Assembly (NCBI GenBank): GCA_002788675.1 | Contig: PFRS01000004.1 | Coordinates: 1 to 49,170, forward strand | Length of the DNA: 49,170 bases | Source of the DNA: Candidatus Pacebacteria bacterium CG_4_9_14_0_2_um_filter_40_15 | Lineage (GTDB): Bacteria > Patescibacteriota > Microgenomatia > UBA1400 > PJMF01 | Direction: 5' to 3' | Part shown: positions 1-49,170 of the stretch, piece by piece | Position numbering within the stretch: the first letter of the stretch is position 1 | Layout of the letters: each line of letters opens with the position of its first letter | Position numbers and translations under genes: made by a program | Notes under the pieces: generated by a model | Database searches by the model: none | Told to the model about the DNA's origin: nothing | What the model saw: only the letters and a program-made list of their open reading frames with translations

Positions 1-133
1 CTACCGTACTTTCCATTTTTCGGGTAATCTGGATATTTTGTATCTGCTATTATTTTTTTTTGCTACTTACTACTATGCGCAAGGCATATTTTGCACCAGC
101 TCCTTTTTTTATAAAAAAGGGAGGGTTCAAAAG

Positions 134-162
134 AAAAAAGCCCCGTTGGTACGGGGCTTTTT
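134..162 (-). terminator. Intrinsic terminator downstream of rplT (probably bidirectional)
   Basis: AAAAAAGCCCCG-ttggta-CGGGGCTTTTT hairpin with A/T tracts on both sides. Confidence 0.8.
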
Positions 163-184
163 ATATTTACTTTTTTAGTTTTGG

Positions 185-538
185 TTACCCACGTACCTTA
201 GAGACTAAGCTTTTAAAGGCACTAAAGTCGGCGATAGCAAGTTCAGATAACATTTTACGGTTAAGCTGAATGTCTGCTTTCTTTAAAAGGTTCATGAAAC
301 GTGAATAGTTAAGTGTTTCGTCAGCTTCTTTTACAGCTGCACTGACACGTAAGATCCAAAGCTTGCGCATGTCTCTTTTACGAAGTTTGCGTCCGATGTA
401 GGCATATTGGCCTGCATGAAGGAGTGCTTCACTTGCTCTTTTGTAGAGTCTGTTATTAGTACCGCGGAAACCCTTAGTGAGTTTGAGTACTTTCTTATGT
501 CGTCTGTGGCGGGTTACGCCTGTTTTTACTCTTGGCAT
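185..538 (-). CDS. rplT: 50S ribosomal protein L20
   Basis: MPRVKTG..RHKKVLKLTKGFRG, RKRDMRKLWILR, LNRKMLSELA motifs; infC-rpmI-rplT order. Confidence 0.98.
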   Translation of the reverse strand: MPRVKTGVTRHRRHKKVLKLTKGFRGTNNRLYKRASEALLHAGQYAYIGRKLRKRDMRKLWILRVSAAVKEADETLNYSRFMNLLKKADIQLNRKMLSELAIADFSAFKSLVSKVRG

Positions 539-565
539 GATATATATTCCTCTTCTGTTCTATTG

Positions 566-781
566 TTATGCAATTCCAAGCATTCGCTTGATTTTCTTTG
601 CCCACTTTCCAGTGACTTCAACTGGCTTTCGGTAAGCTCTAATTGCTTTTTTACTTTTAATACGACGTCTGTGTCGCATGTTTTGTGAACGTCGAAGAAC
701 TTTACCGGTAGCGGTAATTTTGAAACGCTTGGCTACACCAGAGCGAGTCTTCTGTTTCATTTTTGTCTTCATTTTTTGCAT
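566..781 (-). CDS. rpmI: 50S ribosomal protein L35 (true start may be a downstream Met)
   Basis: KQKTRSGVAKRFKITATGKVLR motif; between infC and rplT. Confidence 0.95.
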   Translation of the reverse strand: MQKMKTKMKQKTRSGVAKRFKITATGKVLRRSQNMRHRRRIKSKKAIRAYRKPVEVTGKWAKKIKRMLGIA

Positions 782-795
782 GATTTGACCTCTCC

Positions 796-1335
796 TTATT
801 TTTTCGATGGCATAAGTTGCGCCATGAGCTTTTTGCCCAACATCTTTGGTTCGACCTCGACTGTAGCAATTTCTGATGTTTCAGAGATTACACGATCGAA
901 TATTTCATATCCAAATTCTTTTTTAGTAATTGCACGTCCTTTAAACATAAGTGAAAGTCGAACTTTGTCGCCTTTTTCAAGGAATTTCTTCACTTTATTT
1001 AAACGTGCCACCAGGTCGCCTTCTCCCATAAATGGTGAAAAGCGAACTTCTTTTAAGTCCTGAGACTTTGCTGTCTTACGGTTTTTTGCTTCTCGTTGCT
1101 GTTCTTGATACTTGTATTTAGCAAGATCAATAATTTTAACAATGGGCGGTTGAGCTTTTTCATTGACTAAGACTAAGTCTTTATCAACTTCGCGGGCTTT
1201 TTCTAAGGCTTCTGCCTTAGTCATGATGCCCAGCATCTCTCTTTGTTCTGTTAACACTCTTACCTCGGTTGCCCGAATGAATTCATTAACTGCAATTCGG
1301 TTTTTTCTCGAGTAATTTGATTTGTTGTTTTGCAC
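796..1335 (-). CDS. infC: Translation initiation factor IF-3
   Basis: NEFIRATEVRV, DLVLV..AQPPIVKI..KYKY, KEVRFSP, GDKVRLSLMFKGR motifs; exact start uncertain (GTG). Confidence 0.97.
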   Translation of the reverse strand: MQNNKSNYSRKNRIAVNEFIRATEVRVLTEQREMLGIMTKAEALEKAREVDKDLVLVNEKAQPPIVKIIDLAKYKYQEQQREAKNRKTAKSQDLKEVRFSPFMGEGDLVARLNKVKKFLEKGDKVRLSLMFKGRAITKKEFGYEIFDRVISETSEIATVEVEPKMLGKKLMAQLMPSKK

Positions 1336-1622
1336 TATTATGTGTATAACTTTCTGAAGCCTGTGTTCTAACAGACTCGTATTTTACCGTACCTCCACGA
1401 AAAAACCAAACGATCTTTTCGCGGAAGTTGGATTATAGCATCTTTCTTGAGGTAAGGGAAGTGTGTATCATGTTGCACATGACTCAAAAAAGCATCTCTC
1501 CTCATTTTTTAAATAAAAAGTTCCTAGCCATTGCAGAGTTTAAAAAGTATGTCCAGACTTTATATCCTTCTATGGTGTTCATTGAGAAGTACTCTTTCTG
1601 GCGATTTAACCTTAGCAGAATC

Positions 1623-1649
1623 AAAAACACCTCGCCTAAGCGAGGTGTT
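1623..1649 (-). terminator. Intrinsic terminator for the 1672-2073 gene
   Basis: AACACCTCGC-ctaa-GCGAGGTGTT hairpin with T tract on the minus strand. Confidence 0.75.
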
Positions 1650-1671
1650 CTAGTTTTAATTTTGGAGTTGG

Positions 1672-2073
1672 TTACTCTTCAACTTCAGTTTCAACTGTTT
1701 CAGAAACATCTTCTGCAACTTCAGTTGCTTTGATGTTTTTGATTACTAACATTTCGATAATAGTATCGAGTTTTTTAGTAAGAGTTGCAAATTGTTGTGA
1801 GTAATCAACTTGTGGTGCTTGAGGTCGACTTGGTCTGTCTGAAAAACTTCTCTTGCTAGAGAAATCTCGGCCACCGCCACGGTTGTTACCGCCGCCTTGA
1901 CTCTCGAAACAGTCACTACAAAATACTGGTTTGCCACTTGATGGCATGAAAGGAACTTTACAGTGACTTCCACATTTTGCACAAGTTGCGTCATGCATTT
2001 GTCTATCAGATGAGCCTCTTCGATCGAAATCTCTGCCACCTCTATTACCACCACCTCTGTTGTTGTCGTACAT
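1672..2073 (-). CDS. CxxC-x17-CxxC zinc-ribbon protein with Gly/Arg-rich flanks
   Basis: MHDATCAKCG..CKVPFMPSSGKPVFCSDCF motif. Confidence 0.85.
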   Translation of the reverse strand: MYDNNRGGGNRGGRDFDRRGSSDRQMHDATCAKCGSHCKVPFMPSSGKPVFCSDCFESQGGGNNRGGGRDFSSKRSFSDRPSRPQAPQVDYSQQFATLTKKLDTIIEMLVIKNIKATEVAEDVSETVETEVEE

Positions 2074-2212
2074 ATTCTTTTCTTGTGTAGCCCCCGGCTA
2101 CGTGCTTTGTATAAGGTGTAAGTATAGCATGAAATAGCTTATAAGTATATGAGGGGTGATGTTTTCAGGGTTTGAACAGTGGAAAAGGATTGAGTTATGC
2201 TACTTGTTTAGT

Positions 2213-2365
2213 TGAAGGCTCGGGAGGACTTCTCGCTCACTTCGTTCGCTGCGAGATGCTCGTGCTTGAGGAGGCTAACGCGATTTACTACTCGCATAAC
2301 GAACCATAGCCTCTCTCCTACCCCAATTCACACATAAAAAAACACCCTTTGGGTGTTTTCTCTGT
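2213..2365. repeat. tRNA-3'-end-associated structured mini-element including the original tRNA-Val terminator
   Basis: Degenerate tRNA-Val end TGAAGGCTCGGGAGGACT (2213-2230); hairpins TCTCGC/GCGAGA and GAGGCTA/TAGCCTC; terminator AAAACACCC-ttt-GGGTGTTTT. Confidence 0.55.
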
Positions 2366-2367
2366 GT

Positions 2368-2508
2368 GAACTAGGAGGAACAAAGCTTGAACTTTTTGCA
2401 TCATTGAAACAAGCGATTATTTTGCATTGGGAGTTGCGGGATCTCGATATGCAGATTTTTTCTGATGCAAAGGAATATAGTGGTTTCGTTGACTATTTTA
2501 AGTACTGA
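2368..2508 (+). other. Displaced 3' end of the recombinase gene (46 sense codons, in frame after att joining)
   Basis: GAA CTA GGA GGA ACA AAG CTT ... AAG TAC TGA, open in the frame set by the recombinase's GGT GAA CT at the core. Confidence 0.65.
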
Positions 2509-2605
2509 TACCTATAGAGATAGTGAAATCCTGTTTCCTTACAACTGAACAAATGCAACTTTTTAGCTTGGGAGACACTGTTCAATACTGGACAGCATTT
2601 TGCGC

Positions 2606-2637
2606 TTGAAATAGTTATACAAAATGTATATATTTCA
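2606..2637 (+). promoter_or_regulatory. Sigma70-type promoter of the retron-like operon, overlapped by an imperfect palindrome
   Basis: TTGAAA(2606)-17 nt-TATATT(2629); TGAAATAgtTATAC-aaaat-GTATATATTTCA. Confidence 0.55.
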
Positions 2638-2640
2638 GCT

Positions 2641-2950
2641 GTACCTTAATATTATTACTTTAAATCCCGTAGCGCTGTTCTCGATACAAGACACTCGTTT
2701 GTCTCAAACTCATTTCTCAAGTACAGAGAGATAAGACTTCAACCAAGCACTAATTATATTTGCTTTTTTTGCTTATTTGGTGACACTGATCTGTCAACAT
2801 GGTCTAGATCTATAGAGGCGACCACTTTGCGTGAGAACATATGGGCCGTGTTTATGACGTGTCACTCTACCTTTACTAAGGTAAGATCCAAAGAAAGGAA
2901 TACCCAATATGGCAGAAACACAAATAAATTCTTTTATTAAAGTAGTAGTA
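2641..2950 (+). ncRNA. Putative retron msr-msd-like structured RNA
   Basis: 14-bp long-range stem 2650-2663/2937-2950 (two G-U pairs); inner stem 2666-2682/2833-2845; several local hairpins; directly upstream of HTH-RT. Confidence 0.7.
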
Positions 2951-3073
2951 AGTGTGTCGCCCTTGAGGGTGTTACGAGATGCAGTATTTACTGTTTATCG
3001 TACGGATTTTCAGACTTATTTTCTGGATTTTCCGTTTATTAGAGTCGCTCAGACGCTAGTAAGCACCCTCTAA
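2909..3073 (+). CDS. 54-aa small protein, putative retron effector (absent from the ORF track)
   Basis: AAAGGAA Shine-Dalgarno, then ATG; MAETQINSFIKVVVSVSPLRVLRDAVFTVYRTDFQTYFLDFPFIRVAQTLVSTL; stops 35 nt before the HTH gene. Confidence 0.6.
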   Translation: MAETQINSFIKVVVSVSPLRVLRDAVFTVYRTDFQTYFLDFPFIRVAQTLVSTL

Positions 3074-3108
3074 CTCACTAATATCAGAAAAAATTTTATC
3101 TAAAAACT

Positions 3109-3432
3109 ATGTATTCACTTCCAAATTTTTTAAAAGCATTTCGTAAAGCAACAAACTCTTCTCAGGCTGAGTTTGCAAACTTTCTGAATGTTTCAACAGT
3201 TTTAATATCAATGATCGAGTCACAACAAAAACAAGCATCAAAGAAGTTCATTGAAAATCTAGCAAAAAAAATTGATGTGCATCCTGGAGCTCTTGCATTA
3301 TTTTATTATAATGATGAAGACAGAGAGAGATTAACAAAATTAGAGAAGGAACTTGTTAATATTGGCACAGAATTACAGAGGAAAATTATTTTAAAAAGAG
3401 CAAAAAGCATTAAAATTAATGAAAAAAAATAA
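3109..3432 (+). CDS. XRE/Cro-C1 family helix-turn-helix protein, RT-associated
   Basis: LKAFRK...SQAEFANFLNVSTVLISMIES HTH pattern; 14-nt overlap with the RT gene. Confidence 0.85.
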   Translation: MYSLPNFLKAFRKATNSSQAEFANFLNVSTVLISMIESQQKQASKKFIENLAKKIDVHPGALALFYYNDEDRERLTKLEKELVNIGTELQRKIILKRAKSIKINEKK

Positions 3433-4390
3433 CTACCCACAGTTTGGCATTCGTAGTAAAAATGAATTAGCTAAGCGTATTAGTTCAAAATCTTTACCAG
3501 CTAATGAGGCTCTTATTTTAATAAATGATGTACTTGAAAACCATGAGGGATACTGGAAGGACAGTAAAATGTCTGAACCTGAAAAGGGTAAATATGTCCG
3601 TTCATGTGTTGGAACTCCACTTCATAGATTACTGAACCTCATCGATAAGAGAATACTTAGACCTTATGACAAGTTAGCGCCCCACTTTATTTTTGGTGGA
3701 TTATCAAAAAAAAACCATATCCAAGCTGCTCATTATCTTATTGGTTCAAAAAAAAGAAGGTCTCTTATCAAACTTGACATAAAAAGATTCTATGAACAGA
3801 TCACACAAGAAAGAATTTTTTATTTTTTTTATAAAAAAGCAGGTTGCAGTGTTAGGGCATCTAGACTACTTGCATATATTTGTTGTGTTACCCAAGGTGC
3901 AAAAGGGAATCCCGGTGTTCAAAGGGTTTTAGCTCGCGGCTTTTCTACGTCTTCTCGCCTGGCTGTCTGGGCTAATCTTGATACTTTTTTGAAATTGAGA
4001 TGGAAATTGCAAGCTGAGCTTGGGAAAAATGATCCCAAAATTGCAGTGTATGTTGATGACATTGGGATTTCTGTGGCTGATGTGTCACAGACAAAATTAG
4101 AAGAGATTGCATTAATGATGGCTGAGATTCTCGAGTCATCTGATGCAAATCAACCTTTGCCTATTAATAACGAAAAATTAGATATTATGAGTTTTGAAAA
4201 GAATGCAGAGCACTTAGGTCTGAGGCTAGGGAGAAAAGCTATTTTTATGGGTAACAAGATTATGTCAAAGATTCGTAAGATTAAAAATGACTACCAAAGA
4301 GCTGAAAATAATACAAAATTTAAACTAATGAGTAAGAGAATTGCATATCGTCTATATCAGAAACAAATTGATAAACAAAATGAACAGTAG
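3419..4390 (+). CDS. Reverse transcriptase, divergent retron-like
   Basis: LDIKRFYEQI, LARGFSTSSRLA (PQG-equivalent), catalytic YVDD, INNEK, HLG; 323 aa with no maturase or nuclease domain. Confidence 0.9.
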   Translation: MKKNNYPQFGIRSKNELAKRISSKSLPANEALILINDVLENHEGYWKDSKMSEPEKGKYVRSCVGTPLHRLLNLIDKRILRPYDKLAPHFIFGGLSKKNHIQAAHYLIGSKKRRSLIKLDIKRFYEQITQERIFYFFYKKAGCSVRASRLLAYICCVTQGAKGNPGVQRVLARGFSTSSRLAVWANLDTFLKLRWKLQAELGKNDPKIAVYVDDIGISVADVSQTKLEEIALMMAEILESSDANQPLPINNEKLDIMSFEKNAEHLGLRLGRKAIFMGNKIMSKIRKIKNDYQRAENNTKFKLMSKRIAYRLYQKQIDKQNEQ

Positions 4391-4433
4391 ATATGTGAGT
4401 GACATGAACAAAATTTCAGAGATTATCGCCTTT

Positions 4434-4955
4434 TTATTTTTTGTCCAAGCTAAGTTTTTTCAACATTGCTTTATCAGCTTTTGCAGTAAGTCTTTTTTCA
4501 ATTGTCTCTGATTTTATTTCGTTTTCTCTATTTTCTTCAAAAACAGGTTGTAGATCTTCAAGATACTTCATACTGATTCTGTTAGAAAGAATGCTTTCTT
4601 GCGCATTTAACCATGCAGCATAGTCTTGTAGTACCATAGCTGTTTGTTTAATATCAAACTTGAATTTTTCTTGTAGGTGGATATTTAATCCAGATATTTT
4701 TTCTTGTTTTAAACCGACTTCGCTGATTTCTCCCACTCGCCTATTGTATTCCTTTTGCCCTCTCATTTTGATCATGATTTCGCTGCTCTTTTCGATATCA
4801 TCAAGAACATCAGCTAAAGATTCTTTAAACCGCTGTTCACTTCTAAAAACATAGTCGGTAATTTTTTCCATTGCTTTCTGAGGTTGTTCACTCGCCCAAT
4901 TTTGAAGCAAGCCGTATGCAATAAAAATTATTACTAAAACAACAACAATTTCCAT
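4434..4955 (-). CDS. Hypothetical protein with N-terminal membrane anchor and helical body
   Basis: 173-aa ORF with hydrophobic N-terminus. Confidence 0.75.
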   Translation of the reverse strand: MEIVVVLVIIFIAYGLLQNWASEQPQKAMEKITDYVFRSEQRFKESLADVLDDIEKSSEIMIKMRGQKEYNRRVGEISEVGLKQEKISGLNIHLQEKFKFDIKQTAMVLQDYAAWLNAQESILSNRISMKYLEDLQPVFEENRENEIKSETIEKRLTAKADKAMLKKLSLDKK

Positions 4956-5288
4956 AGAATCCCTTTTCTAATAGCTTCTTTGGATTATTTAGTAGCTATT
5001 CTATATTAGAACCAATTATACAGTAGTACTGTCTTATTACGATTTTGACTAAGAAGCAATAGAACTTTTTGACACACATGATGTACAACTCTGCTACTGT
5101 AAAGTGATATTCTTTACAGAAAACAACTTATAGTGTATGCTATAAATCTGTCCAGCACCCACTTATATCTCAACTTTGTTGTGATATGTCCAGGGTGCTT
5201 TTTTGTAGCATTTTTGCTGTTACATAGCAGGTGTAATGGAGATAAGGACTTGTATTATTAAAACTGCATTTAAATCTATAACAAGTGC

Positions 5289-6029
5289 ATGGAAGGAATT
5301 ATGAAAATATTTATAGATGAGTCAGGCGACCATAATCTTGACTCGACAAAGTTGGATAATAGCTACAATGTTTTCGTGCTGGGAGCAGTATGTTTTTCTG
5401 AAGATAACTATCAGTTACTTTGTGAGAGGCTTAATCAGATAAAGCAAGACCTATTTGGTGGCAAAGATTACATAATTCATACAGCTGAGATTGTTAGACC
5501 AAGCAATTCTACAGATCCACGAACACAATTATTCAATAATATAGATTTCAGAAATACATTTTATTCAACAATAGAGAATATTTTTGACGAAATCAATTTT
5601 GAAGTGATTGCTTGTTGTGTTAAGAAATCACAGCATCTTGAGAGATATGGAGCATATGCTAGTGACCCGTACATATTTGGTTTTGAAAACATCTTGAATA
5701 GAATAATGTGGAGGTCAAAAGGTGAAAAATGTGAGATATACCCTGAAAAAAGATCTCAAGCTGAAGATGGATTGCTTGAAATTAATTATTTAAAAGCAAA
5801 AATGTCGGGCACGAAGTTTTTTACTGGTAGTCAGGTATCCGCTAGAATTGAGACTTTTAAAACAATTGATAAAAAAGCTAATGAGTGTGGGTCACAGATT
5901 GCGGACCTAGTTGTAAGTCCGATTGGAAGACATTTTATGGGTATCAAACCTAGAAAACCGGGAAATGAACTTAAATATCAGACTGTTAAGCGAAAAATTC
6001 CAAATAGGTGTCTCACTGTGTTTCCGTAG
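5289..6029 (+). CDS. DUF3800-like protein (RNase H-like acidic motifs)
   Basis: N-terminal IFIDESGD, FVLGAV, C-terminal QIADLV. Confidence 0.85.
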   Translation: MEGIMKIFIDESGDHNLDSTKLDNSYNVFVLGAVCFSEDNYQLLCERLNQIKQDLFGGKDYIIHTAEIVRPSNSTDPRTQLFNNIDFRNTFYSTIENIFDEINFEVIACCVKKSQHLERYGAYASDPYIFGFENILNRIMWRSKGEKCEIYPEKRSQAEDGLLEINYLKAKMSGTKFFTGSQVSARIETFKTIDKKANECGSQIADLVVSPIGRHFMGIKPRKPGNELKYQTVKRKIPNRCLTVFP

Positions 6030-6030
6030 A

Positions 6031-6105
6031 AATAAAAAAAGAGCCCCCGCTCCGCAGTGACTCTTTATTACATGTATTCTATTATATTTTTATGCTTTGC
6101 GTCAA
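6031..6105 (-). ncRNA. Possible tiny antisense transcription unit convergent on the DUF3800-like gene
   Basis: Minus-strand TTGACG-18-TAGAAT followed by hairpin AAAGAGTC...GGCTCTTT and a T tract. Confidence 0.35.
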
Positions 6106-6181
6106 TATCAATATTTATTACTCAGAACGTGCGGTTTTATCGGGTATTTCTGTGGGACATTTAGTGCTGTTTTTATTTCGT

Positions 6182-6391
6182 TTAAAAACCCAAAAGTTTT
6201 GAAGCGGTACTATCCAAAGCTTTAGTGAGCTTTTTGATAGTTTTTATAGTAGAGTTGCTATTTCCAGACTCAATAAAACGAATTGTTCTCACATCTCGAT
6301 CAATTTGGTATGCCAGTTCCTCCTGAGAAAGCCCGAGCGCTTTTCTTCGCGTCCGAACATTTTCACCAAATACCTGAAATATACTTCCCAT
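6182..6391 (-). CDS. XRE-family HTH regulator (controller-protein-like)
   Basis: FGENVRTRRKALGLSQEELA...IESGNSN. Confidence 0.9.
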   Translation of the reverse strand: MGSIFQVFGENVRTRRKALGLSQEELAYQIDRDVRTIRFIESGNSNSTIKTIKKLTKALDSTASKLLGF

Positions 6392-6464
6392 ACAGCAAGA
6401 ATATGAGATAATGACTTGGAATGACAGGAAATATATTACCTATTCTTGCATATGTTAAATACAA

Positions 6465-7091
6465 ATGAAAACAAATAGACTAATTTTTCAACTACTTGGA
6501 TCAATAACTGAGTTTTTGTTAGATGATGAAACATGGAAATTGTTTGGTTACAAAAAAAGACCTAAGCGTGGAGCAATTTTTTCAAGACTATTTCCTAAAA
6601 AATATGAACTTGATAACTTTATATTCAGGCATTTTTTCATACTTGGAGTTATTGATGTACTAAATGGAATTAAAAAATCAAAACAGTCGGATTATAATAA
6701 GACGATTGTGATTCTAAACTTTTTTGAAGAAGTGGATGTGTTATCAAAGAACACTGATTGTTTGACTGACTTATTAAAAGACCTACCAACAGCATACGAC
6801 ATATACAAAGAATCAAATCCAAAGAATCTTTATGAGCCATATTTAAGTAAATCGGAAAACGTCCTTGGAAGTACAAATTCAGCAAGATTTCTGATTGGCA
6901 TATCAAAAATTCAGTTTGAACGAATGTTAATGGATATCAGTGCTAAAGACTTTTTCCTTTCTTCAGATCGTGTTGCTGAATTAATAAACACCCAAGACAT
7001 TGCAGCTGTTAAAGAAGATTTGACAGGCTTTTCAAAAGAAACATTAGAAGAGTATGGAAAATTCATATCAAAACTAATTTCCGAAATTTAG
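6465..7091 (+). CDS. Hypothetical protein
   Basis: 208-aa ORF divergent from the HTH gene; no recognised motif. Confidence 0.7.
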   Translation: MKTNRLIFQLLGSITEFLLDDETWKLFGYKKRPKRGAIFSRLFPKKYELDNFIFRHFFILGVIDVLNGIKKSKQSDYNKTIVILNFFEEVDVLSKNTDCLTDLLKDLPTAYDIYKESNPKNLYEPYLSKSENVLGSTNSARFLIGISKIQFERMLMDISAKDFFLSSDRVAELINTQDIAAVKEDLTGFSKETLEEYGKFISKLISEI

Positions 7092-7188
7092 CTCAATTTC
7101 TTGCGAACATCCAGAGTTTTCTTTAGAGTCATGTGTGCGGAGTATTTAGATAAGGCAGGATATCTGTTCAGAGCGTATAATATTTGAT

Positions 7189-7776
7189 ATGCCAGAGCTT
7201 TTTGTAGACAGCAACGATGAGAACGCAATTAAACAACCATTTGGAATTTGGATTGCTTCGCTAGTAGTATTTTTTATTTCAATTTTCTCATTAGCAAGCG
7301 AGCAGCTTGTGGTTTTCATATTTGGATTTTTACTCGTAGCTTCATTTGTTGTAGGAGTAATTGCATTTATTATTATGGTTGTGAGAGTAGTTAGAACTCT
7401 TTTAAAGAATGAATCTTTCAAGAGTGGGTTGGGTTCTGTTATTTCTTATGGAGCTTTTATTATTTTTGGACTTTTCCTCCTAAGAGGTTGTACTTCAAGT
7501 GGAAGTAGCAGCAGTGGCGGAGGAAGATATTATGATGATTACGATAGCTACGATTACTATGAAGAACCTGTAACTAGTGATAGCTGGGACTGTACAAGTG
7601 ACTGTTCTGGACACGAGGCAGGGTATGAATGGGCTGAGGACAAAGGAATCACAGATCCAGACGATTGTGGTGGCAATTCTGATTCATTTATTGAAGGCTG
7701 TGAAGCATATGCAAATGAATACAATATGGACAATTATGATGAAGAGTATTATGACGATTATGATTATTACTATTAG
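7189..7776 (+). CDS. Membrane protein with Cys-rich acidic C-terminal domain
   Basis: About 3 hydrophobic helices, then CTSDCSGHEAGYEWA...DC..SFIEGC and a Tyr/Asp-rich tail. Confidence 0.8.
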   Translation: MPELFVDSNDENAIKQPFGIWIASLVVFFISIFSLASEQLVVFIFGFLLVASFVVGVIAFIIMVVRVVRTLLKNESFKSGLGSVISYGAFIIFGLFLLRGCTSSGSSSSGGGRYYDDYDSYDYYEEPVTSDSWDCTSDCSGHEAGYEWAEDKGITDPDDCGGNSDSFIEGCEAYANEYNMDNYDEEYYDDYDYYY

Positions 7777-7805
7777 TGTGACAATAAGCGCTTATTTTTA
7801 GCCTG

Positions 7806-8417
7806 TTAGTTGGAAATAGTTTCATCTAATTCCCAGACTCCATCTTCGTTAGCTGTTAGTACTTCTTCTTTTTCAAGCTTGTAGCTAGATAGTTTCTCTT
7901 CTAAATCAATATTCCATTTGTAGTAAGAAAAAAGTTTAGTGTCATATGAAATGCTAGATAATGTAACGATATCACGAAAACCATTCGTTAATTCATCCTC
8001 TACTTGGTAAACAGTGCCATCAAACTGTCCAACAACATACCACTGATCATCAACTTCCATTAGTGCCACAATTACTCCATTGCCAGATGCAGTTCTCAAT
8101 GTTACACCACATATTTCCCATGGATAGACTAAGTACTCATTCTTTTGATCATCATTCAGATCGACTTCCTCAATTTTAAAGTCGTGAGGAGTCTGCAATA
8201 CATCTGCTGAAGAACAATTTCCATGCTCTGTTGTAGTGAGAACGTGTTGTAATACTAAGCTGAGTGCGTCTTCGGGGATTTCGACTTTTGATTCTGAAGT
8301 TACCACAGCTATTTCTCTCTGATTGCTATCAAGAAGGATTTGTTCATTTTGAAAGTACTTAAAAGCAAAAAGGCCTGCTATGGTAGCCAAAAAAATCAGT
8401 GCTAAAGATGTACGCAT
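7806..8417 (-). CDS. Exported or membrane-anchored hypothetical protein
   Basis: Signal-like N-terminus; DLNDDQKNE Ca-binding-like loop. Confidence 0.75.
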   Translation of the reverse strand: MRTSLALIFLATIAGLFAFKYFQNEQILLDSNQREIAVVTSESKVEIPEDALSLVLQHVLTTTEHGNCSSADVLQTPHDFKIEEVDLNDDQKNEYLVYPWEICGVTLRTASGNGVIVALMEVDDQWYVVGQFDGTVYQVEDELTNGFRDIVTLSSISYDTKLFSYYKWNIDLEEKLSSYKLEKEEVLTANEDGVWELDETISN

Positions 8418-8618
8418 GTTCTTCTTTCTTTGTTCACTAGTCTGGCACTATCTTAGCACAGCTTGCTATGTTGCAACTTATAGGCGAAGTGCGCAACTTG
8501 ATCAGGAAGTAGAAGCTTGATTGTTGAGATAGATGACCCCTCCTTGTAGGAGACCCACCCTTAAGGAGTTGCTGTATCTATACAAGTAGCTTGATATGTA
8601 TGCAGTCCATTTGTGAGA

Positions 8619-9548
8619 CTAGAACCTAAAAATCATCACTCTCAAAATAGTAGTTAACATTTTGTTGTTAAGTAATTCATCCCAAAAGGAACTACTTTGT
8701 GCTTCAGAATTCAAGTCCGCTACATCTTCATTGAAGCTATCTTCAACTTCAGCTTCGACAGTAACTTCTTGAACTGTTGGGCTTGAAGTCGGGCTAGGAT
8801 CAGGTGCGGGGGTTGGTGCTAGTACTGTGTGTGTTCTTTTCTTTGTCTGACCTGGCACTGAAACTGTTAGTGTATAGGTTGTCTCTTTTTCAGGATTAAC
8901 AATAACACGTCCCTCTTTGATTTGTGTTTGAGTTAGGTTTCCAACTTCAGGAGTAATTGAGTAGCTCGCACCACATTTTGCAACAAATTTAAGTTCTGTA
9001 GTTCCATCATCAAGCTTGTAGGAATTAAACCTGTTTATTGCTATCTCAGGCTCTGGTACATCCACTTCCCAATTGTAGACGCCACTCCAACCACAAGAAT
9101 TTCCGCCTTTTACATTAACATACCATTTTCCTGGAGCAACGTCATTGAAAGTAACGCTTCTTGTTGTTGTATCAGCAACTGGACCCGGGTCGGCGCCTGC
9201 CGTTTTTGATAATGCGACACTATACTCATTGTCGCCAATACCTTTGTCCCAAGTAAAAGTAACATCTTGCTTGCAATCAACTTCTTTGAATTCAAGGCTA
9301 CCCTTAGTATCGCTCAAGTTTGGTTTGTTACAGATAGGTGCAACGTATGTATTCTTTGTTGGTTGGTATGCTGATCCACCATTGTGGTAGTGATACGTGC
9401 CAGCACATGATCCAACGTTACAATTATGCCCACCTGATGAATCTGTTCTGCCTGAATGAGCAAGAGCACTCATGGATGAAGAAAACAAGATTACTAGAGA
9501 AAGAATGAGGATATTTTTGATTTTTGAGTACATAATGTATTTTACCAT
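8619..9548 (-). CDS. Secreted YHYH-motif protein with beta-rich domains and Pro/Thr linker
   Basis: Signal peptide ending ALA-HSGRTDSSGGHNC...TYHYHNGG. Confidence 0.8.
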   Translation of the reverse strand: MVKYIMYSKIKNILILSLVILFSSSMSALAHSGRTDSSGGHNCNVGSCAGTYHYHNGGSAYQPTKNTYVAPICNKPNLSDTKGSLEFKEVDCKQDVTFTWDKGIGDNEYSVALSKTAGADPGPVADTTTRSVTFNDVAPGKWYVNVKGGNSCGWSGVYNWEVDVPEPEIAINRFNSYKLDDGTTELKFVAKCGASYSITPEVGNLTQTQIKEGRVIVNPEKETTYTLTVSVPGQTKKRTHTVLAPTPAPDPSPTSSPTVQEVTVEAEVEDSFNEDVADLNSEAQSSSFWDELLNNKMLTTILRVMIFRF

Positions 9549-9921
9549 AGATCTGAAAAAAGTTATGTCATATAAATAATATAGGATTACTACTAAAGTT
9601 TAAGTCGCGTTGTTTCAGATGAGAGATGTATAACAGCCTTACTTTTGGGTATGACAAGGGGTTGTTTTTAGTTGGGTGCTTCATATAATTACAAAGCTTG
9701 TAAACTGTTCAACTATTTTAAAGTGTGCTAAAAGTAGTTAGTAACAGCAAAAAACTAACTATAAGGTATAGTAATTGCATTTTGTTATGATTGAGACGTT
9801 ACGGCGTCTAGTCCACGTTTTTAATTAAACGTCGTCATGATTGAGGTGTTCTTACTTTGGATGGCAGGTCTTCCTGCCCTTGTTGTGGTGCTCATGCCTC
9901 ACAAATCTAAGTAAGGATATC

Positions 9922-10098
9922 GTGTCAAAAAATACACGCAAATCTCCTAGTAGTAATGTTCAGCGTCTCTCAAATAGAGAAATTGGGGAGTTTCTAGAGC
10001 TAATGCGCTCTGTAGATACTAAGTGCGAGCTTGCAAGGCTAAACGAAACTACTCTGCTCGACAGAAGCGATGATAAGGGTAGAAGAATAAAATACTGA
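9922..10098 (+). CDS. Small protein (58 aa) upstream of the recombinase
   Basis: AAGGA then GTG at 9922; in frame with track ORF 9841-10098. Confidence 0.4.
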   Translation: MSKNTRKSPSSNVQRLSNREIGEFLELMRSVDTKCELARLNETTLLDRSDDKGRRIKY

Positions 10099-10166
10099 TT
10101 TCTCAATACTAAAATAACCTTGAACCATTTTTTTGCATAAGAGTGTTTATAGTATAATTTGTCATT

Positions 10167-11825
10167 ATGTATCAAAAACAAGCATCAGATATCACAAAAT
10201 TAAAATATGCGCTATATATCAGGAAATCTACCGATGACGCGAAAAACCAAGTGCGGTCGACAGAAGATCAGCTCGCAGAGTGTAGAGAGCTTGTAAAACA
10301 ATTAAAGATTAATGTTGTTGGTGATCCAATTATTGAAAAGAAATCTGCAAAGATTCCAGGCTTAAGACCAAAATTCAAGCAACTGCTGAAAGATGTGAAA
10401 GCAGGCAAATACTCTGGCATAGTTTCCTGGCACCCCGATAGATTGGCACGAAATATGCTCGAAGGTGGAAAAATTATTGATTTACTTGATAAAGAAGTAT
10501 TAAAAGACCTCAGATTTGTTACTCATCACTTTACTAATGATGCAACAGGAAAGATGCTACTTGGTATCTCATTCGTTCTTTCAAAACTTTACACTGATAA
10601 CCTTAGTAACAACGTAACCAGGGGTATTCAGGGAAATCTCAAAGATGGTATCGGACTGCATAGAAAGCACGGTTATGCTAAAGATGAGGAGACTGGTCGA
10701 TTTATTCCGGACGTAGATAATGATAATTTCCAGTTAGTAGGTGATGCATGGCAGCTTAGAAAAGAGGGTGCTTCACTTGAGTCAATTGCAGAGTACATGA
10801 ACTCAAAAGGGTATGGAAAACTCATTAAAAGCAGTGGTAAAGAAGTAATAATGGGGAAGAAAAAACTGAGCCTAATTTTTAAGGATACTCTCTACTATGG
10901 CGTTTTGGTTCAGGGTGGTGAGAGTGTTGACTTAAGAACAATACCTGGATATGGGTTTGAACCACTCGTATCAGAAGAAGATTTTTTTGAAGTACAAAAG
11001 TTGAGTAATACAAGGAAACAGCCATATAAAAAGCAAAAACAAGCAAACTACAATCCTTTTAGGCAGTTGATTAAATGCTCATACTGCGGAAAACACATGC
11101 TGATAGCACCTTCCAGTGGTAACAAATATAAATATTTATTTGCAAGATGTGACAACAAGCTTTGTGTAAGAAATTCTGAAGAAAACAAGAAAAAAGATCG
11201 TAATGATCCAACAAAAATAAAAGTATCTGTCAGAGTAAAGGTTGTGCTTGATTTTATTTATAATCTACTCGATAACGGATTGAATTTTTCAGAGGCTGAC
11301 TATAGTGAGTATCTTAAGAATTTTAAAATTCTTAGTGAAAAACAAAAAACTGAAATCACCCAAGAAATTCATATAAAAAGAGGGCTCTTATCAAGAGTTA
11401 GTGCTGAAGTAAAGGACCTATCACTCAGTTATATGAAGCTTGATAAAAGCAAAGAAACAATTAAAAAAGTTACGGAAGAAAAAATCACAGAACTTGAGGA
11501 ACAGCAGTCTCTACTCGAATCTGGTATTAGGAAACTAAAAGAAAAAATTGCTAACCCTGAATCAGAACAACTGACGATTGAAGAGTTCTTGAACCTTTCA
11601 AAAAATGCCGGTACAGTCGTCAAATCTGCAAATGCAATCATTAAGGACAAGATTTGTCGTTTTATCTTCTTGAACCTTTCAATTGATGGCGAAAAAGTAG
11701 TGAGTTTCAGGCTAAGAGAGCCGTTTGAAACACTCATGAACGTAAAAAAAAAGACAATAAGGACTAATGGTGAACTCGAGAGGACTCGAACCTCTGACCT
11801 CTACAATGTCAATGTAGCGCTCTAA
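10167..11825 (+). CDS. Large serine recombinase (resolvase + recombinase + Zn ribbon + coiled coil)
   Basis: YALYIRKST (catalytic Ser), DRLARN, CSYCG...C..C; last codons are antisense tRNA-Val. Confidence 0.95.
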   Translation: MYQKQASDITKLKYALYIRKSTDDAKNQVRSTEDQLAECRELVKQLKINVVGDPIIEKKSAKIPGLRPKFKQLLKDVKAGKYSGIVSWHPDRLARNMLEGGKIIDLLDKEVLKDLRFVTHHFTNDATGKMLLGISFVLSKLYTDNLSNNVTRGIQGNLKDGIGLHRKHGYAKDEETGRFIPDVDNDNFQLVGDAWQLRKEGASLESIAEYMNSKGYGKLIKSSGKEVIMGKKKLSLIFKDTLYYGVLVQGGESVDLRTIPGYGFEPLVSEEDFFEVQKLSNTRKQPYKKQKQANYNPFRQLIKCSYCGKHMLIAPSSGNKYKYLFARCDNKLCVRNSEENKKKDRNDPTKIKVSVRVKVVLDFIYNLLDNGLNFSEADYSEYLKNFKILSEKQKTEITQEIHIKRGLLSRVSAEVKDLSLSYMKLDKSKETIKKVTEEKITELEEQQSLLESGIRKLKEKIANPESEQLTIEEFLNLSKNAGTVVKSANAIIKDKICRFIFLNLSIDGEKVVSFRLREPFETLMNVKKKTIRTNGELERTRTSDLYNVNVAL

Positions 11826-11844
11826 CCAACTGAGCTACGAGTTC
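11768..11844 (-). tRNA. tRNA-Val(GAC)
   Basis: Cloverleaf GAACTCG...CGAGTTC-ACCA; anticodon arm CTACA-TTGACAT-TGTAG; GTTCGAG T loop. Confidence 0.97.
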
Positions 11845-11892
11845 AAATGTGTTTTATGTATTAGGAAGGAACGAGACGTATTATACCAGACG

Positions 11893-12561
11893 TTAGTCGC
11901 CTGAGTAAACGGTAGATCGCTCGTGGTGCATCATGTCGAAGACTGTTTTGGTTTGCTCGTGTGCTGCCCCATCAATGTGAAGGCCGCCACGTTTCTTTTT
12001 CTTCTGTTTAGCGTGGAACTGTGTAGACCAAGTGCGAGCACTTTTAATCTTTTGGCGCAGTAACATGATGAATGAACGGAGATTTCTAAAGAAGTTAAGG
12101 TAGTATTTACCAGTAAGTCCAGGAGTAGCAACTTCAGCCATAACGGTTAATTCGATCTCTTTTTCGAATTGAGCCACGTCACGCACTAGAAGTTTAAGTT
12201 CCCGACGGAGTTCTTCAATTTCTTTTTTGACTTCTTTTTCACGAGCGTCATAGACGGCACGCATGTCGACAGGATTTACTTGATCGTGTAATTTTTGGCG
12301 AAGAACTTCTTTTTTACGCTGCTTCTCCATTTGGAGTTGCTGCTGTTCTTGCCATCGTTGTTGGTCTTCGGGTGAGTTATTTGTAGGAAGATTTCCACCA
12401 GTGCGAGCTAAAGCCTCACTAAAAGGGTTAAGCTTTGGTGATTCAGGATTCTCTTGTGCTGTCCCTCGAGGTTTTTCAGTTTCAGCCAACGCACGAGCAA
12501 AAGGATTAACCCCTTGTTGAGGGCCCTTGCGAGATTGAGTGGTAGGTGTTCCTGGTTTCAT
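11893..12561 (-). CDS. Conserved CPR coiled-coil protein (DUF5660-like)
   Basis: NPF repeats, coiled coil, GKYYLNFF..L...I..ARTW; family name recalled, not searched. Confidence 0.7.
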   Translation of the reverse strand: MKPGTPTTQSRKGPQQGVNPFARALAETEKPRGTAQENPESPKLNPFSEALARTGGNLPTNNSPEDQQRWQEQQQLQMEKQRKKEVLRQKLHDQVNPVDMRAVYDAREKEVKKEIEELRRELKLLVRDVAQFEKEIELTVMAEVATPGLTGKYYLNFFRNLRSFIMLLRQKIKSARTWSTQFHAKQKKKKRGGLHIDGAAHEQTKTVFDMMHHERSTVYSGD

Positions 12562-12629
12562 TTGTTACTATATGTTGTGTTTGTATGATACATGACTTTG
12601 TGCAAACAAGAAATGTATTTAATAGTACG

Positions 12630-12658
12630 ATTATAGGCCTACTTGAGGCTCCTGTCAA
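12630..12658 (-). promoter_or_regulatory. Consensus sigma70 promoter for the 11893-12561 gene
   Basis: Minus strand TTGACA-17 nt-TATAAT. Confidence 0.8.
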
Positions 12659-12722
12659 GAGTCTTGACTGAAACGGTGGGTAGGCCTATGGTTCTTAATT
12701 TCTGTTAGAAAAAGTGCTGAAT

Positions 12723-13694
12723 TTATTTAAGATTTAGCAAGTGGTCAGCAACTCGTTGTCGAAGTAAGGTTTCGACAAGCATTGATTGATAACGTGGGTC
12801 TGCTTTTTGTTGCTCTTGGAGCTTTTTGTCTGCAGTTTGCTCAATAACTTCGTCGATATCTTTCTGTTCGATCTTAATTTTTTCTTCTTCTGCCAAGGTG
12901 CTAATGATGAAGGTTGCTTGTAAGCGACCAAGTGCCCCTGCAGCTAATTCAGTTGAAAGTTGTTCAAATGACATGCTTCTGTGTTTAAGGAAGTCTTCGA
13001 ACTCGATGTTCATTCCTTTAAGACGGTATGAGAGGTTTTCGAGATCGTAACGAGTCTCTTCTTTTACCAAGAGTTCTGGAATTTCTGGTTTAATGTGCTC
13101 GATTAAGTCTTTGTAGATTACTTGGAGTTTGTGTTCACGGCGTTGTTGATCAGTAATTTCATGCGCATGGTTATGCTTTTCGTCTGACTTTTCAGCTTCT
13201 TTAACGTGCTCAGCTAATTCTTTTTCTTGTTTTTTAAGTTCTGCCTCAGCTTTTTTAAGTGCTTTCTTTGCTATGTCTTTGTAGCCTTTGGTGTTGATTT
13301 CTGGTTTTTCTGCAATGTGAACCTCAAGCGTCCAGTCTTCACCTTTTTTAAGAGAAATTGGGTTAAATTCTGGATAGGTAAGTGGTTGTTTCTTTTCTTT
13401 TTCGATTAGAGTTCTGTATGCATCAGGAACGCAGATCTCTAGCGCGTCTTGAATAATGCGATCTTCACCCAGCATTTTTTCAGCAACGTCAGCGGGAACT
13501 TTTCCTTTGCGAAAGCCACTGGTTTTAAGGTCTTTTGAAAGTTTATTTAGTGTTTTTTTGTAGGCTGCAGCTGCGTCAGCTTTATCGATTACTAAGGTAA
13601 GAACTGTGTTTTTGCCGATTAAAGCTTTTTCAGTTTTCTTATCTGTAGTTGCAGTTTTTTTAGTGGTTTTTTTGGGTTTGGTAGTTTCTGTCAT
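12723..13694 (-). CDS. tig: Trigger factor (short form)
   Basis: GFRKGKVP ribosome-binding signature and C-terminal chaperone-like region. Confidence 0.9.
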   Translation of the reverse strand: MTETTKPKKTTKKTATTDKKTEKALIGKNTVLTLVIDKADAAAAYKKTLNKLSKDLKTSGFRKGKVPADVAEKMLGEDRIIQDALEICVPDAYRTLIEKEKKQPLTYPEFNPISLKKGEDWTLEVHIAEKPEINTKGYKDIAKKALKKAEAELKKQEKELAEHVKEAEKSDEKHNHAHEITDQQRREHKLQVIYKDLIEHIKPEIPELLVKEETRYDLENLSYRLKGMNIEFEDFLKHRSMSFEQLSTELAAGALGRLQATFIISTLAEEEKIKIEQKDIDEVIEQTADKKLQEQQKADPRYQSMLVETLLRQRVADHLLNLK

Positions 13695-13866
13695 AGGGAG
13701 TTATTATACCGCAACTTCTTTTTTTTTGGCTGTGAGTTTGGCTTGATGTTAGGCGCTTTATATACTTGGGATCTGTCTGGATGAATATTTTGCCTATCTG
13801 AGGGTGAAAAAGTGCCCTTTGTTTGCTATACTACTTTTCTGTTGATAAGTACTACAGGAGAGACAC

Positions 13867-14685
13867 ATGTCTACAAAAACTCTTTTACATCATATTGATG
13901 ACTACGTTGCAGGTGGTCTCGAGTTCGCAGAAATCGATACTCGCCTTCACAACGCAATCAAAGATCATCAAAATGTTTTTATCCACGATCTTTCGGTTCC
14001 TTCTCTTGACACCGTAGCCCTTGGCTTCGTGACCTCACAACTTGCGTTCGCTCCATACAAAGGCAGGATGGTTATTTATGGTAACTGCGCGCCACGTCGA
14101 ACTTCAGAAAAAGCTCAAAAGAATAACATCGATCATGGTATTAAATATGCCAAGCTAAAAAATGGTGTTGAAATCATTAACGTTTGGTCAGACTATGCCT
14201 TTGGATTTGTGAAGAGTGAAATTGTTGAGTTTAGAGATCTTAACTGCCCTAATTCTGGTTCACAGTTCCGTTCAAGAGACTTCTTTCCTGAAGTAGTCGC
14301 TCAAATTGTAAATGGTGACTACTCTGCTCTAGGTAAAGAACTTGATGTAAACGATATTCCAGAAATTGAAAACAATATCGTTACTTGGACTGATGGATTT
14401 GGAAACGTAAAGACTTCCATGCGCAGCAGTGATTTAGATGCAATGGGTCTTACCCCTGGCGATAAAGTTCAGGTAATTATGAATGGAGTCTCAATGCTTG
14501 GAGTGCTCTCTATTGGTGGCTTCCAAGTTGATCGTGGAGTTTTGGCTATTAATGCTGGTTCATCTGGGTATGATAACCCATTTATCGAGTTGTTCCTTCG
14601 TGTACACAAAATGTCTGAAAAGACGGCCGCGGTACGCTTTGGTTACCCTACTGGGGGAACTGAGTTTGAGATTAAACCTTTATAG
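13867..14685 (+). CDS. SAM hydroxide adenosyltransferase / DUF62-like protein
   Basis: FRSRDFFP and DGFGNVKTS motifs. Confidence 0.65.
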   Translation: MSTKTLLHHIDDYVAGGLEFAEIDTRLHNAIKDHQNVFIHDLSVPSLDTVALGFVTSQLAFAPYKGRMVIYGNCAPRRTSEKAQKNNIDHGIKYAKLKNGVEIINVWSDYAFGFVKSEIVEFRDLNCPNSGSQFRSRDFFPEVVAQIVNGDYSALGKELDVNDIPEIENNIVTWTDGFGNVKTSMRSSDLDAMGLTPGDKVQVIMNGVSMLGVLSIGGFQVDRGVLAINAGSSGYDNPFIELFLRVHKMSEKTAAVRFGYPTGGTEFEIKPL

Positions 14686-14708
14686 GTTTTTTGATTGAAA
14701 TTAGTGTT

Positions 14709-14737
14709 GGCCGCCGCTCTTTCGAGCGGCGGCCTTT
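14709..14737 (+). terminator. Intrinsic terminator
   Basis: GGCCGCCGCTC-tttc-GAGCGGCGGCC-TTT. Confidence 0.8.
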
Positions 14738-14940
14738 CTGTAAGTCTACTTGCTAGAGTTCAAAAAGTTCGTTATTTCCTTAAATATAGGACTAAATGTG
14801 CTATAATCCTTACTATAAAAATTCCTTTTGCAAATGCATTTCGCATGCAAAGGATTTTTCTTCGTTAACATTCTAATTTACATGCAAATTTTATCCGACC
14901 AAGTTAAATCAAAGGGGCAGCTAGCCCGAAGGAGTTAACC

Positions 14941-15975
14941 ATGAAAATGACTTGGTTCTTGTTGCTAGTGGTTTTATTTTTGGCGGCCTGTGATGGTGCG
15001 CCGACACCGGCTCAGCCGGTTGAAATGAGTAGTTCGACTGTGTCCTCAGCTGAGGTTCAAAGTCAAGTTTCTTCTGTGGATGCTTTGACAGGATCTTCAG
15101 AGACAGGTGGAGTCAATACTGGCTACTGCCCGCCTGGAGATCTAAAAATCGAGTCTGGCCAGTGGTACTATTGCTCTGGCCCTTTGGGCACCAGTGAGTG
15201 GAAACTTACTGCTGATCTGTATTTTGGGTCAGAATCGATGCTTAAATCCCGCTTAGATAGCGGGGAAAGTTTTTTATTTTTCCCTGCGTTGGCAGTCACA
15301 GTTCTAGACGGTTTTCCCGGCGATGAACTGTTAGTCTTAGCCTTTGGGACGATGACCATAGCAGCAGTTTCACAAAGTTCTGCCAATATGGTTAACTTTG
15401 ATCTGAGTGCTCCGCCGGTTCAGATCAATTCACTTCCAGAGTTTCAGCAGTGGAAAACAACAAATGTTCAAATGACGATTGTTGATCAAGTTGGGGTTTT
15501 AGATCTAGCATCTCCAATTGATGCATCGGATCTTGAGTATAAAGCTCCAGCTGGTAGTACTGCCGTTCTGATCGAAGACAACCCCATGTGGGCAGGTCTT
15601 TTGATTAAAACGCTTGCAGTTGCCAACATCACAACTATTGGGGTGTATCCTAACTGTGATGCATGGCGTGCTGCTCGTGTCACCGGCTTGCCGGTGATTG
15701 CTCACGTTTACGTTGTAGACCAGCACGCTGGGGATGGAGTTGTATTTGGCCACACTTGTGTGGCTGAGATTGCGACACTGTTGCCCCCGCCGTTGGTTAT
15801 AGCTGGTTTCAGCGCAGAAAATCTTGACCAGGTGACCGAAAAGTGGTCCCCGGGACAAGAATCGTCTGTCCGCGAATTGTTCGAAGAGAACGGCGCGGAT
15901 TTTGTAATTCAAAAAGCAGATCAGTTGAATGATCTGTACCAATTGGTTTTGGAGGTTCTTGGCCGATTGGGGTAG
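14941..15975 (+). CDS. Putative lipoprotein with C-terminal receiver (REC)-like domain
   Basis: Lipobox LAAC; VLIEDN, VVDQ, GFSA, GADFVIQK; GAAGGAG SD. Confidence 0.7.
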   Translation: MKMTWFLLLVVLFLAACDGAPTPAQPVEMSSSTVSSAEVQSQVSSVDALTGSSETGGVNTGYCPPGDLKIESGQWYYCSGPLGTSEWKLTADLYFGSESMLKSRLDSGESFLFFPALAVTVLDGFPGDELLVLAFGTMTIAAVSQSSANMVNFDLSAPPVQINSLPEFQQWKTTNVQMTIVDQVGVLDLASPIDASDLEYKAPAGSTAVLIEDNPMWAGLLIKTLAVANITTIGVYPNCDAWRAARVTGLPVIAHVYVVDQHAGDGVVFGHTCVAEIATLLPPPLVIAGFSAENLDQVTEKWSPGQESSVRELFEENGADFVIQKADQLNDLYQLVLEVLGRLG

Positions 15976-16004
15976 TTGTAAATTTGTAATTAGAGTGTTT
16001 GTAT

Positions 16005-16034
16005 AAGACGGCATCCTTTGTGATGCCGTTTTTC
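16005..16034 (+). terminator. Intrinsic terminator
   Basis: ACGGCATC-ctttgt-GATGCCGT-TTTT. Confidence 0.75.
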
Positions 16035-16076
16035 TCTGTCTTGTGCATATCTGCAACTTTCTGATAGTATGAGTTT

Positions 16077-17036
16077 ATGATGAAAAAAACCCTTCATACC
16101 CTCCTTTTAGTAGTTTTTATGCTACAGCTGAGTAGCATGTCGGCAGCAGCACTCGACGTGATTGTGACAAGTTCTGGTGAAATGCAATTTTATAGTGCAC
16201 AAGTACTTGGCGATGAGGATGACCGAGAAGACTCTCGGAAAAGTGAGAAGCGTGAGGATTCTAAGCAAGAAGACAGAAAAGAAGACTCTCGTCCTGAGAA
16301 AAAAGAAGTTCAAGAAAAACCTGAAAAGTCTGTCTCTAAATCTTCTGATTCTCGTTTAAGAGTTTCAGCAGAAAAAGAGAAAGTTGAGCTACATATTGAG
16401 AGTAAAAGCGATACCAGGAGCGAAAAAGTTGAAGACAAAGTAGAATTCAAGACTGAACAGCGAGCAACAACCGATAGGTTCAAACTTGAAGCACCGAGCG
16501 AACTTAAAGAAGCCCGCAAAACAAATCTTGAAGATGCTAAGCAACTACGAAATGAGCAAGTTGAACAGGCTCGTGAAGAACGTAAGCAGAGAACAGAAGA
16601 ACGGGTAGAGATGAGGAGTCAACAACGTGAAGATGGTAAAACTGAGTTCGAGTTTGAGTCCCGTGATGTAAAAGCCAAAGTTAAAAACGCAGAGTTTGTT
16701 ATTGATCCTGAAACAAATGAGATAACGATTATCACTCCAAGCGGTGAAGAAAAAACTATTTCTCACCTTCCTGATCAAGCAGTTGCCCGCATGGTAGAGA
16801 ATGGTTTTTTTGACAACTTACCAGAAGGAACTGATCCAAGCTCACTTGAGTTAGAGTTAGAAACAGGTGAAGATGGCACAGTTCAATACTCGACTACGGT
16901 TGAAAAAGAAGAAAAGTTACTTGGATTCTTTACGCGCAAATATGAGACGCGAATTGAACTTAATGATGAGACAGGTGAAGTTACTGAAGAACGAGTCCCT
17001 ACAAGATCTTTTTTGGGAAGATTATTAGGACTATAA
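16077..17036 (+). CDS. Secreted, highly charged hypothetical protein
   Basis: Signal peptide (SAAA), Glu/Lys/Arg-rich region, C-terminal KLLGFF..ETGEV segment. Confidence 0.8.
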   Translation: MMKKTLHTLLLVVFMLQLSSMSAAALDVIVTSSGEMQFYSAQVLGDEDDREDSRKSEKREDSKQEDRKEDSRPEKKEVQEKPEKSVSKSSDSRLRVSAEKEKVELHIESKSDTRSEKVEDKVEFKTEQRATTDRFKLEAPSELKEARKTNLEDAKQLRNEQVEQAREERKQRTEERVEMRSQQREDGKTEFEFESRDVKAKVKNAEFVIDPETNEITIITPSGEEKTISHLPDQAVARMVENGFFDNLPEGTDPSSLELELETGEDGTVQYSTTVEKEEKLLGFFTRKYETRIELNDETGEVTEERVPTRSFLGRLLGL

Positions 17037-17053
17037 ATTTCTAAGAAACTTGT

Positions 17054-17082
17054 AAAGAGCTCACTGCGGTGGGCTCTTTTTT
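17054..17082 (+). terminator. Intrinsic terminator
   Basis: AAAGAGCTCAC-tgcg-GTGGGCTCTTTTTT. Confidence 0.8.
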
Positions 17083-17352
17083 GTATCTTATTGCTTGATA
17101 AAACCTATAGTATATTATATAATTCCCCCCATCATCGGTGAAAATCGATTGCTACTTAAAATGTGATGGTGTTTTTGTGAACCTCCTTCATGCTTTGCGC
17201 GTTGGTTGGAGACACATGGCACTATTTATCTGTAACTAAAACAAAACCTACAATTAAAGTTTCTTTGGGCACTTGGCTGGACATGCTGTGTGTGGCCATG
17301 TGCCCAGAGATTAGTCGCAAGGGCGGCTATTAATACTTGGGTGGAGGTTTTA

Positions 17353-18057
17353 ATGATTCAAAAAATAATTTCCGGTGGTGTAGCACTATTTATTATGGTG
17401 CTGAATGTATTTGGTTTGTGGTTTGTACCCACCACACAGACTGCCTTTGCGCAGGAGGGTGAGGCTCAGGATCTAACTGGGCCAGCTGATTATGAAGTCT
17501 TTTTAGACTGTGTAATCAACTACCTCATTGACAGAGGTTTATACTCTAACATAAGTTTATATGTCGATTCAGATGGAACCCTCGTGGTAAATACACAAGG
17601 TCATTTCACTGAAGAGCAGCTAGCTGGGCTTATAGCTGCGATTCATGCATGTGGCATGCATGCCATGGATATAGAAGTTGATGGGGTCTTGCTCACAACT
17701 GGAATTACGGTAGCTGCGAATGAATTAACATTCACATTGCAGCCTGAGTTTGACACACTTTTTCCGAGTGTGCCAGATGTTAATCCCAATCCATTTGGGG
17801 ATTTCAGGCAGGTCTTGATTAATTTCCTAGCATATGGCTCATTAACAGCCATTAGAATTTTTGATTTTAATGGACTCAGGGATTTGATTGGCCTGATAAA
17901 CACGGCTGTAACACTGGATGAAGCAGGGGCAGCTACGTCGTTGCAACCAATTCCAGTTGTGTCGACCATCCCCCTGCCTACTAAAATGATCATACTTTTT
18001 ATTATTGGGTTGATAGTTACAGTTGTCATCGTTCTTCGAATTCGAAAGAAGAAATGA
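17353..18057 (+). CDS. Secreted protein with C-terminal membrane anchor and basic tail
   Basis: GGAGG SD before ATG 17353; signal peptide ending AFA; ends IPLPT-hydrophobic helix-RIRKKK. Confidence 0.75.
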   Translation: MIQKIISGGVALFIMVLNVFGLWFVPTTQTAFAQEGEAQDLTGPADYEVFLDCVINYLIDRGLYSNISLYVDSDGTLVVNTQGHFTEEQLAGLIAAIHACGMHAMDIEVDGVLLTTGITVAANELTFTLQPEFDTLFPSVPDVNPNPFGDFRQVLINFLAYGSLTAIRIFDFNGLRDLIGLINTAVTLDEAGAATSLQPIPVVSTIPLPTKMIILFIIGLIVTVVIVLRIRKKK

Positions 18058-18069
18058 CAGTTTAAGTGT

Positions 18070-18103
18070 ATAAGGGTCTTCTTGCGAAGGCCCTTATTTT
18101 TTT
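18070..18103 (+). terminator. Intrinsic terminator
   Basis: ATAAGGGTCTTC-ttgc-GAAGGCCCTTAT-TTTTTT. Confidence 0.8.
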
Positions 18104-18115
18104 AATACGCTTTTA

Positions 18116-18286
18116 GGTGGAAGGATGGGATTTACGATTCGCTACTACTTATATCTACTTTGTGAAGCTCACATGCACTAAGCAGGAAGTTCGCAGGTGC
18201 TCACTTCTTGCTGGCGCGAACAAGGTTCAAATCTGCGTATACATACTTCAAATAAAAACACCCACTTTCGTGGGCATTTTTATTTG
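18116..18286. repeat. tRNA-3'-end-associated structured mini-element next to tRNA-Cys
   Basis: GGATGGGATT shared with the tRNA end; AGCAGGAAGT/ACTTCTTGCT hairpin; GGTTCAAATC T-loop mimic; long terminator hairpin 18246-18289. Confidence 0.55.
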
Positions 18287-18360
18287 AGGCACGGATGGGA
18301 TTCGAACCCACGAACGAAGGTTTTGCAGACCTTGCCATTAGACCACTCTGGTACCGCGCC
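18287..18360 (-). tRNA. tRNA-Cys(GCA), CCA not encoded
   Basis: GGCGCGG/CCGTGCC acceptor stem, U discriminator, AAGGT-CTGCAAA-ACCTT anticodon arm. Confidence 0.95.
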
Positions 18361-18501
18361 ATGTGGCAGATGTGATTATACAGGTAAATGTTCTTTTTTG
18401 AAAAAGAAAATGACAGAAGTCTTTTTTTAGTTGTAGCATATATGTACATAGTAAGCCGAGTGTGAGATACTCTAAAACTTAATGTAAATAGGTTTATACA
18501 G

Positions 18502-19854
18502 ATGAAAAGTAAAGAGAAAATATTTCAAGATTCTTCGAAAGAAAAGAAACAAAAGTTTTCAAAACTATACACCTTGCTTTTTTTACTCTCTTTTATCACA
18601 GTGGTCTTACAGATACCAAACAGCGCAACACACGAAGTACTGAGTCCCGCATTAGTGCAAGCCTTTTCTGAAATTGAAGATGATGTTTCCCAAGCCGAAG
18701 TTGATGAGTTTGAAGACTCTTTTCAAGCTTATGGAGATTTTATAGATACAAGCGAAGGTCAAGACTTTGCCGTACAGAGAGCAGAGTTAGCTGCAAATGG
18801 TGAACCAAATGATCCACTCTTTTTTCAGCAGTGGCATTGGTACAATTTTACAGAAGATGGCAGTTCTGGCACGAACTGGACACAGCTCTATCAAGAAATT
18901 GAATCTCTCAGTGAGGAAGAAAAAGCTGCTTTTAGTGAAGTCATTGTGGTAGTTATGGACTCTGGGCTTAACTATAGTCATGTAGATATCCCAGCCGATG
19001 CTGTTTTTATCAATACTGGTGAAATTCCAGATAATAAGATTGATGATGAGGGAAATGGTTATGTCGATGACGTACATGGCTGTGACATTCTAGATCTTTC
19101 AGGGAACTGTCAGGATATTAGTGATCCTTCGGGCCATGGGACTGGTGTGGCGGGGATACTACTTGCAGAGAGTGATAATAATGAGGGCATTGCCTCTGAC
19201 TTAGGTATCCCGATTAAAGTTATGGAAGTGCGCGTTATAAATGAATCAGGATTTGCTAATTATTCTGATGTTACTAAAGCTCTTAAGTACATTAATAACA
19301 TGGTTGATGCAGGATACCCAATTGTTGCGGTGAATATGAGTTTTGCAGGCTGGTACGAAGGAGAGCTGGCAGCAGATGCAGAGTTAACTGCACTCAGTGA
19401 AAAAGGTGTTGTTTTGGTATCGGGAACAGGAAACTCTGAAAATCAGTACCCGGGAAAAGTTGGCTGGCCAGCAAGAAGAGATGAGGTAATTGCAGTTGGT
19501 GGAAGTGGCCCCGATGGTTGCCACTATGTAGGAGCAAGCTATGGACCTGAAATAGATGTGAGTGCGCCGTATCCTTCTATCTATACACTGTACGACTCTG
19601 ACAGCTATGCGCGAATGAGTGGGACTTCTTTTTCTTCACCGCAAGTAACCTTTTTAGCTGCAATTTTGAAGTCGATGAATCCAGATTTATCACCGGCTGA
19701 AGTTTCTGAAATTATTACCAGTACTGCAAATCTAAGACCAGAATGCGATGCTGAACAAATTGGCAGTGGTGTTGTTGACTATATGGCTGCTTTCTTTTCT
19801 GTGAAATATCCAAATAAAACGTTTTTACCATTTATTTCCAATGGAGGTAGCTAA
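18502..19854 (+). CDS. S8 family (subtilisin-like) serine peptidase, exported
   Basis: Catalytic VMDSG, HGTGVAG, GTSFSSP; PNDP..QW; DNKIDDEGNGYVDD insert; N-terminal TM. Confidence 0.95.
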   Translation: MKSKEKIFQDSSKEKKQKFSKLYTLLFLLSFITVVLQIPNSATHEVLSPALVQAFSEIEDDVSQAEVDEFEDSFQAYGDFIDTSEGQDFAVQRAELAANGEPNDPLFFQQWHWYNFTEDGSSGTNWTQLYQEIESLSEEEKAAFSEVIVVVMDSGLNYSHVDIPADAVFINTGEIPDNKIDDEGNGYVDDVHGCDILDLSGNCQDISDPSGHGTGVAGILLAESDNNEGIASDLGIPIKVMEVRVINESGFANYSDVTKALKYINNMVDAGYPIVAVNMSFAGWYEGELAADAELTALSEKGVVLVSGTGNSENQYPGKVGWPARRDEVIAVGGSGPDGCHYVGASYGPEIDVSAPYPSIYTLYDSDSYARMSGTSFSSPQVTFLAAILKSMNPDLSPAEVSEIITSTANLRPECDAEQIGSGVVDYMAAFFSVKYPNKTFLPFISNGGS

Positions 19855-19961
19855 AGTTTTTCTGAGTTTGGACAGGATAGAATGTAACCTGGACACTAGA
19901 TATCTGAGATAAAAAATTAAGGGCGGTGTATTACACATTTTTTGCTATAATACCCAGATCA

Positions 19962-21119
19962 ATGACTAAAAAAAAATCTTTCTATATCCACACTTTTGGC
20001 TGTCAGTCTAACAAGTCTGATAGTGAGCGTATTGCCGGCGATTACAGTGCCCGTGGATATGTTGAAGCCAAAGATTGGAAGTCGTGCGACGACCTAATTG
20101 TTAATACTTGTGCGGTGCGGCAGCGTGCTGAACATCGAGCACGCTCTTTTCTGCATCAAGTAGTAGTTTACTTTAATGAACTTGGTAAACCTCGTCCAAA
20201 GATAATTTTAACTGGCTGCATGGTCCATCATGGCTATGATCAACTGTATAAAATGATGCCGATGGTCGATGAGATCCTACCAATTAATGAAGTTGGCTTT
20301 AATGCCGCGGCAATTCGTAAAGATAAAAAGCACGCTTGGGTGCCAATCTCTGTTGGCTGTAACTCATTTTGTACGTATTGTATTGTCCCCTACTCTCGTG
20401 GTCGCGAAAAATCTCGTTCTTTCGAAGACATCATGACTGAAGTAGCTAATCTTGTGGAAGCTGGGTACAGTGAAATTACCTTGCTGGGCATGAACGTTAA
20501 CTCTTGGGGACTTGAAAAGGTCGGTATTGGTGTGCGTAAGCTCATGATGAACGGAGAGTTTAATCGTGAAGATTTACCTTCAAATCAGTCGCAGTATCTT
20601 TCACCTAAAGGCACTCCCCCATTTGTAAAACTGTTGCAGGCAATTAGTGCCTATGACGAAATTACCAAAATTCGCTTCATGAGTAGTAATCCATGGGATT
20701 TCCATGACGAACTCATTACTGAAATTGGGACAAATAAAAAAATTGATCGTTTCGTACATCTTCCCGTGCAATCTGGAAGTGATAGCGTGTTGTATCGAAT
20801 GAATCGCGGGTATACTCGAGATCATTACATGGATATCGTGAGAAAATTACGCACTGCCGATCCTGAAATTGTGATTGGCACAGATATTGTTGTAGGCTTT
20901 CCTGGAGAAACAGATGAAGAATTTGCAGAAACGGTGGATCTTGCAACACAGGCAAACTGGAAAGTTGGCTTTATAGCCATGTACTCTCCTCGACCAGGTA
21001 CAGCCAGTTGGAAATTGTATGAAGATGATGTTCCGCATCCAGTAAAGAAAAAACGTTGGCAAATACTCGATCAAATAATTAACAAAGACAATTTAGACAA
21101 TAGACCAAAAGTAATCTAA
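19962..21119 (+). CDS. miaB: tRNA methylthiotransferase MiaB
   Basis: TFGCQSN..DSE, NTCAVR, TGC, CNSFCTYC radical-SAM motif, HLPVQSG, IVGFPGET; adjacent to miaA. Confidence 0.9.
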   Translation: MTKKKSFYIHTFGCQSNKSDSERIAGDYSARGYVEAKDWKSCDDLIVNTCAVRQRAEHRARSFLHQVVVYFNELGKPRPKIILTGCMVHHGYDQLYKMMPMVDEILPINEVGFNAAAIRKDKKHAWVPISVGCNSFCTYCIVPYSRGREKSRSFEDIMTEVANLVEAGYSEITLLGMNVNSWGLEKVGIGVRKLMMNGEFNREDLPSNQSQYLSPKGTPPFVKLLQAISAYDEITKIRFMSSNPWDFHDELITEIGTNKKIDRFVHLPVQSGSDSVLYRMNRGYTRDHYMDIVRKLRTADPEIVIGTDIVVGFPGETDEEFAETVDLATQANWKVGFIAMYSPRPGTASWKLYEDDVPHPVKKKRWQILDQIINKDNLDNRPKVI

Positions 21120-21122
21120 GTT

Positions 21123-22112
21123 GTGGTACACCAAAAGTTTATGCGACAGCCACTTATCAGCATTGTTGGCACTACAGCCACAGGAAAAACAGCAGTTGCA
21201 CTCGAACTTGCGCAAGCTGCTATAGCTGCAAAAAAATATGCACGGGTGCATCTTATTTCGGCAGATTCACGACAAGTGTATAGTGAGTTAGCCATTCTTT
21301 CTGGCGCAGATGTGCCAGATGATTTTACTGCAGCTTCAGATCCGAATTTTTCTTTTCCTTTTTTTCAAAACCAAGAAAAAACAATTATACTGCATGGGGT
21401 AAGTATGTTAGCTGCCACAGACGAATGGTCGGTTGCGCTTTTTAGGGAGTTTGCACTAAAGATTCTACGCACTGCACTTGGTGCTAATGAGTTAGTGATT
21501 ATTGTTGGTGGCACAGGTTTATATCATGCCCATTTAATGCAGCTAGATCCAGCACTTATGATTCCACCAGATCCGATCTGGCGAGCAGAAGCACTGACAC
21601 TTTCAATTGAATCACTTCATGAAGTTTTGAAGGCGCTTGATGCAAAAAAATTGGAAAATCTTAATCATTCTGATAAGAACAATCCCAGACGTTTGCAACG
21701 AGCCATAGAAGTGGCTCGAACTACACCAATTGCTTTGCCAGAGTGGCAGGTTACAACGATTGCTGGTTACACGCAACAGTATTTTGGACTCAGTATTTCT
21801 CGGGAGGCATTGGCCGAGAGAATTCAACTGCGTGTTCAGAAACGACTTGAGCAAAAGGTGCTTTCAGAAGTTACTGCATATTTTTTAACCTATGGTGAAC
21901 TTGATTTGCCAAGTGCTTCGACTCTAGGTTTGAAAGAGTTATGGGCATATCAGCAAGGTGAAATAAGTCGTGAAGTTGCACTTGAGAAATGGACCACTGC
22001 AGAAGTACAGTATGCACGCCGACAAGCTGTTTGGTGGAAGAAGCAGCCGGGGATGCACTGGCTGGATTCAACGCTGGCTGCAGCACAAATACTTGAGAGC
22101 ATTACCGAGTGA
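21123..22112 (+). CDS. miaA: tRNA dimethylallyltransferase
   Basis: GTTATGKT, SADSRQVY, VGGTGLY, RRLQRAIE, YARRQ. Confidence 0.93.
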   Translation: MVHQKFMRQPLISIVGTTATGKTAVALELAQAAIAAKKYARVHLISADSRQVYSELAILSGADVPDDFTAASDPNFSFPFFQNQEKTIILHGVSMLAATDEWSVALFREFALKILRTALGANELVIIVGGTGLYHAHLMQLDPALMIPPDPIWRAEALTLSIESLHEVLKALDAKKLENLNHSDKNNPRRLQRAIEVARTTPIALPEWQVTTIAGYTQQYFGLSISREALAERIQLRVQKRLEQKVLSEVTAYFLTYGELDLPSASTLGLKELWAYQQGEISREVALEKWTTAEVQYARRQAVWWKKQPGMHWLDSTLAAAQILESITE

Positions 22113-22143
22113 CTTCAAGAAAAACCTCCTGTATACTAAAACT

Positions 22144-23151
22144 ATGTTAGAGTATCTTAAAGAAAAGCATTCCGTATTTATTGATCCTATCTCTGTCATA
22201 TATATATTGTCCATTTTTGGATTTTTATATTTTCTATTCATGATTAAGCAGATAGTTATTTTGCTTATTCTTGCCTTTATTATCATGGTTGCATTAAATC
22301 CTGTGGTGGTAATTTTGCAGAAGAAATTAAAAGTTCCAAAACCAATTGCCATTGCTCTTTCATACGTGTTTTTAGTGATTGTTTGCGGCTCGTTTATTGG
22401 TCTCATCGTGCCGCCATTAGCATCGCAATTCATTGGTTTTGTGAGTCATCTTGATTTACCTGGATTAAATGACTATATAAAAGAAATTAATTTTTCTCTG
22501 CAAGAAGCTAGTCAGTTAGTGCAGCAGATGGGTCAATCAGTTGGAGTAGCATTTAATATAGTTACGTCAGCATTTAATGGCCTTTTTACCGTTGTTACTC
22601 TTTTTATGGTTTCTTTTTATCTTATGCTTGAGCGAGAAGACTTGCATAAAAAAATGAGCTGGTTTACTTCAGACAAGAAAATCATTGAACGCGTTGAAAT
22701 TTTTATTAATCAAGCTGAAGAACAGCTGGGAGGATGGGTCCGTGGTCAGCTGTTGTTAATGTTGACTATTGGGATTGTTACCTTTATCGGTTTGACTGTG
22801 CTTCGAATTCCCTATGCTCTCCCACTTGCCTTAGCAGCTGGATTACTCGAGATTTTACCTAATTTAGGTCCGACGTTAGCTGCAATTCCAGCCATTGCTA
22901 TTGCCTATATTTCGTTTGGCCCGGTGAGTGCTTTATTAGCGCTGATTTTTTACGTAATTGTGCAACAGCTCGAAAACAACTTACTTGTGCCTAAAATTAT
23001 GGCAGCAAATGCTCATGTAAATCCACTGGTGGCGATCGTTACCATTTTGATTGGTGTTGAAATTGGCGGTGTTGTTGGCGCTTTCCTTGCAATACCAATC
23101 TATATTGTGATTCGTTTAATCTATAGTACCTTTCTTTCACTCAAAAAATAA
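22144..23151 (+). CDS. AI-2E family transporter
   Basis: GWVRGQL, LEILPNLGP, QQLENNLLVPKIM, GAFLAIP; start moved to ATG 22144. Confidence 0.92.
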   Translation: MLEYLKEKHSVFIDPISVIYILSIFGFLYFLFMIKQIVILLILAFIIMVALNPVVVILQKKLKVPKPIAIALSYVFLVIVCGSFIGLIVPPLASQFIGFVSHLDLPGLNDYIKEINFSLQEASQLVQQMGQSVGVAFNIVTSAFNGLFTVVTLFMVSFYLMLEREDLHKKMSWFTSDKKIIERVEIFINQAEEQLGGWVRGQLLLMLTIGIVTFIGLTVLRIPYALPLALAAGLLEILPNLGPTLAAIPAIAIAYISFGPVSALLALIFYVIVQQLENNLLVPKIMAANAHVNPLVAIVTILIGVEIGGVVGAFLAIPIYIVIRLIYSTFLSLKK

Positions 23152-23222
23152 TTTTGTGTTTGTAAAAGTTGCGTGCCAGAGATTGCCTGGCTAGATTTCT
23201 GTGAAGAAGGTATAATACTCCT

Positions 23223-23575
23223 GCTGCAAAGATCAGATATTGGCTAGCGCGCAAGCGTTAGAGGAAAGTCCGGACAGCTGAACAGAGGGTGTTGTACGAA
23301 AGGTCTGCTCGCAAGAGCACACACCAAGTACAAGATTTCACGCAAGTGGAAGACAGTTAGAGCAACAGTGACGAATCGGGTGGCTCCGAGTGAAACGACC
23401 AAGCTTCTGGGTGTGCGCGTGCCATTGGTGCGCGAGCGGCAATCCTCCCTGCTGCAACTGGCGAAGTTCACCGTATTGCATCTGTTCGCGAGTCTCTTCA
23501 TTGAGGCCGGTGATAAGGTCCCAGGCATAGATAGATCAATATCAAATACAGAATCTGGCTTATGATCTTTGCAGC
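23223..23575 (+). ncRNA. rnpB: RNase P RNA
   Basis: GAGGAAAGTCCGG and ACAGAATCTGGCTTAT universal segments; P1 GCTGCAAAGATC/GATCTTTGCAGC; TATAAT just upstream. Confidence 0.95.
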
Positions 23576-23697
23576 GAACGTTTTTAAAATCATAGCTATG
23601 AATACCCCGAGTGTGACGAGCTTTGCAGCTTGCAAAAAGAGTCAACACCAGGTATCACTATACTAAGTGTAGATTTACTGCACGCTGAAAGGAACCT

Positions 23698-24381
23698 ATG
23701 TATCAGTCTCTTCTCACTTCATTCCAAGTGTTTGTCACTGAAGCAGTTGTCTCGGTAGCAGATTATTTGCCAGCTATTCTTGGCGCGATTGTATTATTGA
23801 TTGTGGGTTCAGTTATAGCCAATGCTATTAAAGGTTTGGTTATCAAACTATTTGAATCAATCAAACTTTCGAAGGCAGTAGAAAAAACTCCGATTGAACA
23901 TTTTCTGCAGAATGCAGATATAAAAATGAAGTTCGAGACCATTCTTGGTACCGCTGCCTACTGGTTAGTGATGCTCGTTGTGTTGCAATCGGTGGTTGCA
24001 ATCTTAGGTCTGAGTTCACTTTCATTGTTGCTTTCAACAGTCTTAGCTTACATTCCAAAAGTGATTGCTTCGATAGTGGTCCTTTTCTTTGGTGTGTTAC
24101 TTGCAGGGTTAGTTGAATCATTCGTAAAAGGTGCACTCAAAACTATCGATGCAAGTAGTTCACGTTTTTTTGGAAAAATCGCAAGTTATCTGGTTGTAAC
24201 AGTCGCTGTGTTAGCTTCAATTTCTGAGCTCGGTATTGCTAATGAATTTATTTTAATTCTCTTCATTGGATTTGTGACTGCTCTCTCATTGGCTGCTGGT
24301 TTAGCCTTCGGTCTTGGAGGACAAGATCTGGTTAGAGACTTACTTAAAGAATGGTATAAAAAAGCCAAAAAAGATAACTAA
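23698..24381 (+). CDS. TM-helix-repeat membrane protein (MscS TM / CmpX-like)
   Basis: YLPAILGAIVLLIVG and YIPKVIASIVVLFFG repeats; AFGLGGQD. Confidence 0.8.
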   Translation: MYQSLLTSFQVFVTEAVVSVADYLPAILGAIVLLIVGSVIANAIKGLVIKLFESIKLSKAVEKTPIEHFLQNADIKMKFETILGTAAYWLVMLVVLQSVVAILGLSSLSLLLSTVLAYIPKVIASIVVLFFGVLLAGLVESFVKGALKTIDASSSRFFGKIASYLVVTVAVLASISELGIANEFILILFIGFVTALSLAAGLAFGLGGQDLVRDLLKEWYKKAKKDN

Positions 24382-24392
24382 GGAATACGCAC

Positions 24393-25169
24393 ATGACCGT
24401 TTTACAGGCAGTCTTCCTGGGACTCGTCCAGGGTTTAACTGAGTTTTTACCCGTTTCAAGTTCAGGGCATTTGGCACTGAGCCAGTACTTTGTGGGACTG
24501 AGTGAAGGCACCCTTTCGTTTGACGTTTTTCTTCACTTCTCTACTTTATTAGCTGTGATTATTTTCTTTAGAAAAAGAATTCTTGCTTTGCGTCTGCCTG
24601 ATTTGTGGTTTCTCGGCATAGCCAGTATTCCTGCAGTGGTTGTAGGACTCGTATTTAAAGATTTGTTAGAAAGTGCATTTTCTTCGTTATACCTTATTTT
24701 GGCTACACTCTTTATTACTGGATTAATTAATTTACGCATTGCTCGACTCCTAAAAAAACAAGCTGAAACTGATGCTGAAGAGTTGACTACAAAAAAAGCA
24801 GCCGTGATTGGTATTTTTCAATCGTTTGCTTTGCTCCCTGGAATTTCTCGATCAGGTTCAACGGTACTTGGTGCTGTGTATTCCAAATTGTCACGAAAAA
24901 ATGCCTTTGAGTTTTCATTCATTATGAGCATTCCCGTTATTTTTGGGGGAAGCATGTTGCAGTTACTCGATGTCTATCAGGCAGGCGAGTTGCAGTCCAT
25001 TGATGTTTCAGTCTTTTTAATTGGCGGATTGGCTGCATTTATTGCTGGTGTTGTTAGTTTGAAAGTGTTTAGATACGTAATTGAGAAAGCACGCTTTGAA
25101 TGGTTTGGCTGGTACTGTATTAGTCTAGTTGTGTTTGTAGCTCTGTTTGATATTGTCCCTAGGCTGTAA
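24393..25169 (+). CDS. uppP: Undecaprenyl-diphosphate phosphatase
   Basis: QGLTEFLPVSSSGH and PGISRSGST. Confidence 0.97.
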   Translation: MTVLQAVFLGLVQGLTEFLPVSSSGHLALSQYFVGLSEGTLSFDVFLHFSTLLAVIIFFRKRILALRLPDLWFLGIASIPAVVVGLVFKDLLESAFSSLYLILATLFITGLINLRIARLLKKQAETDAEELTTKKAAVIGIFQSFALLPGISRSGSTVLGAVYSKLSRKNAFEFSFIMSIPVIFGGSMLQLLDVYQAGELQSIDVSVFLIGGLAAFIAGVVSLKVFRYVIEKARFEWFGWYCISLVVFVALFDIVPRL

Positions 25170-25188
25170 GGCTGTTAGAGAGAGTTTT

Positions 25189-25821
25189 TTATTCTTTGCC
25201 AAAGTGAGCAACGGTAATGCATTTATACCCAGGTTCTTTGATACTGGTGCAATCAATTGCAATGCCAATGTCGGTATATGACGCATCAAGCATTTGTTTG
25301 TTGTGCGTTTCACTTTTAACCCATGCCTGAAAAATTTCCCACTCACTACCAATATTAAAGGCCAGATTTTCACCTGCTTTACTATACTGATATCCTGCCA
25401 CTTGAATAAAATGCCAGGTTGATTGGTCGTTTTCATCGGCGTGGCGATAATAGTCATTGGCAATCATGTCGTTTAGTTTGAGTTGTGCTGAAGCGGTCAG
25501 CTTGGGGTTGGCTTTGAGTTTTGGCATGTTGAAGTTTTCTCGATGCGCATTTACTAGGAGGAAGAGTTTGTTGGGATCAAGCTGGGAGACTGATGTGCCG
25601 AGTACTTTGTTTGGTACCTGAGGTGAAGTAGCTGGAAGTTCTGTAGGCGTTGTTTTTTGAAGAACACTCTCATCTATATTCTCTTTTTCTGGCGGCAGCT
25701 GTGGCGTATGAAGCGTTGTTGTAGCGGCTGTATACACGAAGAAACCGGTCGCAAGCAGAACAACTGATGAGACTACTCCGACAAACAAAAGTAGTGGTTT
25801 TGACCAGGTAGGTATACGCAT
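25189..25821 (-). CDS. CAP (SCP) domain protein, membrane-anchored
   Basis: VNAHR, AGENLA, WVKSETH motifs. Confidence 0.9.
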   Translation of the reverse strand: MRIPTWSKPLLLFVGVVSSVVLLATGFFVYTAATTTLHTPQLPPEKENIDESVLQKTTPTELPATSPQVPNKVLGTSVSQLDPNKLFLLVNAHRENFNMPKLKANPKLTASAQLKLNDMIANDYYRHADENDQSTWHFIQVAGYQYSKAGENLAFNIGSEWEIFQAWVKSETHNKQMLDASYTDIGIAIDCTSIKEPGYKCITVAHFGKE

Positions 25822-25830
25822 CTCTTGGGC

Positions 25831-27285
25831 CTATTGTATGCGAAACTGTAGTGCTTCTGCAATGTGATCTGCTGAAATACTCTCCTCTCCCTCAACTAGG
25901 GCAATTGTTTGGGCCACCTTTTGACAGTTTTTGTAGCCTCTGGCGGACATTTTGAGCTTTTCATGTGCTCTATTTAGCAGTGTTTTTGCTGAACTGGTGA
26001 GCCTTAGTTCTAGAGAGTAATTTTTGATGGCGGGATGTGCTCGTGCTGTTGCAATCTTTTGTCTGAGTGTGTTGAACTCTGCTGTGGTACTTTTGGTGCT
26101 TTGCGGTTGTGAAAGTGTGTGCGCCTCAATATTTGGCATTCGCGTGAAAAGGTGAAAACGATCTAGCAGTGGTCCAGATAGTTTTGAGTGGTAATGTGTG
26201 AGTGATTGGAGTGTGCATGTACACTCTTTTCCTGGAACTTTGTAGTACCCGCAGGCACATGGATTTCCTGCGGCAAGAAGAGTGACATCAAATGGATATT
26301 TTTTTTCTTTGTGAAATATCGTTCTGGTCAGTTGATGGTTTTCGAGCGGAACCCTGAGGGCGGTGAGTATTTTTTTTGAAAATTCTGGTAGCTCATCGAG
26401 AAATAGTATGCCTGTATGAGCTTGTTCGAGCAGACATGGCTCAGCTGTGTTATTGGCACCAAATAGTTGGGCAAACGATGTGGCGTTTTGAGGCGCTATC
26501 CAAGGCCTGGTTAGCCGAACGGTATTTTGTTTAGTTACCAGTGTGTGTATCATTTGATTGTCTATGAATTCTGAGCTGGTGGGAGGCGGCTGCAGTTCTG
26601 CAGCCGCCTGCGCCAACAGTGTTTTGCCATTTCCAGGTGGCCCACTCAGAAATAATCTGTGTTTGCCTGCTACCGCAAGAGTAATTGCCCTCTTAGCAGT
26701 GTATTGGCCAGAAATGAGTGAGTATGCTTGGGGTTCTGGAATGAAAAATTGGGGAATGATTGTTGTGTGTACTGCTTTTCTTGGATGCTGGCAGTGTGCG
26801 ATGTATTCAGAAATGTGTGCGAAGCCAAATACAGGGCAGTTAGTGACAGTTGCAACCATCTTGGCTGTGTCTTTAGCAACAAAAAAACGTTTGAATCCTG
26901 TTTCCTGGGCAGCGATAGCTAGGGCAAGTATTCCTGGAGTTGATCGGATTGTGCCGTCTAAGGTAATTTCACCCATGTAGATTTCATTTTCATTTGGAGT
27001 GGTAGAAATGCCACTGAGAGCTAACAGGCTGGCCATGAGTGCAAAATCGAGTGCACTATCTGTAGTTCCAGATAGTTGAGGCTGAACTCGTGTAAGTACT
27101 CGCCTATGTGGTACTGGAATCGAGAATTTAGTGAGTAGCGTAAGTACTTTGGTTTTAAGCGCTTTATTTTCAGTTGTAGGTATGCCACTGATGAAATATG
27201 AAGGAATTCCGGGAGTGCTCTCAGTTTCAATTTCAACCTGGGTGGGACCATATTTTTGAAACACAGCGCTGTTGAAGGTAGCCAT
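25831..27285 (-). CDS. comM: YifB/ComM family Mg-chelatase-like AAA+ ATPase
   Basis: GPPGNGKT, LFLDELPEF, NPCACG, SGPLLDRF, EALQFR. Confidence 0.88.
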   Translation of the reverse strand: MATFNSAVFQKYGPTQVEIETESTPGIPSYFISGIPTTENKALKTKVLTLLTKFSIPVPHRRVLTRVQPQLSGTTDSALDFALMASLLALSGISTTPNENEIYMGEITLDGTIRSTPGILALAIAAQETGFKRFFVAKDTAKMVATVTNCPVFGFAHISEYIAHCQHPRKAVHTTIIPQFFIPEPQAYSLISGQYTAKRAITLAVAGKHRLFLSGPPGNGKTLLAQAAAELQPPPTSSEFIDNQMIHTLVTKQNTVRLTRPWIAPQNATSFAQLFGANNTAEPCLLEQAHTGILFLDELPEFSKKILTALRVPLENHQLTRTIFHKEKKYPFDVTLLAAGNPCACGYYKVPGKECTCTLQSLTHYHSKLSGPLLDRFHLFTRMPNIEAHTLSQPQSTKSTTAEFNTLRQKIATARAHPAIKNYSLELRLTSSAKTLLNRAHEKLKMSARGYKNCQKVAQTIALVEGEESISADHIAEALQFRIQ

Positions 27286-27483
27286 GAGTATAGTCTAGTT
27301 TAGATTTCTGACTTTTTACTGACGTCTACTTAGGTTTGGCCTTGAATATTTAACATATTTATATATAATATGGGACGTTGTAGTGCGCATTATTCACCTT
27401 AATGTAATGTTAATGTGCGATACGACTCGTTCATTAACACTGCATTTTTTTATCGGAAATAATTTCCGGAGGATTTGAACAAC

Positions 27484-27852
27484 ATGAAAAGTTTCATGGC
27501 TCGTTTGAAAGGCCCCTATGTGGGAGCCGCAATTTTGCTGGCTCTCTTGTTGGGGTTTGGCTGGGTGCTGGGGGTGGTCTCCATGGCAGGGCTACCGTTT
27601 TGGTTTGCACTTCCACTCTTAGTGGTGCTGTTAGAAGCACCATATGCAATCGTGAAGGTTGCTGGTAAGACTCCAGGCTGGAAAAGCTTTATAGCATATC
27701 AAGTTACCTTTTTTATTATAACTTGGGCAGTTGATGTGCCCGTTGCTGGAGCGGGCTTTGTCGTCCGCGTGATTTTTTTCACGCTGGCCTTCATGGCCTG
27801 CAAGCTCCCAGAAGTTATGGCGCGTCGGAAGTTAGCGACGCGTCAAGATTAG
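27484..27852 (+). CDS. Small multi-pass membrane protein
   Basis: About 4 hydrophobic segments; GGAGG SD; own promoter-like sequence and terminator. Confidence 0.75.
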   Translation: MKSFMARLKGPYVGAAILLALLLGFGWVLGVVSMAGLPFWFALPLLVVLLEAPYAIVKVAGKTPGWKSFIAYQVTFFIITWAVDVPVAGAGFVVRVIFFTLAFMACKLPEVMARRKLATRQD

Positions 27853-27878
27853 TTTCATACAATTAGATATGCAGTGTT

Positions 27879-27912
27879 AAAAAAGGGGCGGTCCGTAGGA
27901 CCGCCCCTTTTT
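27879..27912. terminator. Bidirectional intrinsic terminator
   Basis: AAAAAGGGGCGGTCC-gta-GGACCGCCCCTTTTT between convergent genes. Confidence 0.9.
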
Positions 27913-27939
27913 GCTATTCAATTTCAACAGAAAAGAAAG

Positions 27940-28983
27940 TTACATAACTTTCATAACTTGTTCAACAAGTCGGTTGCAGTACCCCCACTCGTTGTCGTAC
28001 CAGCTAATAACTTTAAGTAGATTGCCACCAACCACGTTGGTGAGGGCGAGGTCTACAATAGAAGATTCGCTGCGACCTACAATGTCGGAAGACACGACTG
28101 GATCGTGGGTGACGGCAAGGATGCCTGCCCACTCTGGTTTGTTTGATTCCTCTTCGAGCATTTTGTTGACTTCTTCGATGGTGACGTCACGCTTCGTTAC
28201 AAAGACTAGGTCAGAGAGTGATCCAACTGGGGTTGGGACACGAATGGCAAGGCCATCGAAGATACCTTTGATTTCAGGAATGATCTCAGTTGTAGCAATC
28301 GCAGCACCAGTGCTGGTTGGAATAATATTTTCAGCAGCACTACGGGCTCTGCGCATATCACCGTGAGAGTTGTCTTGTACATTTTGATCGTCGGTGTATG
28401 AGTGAATGGTGGTGAGAAATGCCTTTTCAATTCCGTAGTGTTTTGAGATGAGTCGAACAACCGGGGCAACACAGTTGGTGGTACACGATGCGTTAGAGAA
28501 CACGTGGGTTTTTTTTGTGAAGTCGTTTACACCCAGCACACTGGTACTTACTTCTCCACCCTTTGCTGGTGCACTAATAATTACATTTTTAGCGCCGCCC
28601 TCAAAGTGTTGAGAAGCTTTTTCTTCACTAGTGAAAACTCCAGTACTATCAATCACAACATCAACGCCATACTTGCCCCAAGGAATAAGTTTAGGGTCTC
28701 GTTGTGCCGTGATACAAATGCGGCGGTCACCGATTTTTATATTTCCTAGGACCGGGTTGCTGTTTGACACGTCGGCTTTTGACTGTTCTCGCTCAACAGT
28801 TATTTCTTCACCAAATACGCCATAGTTTGAGTCGTACTTAAGGAGGTGCACCCACTGCTCTATTTCCATAGAGCCAGAAGTGTTTATTAGTACTAATTCG
28901 CTGTCGTCTCTGTGATTTTCCCACCAGACGCGTAGACTGGTTCTACCAATTCTTCCAAAACCATTGATACCGAAAGTTTGCAT
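27940..28983 (-). CDS. gap: Glyceraldehyde-3-phosphate dehydrogenase, type I
   Basis: GINGFGRIGR, SNASCTTNC, WYDNEWGY. Confidence 0.98.
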   Translation of the reverse strand: MQTFGINGFGRIGRTSLRVWWENHRDDSELVLINTSGSMEIEQWVHLLKYDSNYGVFGEEITVEREQSKADVSNSNPVLGNIKIGDRRICITAQRDPKLIPWGKYGVDVVIDSTGVFTSEEKASQHFEGGAKNVIISAPAKGGEVSTSVLGVNDFTKKTHVFSNASCTTNCVAPVVRLISKHYGIEKAFLTTIHSYTDDQNVQDNSHGDMRRARSAAENIIPTSTGAAIATTEIIPEIKGIFDGLAIRVPTPVGSLSDLVFVTKRDVTIEEVNKMLEEESNKPEWAGILAVTHDPVVSSDIVGRSESSIVDLALTNVVGGNLLKVISWYDNEWGYCNRLVEQVMKVM

Positions 28984-29216
28984 ATAAATCCTTTCAAAAT
29001 TACATCCTCGATGTATAGATCAGTATAGCGCATCTGAAGTATCGCTTCTAGTGAAAAGTATGTCAGATCTGAAAACTGCTATTGGCCATTAGCAGTCAAA
29101 AGGAAATACTGCTAAAAAAAGCCGAATGGCGTTTTCTGCGCTCCATCCGGCTATTATTATACTCTATTGATGCTTATTGATATCTTTAGGTGTAGTTTGA
29201 TATCTTTAATATAAGC

Positions 29217-29954
29217 TTAGACCAGTTCTGTTTTTACATCATTGGCGACGTAGGTGCCAATATCTTCACCATCAATGGCCTCGATAAGGTTATTGCCTTT
29301 GAAAAGTTCGAAGACCATGACTGGCATGTCATTTTCTTTAGACATAGCAAGTGCACTGGTGTCCATAACTTGTACTTCATCCATTTCGATTGCATCTTTA
29401 AAGCTAATGGTTTTATATCGCTTGGCATCATCATGTTTTTCGGGATCTTTGTCGAAAATTCCATCAACTTTTGTAGCCTTCATGAGCACGTCACATTTAA
29501 GCTCAAGGGCATGCAGTGAAGCACCTGTGTCGGTGGTTACGTAGGGAACACCAGTTCCAGCACCAAGAATGACTACACGACCTTTTTCCATGTGTCGAAT
29601 TGCTTTACGACGAATGAAGTTTTCTGCTACAGCTGGCATTTGCAGGGCTGATTGTAAGCGAGTTGGTACGCCAACTTTTTCTAAAGCATCCTGAAGGGCC
29701 AGGCCATTCATGACAGTGGCCATCATACCCATGTAGTCGGCAGTTGCGCGATCGATTCCATTTTTAGAACCAGCTATTCCGCGGAAAATATTGCCTCCAC
29801 CAATAACAACAGCAACTTCTACATGTTTTGTATATACCTCTTTGATTTTTTCAGCCACGGCGAGTGCCGCTTGGGGATCAATTCCATACGGGCGGTCACC
29901 CATCATTGACTCTCCTCCGACTTTGAGTAGAATTCGTTTGAAACGTGTTGACAT
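29217..29954 (-). CDS. pyrH: UMP kinase
   Basis: RILLKVGGE, GGGNIFRG, ADYMGMMATVMN, VMDTSA. Confidence 0.97.
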   Translation of the reverse strand: MSTRFKRILLKVGGESMMGDRPYGIDPQAALAVAEKIKEVYTKHVEVAVVIGGGNIFRGIAGSKNGIDRATADYMGMMATVMNGLALQDALEKVGVPTRLQSALQMPAVAENFIRRKAIRHMEKGRVVILGAGTGVPYVTTDTGASLHALELKCDVLMKATKVDGIFDKDPEKHDDAKRYKTISFKDAIEMDEVQVMDTSALAMSKENDMPVMVFELFKGNNLIEAIDGEDIGTYVANDVKTELV

Positions 29955-30006
29955 ACAGTCCTCCTTTTCCTAAAAAAAAACCAACTTGGCTGGCGTTGGC
30001 TCTGTA

Positions 30007-31038
30007 TTATATATGTAGTTTTGCTTTAAGTCTAAGCCATTTCCAACGTAGGTTATCCACTAGACGGAACATTCCATACATACTTGGATTTGTGACCAGA
30101 TCATAGGTGCCCAGGAACTCAACGAGATCTCCACCATAGCCTTCTTTAAAGCGGTGAAAACCATACCAAGAACTCTTTTTATCTGGCTCAGGTCCCAAGC
30201 TTCCCCACATATCAAAGTGTGAACAACCTTGTGCTTTGCCAAATTTAATCATCTCCCACATCATGAGGTTACTAGCCATTACGTCGCGATTTTCGCGTCG
30301 GCTGGCACCGTATGGATAATACAATACGCCGTTATGCATAAACATAATCCAAGAAACTAGAATTTTGCCTTGGTAGACGGCATTGAAAATGCGCATCATG
30401 CCAGTACCTTGCAGGTTCTCAAACATATTTTTGAAGTAAGTCTCGTTGTGGGCATAGAAGCCCTGACGATTAGTTGTTTCTTTAAGAATGTCTAAGTATT
30501 GCTCAATACCCTCAAGACTGGTGTTCTCAAAAATTTGTACACCTTTTTTTGCTGCTAAATTGACGTTGTAACGAGTTTTACTTTTCAGGTTTTCAAACAG
30601 TTTTTCTTCAGTTGGAGTTAAATCGAGTAAAAATGAATATTTTGTAAAAAGTGCTCTGCCTGGTTGCGCACCGTTTTCTGTTAAGAATTTGTGAATATGT
30701 GCGTGAGCTGAAGGCGTACCTACTTTTTGTGCAATGTTAGGTTCAAGTTTAATAAAGAGTGCATTATGCTGGCCAGCAAGTTCTTTGAGTGCTGCAAGTT
30801 GATTCCCGTCTGGCATTTCGCCTTTAGGAAAGTAGCCAACATTTTGACCAAATAATGGAATTGGATGAAAGGTAATTTGAAAGCCCTTTTTAAGAGTATT
30901 GCCTTCAAAAACTCCTAGGCGAGCAACTGACACACCTGTGGTTTTACGGAAATCGCCCCATTCCCAAGTCTGCAATGGATGCTGCACGGCGGCATTATAT
31001 GCTTCTCTTTCTTCTGGACGTATTTCTCTAATAATCAT
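30007..31038 (-). CDS. FemAB/FemX-family peptidoglycan aminoacyltransferase
   Basis: HPLQTWEWG, KTRYNVNLAAKKGV, YPYGAS, GFHRFKEGYGG. Confidence 0.9.
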   Translation of the reverse strand: MIIREIRPEEREAYNAAVQHPLQTWEWGDFRKTTGVSVARLGVFEGNTLKKGFQITFHPIPLFGQNVGYFPKGEMPDGNQLAALKELAGQHNALFIKLEPNIAQKVGTPSAHAHIHKFLTENGAQPGRALFTKYSFLLDLTPTEEKLFENLKSKTRYNVNLAAKKGVQIFENTSLEGIEQYLDILKETTNRQGFYAHNETYFKNMFENLQGTGMMRIFNAVYQGKILVSWIMFMHNGVLYYPYGASRRENRDVMASNLMMWEMIKFGKAQGCSHFDMWGSLGPEPDKKSSWYGFHRFKEGYGGDLVEFLGTYDLVTNPSMYGMFRLVDNLRWKWLRLKAKLHI

Positions 31039-31146
31039 ACTGTGTGGTTAGTGGTACTATCTGTACCATTTGTCATTATATAAAGAATATGGGTGTCTGG
31101 CTAGTGAGGGAACTGGTTTTTGCTTAGCCAGTTTGGCTGTAGTGAG

Positions 31147-33123
31147 CTAAAAGTCGACCAAATCATCAATATCAATGTCGCCGCTCAGGACGCCATCAAT
31201 CAGATCATCATCAACCGGCACAATACGTCGAGTTTTAGTGTAGGCTGGGGTGCGCTCCTTGTTTGAGTAGTTGTTATATCCGTTGTATGAGTTGTTTTTT
31301 TTGTCGGTGTAGTTACTTGAACCACGACCAATATGTTCGATTAAATGTGCGGAAATATCGGTAATAAATCGACTGCGAATGGCTGGTGTAGTTGTTCCAT
31401 ATTGAAAACGACTGCGTGCATGAGTCATGTACAGTTTTTGTTTTGCTCGAGTAATACCGACGTAGCACAAGCGGCGTTCCTCTTCCATTTGAGCCGCATC
31501 AAAGAGCGAACGAGAATGTGGGAGTAGCCCATCTTCCATACCTGCCATGCAAACAATGGTAAATTCAAGTCCTTTGGCTGCATGTAAACTCATCAGGTTT
31601 ACGGAATTTTCTTCTTCAGGGAGTGCATCTTTAAGATAGTCATTTTGAATCAGGGCAACATTTTCTAAAAATTGGTGTGGCGTGTCGAATTGGCTGGCAA
31701 CGTTAAGTAACTCTTGAATGTTTCCCAGGCGCTGAAGGTGTTCTTCAGTTTCTTTTGAGTATTTTGACTGGTAGTCGGTGATTTCAAGGAGTGTTTTGAG
31801 TAACTCAACGGGGTCTGTTTCGATAAGCTCAGCATTTTTTTGTTTATGAATCCAAGCCGAAAGCGTTGCTAAACGACGTTTTCCCAGTTTAGTGATTCTG
31901 GATAAACTCACAGAATCTTGCTGATTAAGTGTGTATCGTAAGTAGGCAATCATGTCTTTAACTTCACTGCGCTCATAAAATTTTGTGCCGCCAATAAGGC
32001 GATACGGAATACCTGCACTAATCAGTGCTTCTTCAAACTCACGAGACTGTGCGTTTGTGCGATACAAAATAGCAATATCACTGTACGAAAGGCCTTCTTT
32101 AATCACATGATTGCGAATGTAGGTGACCACTTGCTTTGCCTCTTCTCTGCTACCTTCAGCTTCAAAACAGGTAATCAAATCGCCTGCATCCTTTTCAGTC
32201 CAAAGTTTTAAAATGGGATGAGACGTATTGAGTGAAATCACATCGGTTGCGGCATCGAGAATATTTTGCTTTGAGCGGTAATTCTGTTCCAAACGGTATT
32301 CAGTAATTTTGGGAAAGTCCTTTTTAAGCTGCATCATGTTTTTGTAGTTCGCACCTCGCCAAGCGTAAATACTTTGACTGAAGTCACCGACTACATAGAT
32401 ATTGTTTTGAGGTGCTGCAAAAATTTTTGAAAGCTGATATTGGACGGTGTTGGTGTCTTGGTACTCATCGATCAGAACGTGTTTAAAGAGCGTTTGATAC
32501 TTTGTGCGGATAGTTTCATTATTTTGAAGCAACTTGAGGGTTTTAAGAAGCAAATCATCAAAGTCGACGGCCTGAGCTTTAATAAGTTCAGCTTCGTATA
32601 TGGTATACAATTTGCCGACAAAAGTTTGGAAGGCGCCAGTTGCCATTTCTTTATATTCTTTTGGTGAAACTATTTCGTTTTTTGCATTTGAAATTGCCCC
32701 TAACGCCGCTTTAGGGTTAAATTCTGCTTTATCAAAACCATGGCTCTTGTAGATATTTTTGATAAGCTGATCTTGGTCACCACTATCGTAAATGACGAAA
32801 TTTTGATCTAAGCCAATATACATGCCGTCGATACGCAGAATTTTTGCGCAGAGACTATGAAAGGTGCCTGAATATGGCAGTCGACTGCCTGTTTGTTGTT
32901 GAATTCTATCTTTAATTTCTCCGGCTGCTTTATTGGTGAAGGTAACCACTAAAATTTCGTGTGGTTTAATATTTTTTTCTGCGATGAGCCAGGAGACTCT
33001 AGTGGTTAAAACTGTAGTTTTTCCCGATCCAGCACCTGCTAACACCATGGCTGGACCTTCGGGATGCAGCACGGCTTTTTTTTGATCAGGATTGAGTTTT
33101 TCGAGTAAGGTTTCGGGAATCAT
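31147..33123 (-). CDS. pcrA: UvrD/PcrA ATP-dependent DNA helicase
   Basis: AGAGSGKT, TFTNKAA, DEYQDTN, QNYRS, HAAKGLEF, EERRLCYVGITRA. Confidence 0.95.
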   Translation of the reverse strand: MIPETLLEKLNPDQKKAVLHPEGPAMVLAGAGSGKTTVLTTRVSWLIAEKNIKPHEILVVTFTNKAAGEIKDRIQQQTGSRLPYSGTFHSLCAKILRIDGMYIGLDQNFVIYDSGDQDQLIKNIYKSHGFDKAEFNPKAALGAISNAKNEIVSPKEYKEMATGAFQTFVGKLYTIYEAELIKAQAVDFDDLLLKTLKLLQNNETIRTKYQTLFKHVLIDEYQDTNTVQYQLSKIFAAPQNNIYVVGDFSQSIYAWRGANYKNMMQLKKDFPKITEYRLEQNYRSKQNILDAATDVISLNTSHPILKLWTEKDAGDLITCFEAEGSREEAKQVVTYIRNHVIKEGLSYSDIAILYRTNAQSREFEEALISAGIPYRLIGGTKFYERSEVKDMIAYLRYTLNQQDSVSLSRITKLGKRRLATLSAWIHKQKNAELIETDPVELLKTLLEITDYQSKYSKETEEHLQRLGNIQELLNVASQFDTPHQFLENVALIQNDYLKDALPEEENSVNLMSLHAAKGLEFTIVCMAGMEDGLLPHSRSLFDAAQMEEERRLCYVGITRAKQKLYMTHARSRFQYGTTTPAIRSRFITDISAHLIEHIGRGSSNYTDKKNNSYNGYNNYSNKERTPAYTKTRRIVPVDDDLIDGVLSGDIDIDDLVDF

Positions 33124-33217
33124 AACGAAATACATACTAGCATGGAAACAGGGTGTTGTTGAGGTTTAGTTTTTGTATATGATTTCTTGAATTGAGCCGT
33201 AGAAGGTAAAAATAGGC

Positions 33218-33247
33218 AAAAAAAACCGGCGTATAAAAATACGCCGG
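33218..33247 (-). terminator. Intrinsic terminator of the 39-aa ORF
   Basis: CCGGCGTAT/ATACGCCGG hairpin with T tract on the minus strand. Confidence 0.8.
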
Positions 33248-33260
33248 CTGTACTGCTTAA

Positions 33261-33380
33261 TTAATGAATTGTGGAGAGCAATATTGCTGCCCATAATCCT
33301 AAAATTTCAAAAAAGATAAAAATGGCTGCCAGAGACAGCCCCAATCCGATAAGAACTTGGACTAGTTCATTTAATGTCAC
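33261..33380 (-). CDS. 39-aa hydrophobic peptide (absent from the ORF track)
   Basis: AAGGAG SD, GTG start, MTLNELVQVLIGLGLSLAAIFIFFEILGLWAAILLSTIH; own promoter and terminator. Confidence 0.7.
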   Translation of the reverse strand: MTLNELVQVLIGLGLSLAAIFIFFEILGLWAAILLSTIH

Positions 33381-33429
33381 GGTTACTACTCCTTGTTGAA
33401 AAAAATTAATTAAATTAAGGTACCTGCTT

Positions 33430-33458
33430 ATTATATCCTATAACTATTCATTTGTCAA
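33430..33458 (-). promoter_or_regulatory. Consensus sigma70 promoter
   Basis: Minus strand TTGACA-17 nt-TATAAT. Confidence 0.85.
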
Positions 33459-33520
33459 GTCATAGCACCCTAAAATTGGGGTAAATATAGAGAAATTAAG
33501 TCTGGTATACTATTGTTCTT

Positions 33521-34723
33521 GTGCAAAAAATGTCGAAAAGCAACTTTTACCAAAATAATCTGCGCTGGCTCTATGTGATAGAGTTTTTTAGTTCGCTCTA
33601 TTTTATGATTCCGGTGTGGGTAAGCATGGAGTTAACCTATATTTCATTGTCGCAGCTGACCATTATTGAAATAATTATTTTTGGTAGTCAACTTGTTTTA
33701 GAGCTTCCCACCGGTGCATTTGCAGATTTACTTGGAAAACGGATTACCGTGTTTTTGGGCAATGTGATCACGGCTATTTCTATGGTGATGTTTGCACTGG
33801 CTACTTCATTTGAAGGATTTGTGTTGAGTGCCATTTTTATTGGCTTGGGTGCAGCTCTAACTTCTGGTGCCAAAGAAGCGTTACTCTACGACACGCTTAA
33901 ACAAGCTGATAAAGAAGATACCTTCGATCGAGTATCAAGTAAGCAAAATGTTGTGTTCCAAGGGGGCATGGCAGCTGCCACACTGATTGGTGGATTATTA
34001 TGGACGGTTGATTACAAACTTCCGGCCTTACTGAGTGGCTTGGCAGTCTTAGTTGCAGCTGGTGTAACGTTACTAGTTATTGAGCCAGATATTGATTCAG
34101 AAGTATTTACTCTTAAAAACTATATTCAGCAAACAAAGCAAGGATTTAAGGAAGTATTTAGAACAAAATATAGCACTTTACTGTCGTTTTTCTATGCAAC
34201 TATTGGGGCACTTACTTTTAGTGCGAGTACTGTGTTTAGTAAAGTTGTATTTGTAGAGTTACTGTATTCAGAATCCCAGATGGGGGTTTATTTTTCAGTG
34301 GTGAGAATTTTCAATAGTTTGCTCTTATACTTGATGATTTCAAGAACAAAAATCTTGACTCTCAAACGAACCATGTGGTTGTTTGCATTTGCCACACCGC
34401 TAGTATTTTTGCCGGGAACGCTTTTCACCAAAATACTCGTGGTGCCATTTGTGTTGGGTATGATGTGGTTAAGTTCTGCTCGTTGGGTGTTGCTGGGTAA
34501 GTATACAAACAAGGTTTTTACTTCAAAGAATCGAGCCACGGCCATTTCAGCTTTAAGTATGATGGTTGGCATTTTTTACATAGGTATAATGCTCGTATCA
34601 GGTCCTATTATGGAGTATTACCAAAGTGTGTTACCACTCTTTACGTTCTTAGGTGTACTTGCCTTAGTGATTGTGTTGCCATTGGGTATCAGGGTCGCTT
34701 CGCACTCCCCTTCTCAAGAGTAG
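33521..34723 (+). CDS. MFS transporter
   Basis: ELPTGAFADLLGKR, SGAKEALLYDTL, RATAISA; about 12 TM segments. Confidence 0.92.
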   Translation: MQKMSKSNFYQNNLRWLYVIEFFSSLYFMIPVWVSMELTYISLSQLTIIEIIIFGSQLVLELPTGAFADLLGKRITVFLGNVITAISMVMFALATSFEGFVLSAIFIGLGAALTSGAKEALLYDTLKQADKEDTFDRVSSKQNVVFQGGMAAATLIGGLLWTVDYKLPALLSGLAVLVAAGVTLLVIEPDIDSEVFTLKNYIQQTKQGFKEVFRTKYSTLLSFFYATIGALTFSASTVFSKVVFVELLYSESQMGVYFSVVRIFNSLLLYLMISRTKILTLKRTMWLFAFATPLVFLPGTLFTKILVVPFVLGMMWLSSARWVLLGKYTNKVFTSKNRATAISALSMMVGIFYIGIMLVSGPIMEYYQSVLPLFTFLGVLALVIVLPLGIRVASHSPSQE

Positions 34724-34745
34724 CTATTTGGGCTATGATGACGGT

Positions 34746-35432
34746 ATGAAAAAACTCCTTATCGCTAATTGGAAATCACACAAAACTTTATCTGAAGTTA
34801 GTGCTTGGATGGACTCATTTGAGAGTAAATTTTCAAAATCTCTACTTGCAAAACATGTTGATATTGCAATTGCTCCAACTGAAGCCTATTTAGCTCAATT
34901 TTCTAATGAAATGCATGCCGAACTTTCGCTGGCAGCACAGGATGTCAGCCCCTTTCCTGTGGGAAAATATACTGGTGCCACCGCTGCTTCTCAACTCGCA
35001 AGTTTGGGTGTGAAGTATGCAATTGTTGGTCATAGTGAGCGACGTCGCTACTTTTCAGAAGATAACACCCAAGTGGCTAATAAAGTTAGACAGTGCGTAG
35101 AAGCTGGAATAATTCCAATTGTCTGTGTCGATGATGAATATGTTTCAACGCAAGCAGCTGCAATAGATTCAGAATACCATTCAAAATGTATCATAGCCTA
35201 TGAAGCACTTTCAGCAATTGGCTCTGGAAATAACATGGATGCAGCACATGTTGCAGAAGTGACAAAACTCATTAATGATGTTTTTGGAGAGGTGCCAGTG
35301 TTGTATGGTGGCAGTGTAAATGCAGGCAATGTTGCTGAGTATGCTGAAATTTCAGATGGTTGGTTGGTTGGGACTGCGTCACTCAAAGTCGATGATTTTT
35401 GGGCATTAGCGCTAGCAGTCTCAAATCTTTAG
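34746..35432 (+). CDS. tpiA: Triosephosphate isomerase
   Basis: ANWK, GHSERR, IAYE..SAIG, LYGGSV; start moved to ATG 34746. Confidence 0.95.
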   Translation: MKKLLIANWKSHKTLSEVSAWMDSFESKFSKSLLAKHVDIAIAPTEAYLAQFSNEMHAELSLAAQDVSPFPVGKYTGATAASQLASLGVKYAIVGHSERRRYFSEDNTQVANKVRQCVEAGIIPIVCVDDEYVSTQAAAIDSEYHSKCIIAYEALSAIGSGNNMDAAHVAEVTKLINDVFGEVPVLYGGSVNAGNVAEYAEISDGWLVGTASLKVDDFWALALAVSNL

Positions 35433-35470
35433 AAACCAATACATACACAATCAATGTAGCGTTGATGAAA

Positions 35471-37279
35471 TTATTGAGTACTTCTTTTAAGTACTGTATA
35501 ACTCTCTGTTTTCTGCACAATTACGAAATTTTTTAGAAAGGCGTGTTCGTCAGTATTAAACTCTCTTCTTTCAAATGGACCAACAACAACATAGTCGATG
35601 CCGTATTTTTCAAATAACGCAGTATTTTGGGGAAATTGATACATGGTACGAAGATCATGATCTTCCTGGTAGTAATCATAACCGTGAGTCCACAACCATC
35701 CAGTATAGGTGGCAAGTGCTTGCCTGCCTGTAAGATTAAATAGCCACTCATTGTGGTATGTACCAGTGAGCCAGATTGAATCAGAATCAGTATTAGCTTT
35801 TGTCCAAGCTGCTAGTGCTACTTCCTCTGCAGAATACATCTGGTAGCTACTAAGTGGAAATCTGAGGGCTCTGTACGTGTCTAGAAAGCCTGAAAAACAG
35901 ATCACAATGGTAATTGCTATCACTAGGGGTTTCATCCACTTACTCTCTTTCCACATGGCATGTAAAAACTGAGCTGACAGTAATGAAAATCCGAGTGATG
36001 CCCACACTAATATTTTTGTATTGTCCCAAACAAAGGGTTGAAATAATACCAGATTTGTTAAAAGAAAAAGTGCGAAGAATGGCACATACTCAAAAAAAGT
36101 TCGCAGTTTGTTACTGCTTTTTTGAATTACTAATCCAAATCCCATCAGACTTAAAACAGGCACTATACTCCAATTTTTAAACCAAAAACTCAGTAGCGTT
36201 TCATTTGGATAATCATTCCCGACATACCAACCTGGATACCATTTGATGAAAGAGTGCTGAATATTTCCAGAAATAAAAATTGAGATGAGTGGGAGAGCGA
36301 TTGCAGCCACAATTCCAGCAAAAATACTCCAATCGATAAACTTAGCAATTTTTTCTTGTTTCGTTTTTGTGGTAAGAATATCCCCGACCGACCAAAAGGA
36401 TAGCAGAATAAACACTGCCAAAAAAGAATGCGTATGAATTATGGGTAGCAATCCAATTACTGCTGCAGTGGCAAAAAATATGAGTTTTTGGGAGCTCTCA
36501 TTTGTTGATCTTTTACTAAAAAATGCAAGTAACTTTGAAAGTTTTGATTGGCGTTTTTTCTGTGTATTTTGAAGCAGTAAGGTAAGGAGTAACAAAGCAA
36601 TTGGAAACCCAACAGTAAAAGCGCGCTGAGGGAAAACCATGCTAGTAATGACCGAGATCCAGCGGTAGTGCTCATCTTCGATGTTTGTATATTCTCGAGG
36701 TGGATTGAGTGCAGTTTCAACTTTTTGTTGACTGTCAGCAATATCTTGAAAGTAGTACAAAAATCCAGTACCGCCATTAAAAAGAAAAATGGTGCTGGCA
36801 AGCACAGCTATGGCAATTGATTTTGAAAGCTGTTTGTAAAAAAGGAACAGCGCAATAATAATTAAACAAGAAAAGACAAAACTAGGCAAAATAAATGCTA
36901 AAAAGAAATCTAAATGCATTCTAATAAGAATTGCTGAAAGCATATCGGCGACAAAGGGATAACTAAACGGAGCATTTAATAAAAAAGGACTGGTAGTTAG
37001 CAGCAAACCGCGCTCGGCCATAGCAGAACCCATGGTAAAGTGCGCAGCCCAGTCACCCCACAGATTAACGTGCTGTGCAGAAATGCCACCTGTTTTATTC
37101 ACAATAAAGGAGTTACTCCAGAAATGAAAAAAGTAGGCAAACCACGCTATAAAGTAGCTTGAAAGCAGTGCCGCAATGACTTTTTTTGAGGGAGATTTTG
37201 TACGACCCAATTTCTGGTGGGCCTGTTTCGCGAACTGCGAGATTTTTTGAGGGAAGTTAACGTTGGACAATATTCGCAT
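35471..37279 (-). CDS. Polytopic membrane protein, GT-C-type glycosyltransferase-like
   Basis: WGDWAAH in the first loop, many TM segments, C-terminal KYGIDYVVVG. Confidence 0.65.
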   Translation of the reverse strand: MRILSNVNFPQKISQFAKQAHQKLGRTKSPSKKVIAALLSSYFIAWFAYFFHFWSNSFIVNKTGGISAQHVNLWGDWAAHFTMGSAMAERGLLLTTSPFLLNAPFSYPFVADMLSAILIRMHLDFFLAFILPSFVFSCLIIIALFLFYKQLSKSIAIAVLASTIFLFNGGTGFLYYFQDIADSQQKVETALNPPREYTNIEDEHYRWISVITSMVFPQRAFTVGFPIALLLLTLLLQNTQKKRQSKLSKLLAFFSKRSTNESSQKLIFFATAAVIGLLPIIHTHSFLAVFILLSFWSVGDILTTKTKQEKIAKFIDWSIFAGIVAAIALPLISIFISGNIQHSFIKWYPGWYVGNDYPNETLLSFWFKNWSIVPVLSLMGFGLVIQKSSNKLRTFFEYVPFFALFLLTNLVLFQPFVWDNTKILVWASLGFSLLSAQFLHAMWKESKWMKPLVIAITIVICFSGFLDTYRALRFPLSSYQMYSAEEVALAAWTKANTDSDSIWLTGTYHNEWLFNLTGRQALATYTGWLWTHGYDYYQEDHDLRTMYQFPQNTALFEKYGIDYVVVGPFERREFNTDEHAFLKNFVIVQKTESYTVLKRSTQ

Positions 37280-38192
37280 ACTCTTTGCTTACCCAACCTT
37301 GTTTTGCTTCAAAAGTAATTTTGTACCAGCCATTTAATTCTTCACCTAAGTACGGATATTTTTTTCCGACTTCTGCCATGCCCAGTTCAACTCCGTTTGG
37401 GCCTGGATTGTTGCGGATGCGTACTACTTCTTTGCCGTCTTGGAAGAAGTTCGTTTTTGTAATTTCTACCAGCGAATTAGCAGTTGGCCCAGGGTTGAGT
37501 GCAGTTGGTTTTGCTGAAGGCGTGGCTGTTGCAACAGCCGACGGGGTTGCTAGAGCATCCGCTGATGCTGTTGCTGCCACAGCATCGACAGTTTCAGTTG
37601 GAGGTTTTGAAGTTTTATTTGGGTCAAGTTTGGCAAGTTTTACTTGGATGATCATTCGATAACCAGCAGCAACTTCTATCGAGTGACTCTGGGTTTCGTA
37701 TGAAGGTAAAGTAATTTCATAATCTAGCTTGCCTGGCTGTATGTTAGGAATGGTGACTGGTGAAAATTCTTTGTTGCGGTCAGCCAGTGTAATAATTGCG
37801 CCGTCAGGAATGGTCACAAACGAAACTTCTGAAGTATCTTTTGAACTAATCTTTTCCATTTCGTAAATTACACCTCCCATTTGCTCTGGGCGGGTGGCAC
37901 TTTTCCAGGTTATCACGGTAAGTACTCCTGGATGGAGGTTCACTTCTGTTTCATAGGGAAGAAAGTCGGGGTCTTCAGGTTCAATGCGAATAGTATGCAC
38001 ACCGGGAGCGAGTTGTTTTTCTATAAGCGGAGTTTTGTTGAGGTACTGTTCATCAATAAAGACAGAACTAGGCACGTCATGCGTGATGACCTGTAGTCCA
38101 GCTTTGGCCTCTTTGCGCAGTGAACAACCACTCAGAAAAATAGGGGTAAGACACAATGAGACAACAATGAGAAGTTTTTTCTTCCAGTTCAT
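37257..38192 (-). CDS. Lipoprotein-like PEGA-domain protein with C-terminal SH3b-like domain
   Basis: LSGC lipobox; VFIDEQYLNKTP and TIPDGA PEGA-like repeats; GWYKI...GWVS. Confidence 0.8.
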   Translation of the reverse strand: MNWKKKLLIVVSLCLTPIFLSGCSLRKEAKAGLQVITHDVPSSVFIDEQYLNKTPLIEKQLAPGVHTIRIEPEDPDFLPYETEVNLHPGVLTVITWKSATRPEQMGGVIYEMEKISSKDTSEVSFVTIPDGAIITLADRNKEFSPVTIPNIQPGKLDYEITLPSYETQSHSIEVAAGYRMIIQVKLAKLDPNKTSKPPTETVDAVAATASADALATPSAVATATPSAKPTALNPGPTANSLVEITKTNFFQDGKEVVRIRNNPGPNGVELGMAEVGKKYPYLGEELNGWYKITFEAKQGWVSKEYANIVQR

Positions 38193-38212
38193 GCTCTTAG
38201 TGTATCACGACT

Positions 38213-40699
38213 CTAGGTTTTTTTTGCAGAGAGTGGCTTGAGAGGCTGGGTCAAAGCTTTATCGAGTACCTCACGTACGTTTGCCATTGGGATGAAGGTA
38301 ATGTCTTTTTTCACACTATCTGGAATCTCTACGATGTCACGTTCGTTGTCTTTTGGAATCAACACAGTAGTACTGCCAGCCTGATGCGCGGCAATACTTT
38401 TTTCCTTGAGGCCTCCAATACGCAGCACATTGCCGCGTAGAGTAACTTCTCCGGTCATGGCAACATCTTTGTGGACGGGAATACCTGTGTATGCAGAAAC
38501 TATGGCTGTGGTCATGGTTACGCCAGCTGAAGGACCATCTTTTGGTACTGCACCTTCTGGAACGTGGATGTGGACGTCAGTGTTAGCAAGTTGTTTATCA
38601 CTTATTCCTAATTCATTTGAATGTGCTTTTACATAGGTCAAGGCCGTTTGGGCAGATTCTTGCATAACTTTACCCAGTTTCCCAGTGAGCTGCACTTTGC
38701 CTTTTCCAGGAGTGAGCGCAACTTCAATAAAGAGCACTTCTCCACCAACGCTTGTCCAGGCTAGACCGGTTGATTGACCAACTATGCTTTCGTTAGACTT
38801 AAGTGGTGGATCAAATTGTTCTGGTCCCAGATATTTCTTGAGAATTTCCGGTGTGACCGCAACTTTTTTCTTTTTTGTTTCCACGATGGTGCGAGCAACT
38901 TTGCGAGCAATTTTCCCCAGTGTTTTTTCGAGTCCGCGCACACCTGCTTCTTTAGTGTAGCGAGAAATAACTCGAGAAATTATTTTTTCAGAGATATCAA
39001 TTTGCTTGATGTCTAAGCCATTAGCAGCAATTGTTTTTTTGAGTAAATGTCGTTTAGCAATCTCAAATTTTTCTTCTTCTGTGTAGCCACTGTAGCGAAT
39101 AATTTCCAAACGGTCACGAAGCGCTGGCGGCACAGTAGTAAGCGTGTTGGCAGTGGTAATAAAGAACACCTGTGAAAGATCGAATGGAATATCCATGTAG
39201 TGATCTTCGAATGAAGCATTTTGTTCAGGATCAAGCGCTTCAAGTAATGCAGCTGATGGGTCTCCTCTAAAGTCATTGCCCAGTTTATCGATTTCATCGA
39301 GCATAAATACTGGGTTCATACTTTTTGCTTGTTTCATTCCATTAATGATTTTACCGGGCATTGCGCCAACGTAGGTACGTCGGTGACCACGGATTTCTGC
39401 CTCGTCCCGGACTCCTCCAAGGGAAATTTTGACGAAATCTCTACCAAGTGCTTCTGCAATTGAGCGACCAATACTTGTTTTACCCACACCTGGAGGGCCT
39501 ACAAAACAAATAATGGTAGGTACGGACTGATCATCTTTTTTCTTACTCTTTTCTTTGAGTTGCATAACGGCCATGTGCTCGATAATGCGATCTTTCACAT
39601 CTTTGAGGCCATAGTGATTTTTCTCGAGAGTTTCTTCAGCTTTTGAAATATTTACTTCACTTTTCTGGAGTTTGTTCCAAGGCATTTCAAAGACGGTGTC
39701 GAGCCAACTGCGAATGTATCCAGTTTCTGGATTGTTCGCCGACATTTGGCGTAATTTTTTAATCTCTTTTTTAATTTTAGTTCTTAAATCTTTTTCAAGT
39801 TTTAGGCGTTTGAGTTTTCCCTCATAGCTAATGGCTGCCTCTTCTTCGTCGTCAATATCACCTAATTCTTTTTGAATGGTTTTGAGTCGTTCGCGTAAAA
39901 TGCTTTCGCGCATGTTTTTGTCGAAAGTTTCTTGCGTTTTGTGGACAACATCTTTTTCAATTTCAAGCACTTTCATTTCGTGTGCAAGATGTTCAACAAC
40001 TTTGCGAATGCGAGATTTGACGTCGAGCTCTTCAAGTAATCGCTGCTTTTCTTCAGTTTTAATTGAAAGAGTACTGGCAATTTGGTCAACTAATTCGCCG
40101 TTTCGAACGCCGCCCATAAGTTTCATGAAGTTTAGAAATTCAACGGGTTTGCCCATGTGAATTGATTGGCGGAACTCTTTTTGCAGATGAGAGACCATTG
40201 CCTTCATTTCGTCATCGTTTATCTCGATTTCAGTAATTCTTTCAACTTCAACTACAATCCGAGGAAACGTTGATATATAGCGGATAATACGCACTCTACC
40301 CACGCCTTTTACCAGTGCGTTGGTATTTTCGTCTGCATCAAGTGTTTTTTCAACAACGGCCAGAGTTCCAATGGTATAGAGGTCTTTTGGTTCTGGAGCA
40401 TTAATGGTTGAGTCCTTTTGAGTGACCAATACAACATACTTTGGTTTATCCTCAGGAAGATCCTTAATTGCATTGAGTGAGAGTTGTCGGCCAAAACTCA
40501 GCACCGACTCGGTACTTGGGAATAGAACGCCCTCTCGTACAGGAACTACAGGTAACGTGAGAATGCGTGTTCGACTTGTTTTTTTAGGTTTTTTTGTTGA
40601 AGTACCTTCCATAGAGTGTTTAAAACTATCTGAAAGAGATTCCTTCTTTTCTGAAGGTTCGCTAGTGACTTCTGGTTGTTTTGTTTTGTCATCTATCAT
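38213..40699 (-). CDS. lon: ATP-dependent protease La
   Basis: [36 protein letters not shown]. Confidence 0.98.
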
Positions 40700-40851
40700 A
40701 GGTTAGCATTCTAATAATTTGACTGCTAAAAATCAAGTGGTAAATAGCCTTGAAACACCCTTTTTCCAGAGTGAAACACTGCTTTTCTGAAGAAAAAAGT
40801 ATGTTACAATATATTCCTGTGATCTTCACTGTGGTGAATTTCTCAAGTTAA

Positions 40852-40928
40852 GGGTGTATAGCTCAGTTGGTTAGAGCGCAGTCCTGATAAGACTGAGGTC
40901 CATCGTTCGAATCGATGTACACCCACCA
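40852..40928 (+). tRNA. tRNA-Ile(GAT)
   Basis: GGGTGTA/TACACCC-ACCA; CAGTC-CTGATAA-GACTG anticodon arm. Confidence 0.97.
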
Positions 40929-41001
40929 GAGAATATTCGAAAAAATACTTCTTCAATTGTTACCATACGTTTTTTTCCAATGAATTCGCACTGTAAGTTT
41001 A

Positions 41002-41874
41002 TTACTTTGGCTCTTTTGTTGCAAATAATAACAAATTTTCGTGTGATCTGAATTCATGTCTAGCATTCCAGGAAGGTTGAATTGCAAATCGTTCTTCCAA
41101 GGTAGCGTGTATGCCATTAGGGAAATACATGTTATGTTGGTTGGTACAAGTTATATTTGTAAAGCCAGCTTCTGTTAACAAGTTAGTTGCACATTTTTGG
41201 GTATGTACTACCACATTTTTGTTATACTTTTGGTTAAATATCGTTAGTGGTTCTTTATTATTAGTTTCAGCAAAGTGTGTAAGCATTTTTTTGATACGAA
41301 ACTCAATTTCTAAGTCGTCTTGGGTTGTTCCTTCAGCAAAAAGTGCAACCTGATTGTATGGGGTGCAAAGTTCTAAGATTAATGCTCCATCTTCTTCTAA
41401 TTGTGAATAAAAATGAGTGAGTGCTTGTTTTGAACCTTCAATATCTAACCAAGGAAATACTGACAAACAAGAAATGCCGGTAACTGGAAGTGAAAATGGC
41501 GGTGGTTTAGTTATATCAGCCTGAATGGTAAACACACTGTCTCGTGGATTTTTGGTAGTTTCAATTGCTTTAGGAAAGCGTGTGAGCGCATCTTCTTGCA
41601 GATCTGTAGCTACTATAGTGATTTTAAAAATAGGGTCAATAAATGAACGGAGAGTTTTGAATCGTGTTCCAGAGCCTGATCCTGCATCCCATACCCGTAT
41701 ACCACCAGGCTGACTGTTAAAACGCCACATGTGTTTGGCCCATCGATCAAAACTTCGATAGTTTGCCCATTCTGGTGGAGCTTCTGGCTTAAGCCAAATG
41801 CCATAGCCTTGTTTCCCGGCATTTTCAACGGTAGCTAGATGCACTGTAGACGCTGATTCTATCATTTCCCCCAT
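41002..41874 (-). CDS. Class I SAM-dependent methyltransferase
   Basis: VWDAGSGSG, ATD, QADIT, LEEDGALIL. Confidence 0.85.
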   Translation of the reverse strand: MGEMIESASTVHLATVENAGKQGYGIWLKPEAPPEWANYRSFDRWAKHMWRFNSQPGGIRVWDAGSGSGTRFKTLRSFIDPIFKITIVATDLQEDALTRFPKAIETTKNPRDSVFTIQADITKPPPFSLPVTGISCLSVFPWLDIEGSKQALTHFYSQLEEDGALILELCTPYNQVALFAEGTTQDDLEIEFRIKKMLTHFAETNNKEPLTIFNQKYNKNVVVHTQKCATNLLTEAGFTNITCTNQHNMYFPNGIHATLEERFAIQPSWNARHEFRSHENLLLFATKEPK

Positions 41875-41971
41875 ATATGCAACGAATTATATCATATGTG
41901 TGTATTTAATATGTAGAAAATATCTTAGCACGTCAGATTTTTTATGAGGGAAAGACCAGGGAAAGAAGCGC

Positions 41972-42850
41972 TTAGTATTTTGGTACGTGCTTGAGTACAT
42001 CATCCGAATCATCATATTTGCCAAGGAAGTGCCCTTTGAGTGCACTGGTGGTCATATTACGGAAAGCACGCACTTCTTTGTACCCCATTTCTTTTGGGTT
42101 CTCTGGAATAAAACTTGAAAAATCAAGTGCTTCTCCAATATGAACTATAACTGTATGTGGTTTGCCAGCTTCATCATTAAAGTGAGGTCTTTTTGAATCT
42201 GGTGGCAGTAAATTCTCATTCCCTTCAAGATAGATAGGAATTACTGGAACTTTGCCTTCTGTCAGCAAAATAACGTGGCCAATGCCAGTTTTAAACTCTC
42301 GTTCTGAAAGTGGCTTACCCCAATTTCTTCGTGTGCCTTCAGGATAAAAAACAGCGAATTCACCGTGTAATGTACGTTCCGCAATCTGCTCAAGATCATA
42401 GTTTGATTGGTCACGGTTAAAGCGATCAATTGGGAAAATTCGAGCACCGGCAGGTCCTACTGTTTTTAGAAAAGCTGTGGTTACTATTTTTGCTATTTTT
42501 TCTTTAATGGAATCATCTTCCGACAGAACAGCTTTATGCCAATAGTCCGCTCCAGCAATAAAAAAAAGATTCTTTCTGAGTTCTTCCTCAAGTGCTGCTC
42601 TAAGTATGCCGGTATCAATATGACCATTGTGTGGAAGTACGGCAAGAATGGCCCCGGTATGATGCAGTACTTCAAGATTTTTTTCACCTTCAACCTGTAT
42701 GGTAACTCTATTGCTTAAAAAATCAGAAACTCTATTTCGAATAAATTCACCAAGTTTAGTCGCTTTTTTCAAATGGCGTTTCTCGAGTAGTTGTGTTTCA
42801 CCTCGTATGGTCAGTTCTTTTGGTCGTGGCATTGGCATGTATTGTAACAT
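41972..42850 (-). CDS. Lysophospholipid acyltransferase (PlsC family)
   Basis: HNGHID (HxxxxD), FPIDR, YPEGTR, PVIPI. Confidence 0.9.
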   Translation of the reverse strand: MLQYMPMPRPKELTIRGETQLLEKRHLKKATKLGEFIRNRVSDFLSNRVTIQVEGEKNLEVLHHTGAILAVLPHNGHIDTGILRAALEEELRKNLFFIAGADYWHKAVLSEDDSIKEKIAKIVTTAFLKTVGPAGARIFPIDRFNRDQSNYDLEQIAERTLHGEFAVFYPEGTRRNWGKPLSEREFKTGIGHVILLTEGKVPVIPIYLEGNENLLPPDSKRPHFNDEAGKPHTVIVHIGEALDFSSFIPENPKEMGYKEVRAFRNMTTSALKGHFLGKYDDSDDVLKHVPKY

Positions 42851-43011
42851 CTACAGTCATTTTATGAAAATTTGTGAGGTAAGATGCAGTATTGTTTATG
42901 CAATTTTGGCAGTTAATCATAATGGTTGCTAATATTTGAGAAAATGAAATTTTTGCTCTATATCAGTATATATTGATATACTAACATATAGTTATATACA
43001 CAAAGATACAG

Positions 43012-46000
43012 TTAAGCCTGATGCTGATTGTTAGCATCGCGCAGAAGCCTCATTGCCCGAGCAACCCTCCGCTGATTAGTGAGCATTTCTGGATTATCAT
43101 CCGATTTGTACACGGTTCTTTCGAGGTGTCCGTAATGGTTGCCAAAAAGAGTTATCACCATGTCGGCAAGTATAGCTCGATTTTCTTCAGGAACCTCGGG
43201 GTCATCAAGTAATTTTCCAAGTGCTATTTGGTGTTTAAGCACATCATCATTTTGTGCGATCACAATCTTCACTTGCTGTAAAAGCCTTTCAGCCATGTAA
43301 ATCTTTTCAGCAGTCGAAAGGCCTTCATTTTCTAGAAGAATTGGAGTTACGTTGGTATGAAAATCTTTTCTGTTTTGTATAAGTTCTACTGAGTGAGCGC
43401 GAGCAACCCTGGGGTCAGAATTTTTGACCAGTTGACTATATACTTTCTCGTTTATTTTAATTTGTCCAAAATACACCATAATATCTTGCATAAGTGCTGG
43501 TAAGTCATCTGGAGTTGTGACTAACTTTGTAATGATGGCTGCAATTTTGTCAACGGTAGCCCGATCAACTTCTCCCGTTGATGCACCAAGCAGCGAAATG
43601 TAATGTTTATATTCCCCATAAATATCGTCAGATTTTGCGAGCACAGGTTCGAGTGCAATAAATACGGTCTGTATCCATTCCTCGGCGTGATCAAGCGCTG
43701 TTTGCAGTACTTCATACCCTCCCATCGAGTGTCCAAAGACCATGCCACTGTTAAATGCGACTCCGTCGAGTTCACACAACAGGGCAAAGAGTTGTTTGCC
43801 GTAGTCCTTCATGTCTTGTCCCCGTCCACAAAAACTGAGTGGTGGATCTATTCCGCGGATATTCAACAGATTTGATTTAGAGGCTCCCATCGTGTTGTTG
43901 GCCACAACCAGTGTTGGGTCCTCTTGTGCTCTTGAAAGCGTTCTCACAATGGGGACTATAGTTTCATCATTTGCTCCCCAGCCATGAAAGCCTTCAGCCG
44001 TGATTGTTGCCTGACTAAAGATTGCATTAAGAATATCTCCAGTAGAGCTTCCTGGGGTGAGGACTGGTGAGTGTTCATCTTGAGTTGTAGCTAATTTAGT
44101 AGCAGTTTTCCAGAGTATAGTTGTGAGCAGTTTTTGAAATCGTTGGGATTCTGGCTGAGCATTTTGAGCAGGAGTGTGAATAATAGCAATGCAGAGCTTT
44201 TCAAGCTGCGCAGCATCATTAAAAATACTGGTAGTAGTTAGATTTTTTTCATATTCCTTGAAGTTGGTTGTTTTGAGGATTTCTTCTTTAATAAACTTTA
44301 CAATATCAATCTGAGGATTATTAATAATATCTTCGGCTAACTGCCGAGCGGCCAGCTGCAGTGTAGTTGCTGCCATGGTATTTTCGGCATCTCTAACGTG
44401 AGTGCTTAAGTGATATCTATACAGCACTCGTTCAACTTTTTCTGCTGATAGGTAGCCTTGTTTCAAATCAGAGTTGTTTGTTTCAACTAAGAGTAAAGAT
44501 TCAAGGAGTTCGCGATTTTTTATTTTTTCTATGTTGAGACAGTACTCGCGATCAAAGGATCCTTGTTGTGTTCTGAGTTGTAAGTATTGATGCAGCTCGT
44601 GGGGCAGTATCTCAGCTAGTGACGCCTTCAAAATCAGTGCTTTTTGTTCGATATCATATCGAAGCCGTGGTGCTTCAGCACCTGAAATAGTTACTTTGTC
44701 ATGGATCGAAAGAGCTGTTACTCGTTTAACATTTTCTGCAGCAAGTCCAGAAAAGTTTTTGGTTACCTTTGCGTGCAGCCAACGTAGGGTCATATCTTGA
44801 TTTGCTAGAATTGCTGTGATTTCTTCGGATGAAAGTGATGACTTTTCTAGAAAACGAGTAACACTTTTTTGAAAGATTTCGAATGGAATTTGTTGGTGCC
44901 GCCGCTCTGCGGCGGCACCATAGCAAAAGTCTCGGAGTGCAGCTTCAAGTTCCGGTACGTTAGGGACTCCATCAGCAAACAGTCGTACCATATTGGCAAT
45001 GTTATCCGCAGGTATAGCTTCTGATATTTTTTCGGCAAATAACTTTTTTTCAAATGGTGTTAGGATTGGGTGAAGATTGATTCCTTGGCTATCCAGCAAG
45101 CCAGAGCCAGTAAAAAAATGAATCAATGCTGCTTTATCACGTCCATTGGCTAGGATGTAGTCCCACTGTTCCCAGGATAAACGGTTGTTTTTTTCAAGCA
45201 ATGCAAATAATGATTGGTCGAGTACCATGCCTCGACCATTCAGACCTTCAACTCGATCCATTATTTCAATTCGCGATTTTGTTGAAAATCCCTTTGATTC
45301 AAGTGCTGCAAGTTGTTCTCTAAGTGCACTTTTAATTTTCCCGGTGTTCTCTCTTTTGGGTAATTCTAGCAGGGTAGTGTTAAGTTGCAGTATAATTTCT
45401 GGGTCAACATGTTCAAATTCTCGTCTATGCCATTGCCAGATTTTGTCAAAAGCAAGCAAGATGACGCCATCAAGATCTGCATCATTCTTACTTGAAGCGA
45501 TGGGAGTGGGTTCAGCAATTCCGGAAACCTGAAACAGCGCTGTCTCAGTTGCCGTCTGAAACTTGATTAAGCTTTGGTCTGGTATGCGTATATGAAGATT
45601 GCCTTTTTGTTGAATTCTCATAGGTTGCATAGCTGCCTCTGCTGTGAAAATGGAAAGCGTCTCTTTGTTATCCAAGAGATTAATATTCAGCATTAACTGC
45701 CCGTCATTAAAGCGGGTAAACTTAAGTCTTTGCTTGAGTGAGAGCTTTGCCTCTGATTCTTCAATTTCAGGTGTTATATTTGCGTTTGTACGTATTTCTT
45801 TGGTAACACTGATAGTGTTAGATTCCAATCGTTGCTGTATGGCAGTCAGATAGTTAGCAATTTCTTGAGAATCTCTTTTTTGTAGGAGGGACCATTCAAA
45901 TTCTTTAGCCTGAGCTACTGCAATGTTTGCTAATTGTTCATGCAAGACAATAATAGCTAGTTGCTGATCTGCTGTAGCTCCCGTTTGTTGTGTGAGTGAT

Positions 46001-46359
46001 AAGATTTTATCTGGGAAGGATAGATTTTTATGCATCGCTATTTGTATATTCTCTTGAGTATCTAGCCCACCGTGTTGTTCAACAAATTCGTAGAGTTGTT
46101 TGAGCATTTGCACGGAGAGTGGAGAATCTCTTAGTTCATAAATAGCATCTAGTAATTCAGATGTGTCGATTAAGTGTCTTTGCGTATAGCACTTTACAAC
46201 CATCTTTTGGCCAGCATTGTCAGGTAGAAAACGCTGATATTGAGAACTTAATTCTGCCAGTGCTGTTGTGGCATCATGAATGCGAGTATCAAACTCTGCA
46301 ACATCCACAGCTTTCGCAGGTGGAACGAGAGCTGGTGATTCATGCAGTAATTCAACCAT
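43012..46359 (-). CDS. Large protein with C-terminal alpha/beta hydrolase domain
   Basis: GFHGWGA, nucleophile elbow GHSMGG, candidate Asp (QNDD) and His (GNH); ~780-aa unrecognised N-terminus. Confidence 0.75.
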   Translation of the reverse strand: MVELLHESPALVPPAKAVDVAEFDTRIHDATTALAELSSQYQRFLPDNAGQKMVVKCYTQRHLIDTSELLDAIYELRDSPLSVQMLKQLYEFVEQHGGLDTQENIQIAMHKNLSFPDKILSLTQQTGATADQQLAIIVLHEQLANIAVAQAKEFEWSLLQKRDSQEIANYLTAIQQRLESNTISVTKEIRTNANITPEIEESEAKLSLKQRLKFTRFNDGQLMLNINLLDNKETLSIFTAEAAMQPMRIQQKGNLHIRIPDQSLIKFQTATETALFQVSGIAEPTPIASSKNDADLDGVILLAFDKIWQWHRREFEHVDPEIILQLNTTLLELPKRENTGKIKSALREQLAALESKGFSTKSRIEIMDRVEGLNGRGMVLDQSLFALLEKNNRLSWEQWDYILANGRDKAALIHFFTGSGLLDSQGINLHPILTPFEKKLFAEKISEAIPADNIANMVRLFADGVPNVPELEAALRDFCYGAAAERRHQQIPFEIFQKSVTRFLEKSSLSSEEITAILANQDMTLRWLHAKVTKNFSGLAAENVKRVTALSIHDKVTISGAEAPRLRYDIEQKALILKASLAEILPHELHQYLQLRTQQGSFDREYCLNIEKIKNRELLESLLLVETNNSDLKQGYLSAEKVERVLYRYHLSTHVRDAENTMAATTLQLAARQLAEDIINNPQIDIVKFIKEEILKTTNFKEYEKNLTTTSIFNDAAQLEKLCIAIIHTPAQNAQPESQRFQKLLTTILWKTATKLATTQDEHSPVLTPGSSTGDILNAIFSQATITAEGFHGWGANDETIVPIVRTLSRAQEDPTLVVANNTMGASKSNLLNIRGIDPPLSFCGRGQDMKDYGKQLFALLCELDGVAFNSGMVFGHSMGGYEVLQTALDHAEEWIQTVFIALEPVLAKSDDIYGEYKHYISLLGASTGEVDRATVDKIAAIITKLVTTPDDLPALMQDIMVYFGQIKINEKVYSQLVKNSDPRVARAHSVELIQNRKDFHTNVTPILLENEGLSTAEKIYMAERLLQQVKIVIAQNDDVLKHQIALGKLLDDPEVPEENRAILADMVITLFGNHYGHLERTVYKSDDNPEMLTNQRRVARAMRLLRDANNQHQA

Positions 46360-46435
46360 GTCTCTATTTTACGTTGAATTGTACATAATTACAAAGAAAA
46401 AGCTTAATAGCTAGAAATGGAATGAAAAATTATGT

Positions 46436-47026
46436 TTAACTAGTGACTGTTTTCCATGGAGAAATGGGCAGAGAATGTTCAAAACCTGTTATTCTTTTAT
46501 CGAATTGGTCACTGTTTGGAGATGCAATGCCAACTCCAATCCAAGTTATATGATCTTTTGTAGCGTTCATCAGATCTTGAAGATGGTTTCTCTCTTCACC
46601 ATTAAGTTCGTAGTCAAACTTATATGCCCAGCCAATTTCATCAACATAGAGAACCGTGTTTTCTGTAACGAGTTTGTTAGCCATGAACTCTTGTCTAGCA
46701 GTATCATTCTCGAGTGATTCAAACTCTGTGATCAGTGCATCAGCATCTGCTGTATCTAGGTTATCAGTAATCTCGAAAGTGACATATTCCATGAGATCGT
46801 ATGCCATTTCATTTGGATTTGAATGTATAAGCTGCTCAAGAGTAATTCTACTTGAAGGTGTATTTCCAATGTTTTTTTCTTTGCAATAGCGAGTTATTGC
46901 AGTTTTTCCAGATCTGCTTTCACCAAAAATGTATAGATTTTTTCGTTTTTCAATTGCAGTTTTTATTACTTTTATCTCGGTAGATCTTGATTGAGCAATT
47001 ACTTCGTTAAGTTCAGTTTCAGACAT
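46436..47026 (-). CDS. Small P-loop NTPase (AAA-like)
   Basis: Walker A GESRSGKT, Walker B LYVDE. Confidence 0.75.
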   Translation of the reverse strand: MSETELNEVIAQSRSTEIKVIKTAIEKRKNLYIFGESRSGKTAITRYCKEKNIGNTPSSRITLEQLIHSNPNEMAYDLMEYVTFEITDNLDTADADALITEFESLENDTARQEFMANKLVTENTVLYVDEIGWAYKFDYELNGEERNHLQDLMNATKDHITWIGVGIASPNSDQFDKRITGFEHSLPISPWKTVTS

Positions 47027-47092
47027 ATATATTTCTTTTTTTTACAATAACATACTTTAGTTAACTTACATAGCTGTCACGCAGTAAGGAAA

Positions 47093-47136
47093 ACAAAAAA
47101 CCACTGGATGGTGGTTTGCATGCAAATTATAGATTA
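47093..47136 (-). repeat. Imperfect copy of the 16S trailer/terminator (partner of 48792-48839)
   Basis: ACAAAAAACCACTGGATGGTGGTT..GCAAATTATAGATTA vs ACAAAAAAACCACCGATTGGTGGTT..ACAAATTATAGACTTA. Confidence 0.7.
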
Positions 47137-47193
47137 ATTGCACTCATTGCTTTGCTGTGAGTGCATCAAATGCTGAAAGAGGGTGATCCATGC

Positions 47194-48729
47194 TTAAGAA
47201 AATGTGTTTGCTTTGAGCTGTTGGGCCACATCTGTAGCAAATGCAAGTATTTGATCAGGAGCTTGCTGGGTTATAAAGTTTTTACTCACTGGCCGCATAA
47301 AGCCCCATTCTGAGGTTGGCACTGAAATAGTTTTTTTTCTTTGTTTTAGGCCAGAATCAATGACCTCTCTGGTTTCTTGGCTTGTGGGTGAGTACCAGCA
47401 TCCTGCGAGGAAGGTTGTTTTGTTTACAACCGTGGTTTTTATGCATAGGCCAGCACGGAGTCCATTTTGAGTACCTTTAACAAGAAGAAAGTCATTAACA
47501 AGTAGAACTTGATCAGTCTCAGCTGCCTCTAGCAAGTATTTTTCTGAGTTTAAACAGAGATACCAATCTTTGAAACCTGGTCTTAATGTAATATCGCTTT
47601 CAAGTGTGTCTGCATTTAGGGTGTTTGCTATTGCGCGGGGTAGTTCGGTAATATCAAAAGCTATCAACAAAAATGCAACTATTCCTCTAACTTTTGATTC
47701 ATAAGGAATGAGTGATACTAAGATAGCTATGAGTGCTGCTACAAATTCCTTGTCGAGTAATTTGGGAATATCTTCAAAACTAAGTCCATATTTCGCAAGA
47801 GTTTTGTTGACATTGAGAGATTCTCTAGTAAAGAGAGTTTCAAGTAGTTTAATTTTTTTCCAGCTGTTGGTATCTTCTAAATACATTTTTTTAATGAGTT
47901 CCAGAGCAGTGTCTTTAATTTCATTTGGCAGGTTAAATAATGAAGGAATAAAATTACTTTCGAAAGCTAGTTCCTGGGTAATTTCCAGTTCAATCTTATT
48001 ATTTTCTTTACCTGAAAATGAATCTTTGAGCCTTCCCCTGAACCCAGTGTTCTTTTTTGCAAAGTTTGGAGGAAGTAGTTCTTTTAAGAAGGGATTCTTT
48101 TCACAAAACGAGGTGAGTATGAATCTGTATTTTTCACTTTCATCATCATCTGTGTTAGCTATAAGTGTATTTTGAACAGCCAGAAAAAAGTTTTCCCATC
48201 CGGTGATGATGTTTGTGGGCAGCGTTTCTTCTGTCTCAAACAGTTCGAGCGTTTGTGATTCTAAAAATAACAGTACTGAAATAAAATGGGGAACAAAGCT
48301 ATCTTCTCGTTCTTTTTGGATAAATAGAGCCAAGTCTTCGAGATTTTTTGTCAGCGGTTTGTATCTACTCAGCTCAACATACCTGTACATAACGGTATCT
48401 TTATCTGAATCTGAAAATAATTCGATAAGATTTTGTATATGTGGGAGAATCTCAGGTCGCTGAACCAATATTTCTTGTACAAAGTTAGAAATAGATATCT
48501 CAATTGGAAGAGGTTTTGTCGTATCATAATTTGGATTGTATCTTTGTAATACTGCGCTGGTAAGTTGCTCAATAATAGTTTGATTGACTGGTCCATGACT
48601 GAGGTTTTTTTTCAGTCTATCTGTAATAGTAATTGCGTGGTCTGTTAGAAAAAAATCAAGACGCTCAGCATCTGACATCAGGCTTAACTCATCAGTTCTG
48701 GTTATTTGTTCATCATCAATAGTACCCAT
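47194..48729 (-). CDS. Hypothetical protein with two short hydrophobic segments
   Basis: 511-aa ORF; no recognised motif. Confidence 0.75.
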   Translation of the reverse strand: MGTIDDEQITRTDELSLMSDAERLDFFLTDHAITITDRLKKNLSHGPVNQTIIEQLTSAVLQRYNPNYDTTKPLPIEISISNFVQEILVQRPEILPHIQNLIELFSDSDKDTVMYRYVELSRYKPLTKNLEDLALFIQKEREDSFVPHFISVLLFLESQTLELFETEETLPTNIITGWENFFLAVQNTLIANTDDDESEKYRFILTSFCEKNPFLKELLPPNFAKKNTGFRGRLKDSFSGKENNKIELEITQELAFESNFIPSLFNLPNEIKDTALELIKKMYLEDTNSWKKIKLLETLFTRESLNVNKTLAKYGLSFEDIPKLLDKEFVAALIAILVSLIPYESKVRGIVAFLLIAFDITELPRAIANTLNADTLESDITLRPGFKDWYLCLNSEKYLLEAAETDQVLLVNDFLLVKGTQNGLRAGLCIKTTVVNKTTFLAGCWYSPTSQETREVIDSGLKQRKKTISVPTSEWGFMRPVSKNFITQQAPDQILAFATDVAQQLKANTFS

Positions 48730-48791
48730 TTTTAAAGTGTAGCACTCTTTTTATTTAAGAGATAGTAATTATAGATATAGGTGGTTTTGAT

Positions 48792-48817
48792 ACAAAAAAA
48801 CCACCGATTGGTGGTTA
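48792..48817 (-). terminator. Intrinsic terminator after 16S rRNA
   Basis: Minus strand AACCACC-aatc-GGTGGTT-TTTTT. Confidence 0.8.
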
Positions 48818-48965
48818 ACTTGCACAAATTATAGACTTATCAAATATTCACATGATGGTAGATCGCTGGCCCGGATATGATGATCTCGGGGCTTTCGTCG
48901 ATTGATTCATTTGTCTTGCGACAAATGGGAATGGGAGGTCGTGATACTCCTACCCAACTCCTTAG

Positions 48966-49170
48966 AAAGGAGGTGATCCATCCGCACCTTCCAGTACGGA
49001 TACCTTGTTACGACTTAGTCCTCATCGCCAACCTCACCGTAGAAGGGCCGCTCCAGTAAACTGGTTACGGTCACCCGCTTCGGGCGCTGCTGACTTTGCT
49101 GGCTTGACGGGCAGTGTGTACAAGGAGCGAGAACGTATTCACCGCAACCTGCTGATTTGCGATTACTACC
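48966..49170 (-). rRNA. rrs: 16S rRNA, 3' end (truncated by the window)
   Basis: Reverse complement contains AAGTCGTAACAAGGTA and GGATCACCTCCTTT. Confidence 0.98.

Follow-up and report, generated by a model that had tools for sequence, protein, structure and literature searches.

Large serine recombinases (LSRs) catalyse recombination between attP and attB, and excision needs an RDF. Serine integrases are prized as tools for their short att sites and one-directional reactions, and what sets this direction is under active study. Int of myxophage Mx8 is a tyrosine recombinase, and Mx8 integration targets a tRNA gene. According to the published description, the attP of Mx8 is part of the int coding sequence; on integration, intP becomes intX, the gene surviving with a new 3′ end. 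SSV-type archaeal tyrosine integrases, referred to as 'suicidal', are described as carrying the site inside the integrase ORF, with tRNA targets and frequent target switching. For the integration-dependent immunity of actinobacteriophages, an attP within a gene, shortening of the gene product by a new stop at attL and C-terminal degradation tags differing between the two forms have been reported.

In the window (the whole 49,170-nt stretch of DNA analysed here), attP is located inside the integrase coding sequence, as in Mx8, from which the window family is set apart by the other chemistry, the arm-type sites and the longer identity segment of the phage system. The site in the ORF and the tRNA targets are shared with the SSV type, as is target switching, a tree of 39 proteins of the window family requiring at least 18 target changes. 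SSV integrases belong to another enzyme family, however, and their gene is split into two inactive pseudogenes, whereas the window family loses only a tail past the last confidently modelled element. Since serine recombinase domains are present instead of those of a tyrosine recombinase, the enzyme is regarded as working like the Mx8 and SSV integrases without being a member of either group. In the actinobacteriophages, it is the repressor gene that is split, and their integrase belongs to the tyrosine recombinases, whereas here the serine integrase gene itself is split.

The LSRs LI/A118, Bxb1, phiC31 and SPbeta share with the window family the Resolvase and Recombinase domains, a zinc ribbon with coiled-coil insert, short att sites and a short core, together with, as far as published for them, a ZD motif lying 5 bp farther from the centre in attP than in attB. 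The window family differs in targeting the 3′ ends of tRNA or tmRNA genes and in that no RDF was found here. An earlier note on this DNA held tRNA targeting to be more typical of tyrosine than of serine integrases, which agrees with what the Islander paper states on this point. The design with attP in the integrase ORF is common to a large LSR family in Patescibacteria and apparently undescribed: searches of open-access literature yielded no serine integrase with attP in its own ORF, changing by state, no attP mimicking the universal T-arm with a 5-bp offset, and no serine integrases systematically targeting tRNA/tmRNA 3′ ends, although some of the last kind might be listed in the att-site tables of large LSR surveys.

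Island borders and empty site

The features of the locus are compiled in Table 1. The core GTGAACT occurs seven times in the window against 6.84 matches expected, i.e. at chance level, so that its significance rests on the empty site and on the homologues and not on the repeat. The empty site was found in a genome of the same genus (G001), where the terminator hairpin directly adjoins the tRNA-Val gene. Window positions 2220–2379 map to positions 2312–2472 of its locus L112 and window positions 11770–14496 to positions 2458–5137, the two stretches adjoining and overlapping there in the order hairpin, core, tRNA. Homology between the window and G001 stops exactly at GTGAACT, at both copies. The boundary is, thus, the one that the earlier note had proposed, and its minus-strand terminator left of position 2366, predicted to follow the tRNA in the empty site, is seen in this relative. 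From the empty site and the breaks lying exactly at the core, it is concluded that the 9.4-kb island was inserted by the LSR encoded within it.

Table 1. Features of the island and its borders (window coordinates).
Feature	Position	Strand	Description
Island	2373–11769		9.4 kb; integrative; borders shown via empty site
attL core GTGAACT	2366–2372	+	tRNA positions 74–68 read antisense
attR core GTGAACT	11770–11776	+	
P′ arm of former attP	2373–2392	+	inside tail codons; T-loop-like TTGAAC at 2387–2392
P arm of former attP	11744–11769	+	inside integrase codons; includes A9 run
tRNA-Val(GAC)	11768–11844	−	integration target; sole copy in genome; Rfam tRNA 73.7 bits
Terminator hairpin	2325–2372	−	21-bp stem + U-run; B arm of attL
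LSR, integrated isoform	10167–11825	+	552 aa; Pfam Resolvase, Recombinase, Zn_ribbon_recom
Stranded 3′ end of integrase gene	2368–2508	+	46 codons + stop (2506–2508)
HTH protein	3109–3432	+	PADLOC HTH_VI 7.6e-13; Pfam HTH_3
Reverse transcriptase	3419–4390	+	PADLOC RT_VI 2.6e-27; Pfam RVT_1
Other cargo	4434–10098		DUF3800 protein (5289–6029) + six ORFs without family above threshold

The hairpin folds on the minus strand with −26 kcal/mol (z −7.3), none of 200 shuffles folding as well; it was not listed by a consensus terminator scan. On the tRNA strand, the A9 run of the P arm reads as a U9 run. The shared stretch at the borders amounts to 7 bp only, short of the sizeable tDNA fragment of Islander-type islands, and a repeat search of positions 1–14000 revealed no displaced tRNA fragment. 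Cores of 4–7 bp were found in 12 loci. The crossover probably falls within the first four bases of GTGAACT, where its exact dinucleotide is inferred.

Integrase and stranded tail

As read in the earlier note, the recombinase ORF passes through the right-hand core and ends antisense in the tRNA gene, which it overlaps, with NGELERTRTSDLYNVNVAL before the stop codon. Residues 1–537 are element-encoded, and the last 15 residues come from antisense tRNA sequence. A catalytic domain of the resolvase type was identified in the integrase (PF00239, 1.1e-23, 84.4 bits, cut-off 23.3), with R19, K20 and S21 invariant in 30 sequences, followed by a Recombinase domain (PF07508, 30.4 bits, cut-off 21.1). 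The zinc ribbon PF13408 scored 20.1 bits in the window protein, below its cut-off of 25.3; the four Cys of such a ribbon, C304, C307, C328 and C333, are invariant, and beta strands 297–336 are present in the AF2 model of the homologue P0009, where helices 356–404 and 410–441 make up the coiled coil. An NCBIfam search gave the XisF and Ccr models at sub-threshold level only, and in the PDB sequence search no part but the catalytic domain found a match.

At the left-hand core, the reading frame at 2368 is in phase with that at 11772, and the first two tail codons (EL) are core-encoded and common to both isoforms. The 46 sense codons up to the stop at 2508 were confirmed; the accompanying statement that they lack a start of their own does not strictly hold, as a GTG in frame at 2353 opens a nominal ORF of 51 aa (2353–2508). 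This GTG sits within the terminator stem, and no conserved start for the tail ORF was seen in related loci.

Which of the two C-termini aligns with homologous recombinases was decided in favour of the 46-codon tail. BLASTP against the unsplit homologue P0009 aligned tail residues 4–39 with residues 516–551 of 558 (E 1e-5). An iterated tail profile run against 39,913 six-frame peptides gave 13 matches (E 5e-23 to 3.6e-15; next best 0.47), all of them located upstream of int, on the same strand as the integrase, and ending exactly at the tail C-terminus, and a single match in the whole genome (E 1.2e-16). Among 1.84 billion representatives, 72 matches were obtained, all at the C-terminal end of ORFs of 41–148 aa; none was a protein of more than 500 aa, so that unsplit forms are a rarity in these data. 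Unsplit genes were seen in loci L119 and L120, which each carry a 562-aa ORF with a tail and attP-type spacing, with no tRNA within the 12 kb examined, and in L134, which has a long tail. P0080 and P0047 have long tails to which the window tail showed no similarity in BLASTP. For the closest pair of tails (L001/L002), pS was 0.65, pN 0.20 and dN/dS 0.15, and pN was below pS in 10 of 10 tail pairs. Judged from these comparisons, the tail is under purifying selection.

The empty site, the tail homology and this selection support the core of the earlier reading, namely that attP lies inside the integrase gene and that integrated and excised forms encode isoforms with different C-termini; at the sequence level, it holds. 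Confidence in the AF2 model of P0009 extends to residue 507, with the swapped part lying beyond, so that the integrated isoform is predicted to retain all folded domains. The tail itself was modelled at pLDDT 31–45, for which reason no fold or docking site is claimed, and a predicted complex of Int residues 280–536 with the tail (ipSAE 0.01) counts neither for nor against an interaction.

Family-wide pattern and att-site anatomy

Among 53 loci in which the ORF reaches at least residue 500, 46 end in a minus-strand tRNA gene and one in a tmRNA gene, and three leave no room for such a gene; 47 of the 50 ORFs with room, thus, have their end antisense within a gene for tRNA or tmRNA, and in the remaining three no tRNA or tmRNA was present at the ORF end. 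In further loci of the same order, 16 of 19 end in tRNA-Pro. The islands span 2.9–11 kb, and the integrated int ORFs are mostly intact.

A signature scan of 37 loci, based on DNA only, returned 32 matches in 28 loci versus six on the reverse-strand control; in nine loci, no P′ signature was present within the DNA examined. In-phase open lengths were 43–55 codons for 29 of the 32 matches, and the 64 off-phase lengths never exceeded 33. The C-terminus is hydrophobic or aromatic in all 28 of the tails so identified, 20 of which contain Trp, and the DNA motif TTGAAC coincides with their conserved (L/F)E(L/R)(L/F) residues.

In 12 of 12 close loci, this motif occupies P′ positions +21 to +26 (numbered from the T of GT) and T(T/C)GAAC occupies B′ positions +16 to +21; in the window, the latter is the T-loop of tRNA-Val (TCGAAC, 11786–11791). 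In all 12, the distance from the crossover is, therefore, exactly 5 bp greater for the T-loop-like motif of P′ than for the tRNA T-loop, and the distal motif is 5 bp nearer the centre in attB, as in LSRs. For LI integrase, the ZD motif has been published at positions 16–24 of attP and 11–19 of attB. The 5-bp shift is the classic attP/attB offset of LSRs. Symmetry of the P and B arms with P′ and B′ is weak. For L005, L007 and L011, the core was set as GTCG, which is shared with other tRNA-Pro loci, and the unbiased signature scan gave the same positions; choosing the longest match was rejected for these three, and such picking can be misled by TTGAAC in the tails. A motif near some attL sites, CACTTCGTTC, gave eight matches against about three expected, too weak to interpret.

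Proposed mechanism

In the proposed mechanism, the LSR of the island inserted it into the single-copy gene for tRNA-Val(GAC) at its 3′ end, with crossover in the first bases of GTGAACT, where the discriminator of the tRNA and the beginning of its acceptor stem lie, so that all 73 tRNA nucleotides stay intact and only trailer and terminator are swapped. The attP lies wholly inside the integrase ORF, at its 3′ end, with the P arm before residue 535 and the P′ arm in the first tail codons, the latter mimicking the tRNA T-arm with its T-loop-like hexamer shifted 5 bp outward; by such an offset, LSR zinc-ribbon domains distinguish attP from attB. Integration severs the gene after residue 537 and leaves the last 44 codons at attL, the 552-aa integrated isoform keeping every folded domain plus 15 arbitrary residues from antisense tRNA; excision would rejoin the 44 codons and restore a 581-aa protein. 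With the tRNA terminator lost, tRNA transcription may enter int antisense. The explanation by an island with attP in the integrase gene and loss of the tail is, as a whole, considered very likely.

The tail may work only in the episomal isoform, in integration competence, directionality or protein lifetime. That recombination rewrites its own recombinase in this way, the tail being a cis module for one of these roles and T-loop recognition easing a change of tRNA target, is put forward tentatively, as an idea with appreciable but clearly less than even chances. If true, an LSR would sense its own integration state without a separate RDF. The built-in directionality switch suggested in the earlier note is, as a proposed role, a possibility, and a degron role for the tail is conjecture. 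Zinc-ribbon recognition of the universal T-loop could make retargeting among tRNA genes easy, by changes in the core-proximal part of attP.

Alternative explanations

One-way integration of the 'suicidal' kind, where the truncated integrase is inactive and the tail is kept by selection in an episomal lineage that seeds insertions, is unlikely, though the most probable of the alternatives. The excised form was not detected: contigs of four runs (X1, X6, X7 and X9) show the integrated form only, spanning its two junctions, and contain no attP joint; the computed attP and attB junctions had no match in the genome assembly (G000), and the earlier note's attP 23-mer had none in IMG/VR. An X7 contig joining 2271 to 11768 (depth 3.56, side 30, intervening letters not known) was not counted as an empty site, as the joint is off the core and may derive from a relative. 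That no RDF candidate conserved among the islands was found, that unsplit genes are present in other contigs, and the precedent of SSV-type integrases, as described, also fit a one-way event. Unlike in SSV, however, the cut is predicted to fall after the last confidently folded element, leaving catalytic, recombinase, zinc-ribbon and coiled-coil parts in one ORF, and the integrated ORFs are mostly intact. The islands are small, and no replication or transfer genes were found in that of the window, which makes an independent episomal lineage hard to picture.

The overlap of attP and gene might instead have no isoform-specific function and reflect compactness or T-arm mimicry, the tail being dispensable and conserved for the DNA site only. 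This would suit the overlap of the (L/F)E(L/R)(L/F) residues with TTGAAC and the absence of a confident tail model, but conservation extends over about 140 nt, far past the P′ arm of about 26 bp. The recurrent Trp, the C-terminal residue types and the in-phase tail length also speak against it, as does the low dN/dS, obtained with synonymous sites near saturation. This view is judged very improbable.

Still less probable is that the tail is translated alone in the integrated state, for example from GTG 2353, as a small trans-acting factor. The nominal 51-aa ORF and the 72 comparable small ORFs called by gene callers in public data would agree with such a product; against it stand the position of the GTG in the terminator stem, the stop-to-stop fragments of 13 loci, which start at variable distances, and a frame that is always continuous with int across the core. 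A chance repeat, with the island ending elsewhere and 46 codons open by accident, accords with the 7-mer frequency but is practically negligible given the exact break of the empty site at the core and the homology of the tail to other tails.

Cargo and significance

In the reduced genomes of Patescibacteria, the family marks out a common class of small islands, and its attL tails account for a class of orphan small ORFs beside tRNA terminators. The cargo proteins of the window had no relative found in the other islands. A type VI retron needs msr/msd RNA in addition to an HTH protein and an RT. The island of the window bears a retron-like pair: known here from the protein genes, its adjacent HTH protein and reverse transcriptase look like those of a type VI retron.

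Empty site and island borders

The product of the ORF at one end of the island (552 aa) was classified as a large serine recombinase (LSR) because Resolvase (1.1e-23), Recombinase and zinc-ribbon domains are present, and its C-terminal end reads ...NGELERTRTSDLYNVNVAL*. The final 58 nt of the ORF overlap tRNA-Val(GAC), and the GTGAACT core within them is antisense to tRNA positions 74-68. The other copy of this core is followed, in the same codon phase, by 46 sense codons, hereafter the tail. By itself, GTGAACT was at chance level (7 matches in the window vs 6.84 expected). The GC content was about 0.40 in the flanks vs 0.30-0.36 across most of 2400-11800.

Features of the island and its flanks
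Feature	Position	Remarks
Left-flank genes		rplT, infC, zinc-finger protein; housekeeping
Repeated stretch	2220-2310	some 90 nt, bordering the terminator on the left
attL core	2366-2372	GTGAACT
Tail	2368-2508	stop codon 2506-2508
HTH and reverse transcriptase genes	3109-4390	overlapping
Repeat-bearing ORF	7189-7776	repeat family D1
Integrase upstream region	10128-10169	includes TATAAT
Integrase ORF	10167-11825	552 aa
tRNA-Val(GAC)	11768-11844	minus strand; Rfam 73.7 bits
attR core	11770-11776	GTGAACT
Promoter-like site	11909-11880	predicted; faces tRNA-Val
Right-flank genes		DUF5660 protein, trigger factor; housekeeping

When a left-flank query was run against 40 relatives, the same-genus genome G001 was found to match window 2220-2372 about 1.7 kb past its infC match. 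In the G001 locus (L112), window 2220-2379 aligned with 2312-2472 and window 11770-14496 with 2458-5137, tRNA-Val being located at 2458-2532, and the hairpin was followed directly by core and tRNA. Similarity at attL ended just past GTGAACT and similarity at attR began at GTGAACT; 2373-11769 therefore represents an insertion of 9,404 bp, which bears out the island borders put forward in the earlier note. The island was also absent from the relatives G002, G003 and G004, where a different sequence lies downstream of the tRNA. In G003 (C4:88000-97000, locus L113), about 3.4 kb of extra DNA (448-3897) separates the positions equivalent to window 1469 and 1880.

Partial copies of the stretch left of the terminator were found in the window's own genome (C1:145705-145760), G001 (C5), G003 (C4) and a further relative, G032 (C1), and an Rfam search of it gave no match at E <= 0.1. 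It may be a short repeat or small RNA.

The island was present in 24 sequencing runs, all as contigs; in four of these runs, contigs span the two junctions of the integrated state. Neither an attP nor an attB junction was detected in these contigs, in IMG/VR (attP 23-mer) or in the window's genome. Rare variants are lost from contigs, so these results do not show excision to be absent. In one run (X7; window 1700-12500), a single contig (depth 3.56) joins 2271 to 11768, the letters between not being known. This contig could be the empty site of a related strain, or a chimera of the 2220-2310 repeat with the conserved tRNA.

The stranded tail as part of the integrase

The 120 best homologues of the integrase were all of Patescibacteria-type sources and showed three kinds of C-terminus, namely antisense-tRNA tails (...RTRT...AL*), 3-residue ends after 'RG' and a few long tails (P0009, P0047 and P0080). 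The window's tail aligned in register with that of P0009 (E 1e-5); BLASTP against P0080 and P0047 gave no alignment. A profile seeded with the window and P0009 tails was iterated over 39,913 stop-to-stop six-frame peptides from 96 loci and the window, and converged with 13 matches (E 5e-23 to 3.6e-15; next best 0.47). All 13 were on the integrase strand, 1.3-7.8 kb upstream of the integrase, and finished exactly at the tail C-terminus, a conserved start being found in none. On the window's whole genome, the profile gave a single match (2338-2505, E 1.2e-16).

Purifying selection acts on the tails. In 10/10 tail pairs pN was lower than pS, with synonymous sites saturated in 4/10, and the pair from loci L001 and L002 had a dN/dS of 0.15 (pN 0.20, pS 0.65). 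A 14-sequence profile searched against 1.84 billion representative proteins retrieved 72 matches, all C-terminal in ORFs of 41-148 aa, and none in any protein >500 aa; these ORFs represent stranded tails that gene callers took for small genes. The observation in the earlier note of an integrase ORF running through one core, with its in-frame continuation beyond the other, was confirmed, and its structural interpretation, placing attP within the integrase gene, is supported.

Two metagenome contigs (L119 and L120) carry an unsplit 562-aa ORF including the tail, with no tRNA within 12 kb of sequence. On L119 (450-7619), the unsplit integrase is followed by housekeeping-like genes and, 3.7 kb away, by a second, different LSR (5805-7619), and the L119 element may be carried inside another element. 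Another unsplit gene is that of locus L134, which has a long tail and one internal stop. In L116 (2790-2930), which is 83% identical to the unsplit P0009, a stretch of some 23 codons across the attP core is missing and the frame is shifted, the tail being readable in another frame; the copy may have been immobilised, or the assembly may be wrong here.

Integration at tRNA and tmRNA genes

Of 97 sources (96 loci and the window), 53 had a match to query residue 500 or beyond. In 46 of these, the ORF end meets the 3' end of a tRNA gene on the minus strand (Pro, Leu, Lys, Met, Ser, Asp, Val, Ala, Gly, His, Gln or Ile); in one more, L042 (11485-11900), a tmRNA gene on that strand takes the place of the tRNA gene. 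Three had no room before the contig end, and three (L023, L029 and L051) had neither tRNA nor tmRNA at the ORF end. Among 201 genomes (200 of the same order and the window's own), E <= 1e-40 was reached in 53, and the nearest match is 49-50% identical; 19 same-order loci were fetched, of which 16 end in tRNA-Pro, two at contig ends and one is the long form.

Past the crossover, the ORF reads on for 5 codons in 17/42 loci, where a TTCAA-type T-loop gives an in-frame TGA, and for 17 codons in 14/42 loci, with the stop in the D-loop. The C-terminus of the integrated form is therefore arbitrary.

Anatomy of the attachment sites

Twelve close loci were anchored on GT corresponding to tRNA C74/A73; the core position of three was set by hand, and a later unbiased scan returned identical positions. 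In 12/12 loci, the P' arm of attP carries TTGAAC at +21..+26 and the B' arm of attB carries the T-loop T(T/C)GAAC at +16..+21. This offset equals the LSR rule set out in passages of PMC3783163 for the LI-integrase, whose ZD motif occupies 16-24 in attP and 11-19 in attB, i.e. 5 bp closer to the centre in attB. The P arms contain only a weak T-rich counterpart and the B arms none in these 12 loci. The common cores are 4-7 bp long, being GTCG with extensions at tRNA-Pro, GTGC or GTGG at tRNA-Leu and GTGAACT in the window; serine integrases typically have short cores of 5-8 bp, according to a passage in PMC8092301. When translated, the TTGAAC motif gives the conserved tail residues (L/F)E(L/R)(L/F), and this part of the tail would be under dual constraint.

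A DNA-only test, requiring a 4-nt core and the locus's own T-loop hexamer (<=1 mismatch) at a 5-bp shift, was applied to 37 of the 46 tRNA loci, leaving out four Gly loci (T-loop pattern failed) and five with <1.5 kb upstream. It gave 32 matches in 28/37 loci vs 6 on the reverse strand. The in-phase open length was 43-55 codons in 29/32 matches (5, 38 and 100 in the remaining three), and off-phase lengths (n=64) were all <=33. Trp occurred at tail positions 13-32 in 20/28 tails, and at least two of the last four residues were hydrophobic or aromatic in 28/28. The islands of these loci are 2.9-11 kb in size.

Consequences for isoforms and tRNA transcription

With frames checked, residues 1-537 are common to both isoforms; the integrated form comprises 537 + 15 residues and the rejoined form would comprise 537 + 44 (581 aa). 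An AF2 model of the unsplit P0009 (mean pLDDT 81.4; coiled coil 356-441) was confident up to residue 507, with the tail at pLDDT 31-45 and containing one short helix. The cut thus lies beyond the last element that was modelled with confidence, and the integrated enzyme probably retains its core activities. Integration competence, direction or the lifetime of the protein may depend on the tail; an effect on lifetime via the tail's nonpolar C-terminus could be envisaged by analogy with integration-dependent immunity.

On the minus strand left of 2366, a 21-bp hairpin with a U-run is predicted (-26 kcal/mol, z -7.3). The integrated tRNA-Val is without this terminator and is followed by a U9 run alone (fold -2.6 kcal/mol, z +1), and the best promoter-like site of the region faces it. 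Transcription of the tRNA may therefore run antisense into the integrase gene. tRNA-Val(GAC) has one copy among the 44 tRNAs of the genome and should therefore be functional in the integrated state. Upstream of the integrase, TATAAT lies 8 nt 5' of the ATG, with no Shine-Dalgarno visible on reading the sequence, and the mRNA may be leaderless.

In passages of PMC6070905, attP of Mx8 is placed inside int, which acquires a new 3' end after integration, and in PMC7253208 SSV-type integrase genes are described as split on integration. The main text of a large LSR survey (PMC10083194), as far as covered, contains 'tRNA' 0 times. Searches of open-access main texts yielded no description of a serine integrase whose own ORF contains attP and none of tRNA-targeting LSRs in Patescibacteria; prior mention of either may exist.

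Target switching and cargo

A tree was built of 39 integrases, leaving out from the 46 tRNA loci L011 and L027 (partial), L028 (internal stop) and four Gly loci. It needs 18 target-tRNA changes (minimum possible 11; shuffled mean 25.4; 0/200 shuffles as low). The window's Val-targeting integrase belongs to a ten-member clade (support 91/96), the other members of which target Pro (eight) and Leu (one). Two other, distant serine recombinases in the same genome (C8:129276-130265 and C8:354843-356021) are each 27% identical to it.

No cargo was conserved between related islands. The window's island encodes a DUF3800 protein and an HTH and reverse transcriptase pair (PADLOC HTH_VI 7.6e-13, RT_VI 2.6e-27), which is probably a type VI retron. 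A further cargo-region ORF ends in Tyr/Asp-rich imperfect repeats, its sole family match being a sub-threshold Tetraspanin.

Follow-up and report, generated by a model that had tools for sequence, protein, structure and literature searches.

Positions 2606 to 4390 of the 49,170-nt window (the whole stretch of "Candidatus Pacebacteria bacterium" contig PFRS01000004.1 that was analyzed) very probably constitute a type VI retron whose reverse transcriptase (RT) belongs to a divergent, predominantly patescibacterial subclade. The retron is cargo of an ~9.4-kb serine-recombinase island at tRNA-Val, where it sits near the left island end. Type VI retrons are known anti-phage systems that combine a structured RNA, a small toxin gene, a repressor, and an RT; this architecture has already been published, and the clade is a divergent variant. 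Type VI membership is indicated by the RT clade, an adjoining HTH gene, an upstream small ORF, and a structured RNA that spans the putative small protein (SP), each of which was found at the locus (Table 1).

The layout of ncRNA, small protein, HTH gene, and RT has been described together with two mechanisms (bioRxiv 10.1101/2025.10.22.683967; bioRxiv 10.64898/2026.04.27.721009). Retron-Vpa2, of the type VI "Large" lineage in Vibrio parahaemolyticus, produces an ~470-nt hyRNA in which the SP is translationally repressed and is derepressed by msDNA that maps to a long stem-loop (bioRxiv 10.1101/2025.10.22.683967). In Retron-Sen3, of the type VI cl2075 lineage in Salmonella enterica, the HTH protein is the antitoxin of the SP toxin, the SP coding sequence lies between inverted repeats, and the RBS is sequestered (bioRxiv 10.64898/2026.04.27.721009). 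The SP has 55 aa in Vpa2 and 79 aa in Sen3. Type VI is singular among retron types in that cDNA seems to activate the toxin instead of keeping it in check, by a mechanism that both preprints leave open. The present clade, with about 40 covarying examples, offers a natural and compact variant whose presumed template loop is complementary to the RBS region of the proposed toxin.

Table 1. Coordinates of the retron and island features in the window
Feature	Positions	Strand	Evidence or remark
Left island junction, degenerate copy of tRNA-Val 3' end (att-like)	2363..2380	+	Three-way alignment of left and right junctions and the empty site of same-genus genome G001
Promoter, -35 TTGAAA (2606-2611) and -10 TATATT (2629-2634)	2606..2634	+	Consensus scan, 10/12; 17-nt spacer
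Palindrome TATACAAAATGTATA, between -35 and -10 and over -10	2616..2630	.	Probable HTH operator
Putative hyRNA-like transcript (structured RNA and small ORFs)	2641..3108	+	Fold and covariation; both ends predicted
5' arm of long-range 5'-3' helix (a1/a2- or IR1/IR2-like), partner 2937-2950	2650..2663	+	Inverted repeat I7 and MFE fold
Small hairpin AGACA/UGUCU, then CAAAC; counterpart of family hairpin AGAUG-N7-CAUCUGACC	2689..2704	+	Window copy placed by eye
Long msd-like hairpin with 39-nt loop, presumed RT template	2779..2866	+	Inner-stem covariation
GGCGAC in the msd-like loop, complement of GUCGCC (2956-2961)	2817..2822	+	Family covariation
Frame A ORF, 54 aa, open but not protein-conserved	2909..3073	+	Probable leader cistron coupled to HTH
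GUCGCC, mRNA partner of msd-like loop, directly 5' of frame B RBS	2956..2961	+	Covariation and complement search
RBS-sequestering stem, 5' arm 2965-2975 (including GAGGG), 3' arm 3059-3070	2965..3070	+	Brackets frame B ORF
Frame B ORF, 26 aa, MQYLLFIVRIFRLIFWIFRLLESLRR, cationic amphipathic peptide, proposed toxin	2979..3059	+	Codon entropy and homologue searches
XRE/Cro-type HTH protein, 107 aa	3109..3432	+	PADLOC HTH_VI, 7.6e-13; Pfam HTH_3, 1.2e-6
Retron-type RT, 323 aa, YVDD at residues 211-214	3419..4390	+	PADLOC RT_VI, Pfam RVT_1, and tree
Large serine recombinase, right island end, 3' end overlapping tRNA-Val	10167..11825	+	Pfam
tRNA-Val (GAC), integration site	11768..11844	-	ARAGORN; synteny with G001-G004

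Phylogenetic placement of the RT

The best PADLOC model for the RT was RT_VI (2.6e-27, 93.8 bits), which matched the full length of the protein (residues 6 to 321) and was ahead of every other model by 13 orders of magnitude (second best, RT_II-A, 2.8e-14). The ORF also matched Pfam RVT_1 (6e-10, 39.6 bits; cut-off, 29.6). The RT_VI score of 94 bits is far under the 189 to 267 bits of canonical type VI members in PADLOC, and the NCBIfam retron St85 model gave 47.5 bits, below its cut-off of 235. RT_VI was matched by all 38 aligned clade members. When 30 more distant relatives were classified, it was the best model for 25 (63 to 267 bits) and RT_IV for 1; 5 of the more distant relatives classified had no model match at 1e-55.

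A tree of 69 RTs was obtained by a quick search, with SH-aLRT as the only support measure and with a type IV RT, the sole labeled outgroup, as the root. The clade of the window RT comprises 41 rows (SH-aLRT, 100) and is nested among RTs labeled RT_VI. Its sister group consists of 20 canonical or unlabeled rows (support, 91), and other canonical type VI rows are more basal. The stem of the clade is long, at 1.13 substitutions per site. By sequence, the window RT is thus a member of a divergent, long-branched subclade of type VI retron RTs. In the 2020 classification of Mestre, which PADLOC uses, type VI RTs reportedly belong to clade 3 and are related to types IV and V.

This placement agrees with the sequence-only reading, which had taken the HTH-partnered layout for type VI and had suggested a distant lineage: RT_VI and HTH_VI were the best PADLOC matches, and the tree put the RT among type VI retron RTs. 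An RT of another class (DRT/UG, Abi, group II intron, or DGR) with superficial likeness to retrons is highly improbable. Weak secondary matches to Drt3a (3.8e-8) and RT_UG17 (6.4e-8) in PADLOC and to the NCBIfam Drt3a model (4.9e-8) point that way, but they fall far behind RT_VI, and the nearest relatives outside the clade are themselves RT_VI. Furthermore, no match to a group II intron or any other RNA family was found by Rfam at the retron locus, no template/variable repeat pair was found there, and the RT, at only 323 aa, carries no extra domains.

RT motifs and catalytic residues

The motifs NAxxH and VTG define retron RTs, and both are present in the aligned canonical type VI and type IV RTs. 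Neither is present in the window RT, which retains YVDD and D120. Alignment with these canonical RTs placed QAAHYL, ARG, and HLG at the NAxxH, PxG, and (V/I)TG positions, so that the altered signatures listed in the sequence-only reading, like its YVDD-bearing 323-aa RT overlapping the HTH gene, proved correct. The replacements are fixed across the clade, with the consensus xAAxxL for NAxxH, ARG for PxG, and (H/I)LG for VTG; together with the long stem, the loss of three motifs retained in canonical type VI RTs supports the description of a distant lineage. Because the clade lacks NAxxH, PxG, and VTG, RT activity or priming could differ.

The fixed replacements also leave room for an RT that is no longer a working polymerase and acts as a structural partner of the HTH protein and the RNA, so that the module would in effect be a toxin-antitoxin or abortive-infection cassette. 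A published census adds to this argument, since six type VI retrons, one of them from "Candidatus Levybacteria" (CPR), were tested and no ssDNA was detectable in Escherichia coli, as the Sen3 preprint relates (bioRxiv 10.64898/2026.04.27.721009). Loss of polymerase function is nevertheless quite improbable. The catalytic aspartates D120, D213, and D214, as well as K253, R61, and S178, are invariant in the 38 clade members, and for most of these residues the invariance extends to canonical type VI and IV RTs. In addition, a template-like hairpin is preserved by covariation, and Retron-Vpa2 likewise seemed silent before a sensitive assay (bioRxiv 10.1101/2025.10.22.683967).

HTH gene, promoter, and putative operator

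The 107-aa ORF upstream of the RT gene encodes the XRE-type HTH protein recognized in the sequence-only reading; its Pfam HTH_3 match scored 28.9 bits (cut-off, 23), and its ORF overlaps that of the RT by 14 nt. The RT is immediately preceded by an HTH homologue in 49 of 56 loci, and helices of the upstream RNA covary across 38 loci. Promoter, palindrome, RNA, small ORFs, HTH gene, and overlapping RT gene form a conserved module.

The promoter proposed earlier is present, and among relatives it is conserved in position and sequence, with a conserved -35 element of TTGACA. Taken alone, the site is not above chance: positions 2000 to 5200 hold 11 promoter-like sites, against 11.0 expected. The palindrome TATAC-N5-GTATA occurs exactly in 32 of 42 loci and with one mismatch in 3 more; of the remainder, 5 match only a looser TAC-N5-GTA pattern and 2 have no match. 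The palindrome is unique in the window (1 match versus 0.03 expected). It is probably the operator of the HTH protein.

Structured RNA and its pairings

The region from 2630 to 3110 folds with -117.6 kcal/mol (z = -3.36), and none of 100 shuffled sequences folded as well. Five helices covary across 38 loci. The 34 pairs examined are 90.1% paired, versus 75.1% in shuffles, with none of 500 shuffles reaching the observed value, and 30 pairs show changes on both sides, versus 19.5 expected. The covariation score was 0.531, while slid partners gave at most 0.12. These results substantiate the structured RNA posited upstream of the genes, which is ~450 nt long here, a putative transcript length comparable to that of the ~470-nt Vpa2 hyRNA (bioRxiv 10.1101/2025.10.22.683967).

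The 5' end of the putative transcript is joined to a downstream segment by inverted repeat I7 (14 nt, 86% complementary), which is part of the MFE fold. In the family, this helix (columns 42 to 50 with 738 to 746 of alignment A3) is 78.0% paired, versus 63.6% in shuffles (0 of 500 reach this value), and its covariation is 0.423, versus 0.219; the window's own 5' region is misaligned in A3, and its 5' arm was placed by eye. Retron RTs prime cDNA synthesis at a branching guanosine that accompanies a1/a2 inverted repeats; the covarying 5'-3' helix is a candidate counterpart of these repeats, with a priming G that is not assignable from sequence. The small hairpin that follows (A3 columns 104 to 107 with 136 and 149 to 151) is 94 to 95% paired in the family, with AU/GC and UA/CG exchanges.

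The long msd-like hairpin has an outer stem (2779-2786/2859-2866) and an inner stem (2796-2804/2844-2852). All 10 pairs of the inner stem show compensatory changes, with 89.4% pairing; the outer stem was recognized by visual inspection, in a region where the A3 columns are out of register. The hairpin is presumed to be the RT template by analogy with the long stem-loop of Vpa2. Its loop pairs with the mRNA just upstream of the frame B RBS: in A3 (columns 536 to 546 with 751 to 759), 7 of 9 pairs are compensatory and 88.1% are paired. An exact complement of the loop of at least 7 nt is present in 32 of 38 loci (median, 8 nt, versus 4.6 when shuffled), although that of the window itself has only 6 nt. 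Direct repeats of at least 7 nt between loop and mRNA were found in only 2 of 38 loci.

The stem that includes the RBS (A3 columns 764 to 774 with 893 to 912) shows compensatory changes in 11 of 11 pairs, is 89 to 96% paired, and was recovered independently by RNAalifold. An Rfam scan of positions 2000 to 4600 (E ≤ 10) gave nothing meaningful; the best match, CRISPR-DR63 (E, 0.5), is a terminator hairpin at 2339-2359.

Two overlapping small ORFs

The 54-aa ORF noted in the sequence-only reading is present (frame A), but the amino-acid selection that might be expected of its product falls instead on a 26-aa ORF nested within it in the +1 frame (frame B). Codon-position entropies of frame B are 1.37, 0.81, and 1.67. 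Read in frame A, the overlap has its third codon position most conserved (0.81) and its first most variable (1.67), which is the reverse of a coding signature. Homologue searches agree: jackhmmer reached 33 loci with the frame B peptide and 2 with that of frame A, and phmmer found 5 and 1, respectively, even though frame B is half as long. Frame B starts with ATG in 39 of 42 loci, and 27 of 40 loci have an SD-like element (≥4 nt) ahead of it. Its peptides have a median hydrophobic moment of 0.70 and a net charge of +4. The conserved peptide under amino-acid selection thus seems to be that of frame B, and the conserved toxin is probably something other than the 54-aa product. Neither ORF matched any family in the libraries searched, which included Pfam and PADLOC.

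It is unlikely that the small protein is the 54-aa frame A product and that the frame B peptide only reflects constraints on RNA structure and composition. Such a reading could draw on the frame A start (ATG in 40 of 40 loci), its median of 51 codons, which is near the 55 aa of the Vpa2 SP, and its occupation of the position of published SPs; the published SP toxins, at 55 and 79 aa, have the size of frame A rather than frame B. Moreover, in 40 of 41 loci no frame A stop interrupts the stretch over the nested ORF, versus 21.7 ± 3.0 expected. The entropy pattern and the narrow homologue reach of frame A speak against it, as do the ATG and SD-like element that frame B has of its own, and the conserved parts of frame A (a C-terminal VVAL and a central LPY) coincide with covarying RNA arms. 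The probable role of frame A is that of a leader cistron for the coupled HTH gene: its stop lies a median of 9 nt before the HTH ATG, and the HTH start has no RBS of its own. At loci of this clade, small-protein annotation can choose the wrong frame. A programmed frameshift fusing frame A to frame B was also considered and is unlikely, as frame B retains its ATG and SD-like element.

Relationship to known systems

The window shares several features with Retron-Vpa2: the order of structured RNA, small ORF, HTH gene, and overlapping RT gene; a single RNA of ~450 to 470 nt that combines a long template-like stem-loop with the small ORF; an RBS within a stem; a 5' end paired to a downstream segment; and a toxin with a hydrophobic helix. 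The window system departs from Vpa2 in its CPR host, in an RT that forms a long branch of its own and carries other residues in place of NAxxH, PxG, and VTG, and in a conserved ~24-aa peptide encoded in the +1 frame inside an open ORF of ~51 codons. The complementarity between template loop and mRNA is RNA-RNA here, whereas the authors of the Vpa2 study propose a 7-nt direct repeat for cDNA-RNA hybridization. Vpa2 was studied experimentally, and the window system is known from sequence alone.

Retron-Sen3 likewise has the order SP, HTH, and RT, inverted repeats around the small-protein coding sequence, and an RBS in a basal stem. An amphipathic toxin helix is common to both (C-terminal in Sen3, with a hydrophobic moment of about 0.6; 0.66 for the window peptide). 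The Sen3 preprint describes a 79-aa SP that has an N-terminal extension, is made constitutively, and is neutralized by the HTH protein, whereas the window peptide has 26 aa and an RBS that three covarying pairings lock. Sen3 and the window also belong to different RT subclades.

A canonical type VI retron is present in another genome of the same phylum (G016, locus L001), with a 66-aa SP, a 99-aa HTH protein, and an overlapping RT of 297 aa. Its RT scores 203 bits with RT_VI, versus 94 for the window RT, and keeps SAAVH, PVG, and VNG. Its SP, helical and hydrophilic, has no relationship to either of the small ORFs in the window.

The hok/mok locus of plasmid R1 from E. coli encodes a small membrane-type toxin in an ORF that overlaps, in a different frame, a longer leader ORF, and the mRNA is controlled by long-range 5'-3' pairing, a sequestered RBS, and an antisense RNA. 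The overlapping out-of-frame ORFs and RNA pairings of the window are alike; this is resemblance and not membership, as there is no sequence relationship. Unlike hok/mok, no antisense RNA is evident in the window, and the control proposed below involves reverse transcription and the HTH protein.

Proposed mechanism

By analogy with Vpa2 and Sen3, a single hybrid RNA would carry both the RT template, in the long hairpin, and the toxin message. The toxin would be the cationic amphipathic frame B peptide. Its RBS would be locked in the bracketing stem, and the mRNA beside the RBS would be held by both the template-hairpin loop and the 5' end of the transcript. Binding of the HTH protein to the palindrome could autoregulate the operon, and the protein may also restrain the RT, neutralize the toxin, or both, as in Vpa2 or Sen3. 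Frame A, as a leader cistron, would deliver ribosomes to the RBS-less HTH start. Upon phage infection, cDNA would accumulate. Copying of the hairpin might occupy or destroy the loop, and free cDNA, which has the same sense as the mRNA site, could compete for the template-hairpin loop. Either way, the riboregulator would be released, the toxin translated, and the infected cell stopped.

As a general proposal for a CPR-wide branch, in which an out-of-frame toxin of ~24 aa lies inside a leader ORF, an RNA-RNA lock joins the template loop to the RBS region, and reverse transcription unlocks translation, this scheme is tentative and somewhat doubtful. If true, the RNA-RNA lock would be a mutationally testable answer to how msDNA derepresses the type VI small protein, as the complementarity between the template loop and the RBS region predicts the exact bases to mutate and compensate.

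Control could instead resemble that reported for Retron-Sen3, which itself operates by a constitutive toxin neutralized by the HTH protein (bioRxiv 10.64898/2026.04.27.721009). The toxin would then be constitutive, the HTH protein a posttranslational antitoxin, and activation independent of cDNA, with the RT and RNA serving in sensing or scaffolding. The tight coupling of leader ORF, HTH gene, and RT gene would link antitoxin synthesis to ribosome traffic across the toxin region. Even so, Sen3-like control is rather unlikely here, since a frame B RBS inside an 11-bp covarying stem, with two long-range pairings on the flanking mRNA, is hard to square with constitutive translation. The Sen3-like model concerns the control step only and could coexist with riboregulation.

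Integrative island and distribution of the clade

The island spans about 2380 to 11767, and the retron begins ~230 bp inside its left end. The recombinase at the right end matched Pfam Resolvase (1.1e-23), Recombinase (4.7e-7), and Zn_ribbon_recom (8.8e-4). In same-genus genome G001, the homologue of 2220-2379 runs straight into the homologue of 11770 onward, and the gap between infC and tRNA-Val is 130 to 190 bp in G004 and G002, versus 10.4 kb in the window. The boundary is defined by the G001 empty site and the three-way junction alignment. The large serine recombinase, the duplicated target (the tRNA-Val 3' end recurs as an att-like copy), and the empty site indicate an integrative island inserted at tRNA-Val, in keeping with the mobile island suggested earlier from the sequence. 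Two single-contig joints, 2272 to 11768 (X15, side 28) and 2398 to 11765 (X7, side 31), resemble empty sites but are too short and too few to be taken into account. The 173-aa ORF, DUF3800 ORF, 208-aa ORF, zinc-ribbon protein, and 195-aa ORF in the neighborhood occur in none of 56 related loci and are therefore not part of the retron system.

Relatives were found in genome contigs with an 8-row RT alignment as the query; a single RT sequence gave no close relatives in the genome contigs searched. Patescibacteria/CPR labels are attached to 43 of the 56 genomic loci of the RT clade, and an RT_VI match is present in 6 of 301 sampled genomes of the Patescibacteria phylum. Among 156 candidate viral contigs, there were no relatives. 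Retrons of a lineage whose RT signature motifs have been rewritten thus occur sporadically across Patescibacteria, in which carriage of the module is costly because the hosts have genomes of about 1 Mb. Our literature search found no paper treating retrons in Patescibacteria, with matches that were incidental judging by their titles, and a search for retrons with Levybacteria found the Sen3 preprint alone. The locus was absent from the RNA sequencing runs searched and was present in 24 listed DNA sequencing runs, from groundwater and aquifer metagenomes.

A type VI retron on a mobile island

The region from 2606 to 4390 of the window is indeed a type VI retron, and the mobile island that carries it is likewise real. 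The sequence-only reading had suggested a type VI layout and proposed a mobile island, and both proposals hold. The type assignment agrees with curated defense models, since PADLOC RT_VI and HTH_VI are the top models for the two larger genes. The RT_VI match spans the entire reverse transcriptase (RT), with RT_II-A as runner-up (2.8e-14), and the NCBIfam retron St85 model scored 47.5 bits on the RT, far under its cutoff of 235.

The gap between infC and tRNA-Val is ~130 to 190 bp in two genomes of the same genus (G004 and G002) and 10.4 kb in the window. A same-genus empty site is found in G001, where the homologue of window positions 2220 to 2379 joins straight to 11770 onward, and the left junction (~2363 to 2380) retains, in degenerate form, a second tRNA-Val 3' end. 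Together with a large serine recombinase, these features place the island at ~2380 to 11767, with the retron promoter ~230 bp inside its left end. The Rfam scan of the retron region gave nothing meaningful; its top match, CRISPR-DR63, is a hairpin with a T run behind it. This element terminates the upstream core region, lies just outside the left junction and is kept at the G001 empty site.

The island carries other cargo. The standalone DUF3800 gene may be a second defense gene, because the PADLOC retron type VII-A1 models have DUF3800 fused to an RT; none of the 56 related retron loci has the gene. The 69-aa HTH and 208-aa genes may form another regulated cargo module. The sole family match of the 195-aa protein was to Tetraspanin, below threshold. 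Each neighboring gene of the window retron was found at 0 of the 56 related loci, indicating no cotravel, and recombinase homologues lie close to the retron in two.

Features of the retron and its island, with a canonical retron for comparison. The 5' part of the window RNA is out of register in the RNA alignment (A3), and its elements were placed by eye.
Feature	Position	Strand	Evidence or remarks
Terminator hairpin	2326-2362		9 bp, then T run; Rfam CRISPR-DR63, E 0.5
Palindrome (putative operator)	2616-2630		Single occurrence versus 0.03 expected
5'-3' long-range helix	2650-2663 with 2937-2950		A3 covariation
Small hairpin	2689-2704		A3 covariation
Long hairpin, inner stem	2796-2804 with 2844-2852		A3 covariation
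Long-hairpin loop with mRNA	2817-2822 with 2956-2961		A3 covariation
11-bp stem burying Shine-Dalgarno-like element	2965-2975 with 3059-3070		A3 covariation
Frame A, 54-aa ORF	2909-3073	+	ORF reading
Frame B, 26-aa nested +1-frame ORF	2979-3059		
HTH, 107 aa	3109-3432	+	Pfam HTH_3; PADLOC HTH_VI 7.6e-13
RT, 323 aa	3419-4390	+	Pfam RVT_1; PADLOC RT_VI 2.6e-27; 14-nt overlap with HTH ORF
DUF3800 protein, standalone	5289-6029	+	Pfam 1.8e-11; ~900 bp 3' of retron
XRE-type HTH, 69 aa	6182-6391	-	Also matches PADLOC control-protein, capH and HTH_VI models
208-aa protein	6465-7091	+	No family match; divergent from 69-aa HTH gene
195-aa protein	7189-7776		Predicted membrane-spanning N-terminal segments; C-terminal tail very Y-, D- and E-rich
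Large serine recombinase, 552 aa	10167-11825		Resolvase, Recombinase and Zn-ribbon domains; overlaps tRNA
L001, canonical type VI retron	G016:C5:95781-98817		66-aa SP, 99-aa HTH, 297-aa RT; RT_VI 1.6e-60

A divergent RT clade

A search of 1.84 billion representatives returned 147 RT relatives (E <= 1e-3), and 55 of these reached E <= 1e-30. All 38 aligned full-length members of the window clade match RT_VI; among 30 more distant matches that were classified, the top model was RT_VI for 25 (63 to 267 bits) and RT_IV for 1, and five had no match at 1e-55. In a 69-row tree (IQ-TREE quick search, LG+C20, SH-aLRT only, rooted on an RT_IV sequence), the window clade comprises 41 rows with SH-aLRT of 100, and its stem is 1.13 substitutions per site long. 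Its sister (support of 91) consists of 20 canonical or unlabeled rows, and further canonical rows are more basal.

Alignment with canonical type VI and IV RTs showed that the altered motifs had been read correctly. These RTs have NAxxH (SAAVH in L001), LPxG(A/S)PTS and (V/I)TG; at the corresponding sites, members of the window clade show xAAxxL, LARGFxTSxRL and (H/I)LG but retain YVDD, D120, R61, S178 and K253. From the tree position and this alignment, the altered motifs are derived, and the subclade of type VI that bears them is divergent.

Promoter and overlapping small ORFs

An HTH homologue lies immediately 5' of the RT in 49 of the 56 loci. Loci with enough flank have a -35 TTGACA followed by a TATAC-N5-GTATA palindrome reaching into the -10; among 42 loci, 32 have the exact palindrome, 3 a version with one mismatch and 5 a fit to a looser pattern only, and 2 have no match. 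The palindrome is a putative operator for the HTH protein.

Frame A starts with ATG in 40/40 loci and has a median of 51 codons; frame B starts with ATG in 39/42 and encodes 20 to 31 aa. Shine-Dalgarno-like elements of at least 4 nt precede frame A in 10/40 loci and frame B in 27/40. Over the 22 overlapping codons that could be aligned in 41 loci, entropy at codon positions 1, 2 and 3 of frame B is 1.37, 0.81 and 1.67, a coding pattern, and is inverted in frame A, whose third position is the most conserved. The frame B peptide of the window reaches 5 (phmmer) or 33 (jackhmmer) loci and that of frame A 1 or 2 in the same database. Frame B peptides (median, 24 aa) have a GRAVY of +1.17, a maximal hydrophobic moment of 0.70 and a net charge of +4, and we infer that frame B is the toxin gene.

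Frame A is nonetheless more than noise. It is open through frame B in 40/41 loci, whereas synonymous resampling of frame B codons predicts 21.7 +/- 3.0 (0/20,000 simulations reach this openness). Its open stretch upstream of the overlap spans at least 23 codons in 41/41 loci, compared with medians of 5 and 10 for the two other frames. Its stop lies a median of 9 nt (range, 2 to 35) upstream of the HTH ATG, and a Shine-Dalgarno-like element (4 nt or longer) precedes that ATG in just 2/40 loci. These patterns suggest a leader cistron, held open to bring ribosomes to the HTH start. The only breaks among ~42 loci were a TGA inside frame B of L040 and a TAA inside frame A of L044.

A conserved RNA architecture

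Five helices were identified in an alignment of 38 putative transcripts. The two hairpins, the loop-mRNA pairing and the 11-bp stem jointly (34 pairs) are 90.1% paired versus 75.1% when shuffled (0/500 reach that), with two-sided changes in 30 pairs versus 19.5 expected and a covariation score of 0.531 versus <=0.12 with slid partners. For the 5'-3' helix, pairing is 78.0% versus 63.6% and covariation 0.423 versus 0.219. In 32/38 loci, the hairpin loop and the same mRNA site are exactly complementary over 7 nt or more, with differing sequences; median complement length over the 38 loci is 8 nt versus 4.6 when shuffled. The complement in the window is 6 nt, and the window RNA has a fold z of -3.36.

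Relation to published type VI retrons

Retron-Vpa2 and Retron-Sen3, each the subject of a preprint, already have exactly this architecture. Retron-Vpa2 produces a ~470-nt hybrid RNA combining msr-msd with a translationally repressed 55-aa small-protein toxin; its HTH holds back reverse transcription, and msDNA buildup derepresses toxin translation (10.1101/2025.10.22.683967). In Retron-Sen3, a 79-aa toxin is neutralized by the HTH, and the toxin gene is flanked by inverted repeats, with its ribosome binding site sequestered (10.64898/2026.04.27.721009). According to the latter preprint, an earlier census tested six type VI retrons, one from Candidatus Levybacteria, and obtained detectable ssDNA from none. 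The system type is thus known and its CPR occurrence was previously on record. The Vpa2 authors propose a 7-nt direct repeat, whereas the window clade has the loop-mRNA complement instead; in this clade, 2/38 loci contain direct repeats that reach 7 nt.

Under the proposed mechanism, template and toxin message would share a single RNA. The stem around the toxin ribosome binding site would lock it, helped by two long-range pairings, of which one involves the template loop. The HTH protein would autoregulate the operon and also restrain the system. Phage-induced cDNA buildup would remove or outcompete the template loop and so free translation of a membrane-active peptide. What sets this clade apart is its rewritten RT motifs and, putatively, a toxin frame nested in a leader ORF, the coupling of that leader to the HTH gene and the RNA-RNA lock. 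The clade merits a bench test as a new variant rather than as a new kind of system.

Distribution

Scanning of one genome per species gave 56 related loci; by deposited record titles, taken as given, 43 are Patescibacteria/CPR, 4 are an unspecific "bacterium" and 9 carry other labels. The nine (L009, L016, L028, L035, L039, L041, L044, L046 and L048) include Micrarchaeota, Planctomycetota, Gammaproteobacteria, Bdellovibrionales and Bacteriovorax, several on short contigs; these titles could reflect misbinning or mislabeling, or genuine transfer. No relatives of the retron were found in viral contigs. The locus is present in DNA metagenomes from groundwater and aquifers.

In an even sample of the phylum, RT_VI matches (E <= 1e-15) occurred in 6 of 301 genomes, from six different families and including the window's own (1.22 Mb, 10 contigs, 100% complete). 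Taken together, these observations and the metagenome sources fit a CPR organism. G016, from the same or a sister family, has the canonical retron L001 instead of the divergent clade, so both branches circulate in one CPR family. Another genome of the phylum, G286, has three RT_VI matches over two contigs; two are adjacent halves on one contig, perhaps from an RT that has been split or interrupted.

In five clade proteins (P0050, P0051, P0052, P0056 and P0064 in alignments A1 and A4), W replaces a G conserved in all other members (ARWF for ARGF and LLW for HLG). Genes with UGA as Gly (code 25) give this pattern when read with UGA as Trp, and the pattern suggests that the clade is also present in Gracilibacteria- or Absconditabacteria-like lineages.

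Follow-up and report, generated by a model that had tools for sequence, protein, structure and literature searches.

Candidate hybrid RNA leader of a Type VI retron in a small-genome groundwater bacterium, with conserved helices that may compete

A 1-kb gap annotated as "non-coding" upstream of an HTH gene raises the question of which RNA is made there and how it might serve the reverse transcriptase (RT) that is encoded downstream on the same strand. We have analysed a DNA stretch of 49,170 nt, called the window in this paper, in which the original prediction, made from the letters alone, had placed a retron non-coding RNA on the + strand of 2641-2950, with a nested msr/msd-like fold and G2672 as its priming base. 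The assignment of this region to a + strand retron RNA is upheld by the matches of the neighboring proteins to the RT_VI and HTH_VI models and by co-varying helices, and the gap contains a predicted promoter, a structured RNA and a 54-codon gene. The elements of the locus are listed below.

2606-2634, + strand: sigma-70-like promoter (TTGAAA, 17-nt spacer, TATATT; 10 of 12 matches in the scan)
2641-3108, + strand: predicted hybrid RNA (hyRNA), a structured leader followed by the small ORF, both ends putative
2909-3073, + strand: small ORF of 54 codons, candidate SP toxin, with a Shine-Dalgarno-like GAAAGGA at 2893-2899
3109-3432, + strand: HTH gene (PADLOC HTH_VI, Pfam HTH_3)
3419-4390, + strand: RT gene (PADLOC RT_VI, Pfam RVT_1)

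The RT of 323 aa carries a YVDD motif and matches the PADLOC model RT_VI over residues 6-321 (2.6e-27, 93.8 bits), the second-best PADLOC model being RT_II-A with 51 bits; it also matches Pfam RVT_1 (6e-10) and scores 47.5 bits against the NCBIfam retron St85 model, which is under the cut-off of 235. The HTH protein of 107 aa is of the Cro/C1 type and matches PADLOC HTH_VI (7.6e-13) and Pfam HTH_3 (1.2e-6), and its gene overlaps the RT gene by 14 nt. Of 27 distinct loci, 26 have an equivalent of the small ORF that begins with ATG, comprises 44-61 codons and stops 4-35 nt short of the HTH start; two of these homologous ORFs read longer from an upstream ATG. The product of the small ORF has no Pfam match, and it is presumed to be toxic by analogy with the small proteins of Retron-Vpa2 and Retron-Sen3. 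Judged from sequence, with an RT, an HTH protein and a small ORF all of the expected kind and in the order RNA leader, small ORF, HTH gene and RT gene, the locus is a Type VI retron, and 2641-2950 is the 5' two-thirds of its hybrid RNA of about 470 nt. A Type VI retron defends bacteria against phages and codes for a small toxin and a regulator besides the RT. Type VI is a class of the Mestre 2020 classification, as described in the available text of two preprints (bioRxiv 10.1101/2025.10.22.683967; bioRxiv 10.64898/2026.04.27.721009); no RNA was known for this retron type until 2025, and the RNA class itself is already known from these preprints, on Retron-Vpa2 and Retron-Sen3. A scan of positions 1-9000 gave no Rfam family match at E up to 1. 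The original prediction had overlooked that the system belongs to Type VI and that the 3' arm of its outer clamp lies within the conserved small ORF.

The promoter site falls on the best-conserved block upstream of all homologs, and promoter-like sites in the region as a whole are not above chance (4 found, 4.1 expected). Within its spacer lies a conserved palindrome, TATAC-N5-GTATA (2616-2630), which occurs as a single copy in each of 32 of 47 loci and is a candidate operator of the HTH protein. The transcript is predicted to start at about 2639-2642, and the resulting hyRNA of about 468 nt has positional homology with the 27 distinct loci. We also weighed whether a perfect 12-nt inverted repeat (2455-2466/3083-3094) might pair the RNA ends as in Vpa2, and discarded it because the conserved promoter lies about 150 nt downstream of its 5' arm and because 13 of 300 shuffles yield one as long.

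For comparison, 39 upstream regions (38 loci and the window) from small-genome (CPR-like) bacteria were collapsed to the 27 distinct loci. L045 is a copy of the locus on another contig with 99% identity; the stretch itself is contained in 24 public runs, all of them DNA runs kept as contigs, and no variant letters, joints or ends were found in the 4 of the 24 that were examined. The upstream alignment holds 24 of the 27 distinct loci, since L013 and L014 fall short of the 5' end within 560 nt and the upstream region of L008 is unalignable. L008 is the closest RT relative (55% identity); its small ORF is broken, and it takes the worst rank in every helix test. A rank test was done with 17 representatives, near-duplicates and L013 and L014 being left out, and a register-free partner-swap test, in which the duplex energies of cognate and non-cognate arms are compared under 20000 permutations, was done with 12 lineage representatives, L008, L017, L018, L030 and L040 being left out additionally. 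The parts of the RNA to which these tests refer are as follows.

2650-2663, + strand: 5' arm of the outer clamp P1 (inverted repeat, partner-swap test)
2666-2682, + strand: X1, a1-like arm with CCCGTA, GCGC bulge and TGTTCTC (partner-swap test)
2681-2684, + strand: TCGA motif at the inner end of the a1-like helix, with G2683 in (U/C)CGA
2689-2704, + strand: H1, msr-like hairpin (minimum-energy fold, homolog alignment)
2709-2735, + strand: H2, msr-like hairpin (minimum-energy fold)
2737-2779, + strand: variable segment, candidate core of the msd template (length variation)
2780-2865, + strand: alternative-fold domain with P3 (2780-2786/2859-2865) and P4, or X2/X' (2797-2804/2844-2851) (co-variation)
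2833-2845, + strand: X', a2-like arm with GAGAACA and TATGGG, pairing with X1
2937-2950, + strand: 3' arm of P1, codons 10-14 of the small ORF (inverted repeat, partner-swap test)
2964-3070, + strand: long hairpin within the small ORF, forming the "third arm" of the hyRNA (fold, co-variation)

The original prediction had named covariation across homologous loci as its check, and this has been found for four helices, P1, X1/X', X2/X' and P3, each at 0 of 20000 partner permutations. Their rank sums over the 17 representatives are 34, 42, 24 and 61 of 272, respectively, where chance gives 136, and their mean duplex energies over the 12 lineages, cognate against non-cognate, are -11.22 and -5.18 for P1, -15.45 and -9.41 for X1/X', -23.03 and -13.62 for X2/X', and -6.90 and -4.12 for P3. 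Four control pairings (the variable segment with the ribosome-site region, the leader with the region after P3, that is TACCTTA/TAAGGTA, the P1 5' arm with X', and X1 with the P1 3' arm) were at chance, 2232 to 18799 of 20000 permutations being as low. RNAalifold on MAFFT alignments returned consensus pairs neither for the 5' domain nor for the P3/P4 domain, and on a narrower alignment only four pairs at the foot of H1; the alignments are too divergent and the window is misaligned in them. A covariance model of the TCGA-H1-H2 domain that was built without the window (R2) recovers 24 homologs, including two held-out loci, and gives the window 4.7 bits (E 1.2; 801 nt, filters off), with no match under default filters; a P3/P4 model with the window in its seed (R1) gives it 15 bits (E 0.0028; 801 nt, filters off), again with no match under default filters. 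The window is a divergent member of the family, which the family covariance models barely recognise.

The outer 14-bp clamp, described originally as having G-U pairs as its only exceptions, is confirmed base by base as P1 and co-varies. Its arms are 86% complementary over 14 nt, and the two non-Watson-Crick positions, U2652-G2948 and U2655-G2945, read as G-U on the + strand and would become A-C on the opposite one. No other uninterrupted helix (Watson-Crick and G-U) within 2641-2950 is as long, and 0 of 200 dinucleotide shuffles reach 14 nt. The + strand folds better than its shuffles (z -2.59, 3 of 100 as good), against z -1.12 and 14 of 100 for the - strand. The two arms of the window have a cognate energy of -12.7 kcal/mol, compared with a mean of -1.9 with 16 foreign partners, none of which is as good. 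The register of the helix differs from lineage to lineage, and column-based counts for P1 are weak: 56.8% paired against 51.2% in shuffles for the plain alignment, and a column score of 0.179 that slid controls nearly equal (0.163, 0.153).

The inner helix has also been found as originally described, with CCCGTA (2666-2671) and TATGGG (2840-2845) pairing through one G-U, the GCGC bulge at 2672-2675, and TGTTCTC (2676-2682) facing GAGAACA (2833-2839). We regard X1/X' as an a1/a2-like helix around the msr-like hairpins and the template-like segment, with a putative a1/a2 role in priming. The proposed nested fold stands in so far as both the clamp and the inner helix exist and co-vary, but the inner stem is missing from the unconstrained minimum-energy fold, in which the clamp is present, for 2641-2950 as well as for the whole RNA 2641-3108; the latter folds at -117.6 kcal/mol when free and at -112.1 kcal/mol with the inner stem forced, a cost of 5.5.

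In classical retrons, the a1/a2 inverted repeats enclose the msr hairpins and the template hairpin, with a G at the inner end of a1, and in Retron-Eco1 (Ec86) the priming G directly follows the stem in a TAGC context. G2672 lies inside the 4-nt GCGC bulge, which splits the a1-like helix in this window only; the equivalent loop is AA, AAC, A, C and AA in L009, L005, L018, L006 and L037, respectively, and has a G in L040 only. With a window-specific bulge and no G in at least five other lineages, the proposal of G2672 as the priming base is not borne out, nor is that of copying from 2839, a position within the a2-like arm that is paired in homologs. G2683 is the best, yet unproven, candidate for the priming G: of 24 homologs, 22 have G at the (U/C)CGA column and 21 have CGA, and G2683 agrees better than G2672 with the classical geometry and with conservation. 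In homologs this G usually pairs with a C of the a2-like arm, and in L009 a C replaces it and the partner changes to match, a pattern that a conserved pair would explain as well as a branch point would.

The small hairpins that had been noticed are all in the sequence; those at 2689-2704 and about 2712-2732 appear in minimum-energy folds, but those at 2781-2796 and 2800-2824 do so only with the inner stem forced. H1 is formed by AGAC...GUCU in the window as against AGAU...AUCU in the family consensus, A-G-A being invariant in 24 of 24 homologs and the fourth pair being changed on both sides in two. In the family, both partners have changed in 5 of the 6 pairs modelled for H2, and the column score of H1/H2 is 0.301 against 0.200. 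The variable segment that follows has 43 nt in the window and about 50-230 nt in homologs, where it is a long hairpin; by analogy with Retron-Vpa2 and Retron-Sen3, 2737-2779 may be the core of the template. Downstream, the arm inside the small ORF is paired to 100% and 81.7% in its closing stem, where both sides change in 7 of 10 pairs, and to 76.5% in its inner hairpin; 14 of 21 arm pairs change on both sides, and the window makes 8 of the 10 closing pairs. The AUG region pairs with 2757-2779 in the minimum-energy fold of the window, and the pairing of 2757-2781 with the start-codon region has no cognate preference in the family.

Two competing pairings had been pointed out, and one of them, GTGACAC 2780/GTGTCAC 2859, belongs as P3 to a conserved alternative fold. 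The other, TACCTTA 2642/TAAGGTA 2877, is present in the window but is at chance and without cognate preference among homologs (rank sum 161 of 240, chance 120; 18799 of 20000 permutations as low). The column score of P3/P4 is 0.348 against 0.201 in a model-fitted alignment that includes three reverse-strand matches. In the plain MAFFT alignment, P4 and the ORF arm together are 82.2% paired, with 23 of 32 pairs changed on both sides; their score is 0.387, compared with 0.217 for shuffles (0 of 500) and no more than 0.133 for slid controls. In each of the 16 representatives, the best X1 duplex and the best X2 duplex make use of the same 6-14 nt of X'; the a2-like strand can pair with either upstream segment in all these lineages, and a switch is therefore plausible. 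Unconstrained full-length folds contain P3/P4 in 12 of 16, X1/X' in 4 of 16 and P1 in 8 of 16. That the RNA is a conserved bistable switch, in which the stabler X2/X' helix would withhold the a2-like strand and so gate priming, is a tentative proposal that we consider possible rather than probable. Such a switch could explain the near-absence of Type VI retron DNA until triggered and would couple DNA synthesis to the release of small-toxin translation; two co-varying partners of one a2-like strand would, if real, provide a testable mechanism for holding off reverse transcription.

Our reading of the whole, to which we assign a probability of roughly 0.7, is that the region is the hyRNA leader of a Type VI retron in which mutually exclusive a1/a2-like and P3/P4 folds would serve RT priming and toxin control. 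The RNA would start near 2641 from the palindrome-bearing promoter and end just before the HTH gene. As the comparison of homologs shows, P1 is a long-range clamp between the leader and codons 10-14 of the small ORF, 2666-2682 can pair with 2833-2845 and so enclose two msr-like hairpins and the variable segment, the a2-like strand can instead pair with X2 (2797-2804) in P3/P4, the two folds being mutually exclusive, and the rest of the small ORF folds into the conserved hairpin arm. By analogy with Retron-Vpa2, the RT may start from the a1/a2-like fold and copy leftwards from about 2832 across the variable segment, P3/P4 may keep the start site sequestered, and the resulting DNA, or the refolding, may control translation of the small toxin.

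Other assignments of the priming stem have to be weighed against this. The scheme proposed originally, with G2672 as the branch point, copying from 2839, and CCCGTA/TATGGG plus the clamp as the a1/a2 stem, has its helices in the sequence and a geometry like that of Ec86, with a G right after the stem and TAGC; we consider it quite improbable, because the bulge is specific to the window, a G occurs in the equivalent loop only in L040, and 2833-2839 is within the a2-like arm co-varying with 2676-2682, so that copying would have to begin inside a paired helix. Alternatively, P1 itself could be the a1/a2 stem, with a G just after 2663 priming and copying from about 2936, in which case the DNA made first would be antisense to the small ORF's ribosome site and start codon. 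No conserved helix lies further out than P1, and Retron-Sen3, according to the accessible part of its preprint, has ncRNA terminal inverted repeats that include the ribosome site of the small ORF and makes DNA species of about 112 and about 145 nt (bioRxiv 10.64898/2026.04.27.721009). The DNA of Retron-Vpa2, on the other hand, is described in the available text as mapping to a long stem-loop within the msr-msd arm, together with 23 nt, and not to the arm that holds the ribosome site (bioRxiv 10.1101/2025.10.22.683967); our alignment has no conserved G directly after the P1 5' arm, and X1/X' lies more closely around the msr-like hairpins. This alternative is unlikely, although less so than the scheme with G2672.

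The long hairpin at 2965-3070 could be taken as the msd template, 2641-2950 then being msr and leader only. With 42 pairs in the minimum-energy fold, this hairpin exceeds every other one of the locus in length and stability, and it co-varies; yet it lies wholly within the conserved small ORF, its length is nearly constant in the family whereas retron templates vary, the window has no a2-like partner 3' of it, and both preprints, in the text available, call this arm structurally selected coding sequence and not template (bioRxiv 10.1101/2025.10.22.683967; bioRxiv 10.64898/2026.04.27.721009). We give such a template only a very small chance, and hold it equally hard to believe that the leader is merely a translational regulator of the small ORF, a decayed retron RNA that is no longer reverse transcribed. 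Decay would agree with the poor recognition of the window by the family models and with the results given in the accessible text of the preprints, where Type VI retrons assayed under standard conditions, including one of Candidatus Levybacteria, yielded no RT-DNA (bioRxiv 10.1101/2025.10.22.683967; bioRxiv 10.64898/2026.04.27.721009). The RT, however, is full-length with YVDD, the HTH gene and the small ORF are intact, in P1, X1/X' and P3 the arms of the window complement their cognates as well as those of the homologs do, and the 99% identical copy L045 exists on another contig.

Returning to the hyRNA with two exclusive folds, we have compared it with known retrons. As in the classical retron Ec86, the RNA precedes the RT on the same strand, and a1/a2-like repeats surround the msr-like hairpins and the presumed template, with a G at the inner a1 end; the differences are that the RNA here continues into a translated ORF, that an extra outer clamp is present, that the a2-like strand has a conserved competing partner, and that, going by the available account of Vpa2, no abundant DNA would be expected at rest.

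Retron-Vpa2 of Vibrio parahaemolyticus has a three-armed hyRNA of about 470 nt, from which a covariance model has been derived, with 81 loci reported (bioRxiv 10.1101/2025.10.22.683967). As far as its available description goes, it shares with the present locus the order of RNA leader, small ORF, HTH and RT, an RNA of about 470 nt carrying an msr-msd-like part plus a small ORF, a small-ORF coding sequence that folds into a conserved structured arm, inverted repeats joining the arms, and a long stem-loop that is variable and presumed to be the template. In Vpa2 the 3' tail pairs back to the 5' end; the window nearly lacks this pairing (-1.9 kcal/mol) and instead pairs its 5' leader with N-terminal codons through P1; in the family the tail pairing is weak (266 of 20000) and is strong only in some lineages, for example L037 (-18.9). 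Vpa2 is described as having 7-nt direct repeats in the template loop and the riboregulator loop, to which AGATCTATAGA near 2807 and AGATCCAAAGA near 2884 would correspond in the window, and the cognate test of these repeats is not significant (2547 of 20000). Its ribosome site and start codon are likewise described as lying in stems, whereas the start-codon pairing of the window is predicted and not conserved. The host here is a small-genome groundwater bacterium, and the two systems are compared by description, not by RT sequence. The available text of the two preprints reports no priming site for Type VI retrons (bioRxiv 10.1101/2025.10.22.683967; bioRxiv 10.64898/2026.04.27.721009).

With Sen3/cl2075, again as described in the accessible text, the locus has in common a conserved ncRNA that lies within about 280 nt of the small-ORF start and ends in inverted repeats, an internal stem-loop of variable length that may be the template, selection on RNA structure in the small ORF, and the proposal of alternative long-range pairings. 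The basal stem of Sen3 contains the ribosome site, whereas the 3' arm of the clamp here sits 28 nt inside the ORF; the conserved stem-loop that Sen3 has upstream of the 5' repeat was not found here, nor was its IR1-IR2 pair flanking the ORF found in the window; and the small-protein families differ, with only weak similarity seen. This locus and about 26 other distinct loci of small-genome groundwater bacteria form an independent and very divergent set of sequences, across which the same plan of a leader, an embedded candidate toxin ORF and a structured coding arm recurs.

The reverse transcriptase (RT) gene of this locus stands in the following surroundings, with a gap of about 1 kb without long ORFs between the CxxC protein and the small ORF.

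Features of the locus (positions in the window)
within 1-5000, - strand: rplT, rpmI and infC
1672-2073, - strand: CxxC zinc-finger protein
2606-2611, + strand: -35 hexamer TTGAAA of the promoter block
2616-2630: palindrome TATAC-N5-GTATA, between the -35 and -10 hexamers
2629-2634, + strand: -10 hexamer TATATT of the promoter block
2909-3073, + strand: small ORF of 54 codons
3109-3432, + strand: HTH protein of 107 aa (PADLOC HTH_VI, 7.6e-13)
3419-4390, + strand: RT of 323 aa with the motif YVDD (PADLOC RT_VI, 2.6e-27)

The best PADLOC model for the RT was RT_VI (93.8 bits; runner-up model, 51 bits), and the NCBIfam retron St85 model (cut-off 235) matched it only partially, with 47.5 bits. An Rfam scan of the gap upstream of the small ORF matched zero families. 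The main text of a preprint on Retron-Vpa2 (Zhang et al., 10.1101/2025.10.22.683967) gives the gene order of Type VI retrons as ncRNA, small protein (SP), HTH and RT; in its account the Vpa2 hybrid RNA of about 470 nt has three arms, namely msr-msd, the SP ribosome site with the start codon, and the remaining SP coding sequence. There, a DNA copy of 63 or 86 nt, mapping to a long stem-loop of the first arm, is hardly produced at rest; its synthesis is repressed by the HTH protein, and SP translation requires the DNA. The main text on Retron-Sen3 (Garcia-Rodriguez et al., 10.64898/2026.04.27.721009) describes a conserved ncRNA within about 280 nt of the SP start that has inverted repeats at its ends and an internal stem-loop that varies, reports RNA structural selection on the SP coding sequence, and proposes alternative long-range pairings. 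The present system is a new and divergent Type VI retron hybrid RNA, of a kind already described.

Homologous loci were collected through the RT. Besides the window's RT, 401 genomes sampled across the phylum, its own among them, contained two matches, at 49% identity. A wider search with a 3-sequence RT alignment as query then returned 4 loci from species genomes as well as 40 from metagenome contigs, with RT identities of 40-55% apart from one 99% copy (L045). The four named RT relatives are from MAGs titled Saccharibacteria, Wolfebacteria, Magasanikbacteria and "uncultured bacterium". The HTH gene lies upstream of the RT in 38 loci, which together with the window provided 27 distinct upstream regions, and an ATG-started small ORF ends 4-35 nt before the HTH start in 26 of them. 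The sole exception is L008, whose RT is the closest (55% identity): its region 2330-2684 has no ATG-started small ORF, the family reading frame being interrupted and a different one open. The sequence upstream could not be aligned to the family, and this copy may be decayed or remodelled.

Across the homologs one plan recurs from 5' to 3': promoter block, leader (starting GCACTTTAA-like, at 2641 in the window), 5' arm of the clamp helix P1, the a1-like arm X1, a (U/C)CGA motif, the msr-like hairpins H1 (with an invariant foot AGAU...AUCU) and H2, a variable segment of 43 to more than 200 nt that is mostly its own long hairpin, the domain of helices P3 and P4, an AT-rich stretch containing the ORF start, the 3' arm of P1, which immediately precedes the small ORF's conserved motif, and finally a long hairpin formed by the ORF's coding sequence. 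Common to the small proteins are a motif near (L/V)P(Y/F) and the C-terminal ending V-(T/I/A)-(A/V/T)-(L/P); as both overlap the pair of strands that forms the closing stem of this RNA arm, protein and RNA constraints are entangled. The family promoter block consists of a TTGACA-like hexamer, the palindrome TATAC-N5-GTATA and a -10 hexamer. Of 47 retrieved loci, 32 have the palindrome once each and at the same relative place, and it is a likely operator of the HTH protein.

Because helix registers shift between lineages, we used a register-free test, in which two windows per pairing were set by alignment anchors alone and the best duplex energy with the own partner was compared with that obtained with other lineages' partners. 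X' denotes the a2-like arm, and X2 (2797-2804) the strand that pairs with it in P4.

Register-free test on 12 representatives (mean energy in kcal/mol, cognate and non-cognate; permutations as low among 20000 partner permutations)
P1: -11.22 and -5.18; 0
X1/X': -15.45 and -9.41; 0
X2/X': -23.03 and -13.62; 0
P3: -6.90 and -4.12; 0
four control pairings in the same RNAs: cognate similar to non-cognate; 2232, 6595, 7502 and 18799

The cognate preference of all four helices bears out covariation across homologous loci, and base composition is ruled out as its cause since the control pairings stayed at chance. With 17 representatives, including the failing L008, rank sums were 34 for P1, 42 for X1/X', 24 for X2/X' and 61 for P3 out of 272 (chance, 136). 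Co-varying P1 arms of other lineages include CAATTC/GAATTG, CCAAATTGAGA/TCTCAGCTTGG, CAAGTTA/TAACTTG and GGTTTAACT/AGTTAAACC. Column-based counts agree with this test for the local helices: in a plain alignment P4 and the ORF arm were 82.2% paired, with both-sided changes in 23 of 32 pairs and a column score of 0.387 (0.217 shuffled, at most 0.133 slid); P3/P4 scored 0.348 versus 0.201 in a model-fitted alignment still holding three reverse-strand rows, and H1/H2 0.301 versus 0.200. The column-based count for P1 was weak, slid controls being almost equal, and RNAalifold found little consensus pairing on the family alignments. A TCGA-H1-H2 family model built without the window matched 24 homologs, including two held-out loci; the window scores only 4.7 bits with it and 15 bits with a P3/P4 model. 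By these scores the window is a divergent family member. The RNA architecture and the helix co-variation are shown by the comparisons with the homologs.

All helices named in the original prediction were found on inspecting the locus. P1 (14 bp) is the longest helix in 2641-2950, a length reached by 0 of 200 shuffles, and two of its pairs are G-U, which the opposite strand would have as A-C. Folding is better than chance for the + strand (z -2.59) and hardly so for the - strand (z -1.12). In 16 of 16 representatives the best X1/X' and X2/X' duplexes have 6-14 nt of X' in common, and full-length minimum-energy folds contain P3/P4 in 12, X1/X' in 4 and P1 in 8 of the 16. The minimum of the window RNA 2641-3108 (-117.6 kcal/mol) contains P1, H1, H2, P3, P4 and the ORF arm. 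The nested fold originally drawn (P1, CCCGTA/TATGGG and TGTTCTC/GAGAACA) is one of the two conserved conformers and the less stable, lying 5.5 kcal/mol above this minimum; hairpins 2781-2796 and 2800-2824 appear once it is imposed. The original reading as a retron RNA, with its nested fold and its competing helices, was right in outline. The most interesting lead is the a2-like strand, which co-varies doubly.

The specific priming base and copy start that were proposed are not supported. G2672, proposed as the priming base, sits in a GCGC bulge that splits X1 in the window only; five other lineages have AA, AAC, A, C or AA as the corresponding loop, and a G occurs there in L040 only. Copying was to start at 2839, and 2833-2839 belongs to the co-varying a2-like arm. 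In classical retrons the priming G directly follows a1, a geometry that makes G2683 in TCGA the candidate. Its column has G in 22 of 24 homologs, mostly paired with C of the a2-like arm, and L009 has C there with the partner changed to match, a pattern that fits a conserved base pair equally with a branch point. G2690, the G of the invariant AGA of H1, is present in 24 of 24 homologs and is paired too. We take G2683 as a tentative candidate for the priming base, while G2690 is improbable and G2672 or G2674 very unlikely. The word "branch" is absent from the main texts of both preprints (10.1101/2025.10.22.683967, 10.64898/2026.04.27.721009), as are "priming" and "guanosine" from the Sen3 one; that on Vpa2 has "priming" once, in a phrase on the a1/a2 region.

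By analogy with Vpa2, the template would be presented by the X1/X' fold and copied leftwards from about 2832, across X2 and the variable segment; the a2-like strand would be hidden at rest by P3/P4, and DNA synthesis or refolding would free translation of the small ORF, whose product may be the effector. The promoter palindrome is a probable binding site of the HTH protein, which probably also binds the RT-RNA complex, as it does in Vpa2. For a Candidatus Levybacteria Type VI retron in E. coli, the main texts of both preprints report no detectable DNA (10.1101/2025.10.22.683967, 10.64898/2026.04.27.721009).

Several further pairings were noticed. A 25-nt imperfect inverted repeat (2757-2781/2902-2926), used in the minimum-energy fold, joins the variable segment to the small-ORF start codon, and it is not conserved in the homologs. 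In some lineages (L037, and L006, L010 and L032) the very 5' end, from the -10 hexamer to the leader motif, pairs strongly with the 3' tail near the small-ORF stop codon, in the spacer after the ORF; in L037 this makes 14 pairs at -18.9 kcal/mol. This end-to-end pairing resembles that described in the main text for Retron-Vpa2, whereas in the window such pairing of the two RNA ends is weak or nearly absent. Another inverted repeat, 12 nt long and perfect, has one arm 150 nt upstream of the promoter (2455-2466) and the other in the spacer that separates the small ORF from the HTH gene (3083-3094); one as long arises in 13 of 300 shuffles. A direct-repeat idea was not confirmed in the window and family.

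The assembly comprises 1.22 Mb in 10 contigs; taken with the titles of the RT relatives, this makes a small-genome (CPR-like) bacterium the most likely host. The runs containing the stretch, all of them DNA runs, are labelled as groundwater or aquifer metagenomes, except one with a coded organism label, and variants were not found in DNA contigs from the 4 of 24 such public runs compared. Upstream of the retron promoter, region 2210-2360 includes a G+C-richer stretch (about 2215-2300) and, after it, what looks like a two-way terminator: a hairpin at 2339-2359 (AAAACACCC / GGGTGTTTT) that has T runs on either strand. This region gave no Rfam match, its ORFs are short (41-51 codons), and the one scanned had no family match. 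Downstream, the gene of a 173-aa protein without family match (4434-4955, - strand) runs convergently to that of the RT, and a DUF3800 protein (5289-6029, + strand; Pfam 1.8e-11) has a weak PADLOC PDC-M04A match (2.4e-4); together with the retron, these two may form a small defence island.

Follow-up and report, generated by a model that had tools for sequence, protein, structure and literature searches.

A type VI retron locus from an uncultured groundwater bacterium in which a nested 26-amino-acid frame is the most likely toxin gene

Introduction

Type VI retrons are anti-phage elements and the sole retron class in which one and the same RNA provides the reverse transcriptase (RT) template and the mRNA of the toxin. 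Its mechanism is debated: the accessible parts of two preprints describe translational control for Retron-Vpa2 and post-translational control for Retron-Sen3. Retron-Vpa2 of Vibrio parahaemolyticus has the gene order ncRNA-SP-HTH-RT, SP being the small protein, and a structured hybrid RNA (hyRNA) of approximately 470 nt that serves both as RT template and as a small toxin gene; the ribosome binding site (RBS) of the toxin is hidden in stems, and inverted repeats tie the arms of the RNA to a central node (Zhang et al., bioRxiv 10.1101/2025.10.22.683967). In the accessible part of that preprint, the toxin is one 55-aa frame that has a hydrophobic helix at its C-terminus, reporters demonstrated that it is translated, and mutation of residues I39, F43 and F45 lowers toxicity (Zhang et al., bioRxiv 10.1101/2025.10.22.683967). 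The Retron-Sen3/cl2075 type VI lineage, as far as its preprint is accessible, has alternative long-range pairings of the template hairpin with the flanks of the SP gene, an HTH gene that adjoins or overlaps the RT gene, and an SP with an amphipathic helix at its end (Garcia-Rodriguez et al., bioRxiv 10.64898/2026.04.27.721009). The gene order, the structured RNA with a hidden toxin RBS, the inverted repeats, the long-range pairings and the helix of these systems have proposed counterparts in the locus described below. In contrast to that locus, the Sen3 SP in the same source is a single 79-aa frame that is made constitutively and neutralised by the HTH protein.

Single-frame SPs are also found on a Sphingobium plasmid (AP027326), an Aeromonas plasmid (LC735978) and E. 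coli chromosomes (NZ_CP048821, NZ_CP023820). In these proteobacterial loci, a gene of 51-57 aa lies directly 5' of HTH-RT and encodes a C-terminal Ile/Leu/Trp/Arg/Lys helix, and a pyrimidine-rich element follows right after the stop codon. A comparable regulatory layout is known from the type I toxin-antitoxin system hok/mok/sok, where a longer leader ORF overlaps and encloses the short ORF of a hydrophobic toxin, the SD of the toxin is masked by a fold-back with the 3' end of its own mRNA, and the leader has to be translated for the mask to open.

Identity and distribution of the locus

The window, by which we mean the whole analysed stretch of 49,170 nt, belongs to the 1.22-Mb genome of an uncultured groundwater bacterium (contig PFRS01000004.1). 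Positions 2606-4390 hold a structured RNA, a small ORF, an HTH gene and an RT gene, in that order. The features that frame the RNA are as follows.

2606..2634, + strand: promoter-like site, TTGAAA, 17 nt, TATATT (consensus match only)
3109..3432, + strand: HTH protein, 107 aa (Pfam HTH_3 1.2e-06; PADLOC HTH_VI 7.6e-13)
3419..4390, + strand: retron reverse transcriptase, 323 aa (Pfam RVT_1 6e-10; PADLOC RT_VI 2.6e-27)

By its PADLOC RT_VI and HTH_VI profile matches and the order RNA-ORF-HTH-RT, the locus is a type VI retron. The RT_VI match of the RT covers 316 residues and is followed by RT_II-A at 2.8e-14; the NCBIfam retron St85 RT is matched at 1.4e-12, under the family cut-off. Placement in the type VI RT clade is read from profile scores, with the classes of Mestre 2020 as in PADLOC. 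The HTH and RT genes overlap by 14 nt (3419-3432), in keeping with type VI, where a Cro/C1-type HTH gene adjoins the RT gene on its 5' side or overlaps it, and the HTH gene stands 5' of the RT gene in 123 of 142 related loci. A small ORF is present 5' of the HTH gene as expected of an SP, but the hydrophobic helix is found in a frame nested within it and not in the annotated frame. The promoter-like site is the top of nine consensus matches, with 10 of 12 positions, and would begin the RNA a few bases 5' of the first arm (a1) of the clamp described below. A scan against Rfam matched no family and returned six chance-level matches, the best with an E-value of 0.5.

The RT belongs to a mostly Patescibacteria-labelled group, different from that of Sen3/cl2075, in which its best matches do not exceed 58% identity. 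No member of the RT family turned up in four other genomes of the genus or in 16 of the order, and the other genera of the host family (20 genomes) gave a single weak match, which was to a different RT. Such a scattered distribution is compatible with an accessory element. The stretch is present in the 24 public DNA runs listed, which are groundwater or aquifer metagenomes, and no RNA run was among the public runs listed; contigs from four public runs compared with positions 2600-3450 contain zero variant letters.

Related loci were collected from genomes (61) and metagenomes (80), which together with the window gives 142, of which 116 are usable and 99 distinct. The genome relatives were gathered with an alignment of 35 RTs, a single RT query having found none. 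Synonymous changes were counted over 23 independent gapless pairs, as single-base codon changes in the region where the two small frames overlap, with an expected fraction of 0.21-0.23.

Two overlapping small frames

The small frames and the SD-like motif of the longer one are listed below.

2893..2899, + strand: SD-like GAAAGGA of ORF A (SD-A), read from the sequence
2909..3073, + strand: ORF A, 54 aa; open frame conserved, protein not; likely a translated leader
2979..3059, + strand: ORF B, +1 frame, 26 aa, MQYLLFIVRIFRLIFWIFRLLESLRR; proposed toxin, followed by a second in-frame stop

The initial annotation proposed the 54-aa ORF A as the toxin. Conservation of its frame can be confirmed in the sense that it is open with an ATG in 93 of the 99 distinct loci, but conservation does not extend to the protein. 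Of the changes in the overlap, which is the C-terminal half of ORF A, 15 of 141 are synonymous in frame A (expected 0.21), whereas frame B has 92 of 137 and frame C 31 of 135. No excess is seen in the N-terminal part of ORF A either (20 of 79, expected 0.21). For the HTH gene, used as a positive control on the same 23 pairs, 408 of 495 changes are synonymous in the true frame, and the off frames give 0.13 and 0.06. Codon entropy points the same way: a nucleotide-only alignment of 93 loci gives 1.415, 0.84 and 1.641 for positions B1, B2 and B3, and the third positions of ORF A are its least variable (1.12 vs 1.50 and 1.36) even on an alignment of the ORF A protein. Since it is the nested +1 frame that is under selection, a toxin role of the 54-aa peptide is very unlikely. 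Judged by these codon statistics, the toxin is most likely encoded by the 26-aa ORF at 2979-3059. An antisense ORF under the helix was considered as well and rejected; the minus strand has no ORF of at least 40 aa there, and coding on the plus strand agrees with the observed phase order, B3 > B1 > B2.

In 110 of 116 loci (93 of 99 distinct), the 18-aa stretch of highest hydrophobicity is encoded in the frame +1 to the long ATG ORF, and an SD-like 4-mer (G-run) precedes ATG-B in 77 of 84 loci, while ATG-A is preceded by one in just 21 of 93. Arguments from SD motifs are weaker in this genome because of its low SD use (8 of 38 large ORFs). The ORF B family is predicted to form one helix (pLDDT 90.7), and the peptide has a net charge of +4 and a hydrophobic moment of 0.66. 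ORF B encodes a predicted cationic amphipathic helix that is like the toxic C-terminal helix of the proteobacterial SPs, and a pyrimidine-rich element follows its stop codon, as it does in those loci. Unlike the window, the proteobacterial SPs have a polar N-terminus and the helix in one frame with one start, and no second open frame crosses the helix. The window family likewise differs from Vpa2, as far as the latter is described in the accessible part of its preprint, in that the conserved helix is encoded apart from the long frame, in a +1 frame that has an ATG and an SD of its own, and in that the protein of the long frame is unselected.

The sequence similarity of ORF B to the SP helices is weak and short of statistical significance. 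An HMM of the B peptides placed the annotated Sphingobium SP first of 228 six-frame segments from two proteobacterial loci, at an E-value of 0.063, and missed the Aeromonas SP among the same segments. A profile of 80 ORF B peptides had no match at E <= 0.001 in 1.84 billion proteins, a search in which a hydrophobic profile of 24 positions cannot reach significance. Pfam assigned the 80 peptides to no family and gave three chance matches with E-values of 0.056 or worse.

Fold of the RNA

The paired elements of the RNA are given below in order of position.

2650-2663, + strand: a1, 5' arm of the outer clamp, TATTATTACTTTAA; paired in the MFE structure, P(unpaired) 0.05
2757..2926, + strand: long imperfect hairpin, presumed msd (RT template); 2757-2781 with 2902-2926, 72% complementary, in the MFE structure
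2817..2822, + strand: 5' arm GGCGAC of P-LR, a family-wide long-range helix; partner 2956-2961
2937-2950, + strand: a2, 3' arm of the outer clamp, TTAAAGTAGTAGTA; paired in the MFE structure
2956..2961, + strand: 3' arm GTCGCC of P-LR, adjoining the ORF B stem on its 5' side
2965..2975, + strand: 5' arm of the ORF B stem, GAGGGTGTTAC; contains the SD-like GAGGG at 2965-2969, P(unpaired) 0.00
3059..3070, + strand: 3' arm of the ORF B stem (anti-SD), GTAAGCACCCTC; from the ORF B stop to the ORF A stop codon

All sequence features listed by the initial annotation are present where it placed them. The RNA at 2640-3110 has an MFE of -117.6 kcal/mol (z = -3.0), and none of 100 dinucleotide shuffles is as stable. 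The MFE structure includes the a1/a2 clamp and the stem between 2965 and 3070, and ensemble pairing reaches 95-100% for a1, a2 and the two arms of the stem. Two structural features of a hyRNA, inverted repeats of the a1/a2 type and a toxin RBS hidden in a structured RNA, are both found in this predicted fold.

The fold-back of GAGGGTGTTAC on GTAAGCACCCTC, proposed from the window alone, covaries across 75 loci. Over its nine pairs, 97.8% of 674 cells are paired, compared with 83.9% in shuffled data, a level that 0 of 500 shuffles reach; cells with a double change number 120 vs 28.4 in shuffles, and slid controls give 29-61%. RNAalifold on the 75 loci keeps only this outer stem, with no conserved pairs inside. 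The inner hairpins that had been described, CAGTA/TACTG (2982-2986/2990-2994) and ACGGA/TCCGT (3002-3006/3032-3036), are accordingly in the window MFE but not conserved. A direct repeat of the anti-SD arm occurs within the presumed template in 31 of 93 related loci, recalling the 7-nt repeats of Vpa2 described in the accessible part of its preprint.

The clamp consists of 14 pairs, two of which are G-U, and its 3' arm coincides exactly with codons 10-14 of ORF A (codon 10 at 2936-2938, codon 14 at 2948-2950), as initially described. A clamp at the equivalent site is a feature of the family, with stems of other sequence in the relatives. In 42 of 88 loci, no more than 3 nt separate the end of its 3' arm from the conserved helix that follows, compared with 209 of 1056 (20%) when the upstream sequence is shuffled. 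An unrestricted clamp search in 44 loci did not rise above shuffles and became informative once the 3' window was restricted. In retrons, msDNA synthesis by the RT is primed from a branching G beside a1/a2; near a1, TAGC at 2670-2673 resembles the branching context of Ec86.

The start of ORF A was said to be locked inside the clamp. SD-A and ATG-A do lie inside it topologically, but their predicted P(unpaired) is 0.59 and 0.58. The SD that is fully paired is the GAGGG serving the nested ORF B and not SD-A. A further proposed pairing, AAAGAA (2890-2895) with TTCTTT (2929-2934), is complementary yet unused in the fold (P(unpaired) 0.98 and 0.88). The hairpin at 2757..2926 is presumed to be the RT template, and its 3' strand carries SD-A and ATG-A. 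In 78 of 92 loci the P-LR helix scores z > 2, and its compensatory variants are numerous. It is absent from the window MFE, and forcing it costs 9-11 kcal/mol; its 5' arm in the window was placed by position (-91 from ATG-A), the automatic best pair being instead 2779-2786/2954-2961.

Proposed mechanism and alternatives

The RNA at 2640-3110 is probably a type VI hybrid RNA that carries an unselected ORF A and a nested toxin gene, ORF B, silenced by the stem, and works as outlined here. ORF A starts inside the a1/a2 clamp, its frame being kept open and its peptide unselected, and ORF B would correspond to the toxic helix at the C-terminus of type VI SPs. Because SD-B lies inside the conserved stem, ORF B should be translationally silent in the folded RNA, and toxin synthesis would need the stem to be opened. 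Ribosomes translating ORF A across the stem may do this by coupling of the hok/mok type; alternatively, the RNA may be refolded by msDNA or by a trigger, as published for Retron-Vpa2. The general proposal of an RNA that acts as RT template and, at the same time, as a silenced mRNA for the toxin is supported, and the RT and HTH proteins score best on the PADLOC type VI models. This dual role is not new, as the published type VI model (Retron-Vpa2 hyRNA; Retron-Sen3) already contains it. What would be new is which frame encodes the toxin, namely the nested 26-aa ORF B rather than the 54-aa frame.

ORF A has the appearance of a leader whose translation would run through the ORF B stem and stop just 5' of an HTH gene without an SD. 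Upstream of the stem, frame A is open for a median of 25.5 codons (minimum 19), compared with 11 and 7 in the other frames (44 loci). Its stop lies 4-35 nt (median 9) 5' of the HTH gene. An SD-like 4-mer precedes the HTH ATG in only 3 of 93 loci, and the HTH gene of the window has no SD of its own. As the ORF A stop shortly precedes this SD-less gene, ORF A may also supply ribosomes to HTH. The leader role cannot be universal, since ORF A is unusable (absent or without an ATG) in three of the 99 loci (L036, L064 and L125), which include the closest RT relative. With ATG-A in the presumed RT template and a2 within ORF A, translation of ORF A and RT priming should exclude each other. We infer both the coupling step and the competition between ribosome and RT from this layout.

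Among other readings of the two frames, a programmed +1 ribosomal frameshift that fuses the N-terminal portion of ORF A with the helix of frame B, giving an SP of ~49 aa, fares best, although we regard it as unlikely. The product would be built like the proteobacterial SPs, with a polar N-terminus and a helix; the distance from ATG-A to the B stop, ~49 codons, is inside the range of single-frame SPs (48-57 aa, L060 included), and the shift would account for the retained ATG-A and open frame. In prfB, an SD-like G-run 5' of the shift site stimulates +1 shifting. A frameshift needs no ATG-B, however, yet an ATG 18-34 codons 5' of the B stop is present in frame B in 89 of 99 loci, compared with 6 in frame C and 19 in frame A. 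Inspection by eye of a subset of loci showed no common slippery site or frame A stop between the stem arm and the helix, and the fusion would include an N-terminal part without amino-acid selection.

Slightly less probable is that ORF B is an independent toxin gene and that ORF A, with no part in activation, only couples HTH or acts as a shield that keeps ORF B off. The scarcity of SD motifs before HTH and the short distance from the ORF A stop agree with coupling, and a ribosome that reads frame A would sit on SD-B and ATG-B. On the other side, the three loci without a usable ORF A also lack an SD 5' of HTH by eye.

It is highly improbable that the SP toxin is the 54-aa ORF A peptide and that ORF B is a by-product of composition. 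The retained ATG, a length close to the 55 aa of the Vpa2 SP and the record of gene callers speak for it: ORF A is in public protein collections as a hypothetical protein, and eight of ten ORF A sequences, compared with none of ten ORF B sequences, are in a collection of 15 billion proteins. The substitution pattern and the low variability of the third positions described above are opposed to it, as are an AlphaFold2 pLDDT of 52.7 (89 sequences) and the lack of any match in Pfam or PADLOC; a sequence search with the 54-aa peptide returned only itself. ORF A of the window has an aromatic stretch near the Vpa2 residues I39, F43 and F45, which is unconserved in the family. [quoted passage not shown]

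The preferred reading of a silenced, nested ORF B invites comparison with hok/mok/sok. A toxin ORF nested in a leader ORF and a toxin SD hidden by a fold-back are found in both, and the locus would work like that system without being a member of it. As far as a promoter scan shows, the locus has no antisense RNA antitoxin, and it is unrelated in sequence, with no Pfam match to the Hok/Gef toxin family (Hok_Gef). [quoted passage not shown] A more speculative extension, which we offer tentatively, is that the toxin gene of this large, mostly Patescibacteria-borne branch of type VI is dual-coded: a leader ORF of unconstrained sequence, with its start within the RT template and the a1/a2 priming clamp, must be translated to open the stem hiding the start of a nested helical toxin of 20-30 aa and feeds ribosomes to the SD-less HTH gene, and a contest of ribosome and RT switches between cDNA and toxin/antitoxin through a hok/mok-like gate.

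Implications

If the toxin conserved in this large branch of uncultured bacteria is the nested frame of 20-30 aa, which has never been annotated, public annotation and annotation-based clustering of SPs name the wrong peptide for these loci. The stem would then be a riboregulator that is open to testing and acts on one particular start site. The leader ORF that overlaps the presumed RT template suggests a direct competition between ribosome and RT, which can be tested. The locus is a clean example of codon-phase statistics correcting a plausible ORF call.

The retron locus and its surroundings

Judged from its sequence, the gene order of the window locus is that of a type VI retron. All of the features listed in the initial annotation are found where it placed them.

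Features of the retron locus in the window
2606–2634: promoter-like site (TTGAAA, 17 nt, TATATT), just upstream of the RNA
2650–2663/2937–2950: inverted repeat, 14 pairs including two G-U, the outer clamp (arms a1/a2); 3' arm is codons 10–14 of ORF A
2817–2822/2956–2961: GGCGAC/GTCGCC, the family-wide long-range helix (P-LR), assigned by position
2890–2895: AAAGAA
2893–2899: SD-like GAAAGGA (SD-A)
2909–3073: ORF A, 54 aa, starting at ATG 2909 (ATG-A)
2929–2934: TTCTTT
2965–2975/3059–3070: ORF B stem, GAGGGTGTTAC/GTAAGCACCCTC; two inner hairpins also present
2979–3059: ORF B, 26 aa, nested in the +1 frame, MQYLLFIVRIFRLIFWIFRLLESLRR; net charge +4, hydrophobic moment 0.66
3109–3432: HTH protein, 107 aa; Pfam HTH_3, PADLOC HTH_VI (7.6e-13)
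3419–4390: reverse transcriptase (RT), 323 aa; Pfam RVT_1, PADLOC RT_VI (2.6e-27; second-best model RT_II-A, 2.8e-14)

The host genome (1,218,889 bases, 10 contigs) carries the RT in one copy. No member of the RT family was found in the genus (4 other genomes) or the order (16 genomes), and a single weak match among 20 genomes from other genera of the family was to a different RT. This fits an accessory element. The stretch is present in groundwater and aquifer metagenomes. The closest RTs share at most 58% identity and, where named, bear Patescibacteria-type names.

Features around the retron
1672–2073 (minus strand): CxxC-x17-CxxC protein gene, upstream of the retron
2326–2362: hairpin then T-run, between that gene and the retron; resembles a terminator rather than a repeat, with a chance-level match to CRISPR-DR63 (E 0.5)
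4434–4955 (minus strand): convergent 173-aa protein beside the retron, no family, hydrophobic N-terminus
5289–6029: DUF3800 protein beside the retron (Pfam 1.8e-11; weak PADLOC PDC-M04A match, 2.4e-4)
6182–6391 (minus strand): 69-aa XRE/HipB-like HTH (TIGR03070, 3.6e-10, below its cut-off)
6465–7091: 208-aa protein of no family, divergent from the 69-aa HTH
7189–7776: 195-aa protein, no family match; hydrophobic segments, C-terminal tail nearly all Tyr/Asp/Glu

The DUF3800 and 173-aa proteins may be part of a small defence island, and the 69-aa HTH and 208-aa protein are a possible toxin-antitoxin-like pair.

Two overlapping frames and selection

A word-based search with the 54-aa ORF A peptide returned no relative. 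Related loci were fetched with an alignment of 35 RTs, 61 from genome contigs and 80 from metagenomes, giving 142 with the window; an HTH N-terminus precedes the RT in 123, at least 230 clean upstream bases are available in 116, and 99 differ from one another over the 200 bases preceding the HTH gene. A long ATG ORF (at least 40 aa) ending beside the HTH gene, with the most hydrophobic 18-residue stretch in its +1 frame, is found in 110 of the 116 loci and 93 of the 99 distinct ones. Among the exceptions, L036, L125 and L064 have no usable long ORF (in L064, the closest RT relative, the frame is open and the ATG absent), L060 and L141 have the helix in its own ATG frame (48 aa in L060; a long ORF is also present in L141) and L034 is ambiguous. 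In the Gracilibacteria-labelled L060 (1972–2181) the helix is in frame with an upstream ATG; the other frame lacks an ATG, and its sole stop in the overlap is a TGA, which table 25 translates as Gly.

In 44 loci, the median open length of frame A upstream of the stem is 25.5 codons (minimum 19), while the other two frames reach 11 and 7, so its openness is selected. Its protein shows a different pattern. In the ORF A protein alignment, variability is lowest at the third codon position (entropy 1.12 vs 1.50 and 1.36), which is nearly always T in the overlap. Frame B positions 1, 2 and 3 have entropies of 1.415, 0.84 and 1.641 in a nucleotide-only alignment of 93 loci. Single-base codon differences were counted in 23 independent gapless pairs picked from 58. 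Within the overlap, synonymous changes make up 92/137 in frame B, 15/141 in frame A and 31/135 in frame C (expected fraction 0.21–0.23), and the N-terminal part of ORF A favours none of the frames (A 20/79, B 23/78, C 14/76). For the HTH gene, a control from the same pairs, 408 of 495 are synonymous in the true frame, with fractions of 0.13 and 0.06 off frame. Purifying selection acts on frame B only, and the ORF A protein is not selected. The initial annotation proposed ORF A as a hidden toxin frame to be checked by conservation; the frame is indeed kept open across loci, but the selected protein is that of frame B. In outline its interpretation holds, but it probably picks the wrong peptide as the one that matters.

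Frame B peptides of 18–34 aa have an ATG start (ATG-B) in 89 of 99 loci; an ATG at this distance from the B stop occurs in 6 and 19 of 99 in the other two frames. The consensus of 80 distinct peptides is xxxxLRIxRIILxIIRILxDxxx. AlphaFold2 predicts one helix for the B family (pLDDT 90.7; the first sequence was a 31-aa member, the window peptide being too short for the tool), and ORF A reaches a pLDDT of 52.7 (89 of 93 sequences, four near-duplicates excluded). Of 10 peptides from each frame, public collections contain 8 for ORF A and 0 for ORF B.

Start signals and conserved RNA helices

ATG-B is preceded at 4–18 nt by an SD-like 4-mer in 77 of 84 loci, ATG-A in 21 of 93 and the HTH ATG in 3 of 93; Saccharibacteria-labelled loci have a plain GGAGG at the ORF B site (SD-B). 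Because host SDs are sparse (8 of the 38 window ORFs of at least 150 aa), this within-locus contrast weighs more than the motif. Immediately upstream of the ATG, several of these 38 ORFs carry a TATAAT-like box, suggesting that many mRNAs are leaderless or have short leaders.

The 5' arm of the ORF B stem is a G-run ending 0–11 nt before ATG-B, and the 3' (anti-SD) arm spans from the B stop to the A stop. All 44 loci of the initial set contain the stem (mean score 26.4 vs 15.1 shuffled). Across 75 of 93 aligned loci its nine pairs are 97.8% paired over 674 cells, a level that 0/500 shuffles reach (shuffled 83.9%), with 120 double-change cells vs 28.4 shuffled; slid controls give 29–61%. The 18 excluded loci, namely longer Saccharibacteria-type loci, two with mis-set arms and three near-duplicates, had their own stems in the earlier stem scan. 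The inner hairpins pointed out initially are present in the window, but no inner pair is conserved across the 75-locus alignment.

The RNA at 2640–3110 folds at −117.6 kcal/mol (z = −3.0, equalled by 0/100 shuffles), and its minimum-energy structure holds both the a1/a2 clamp and the 2965/3070 stem. The initial annotation described the ORF A start as locked: all four arms are 95–100% paired in the ensemble, but pairing of SD-A and ATG-A reaches only about 40%, and AAAGAA and TTCTTT, which it had paired, stay open.

In P-LR, an element 80–110 nt before ATG-A pairs with the 8–12 nt immediately 5' of the G-run; z exceeds 2 in 78 of 92 loci, and compensatory variants are numerous. The 3' arm of the clamp abuts P-LR in 42 of 88 loci, vs 20% in controls. 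The two helices, each supported across the family, cross each other, so that the retron RNA either forms a pseudoknot or adopts alternative conformers. Enforcing P-LR in the window costs 9–11 kcal/mol and loses a1/a2, with SD-B still paired. Alternative long-range pairings are also described in the cl2075 work (bioRxiv 10.64898/2026.04.27.721009). The conserved ORF A motifs 'VPF/LPY' and '..V.AL' are RNA arms read as codons.

A direct repeat of at least 6 nt of the anti-SD arm, such as CCCCTT, occurs in the presumed RT template, within 45 nt before ATG-A, in 31 of 93 loci (shuffles 6.7%; L016, L020 and L073 are examples); in the window it is only 5 nt. By base-pairing with the arm, cDNA made from this repeat could release SD-B, in keeping with the repeat idea already published.

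Comparison with known type VI retrons

Retron-Vpa2 has a ~470-nt 'hybrid RNA' that combines msr-msd with a 55-aa toxic small protein (SP) whose RBS and start codon are buried in stem-loops; msDNA accumulating in response to phage triggers relieves the repression of SP translation (Zhang et al., bioRxiv 10.1101/2025.10.22.683967). For Retron-Sen3, Garcia-Rodriguez et al. (bioRxiv 10.64898/2026.04.27.721009) report alternative long-range pairings around the SP gene, the HTH protein as antitoxin, and SPs that end in a helix, either hydrophobic or amphipathic. Given these descriptions, the initial idea of one RNA serving as RT template and silenced toxin mRNA matches the published model. The accessible parts of both preprints and the other literature searched make no mention of a second reading frame.

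Searching plasmids with the RT (tblastn) gave one Sphingobium and one Aeromonas locus. With the Aeromonas DNA as query, HTH-RT loci resembling this type VI locus turned up in 57 of 5426 complete E. coli genomes, and two of them, both chromosomal, were examined (L146, L147). Beside these lie genes for a DinI family protein or a replication endonuclease and for an FRG-domain protein. The SPs of the four proteobacterial loci (51–57 aa) are polar at the N-terminus and carry an Ile/Leu/Trp/Arg/Lys helix at the C-terminus, all in a single frame. Their genes, like ORF B in the window, have a pyrimidine-rich element after the stop; with the helix, this places ORF B at the SP helix position. An HMM of B peptides ranks the Sphingobium SP first among 228 segments, a weak match (E 0.063) that does not establish homology.

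Proposed working and alternatives

The type VI genes, the structured RNA, selection on frame B, the conserved ATG-B and G-run, the covarying stem that pairs the G-run and the openness of frame A are established. ORF B would be the toxin, silent in the folded RNA and switched on by stem opening. In the hok system, translation of mok switches hok on. The stem could likewise be opened by ribosomes running along ORF A or, by analogy with Vpa2, by msDNA or a trigger. Frame A ends just before the SD-less HTH gene, and ORF A would also bring ribosomes to it. With ATG-A inside the presumed template and a2 inside ORF A, translation and priming would be mutually exclusive.

A +1 frameshift could instead yield an A-B fusion of SP size, as ATG-A to the B stop is ~49 codons; with ATG-B conserved, this is unlikely. 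That ORF A serves HTH coupling or occlusion alone is slightly less likely again, and the 54-aa peptide as the toxin, a frame kept open with an unselected protein, is very improbable. The absence of any translation is scarcely credible beside the synonymous changes in frame B.

The preferred reading, a frame B toxin released by stem opening, leaves the system of a known kind, a type VI retron. The nested frame, unannotated and with a hidden start of its own, recurs across about a hundred loci and, with Vpa2 and Sen3 compared by description, would be a new variant.
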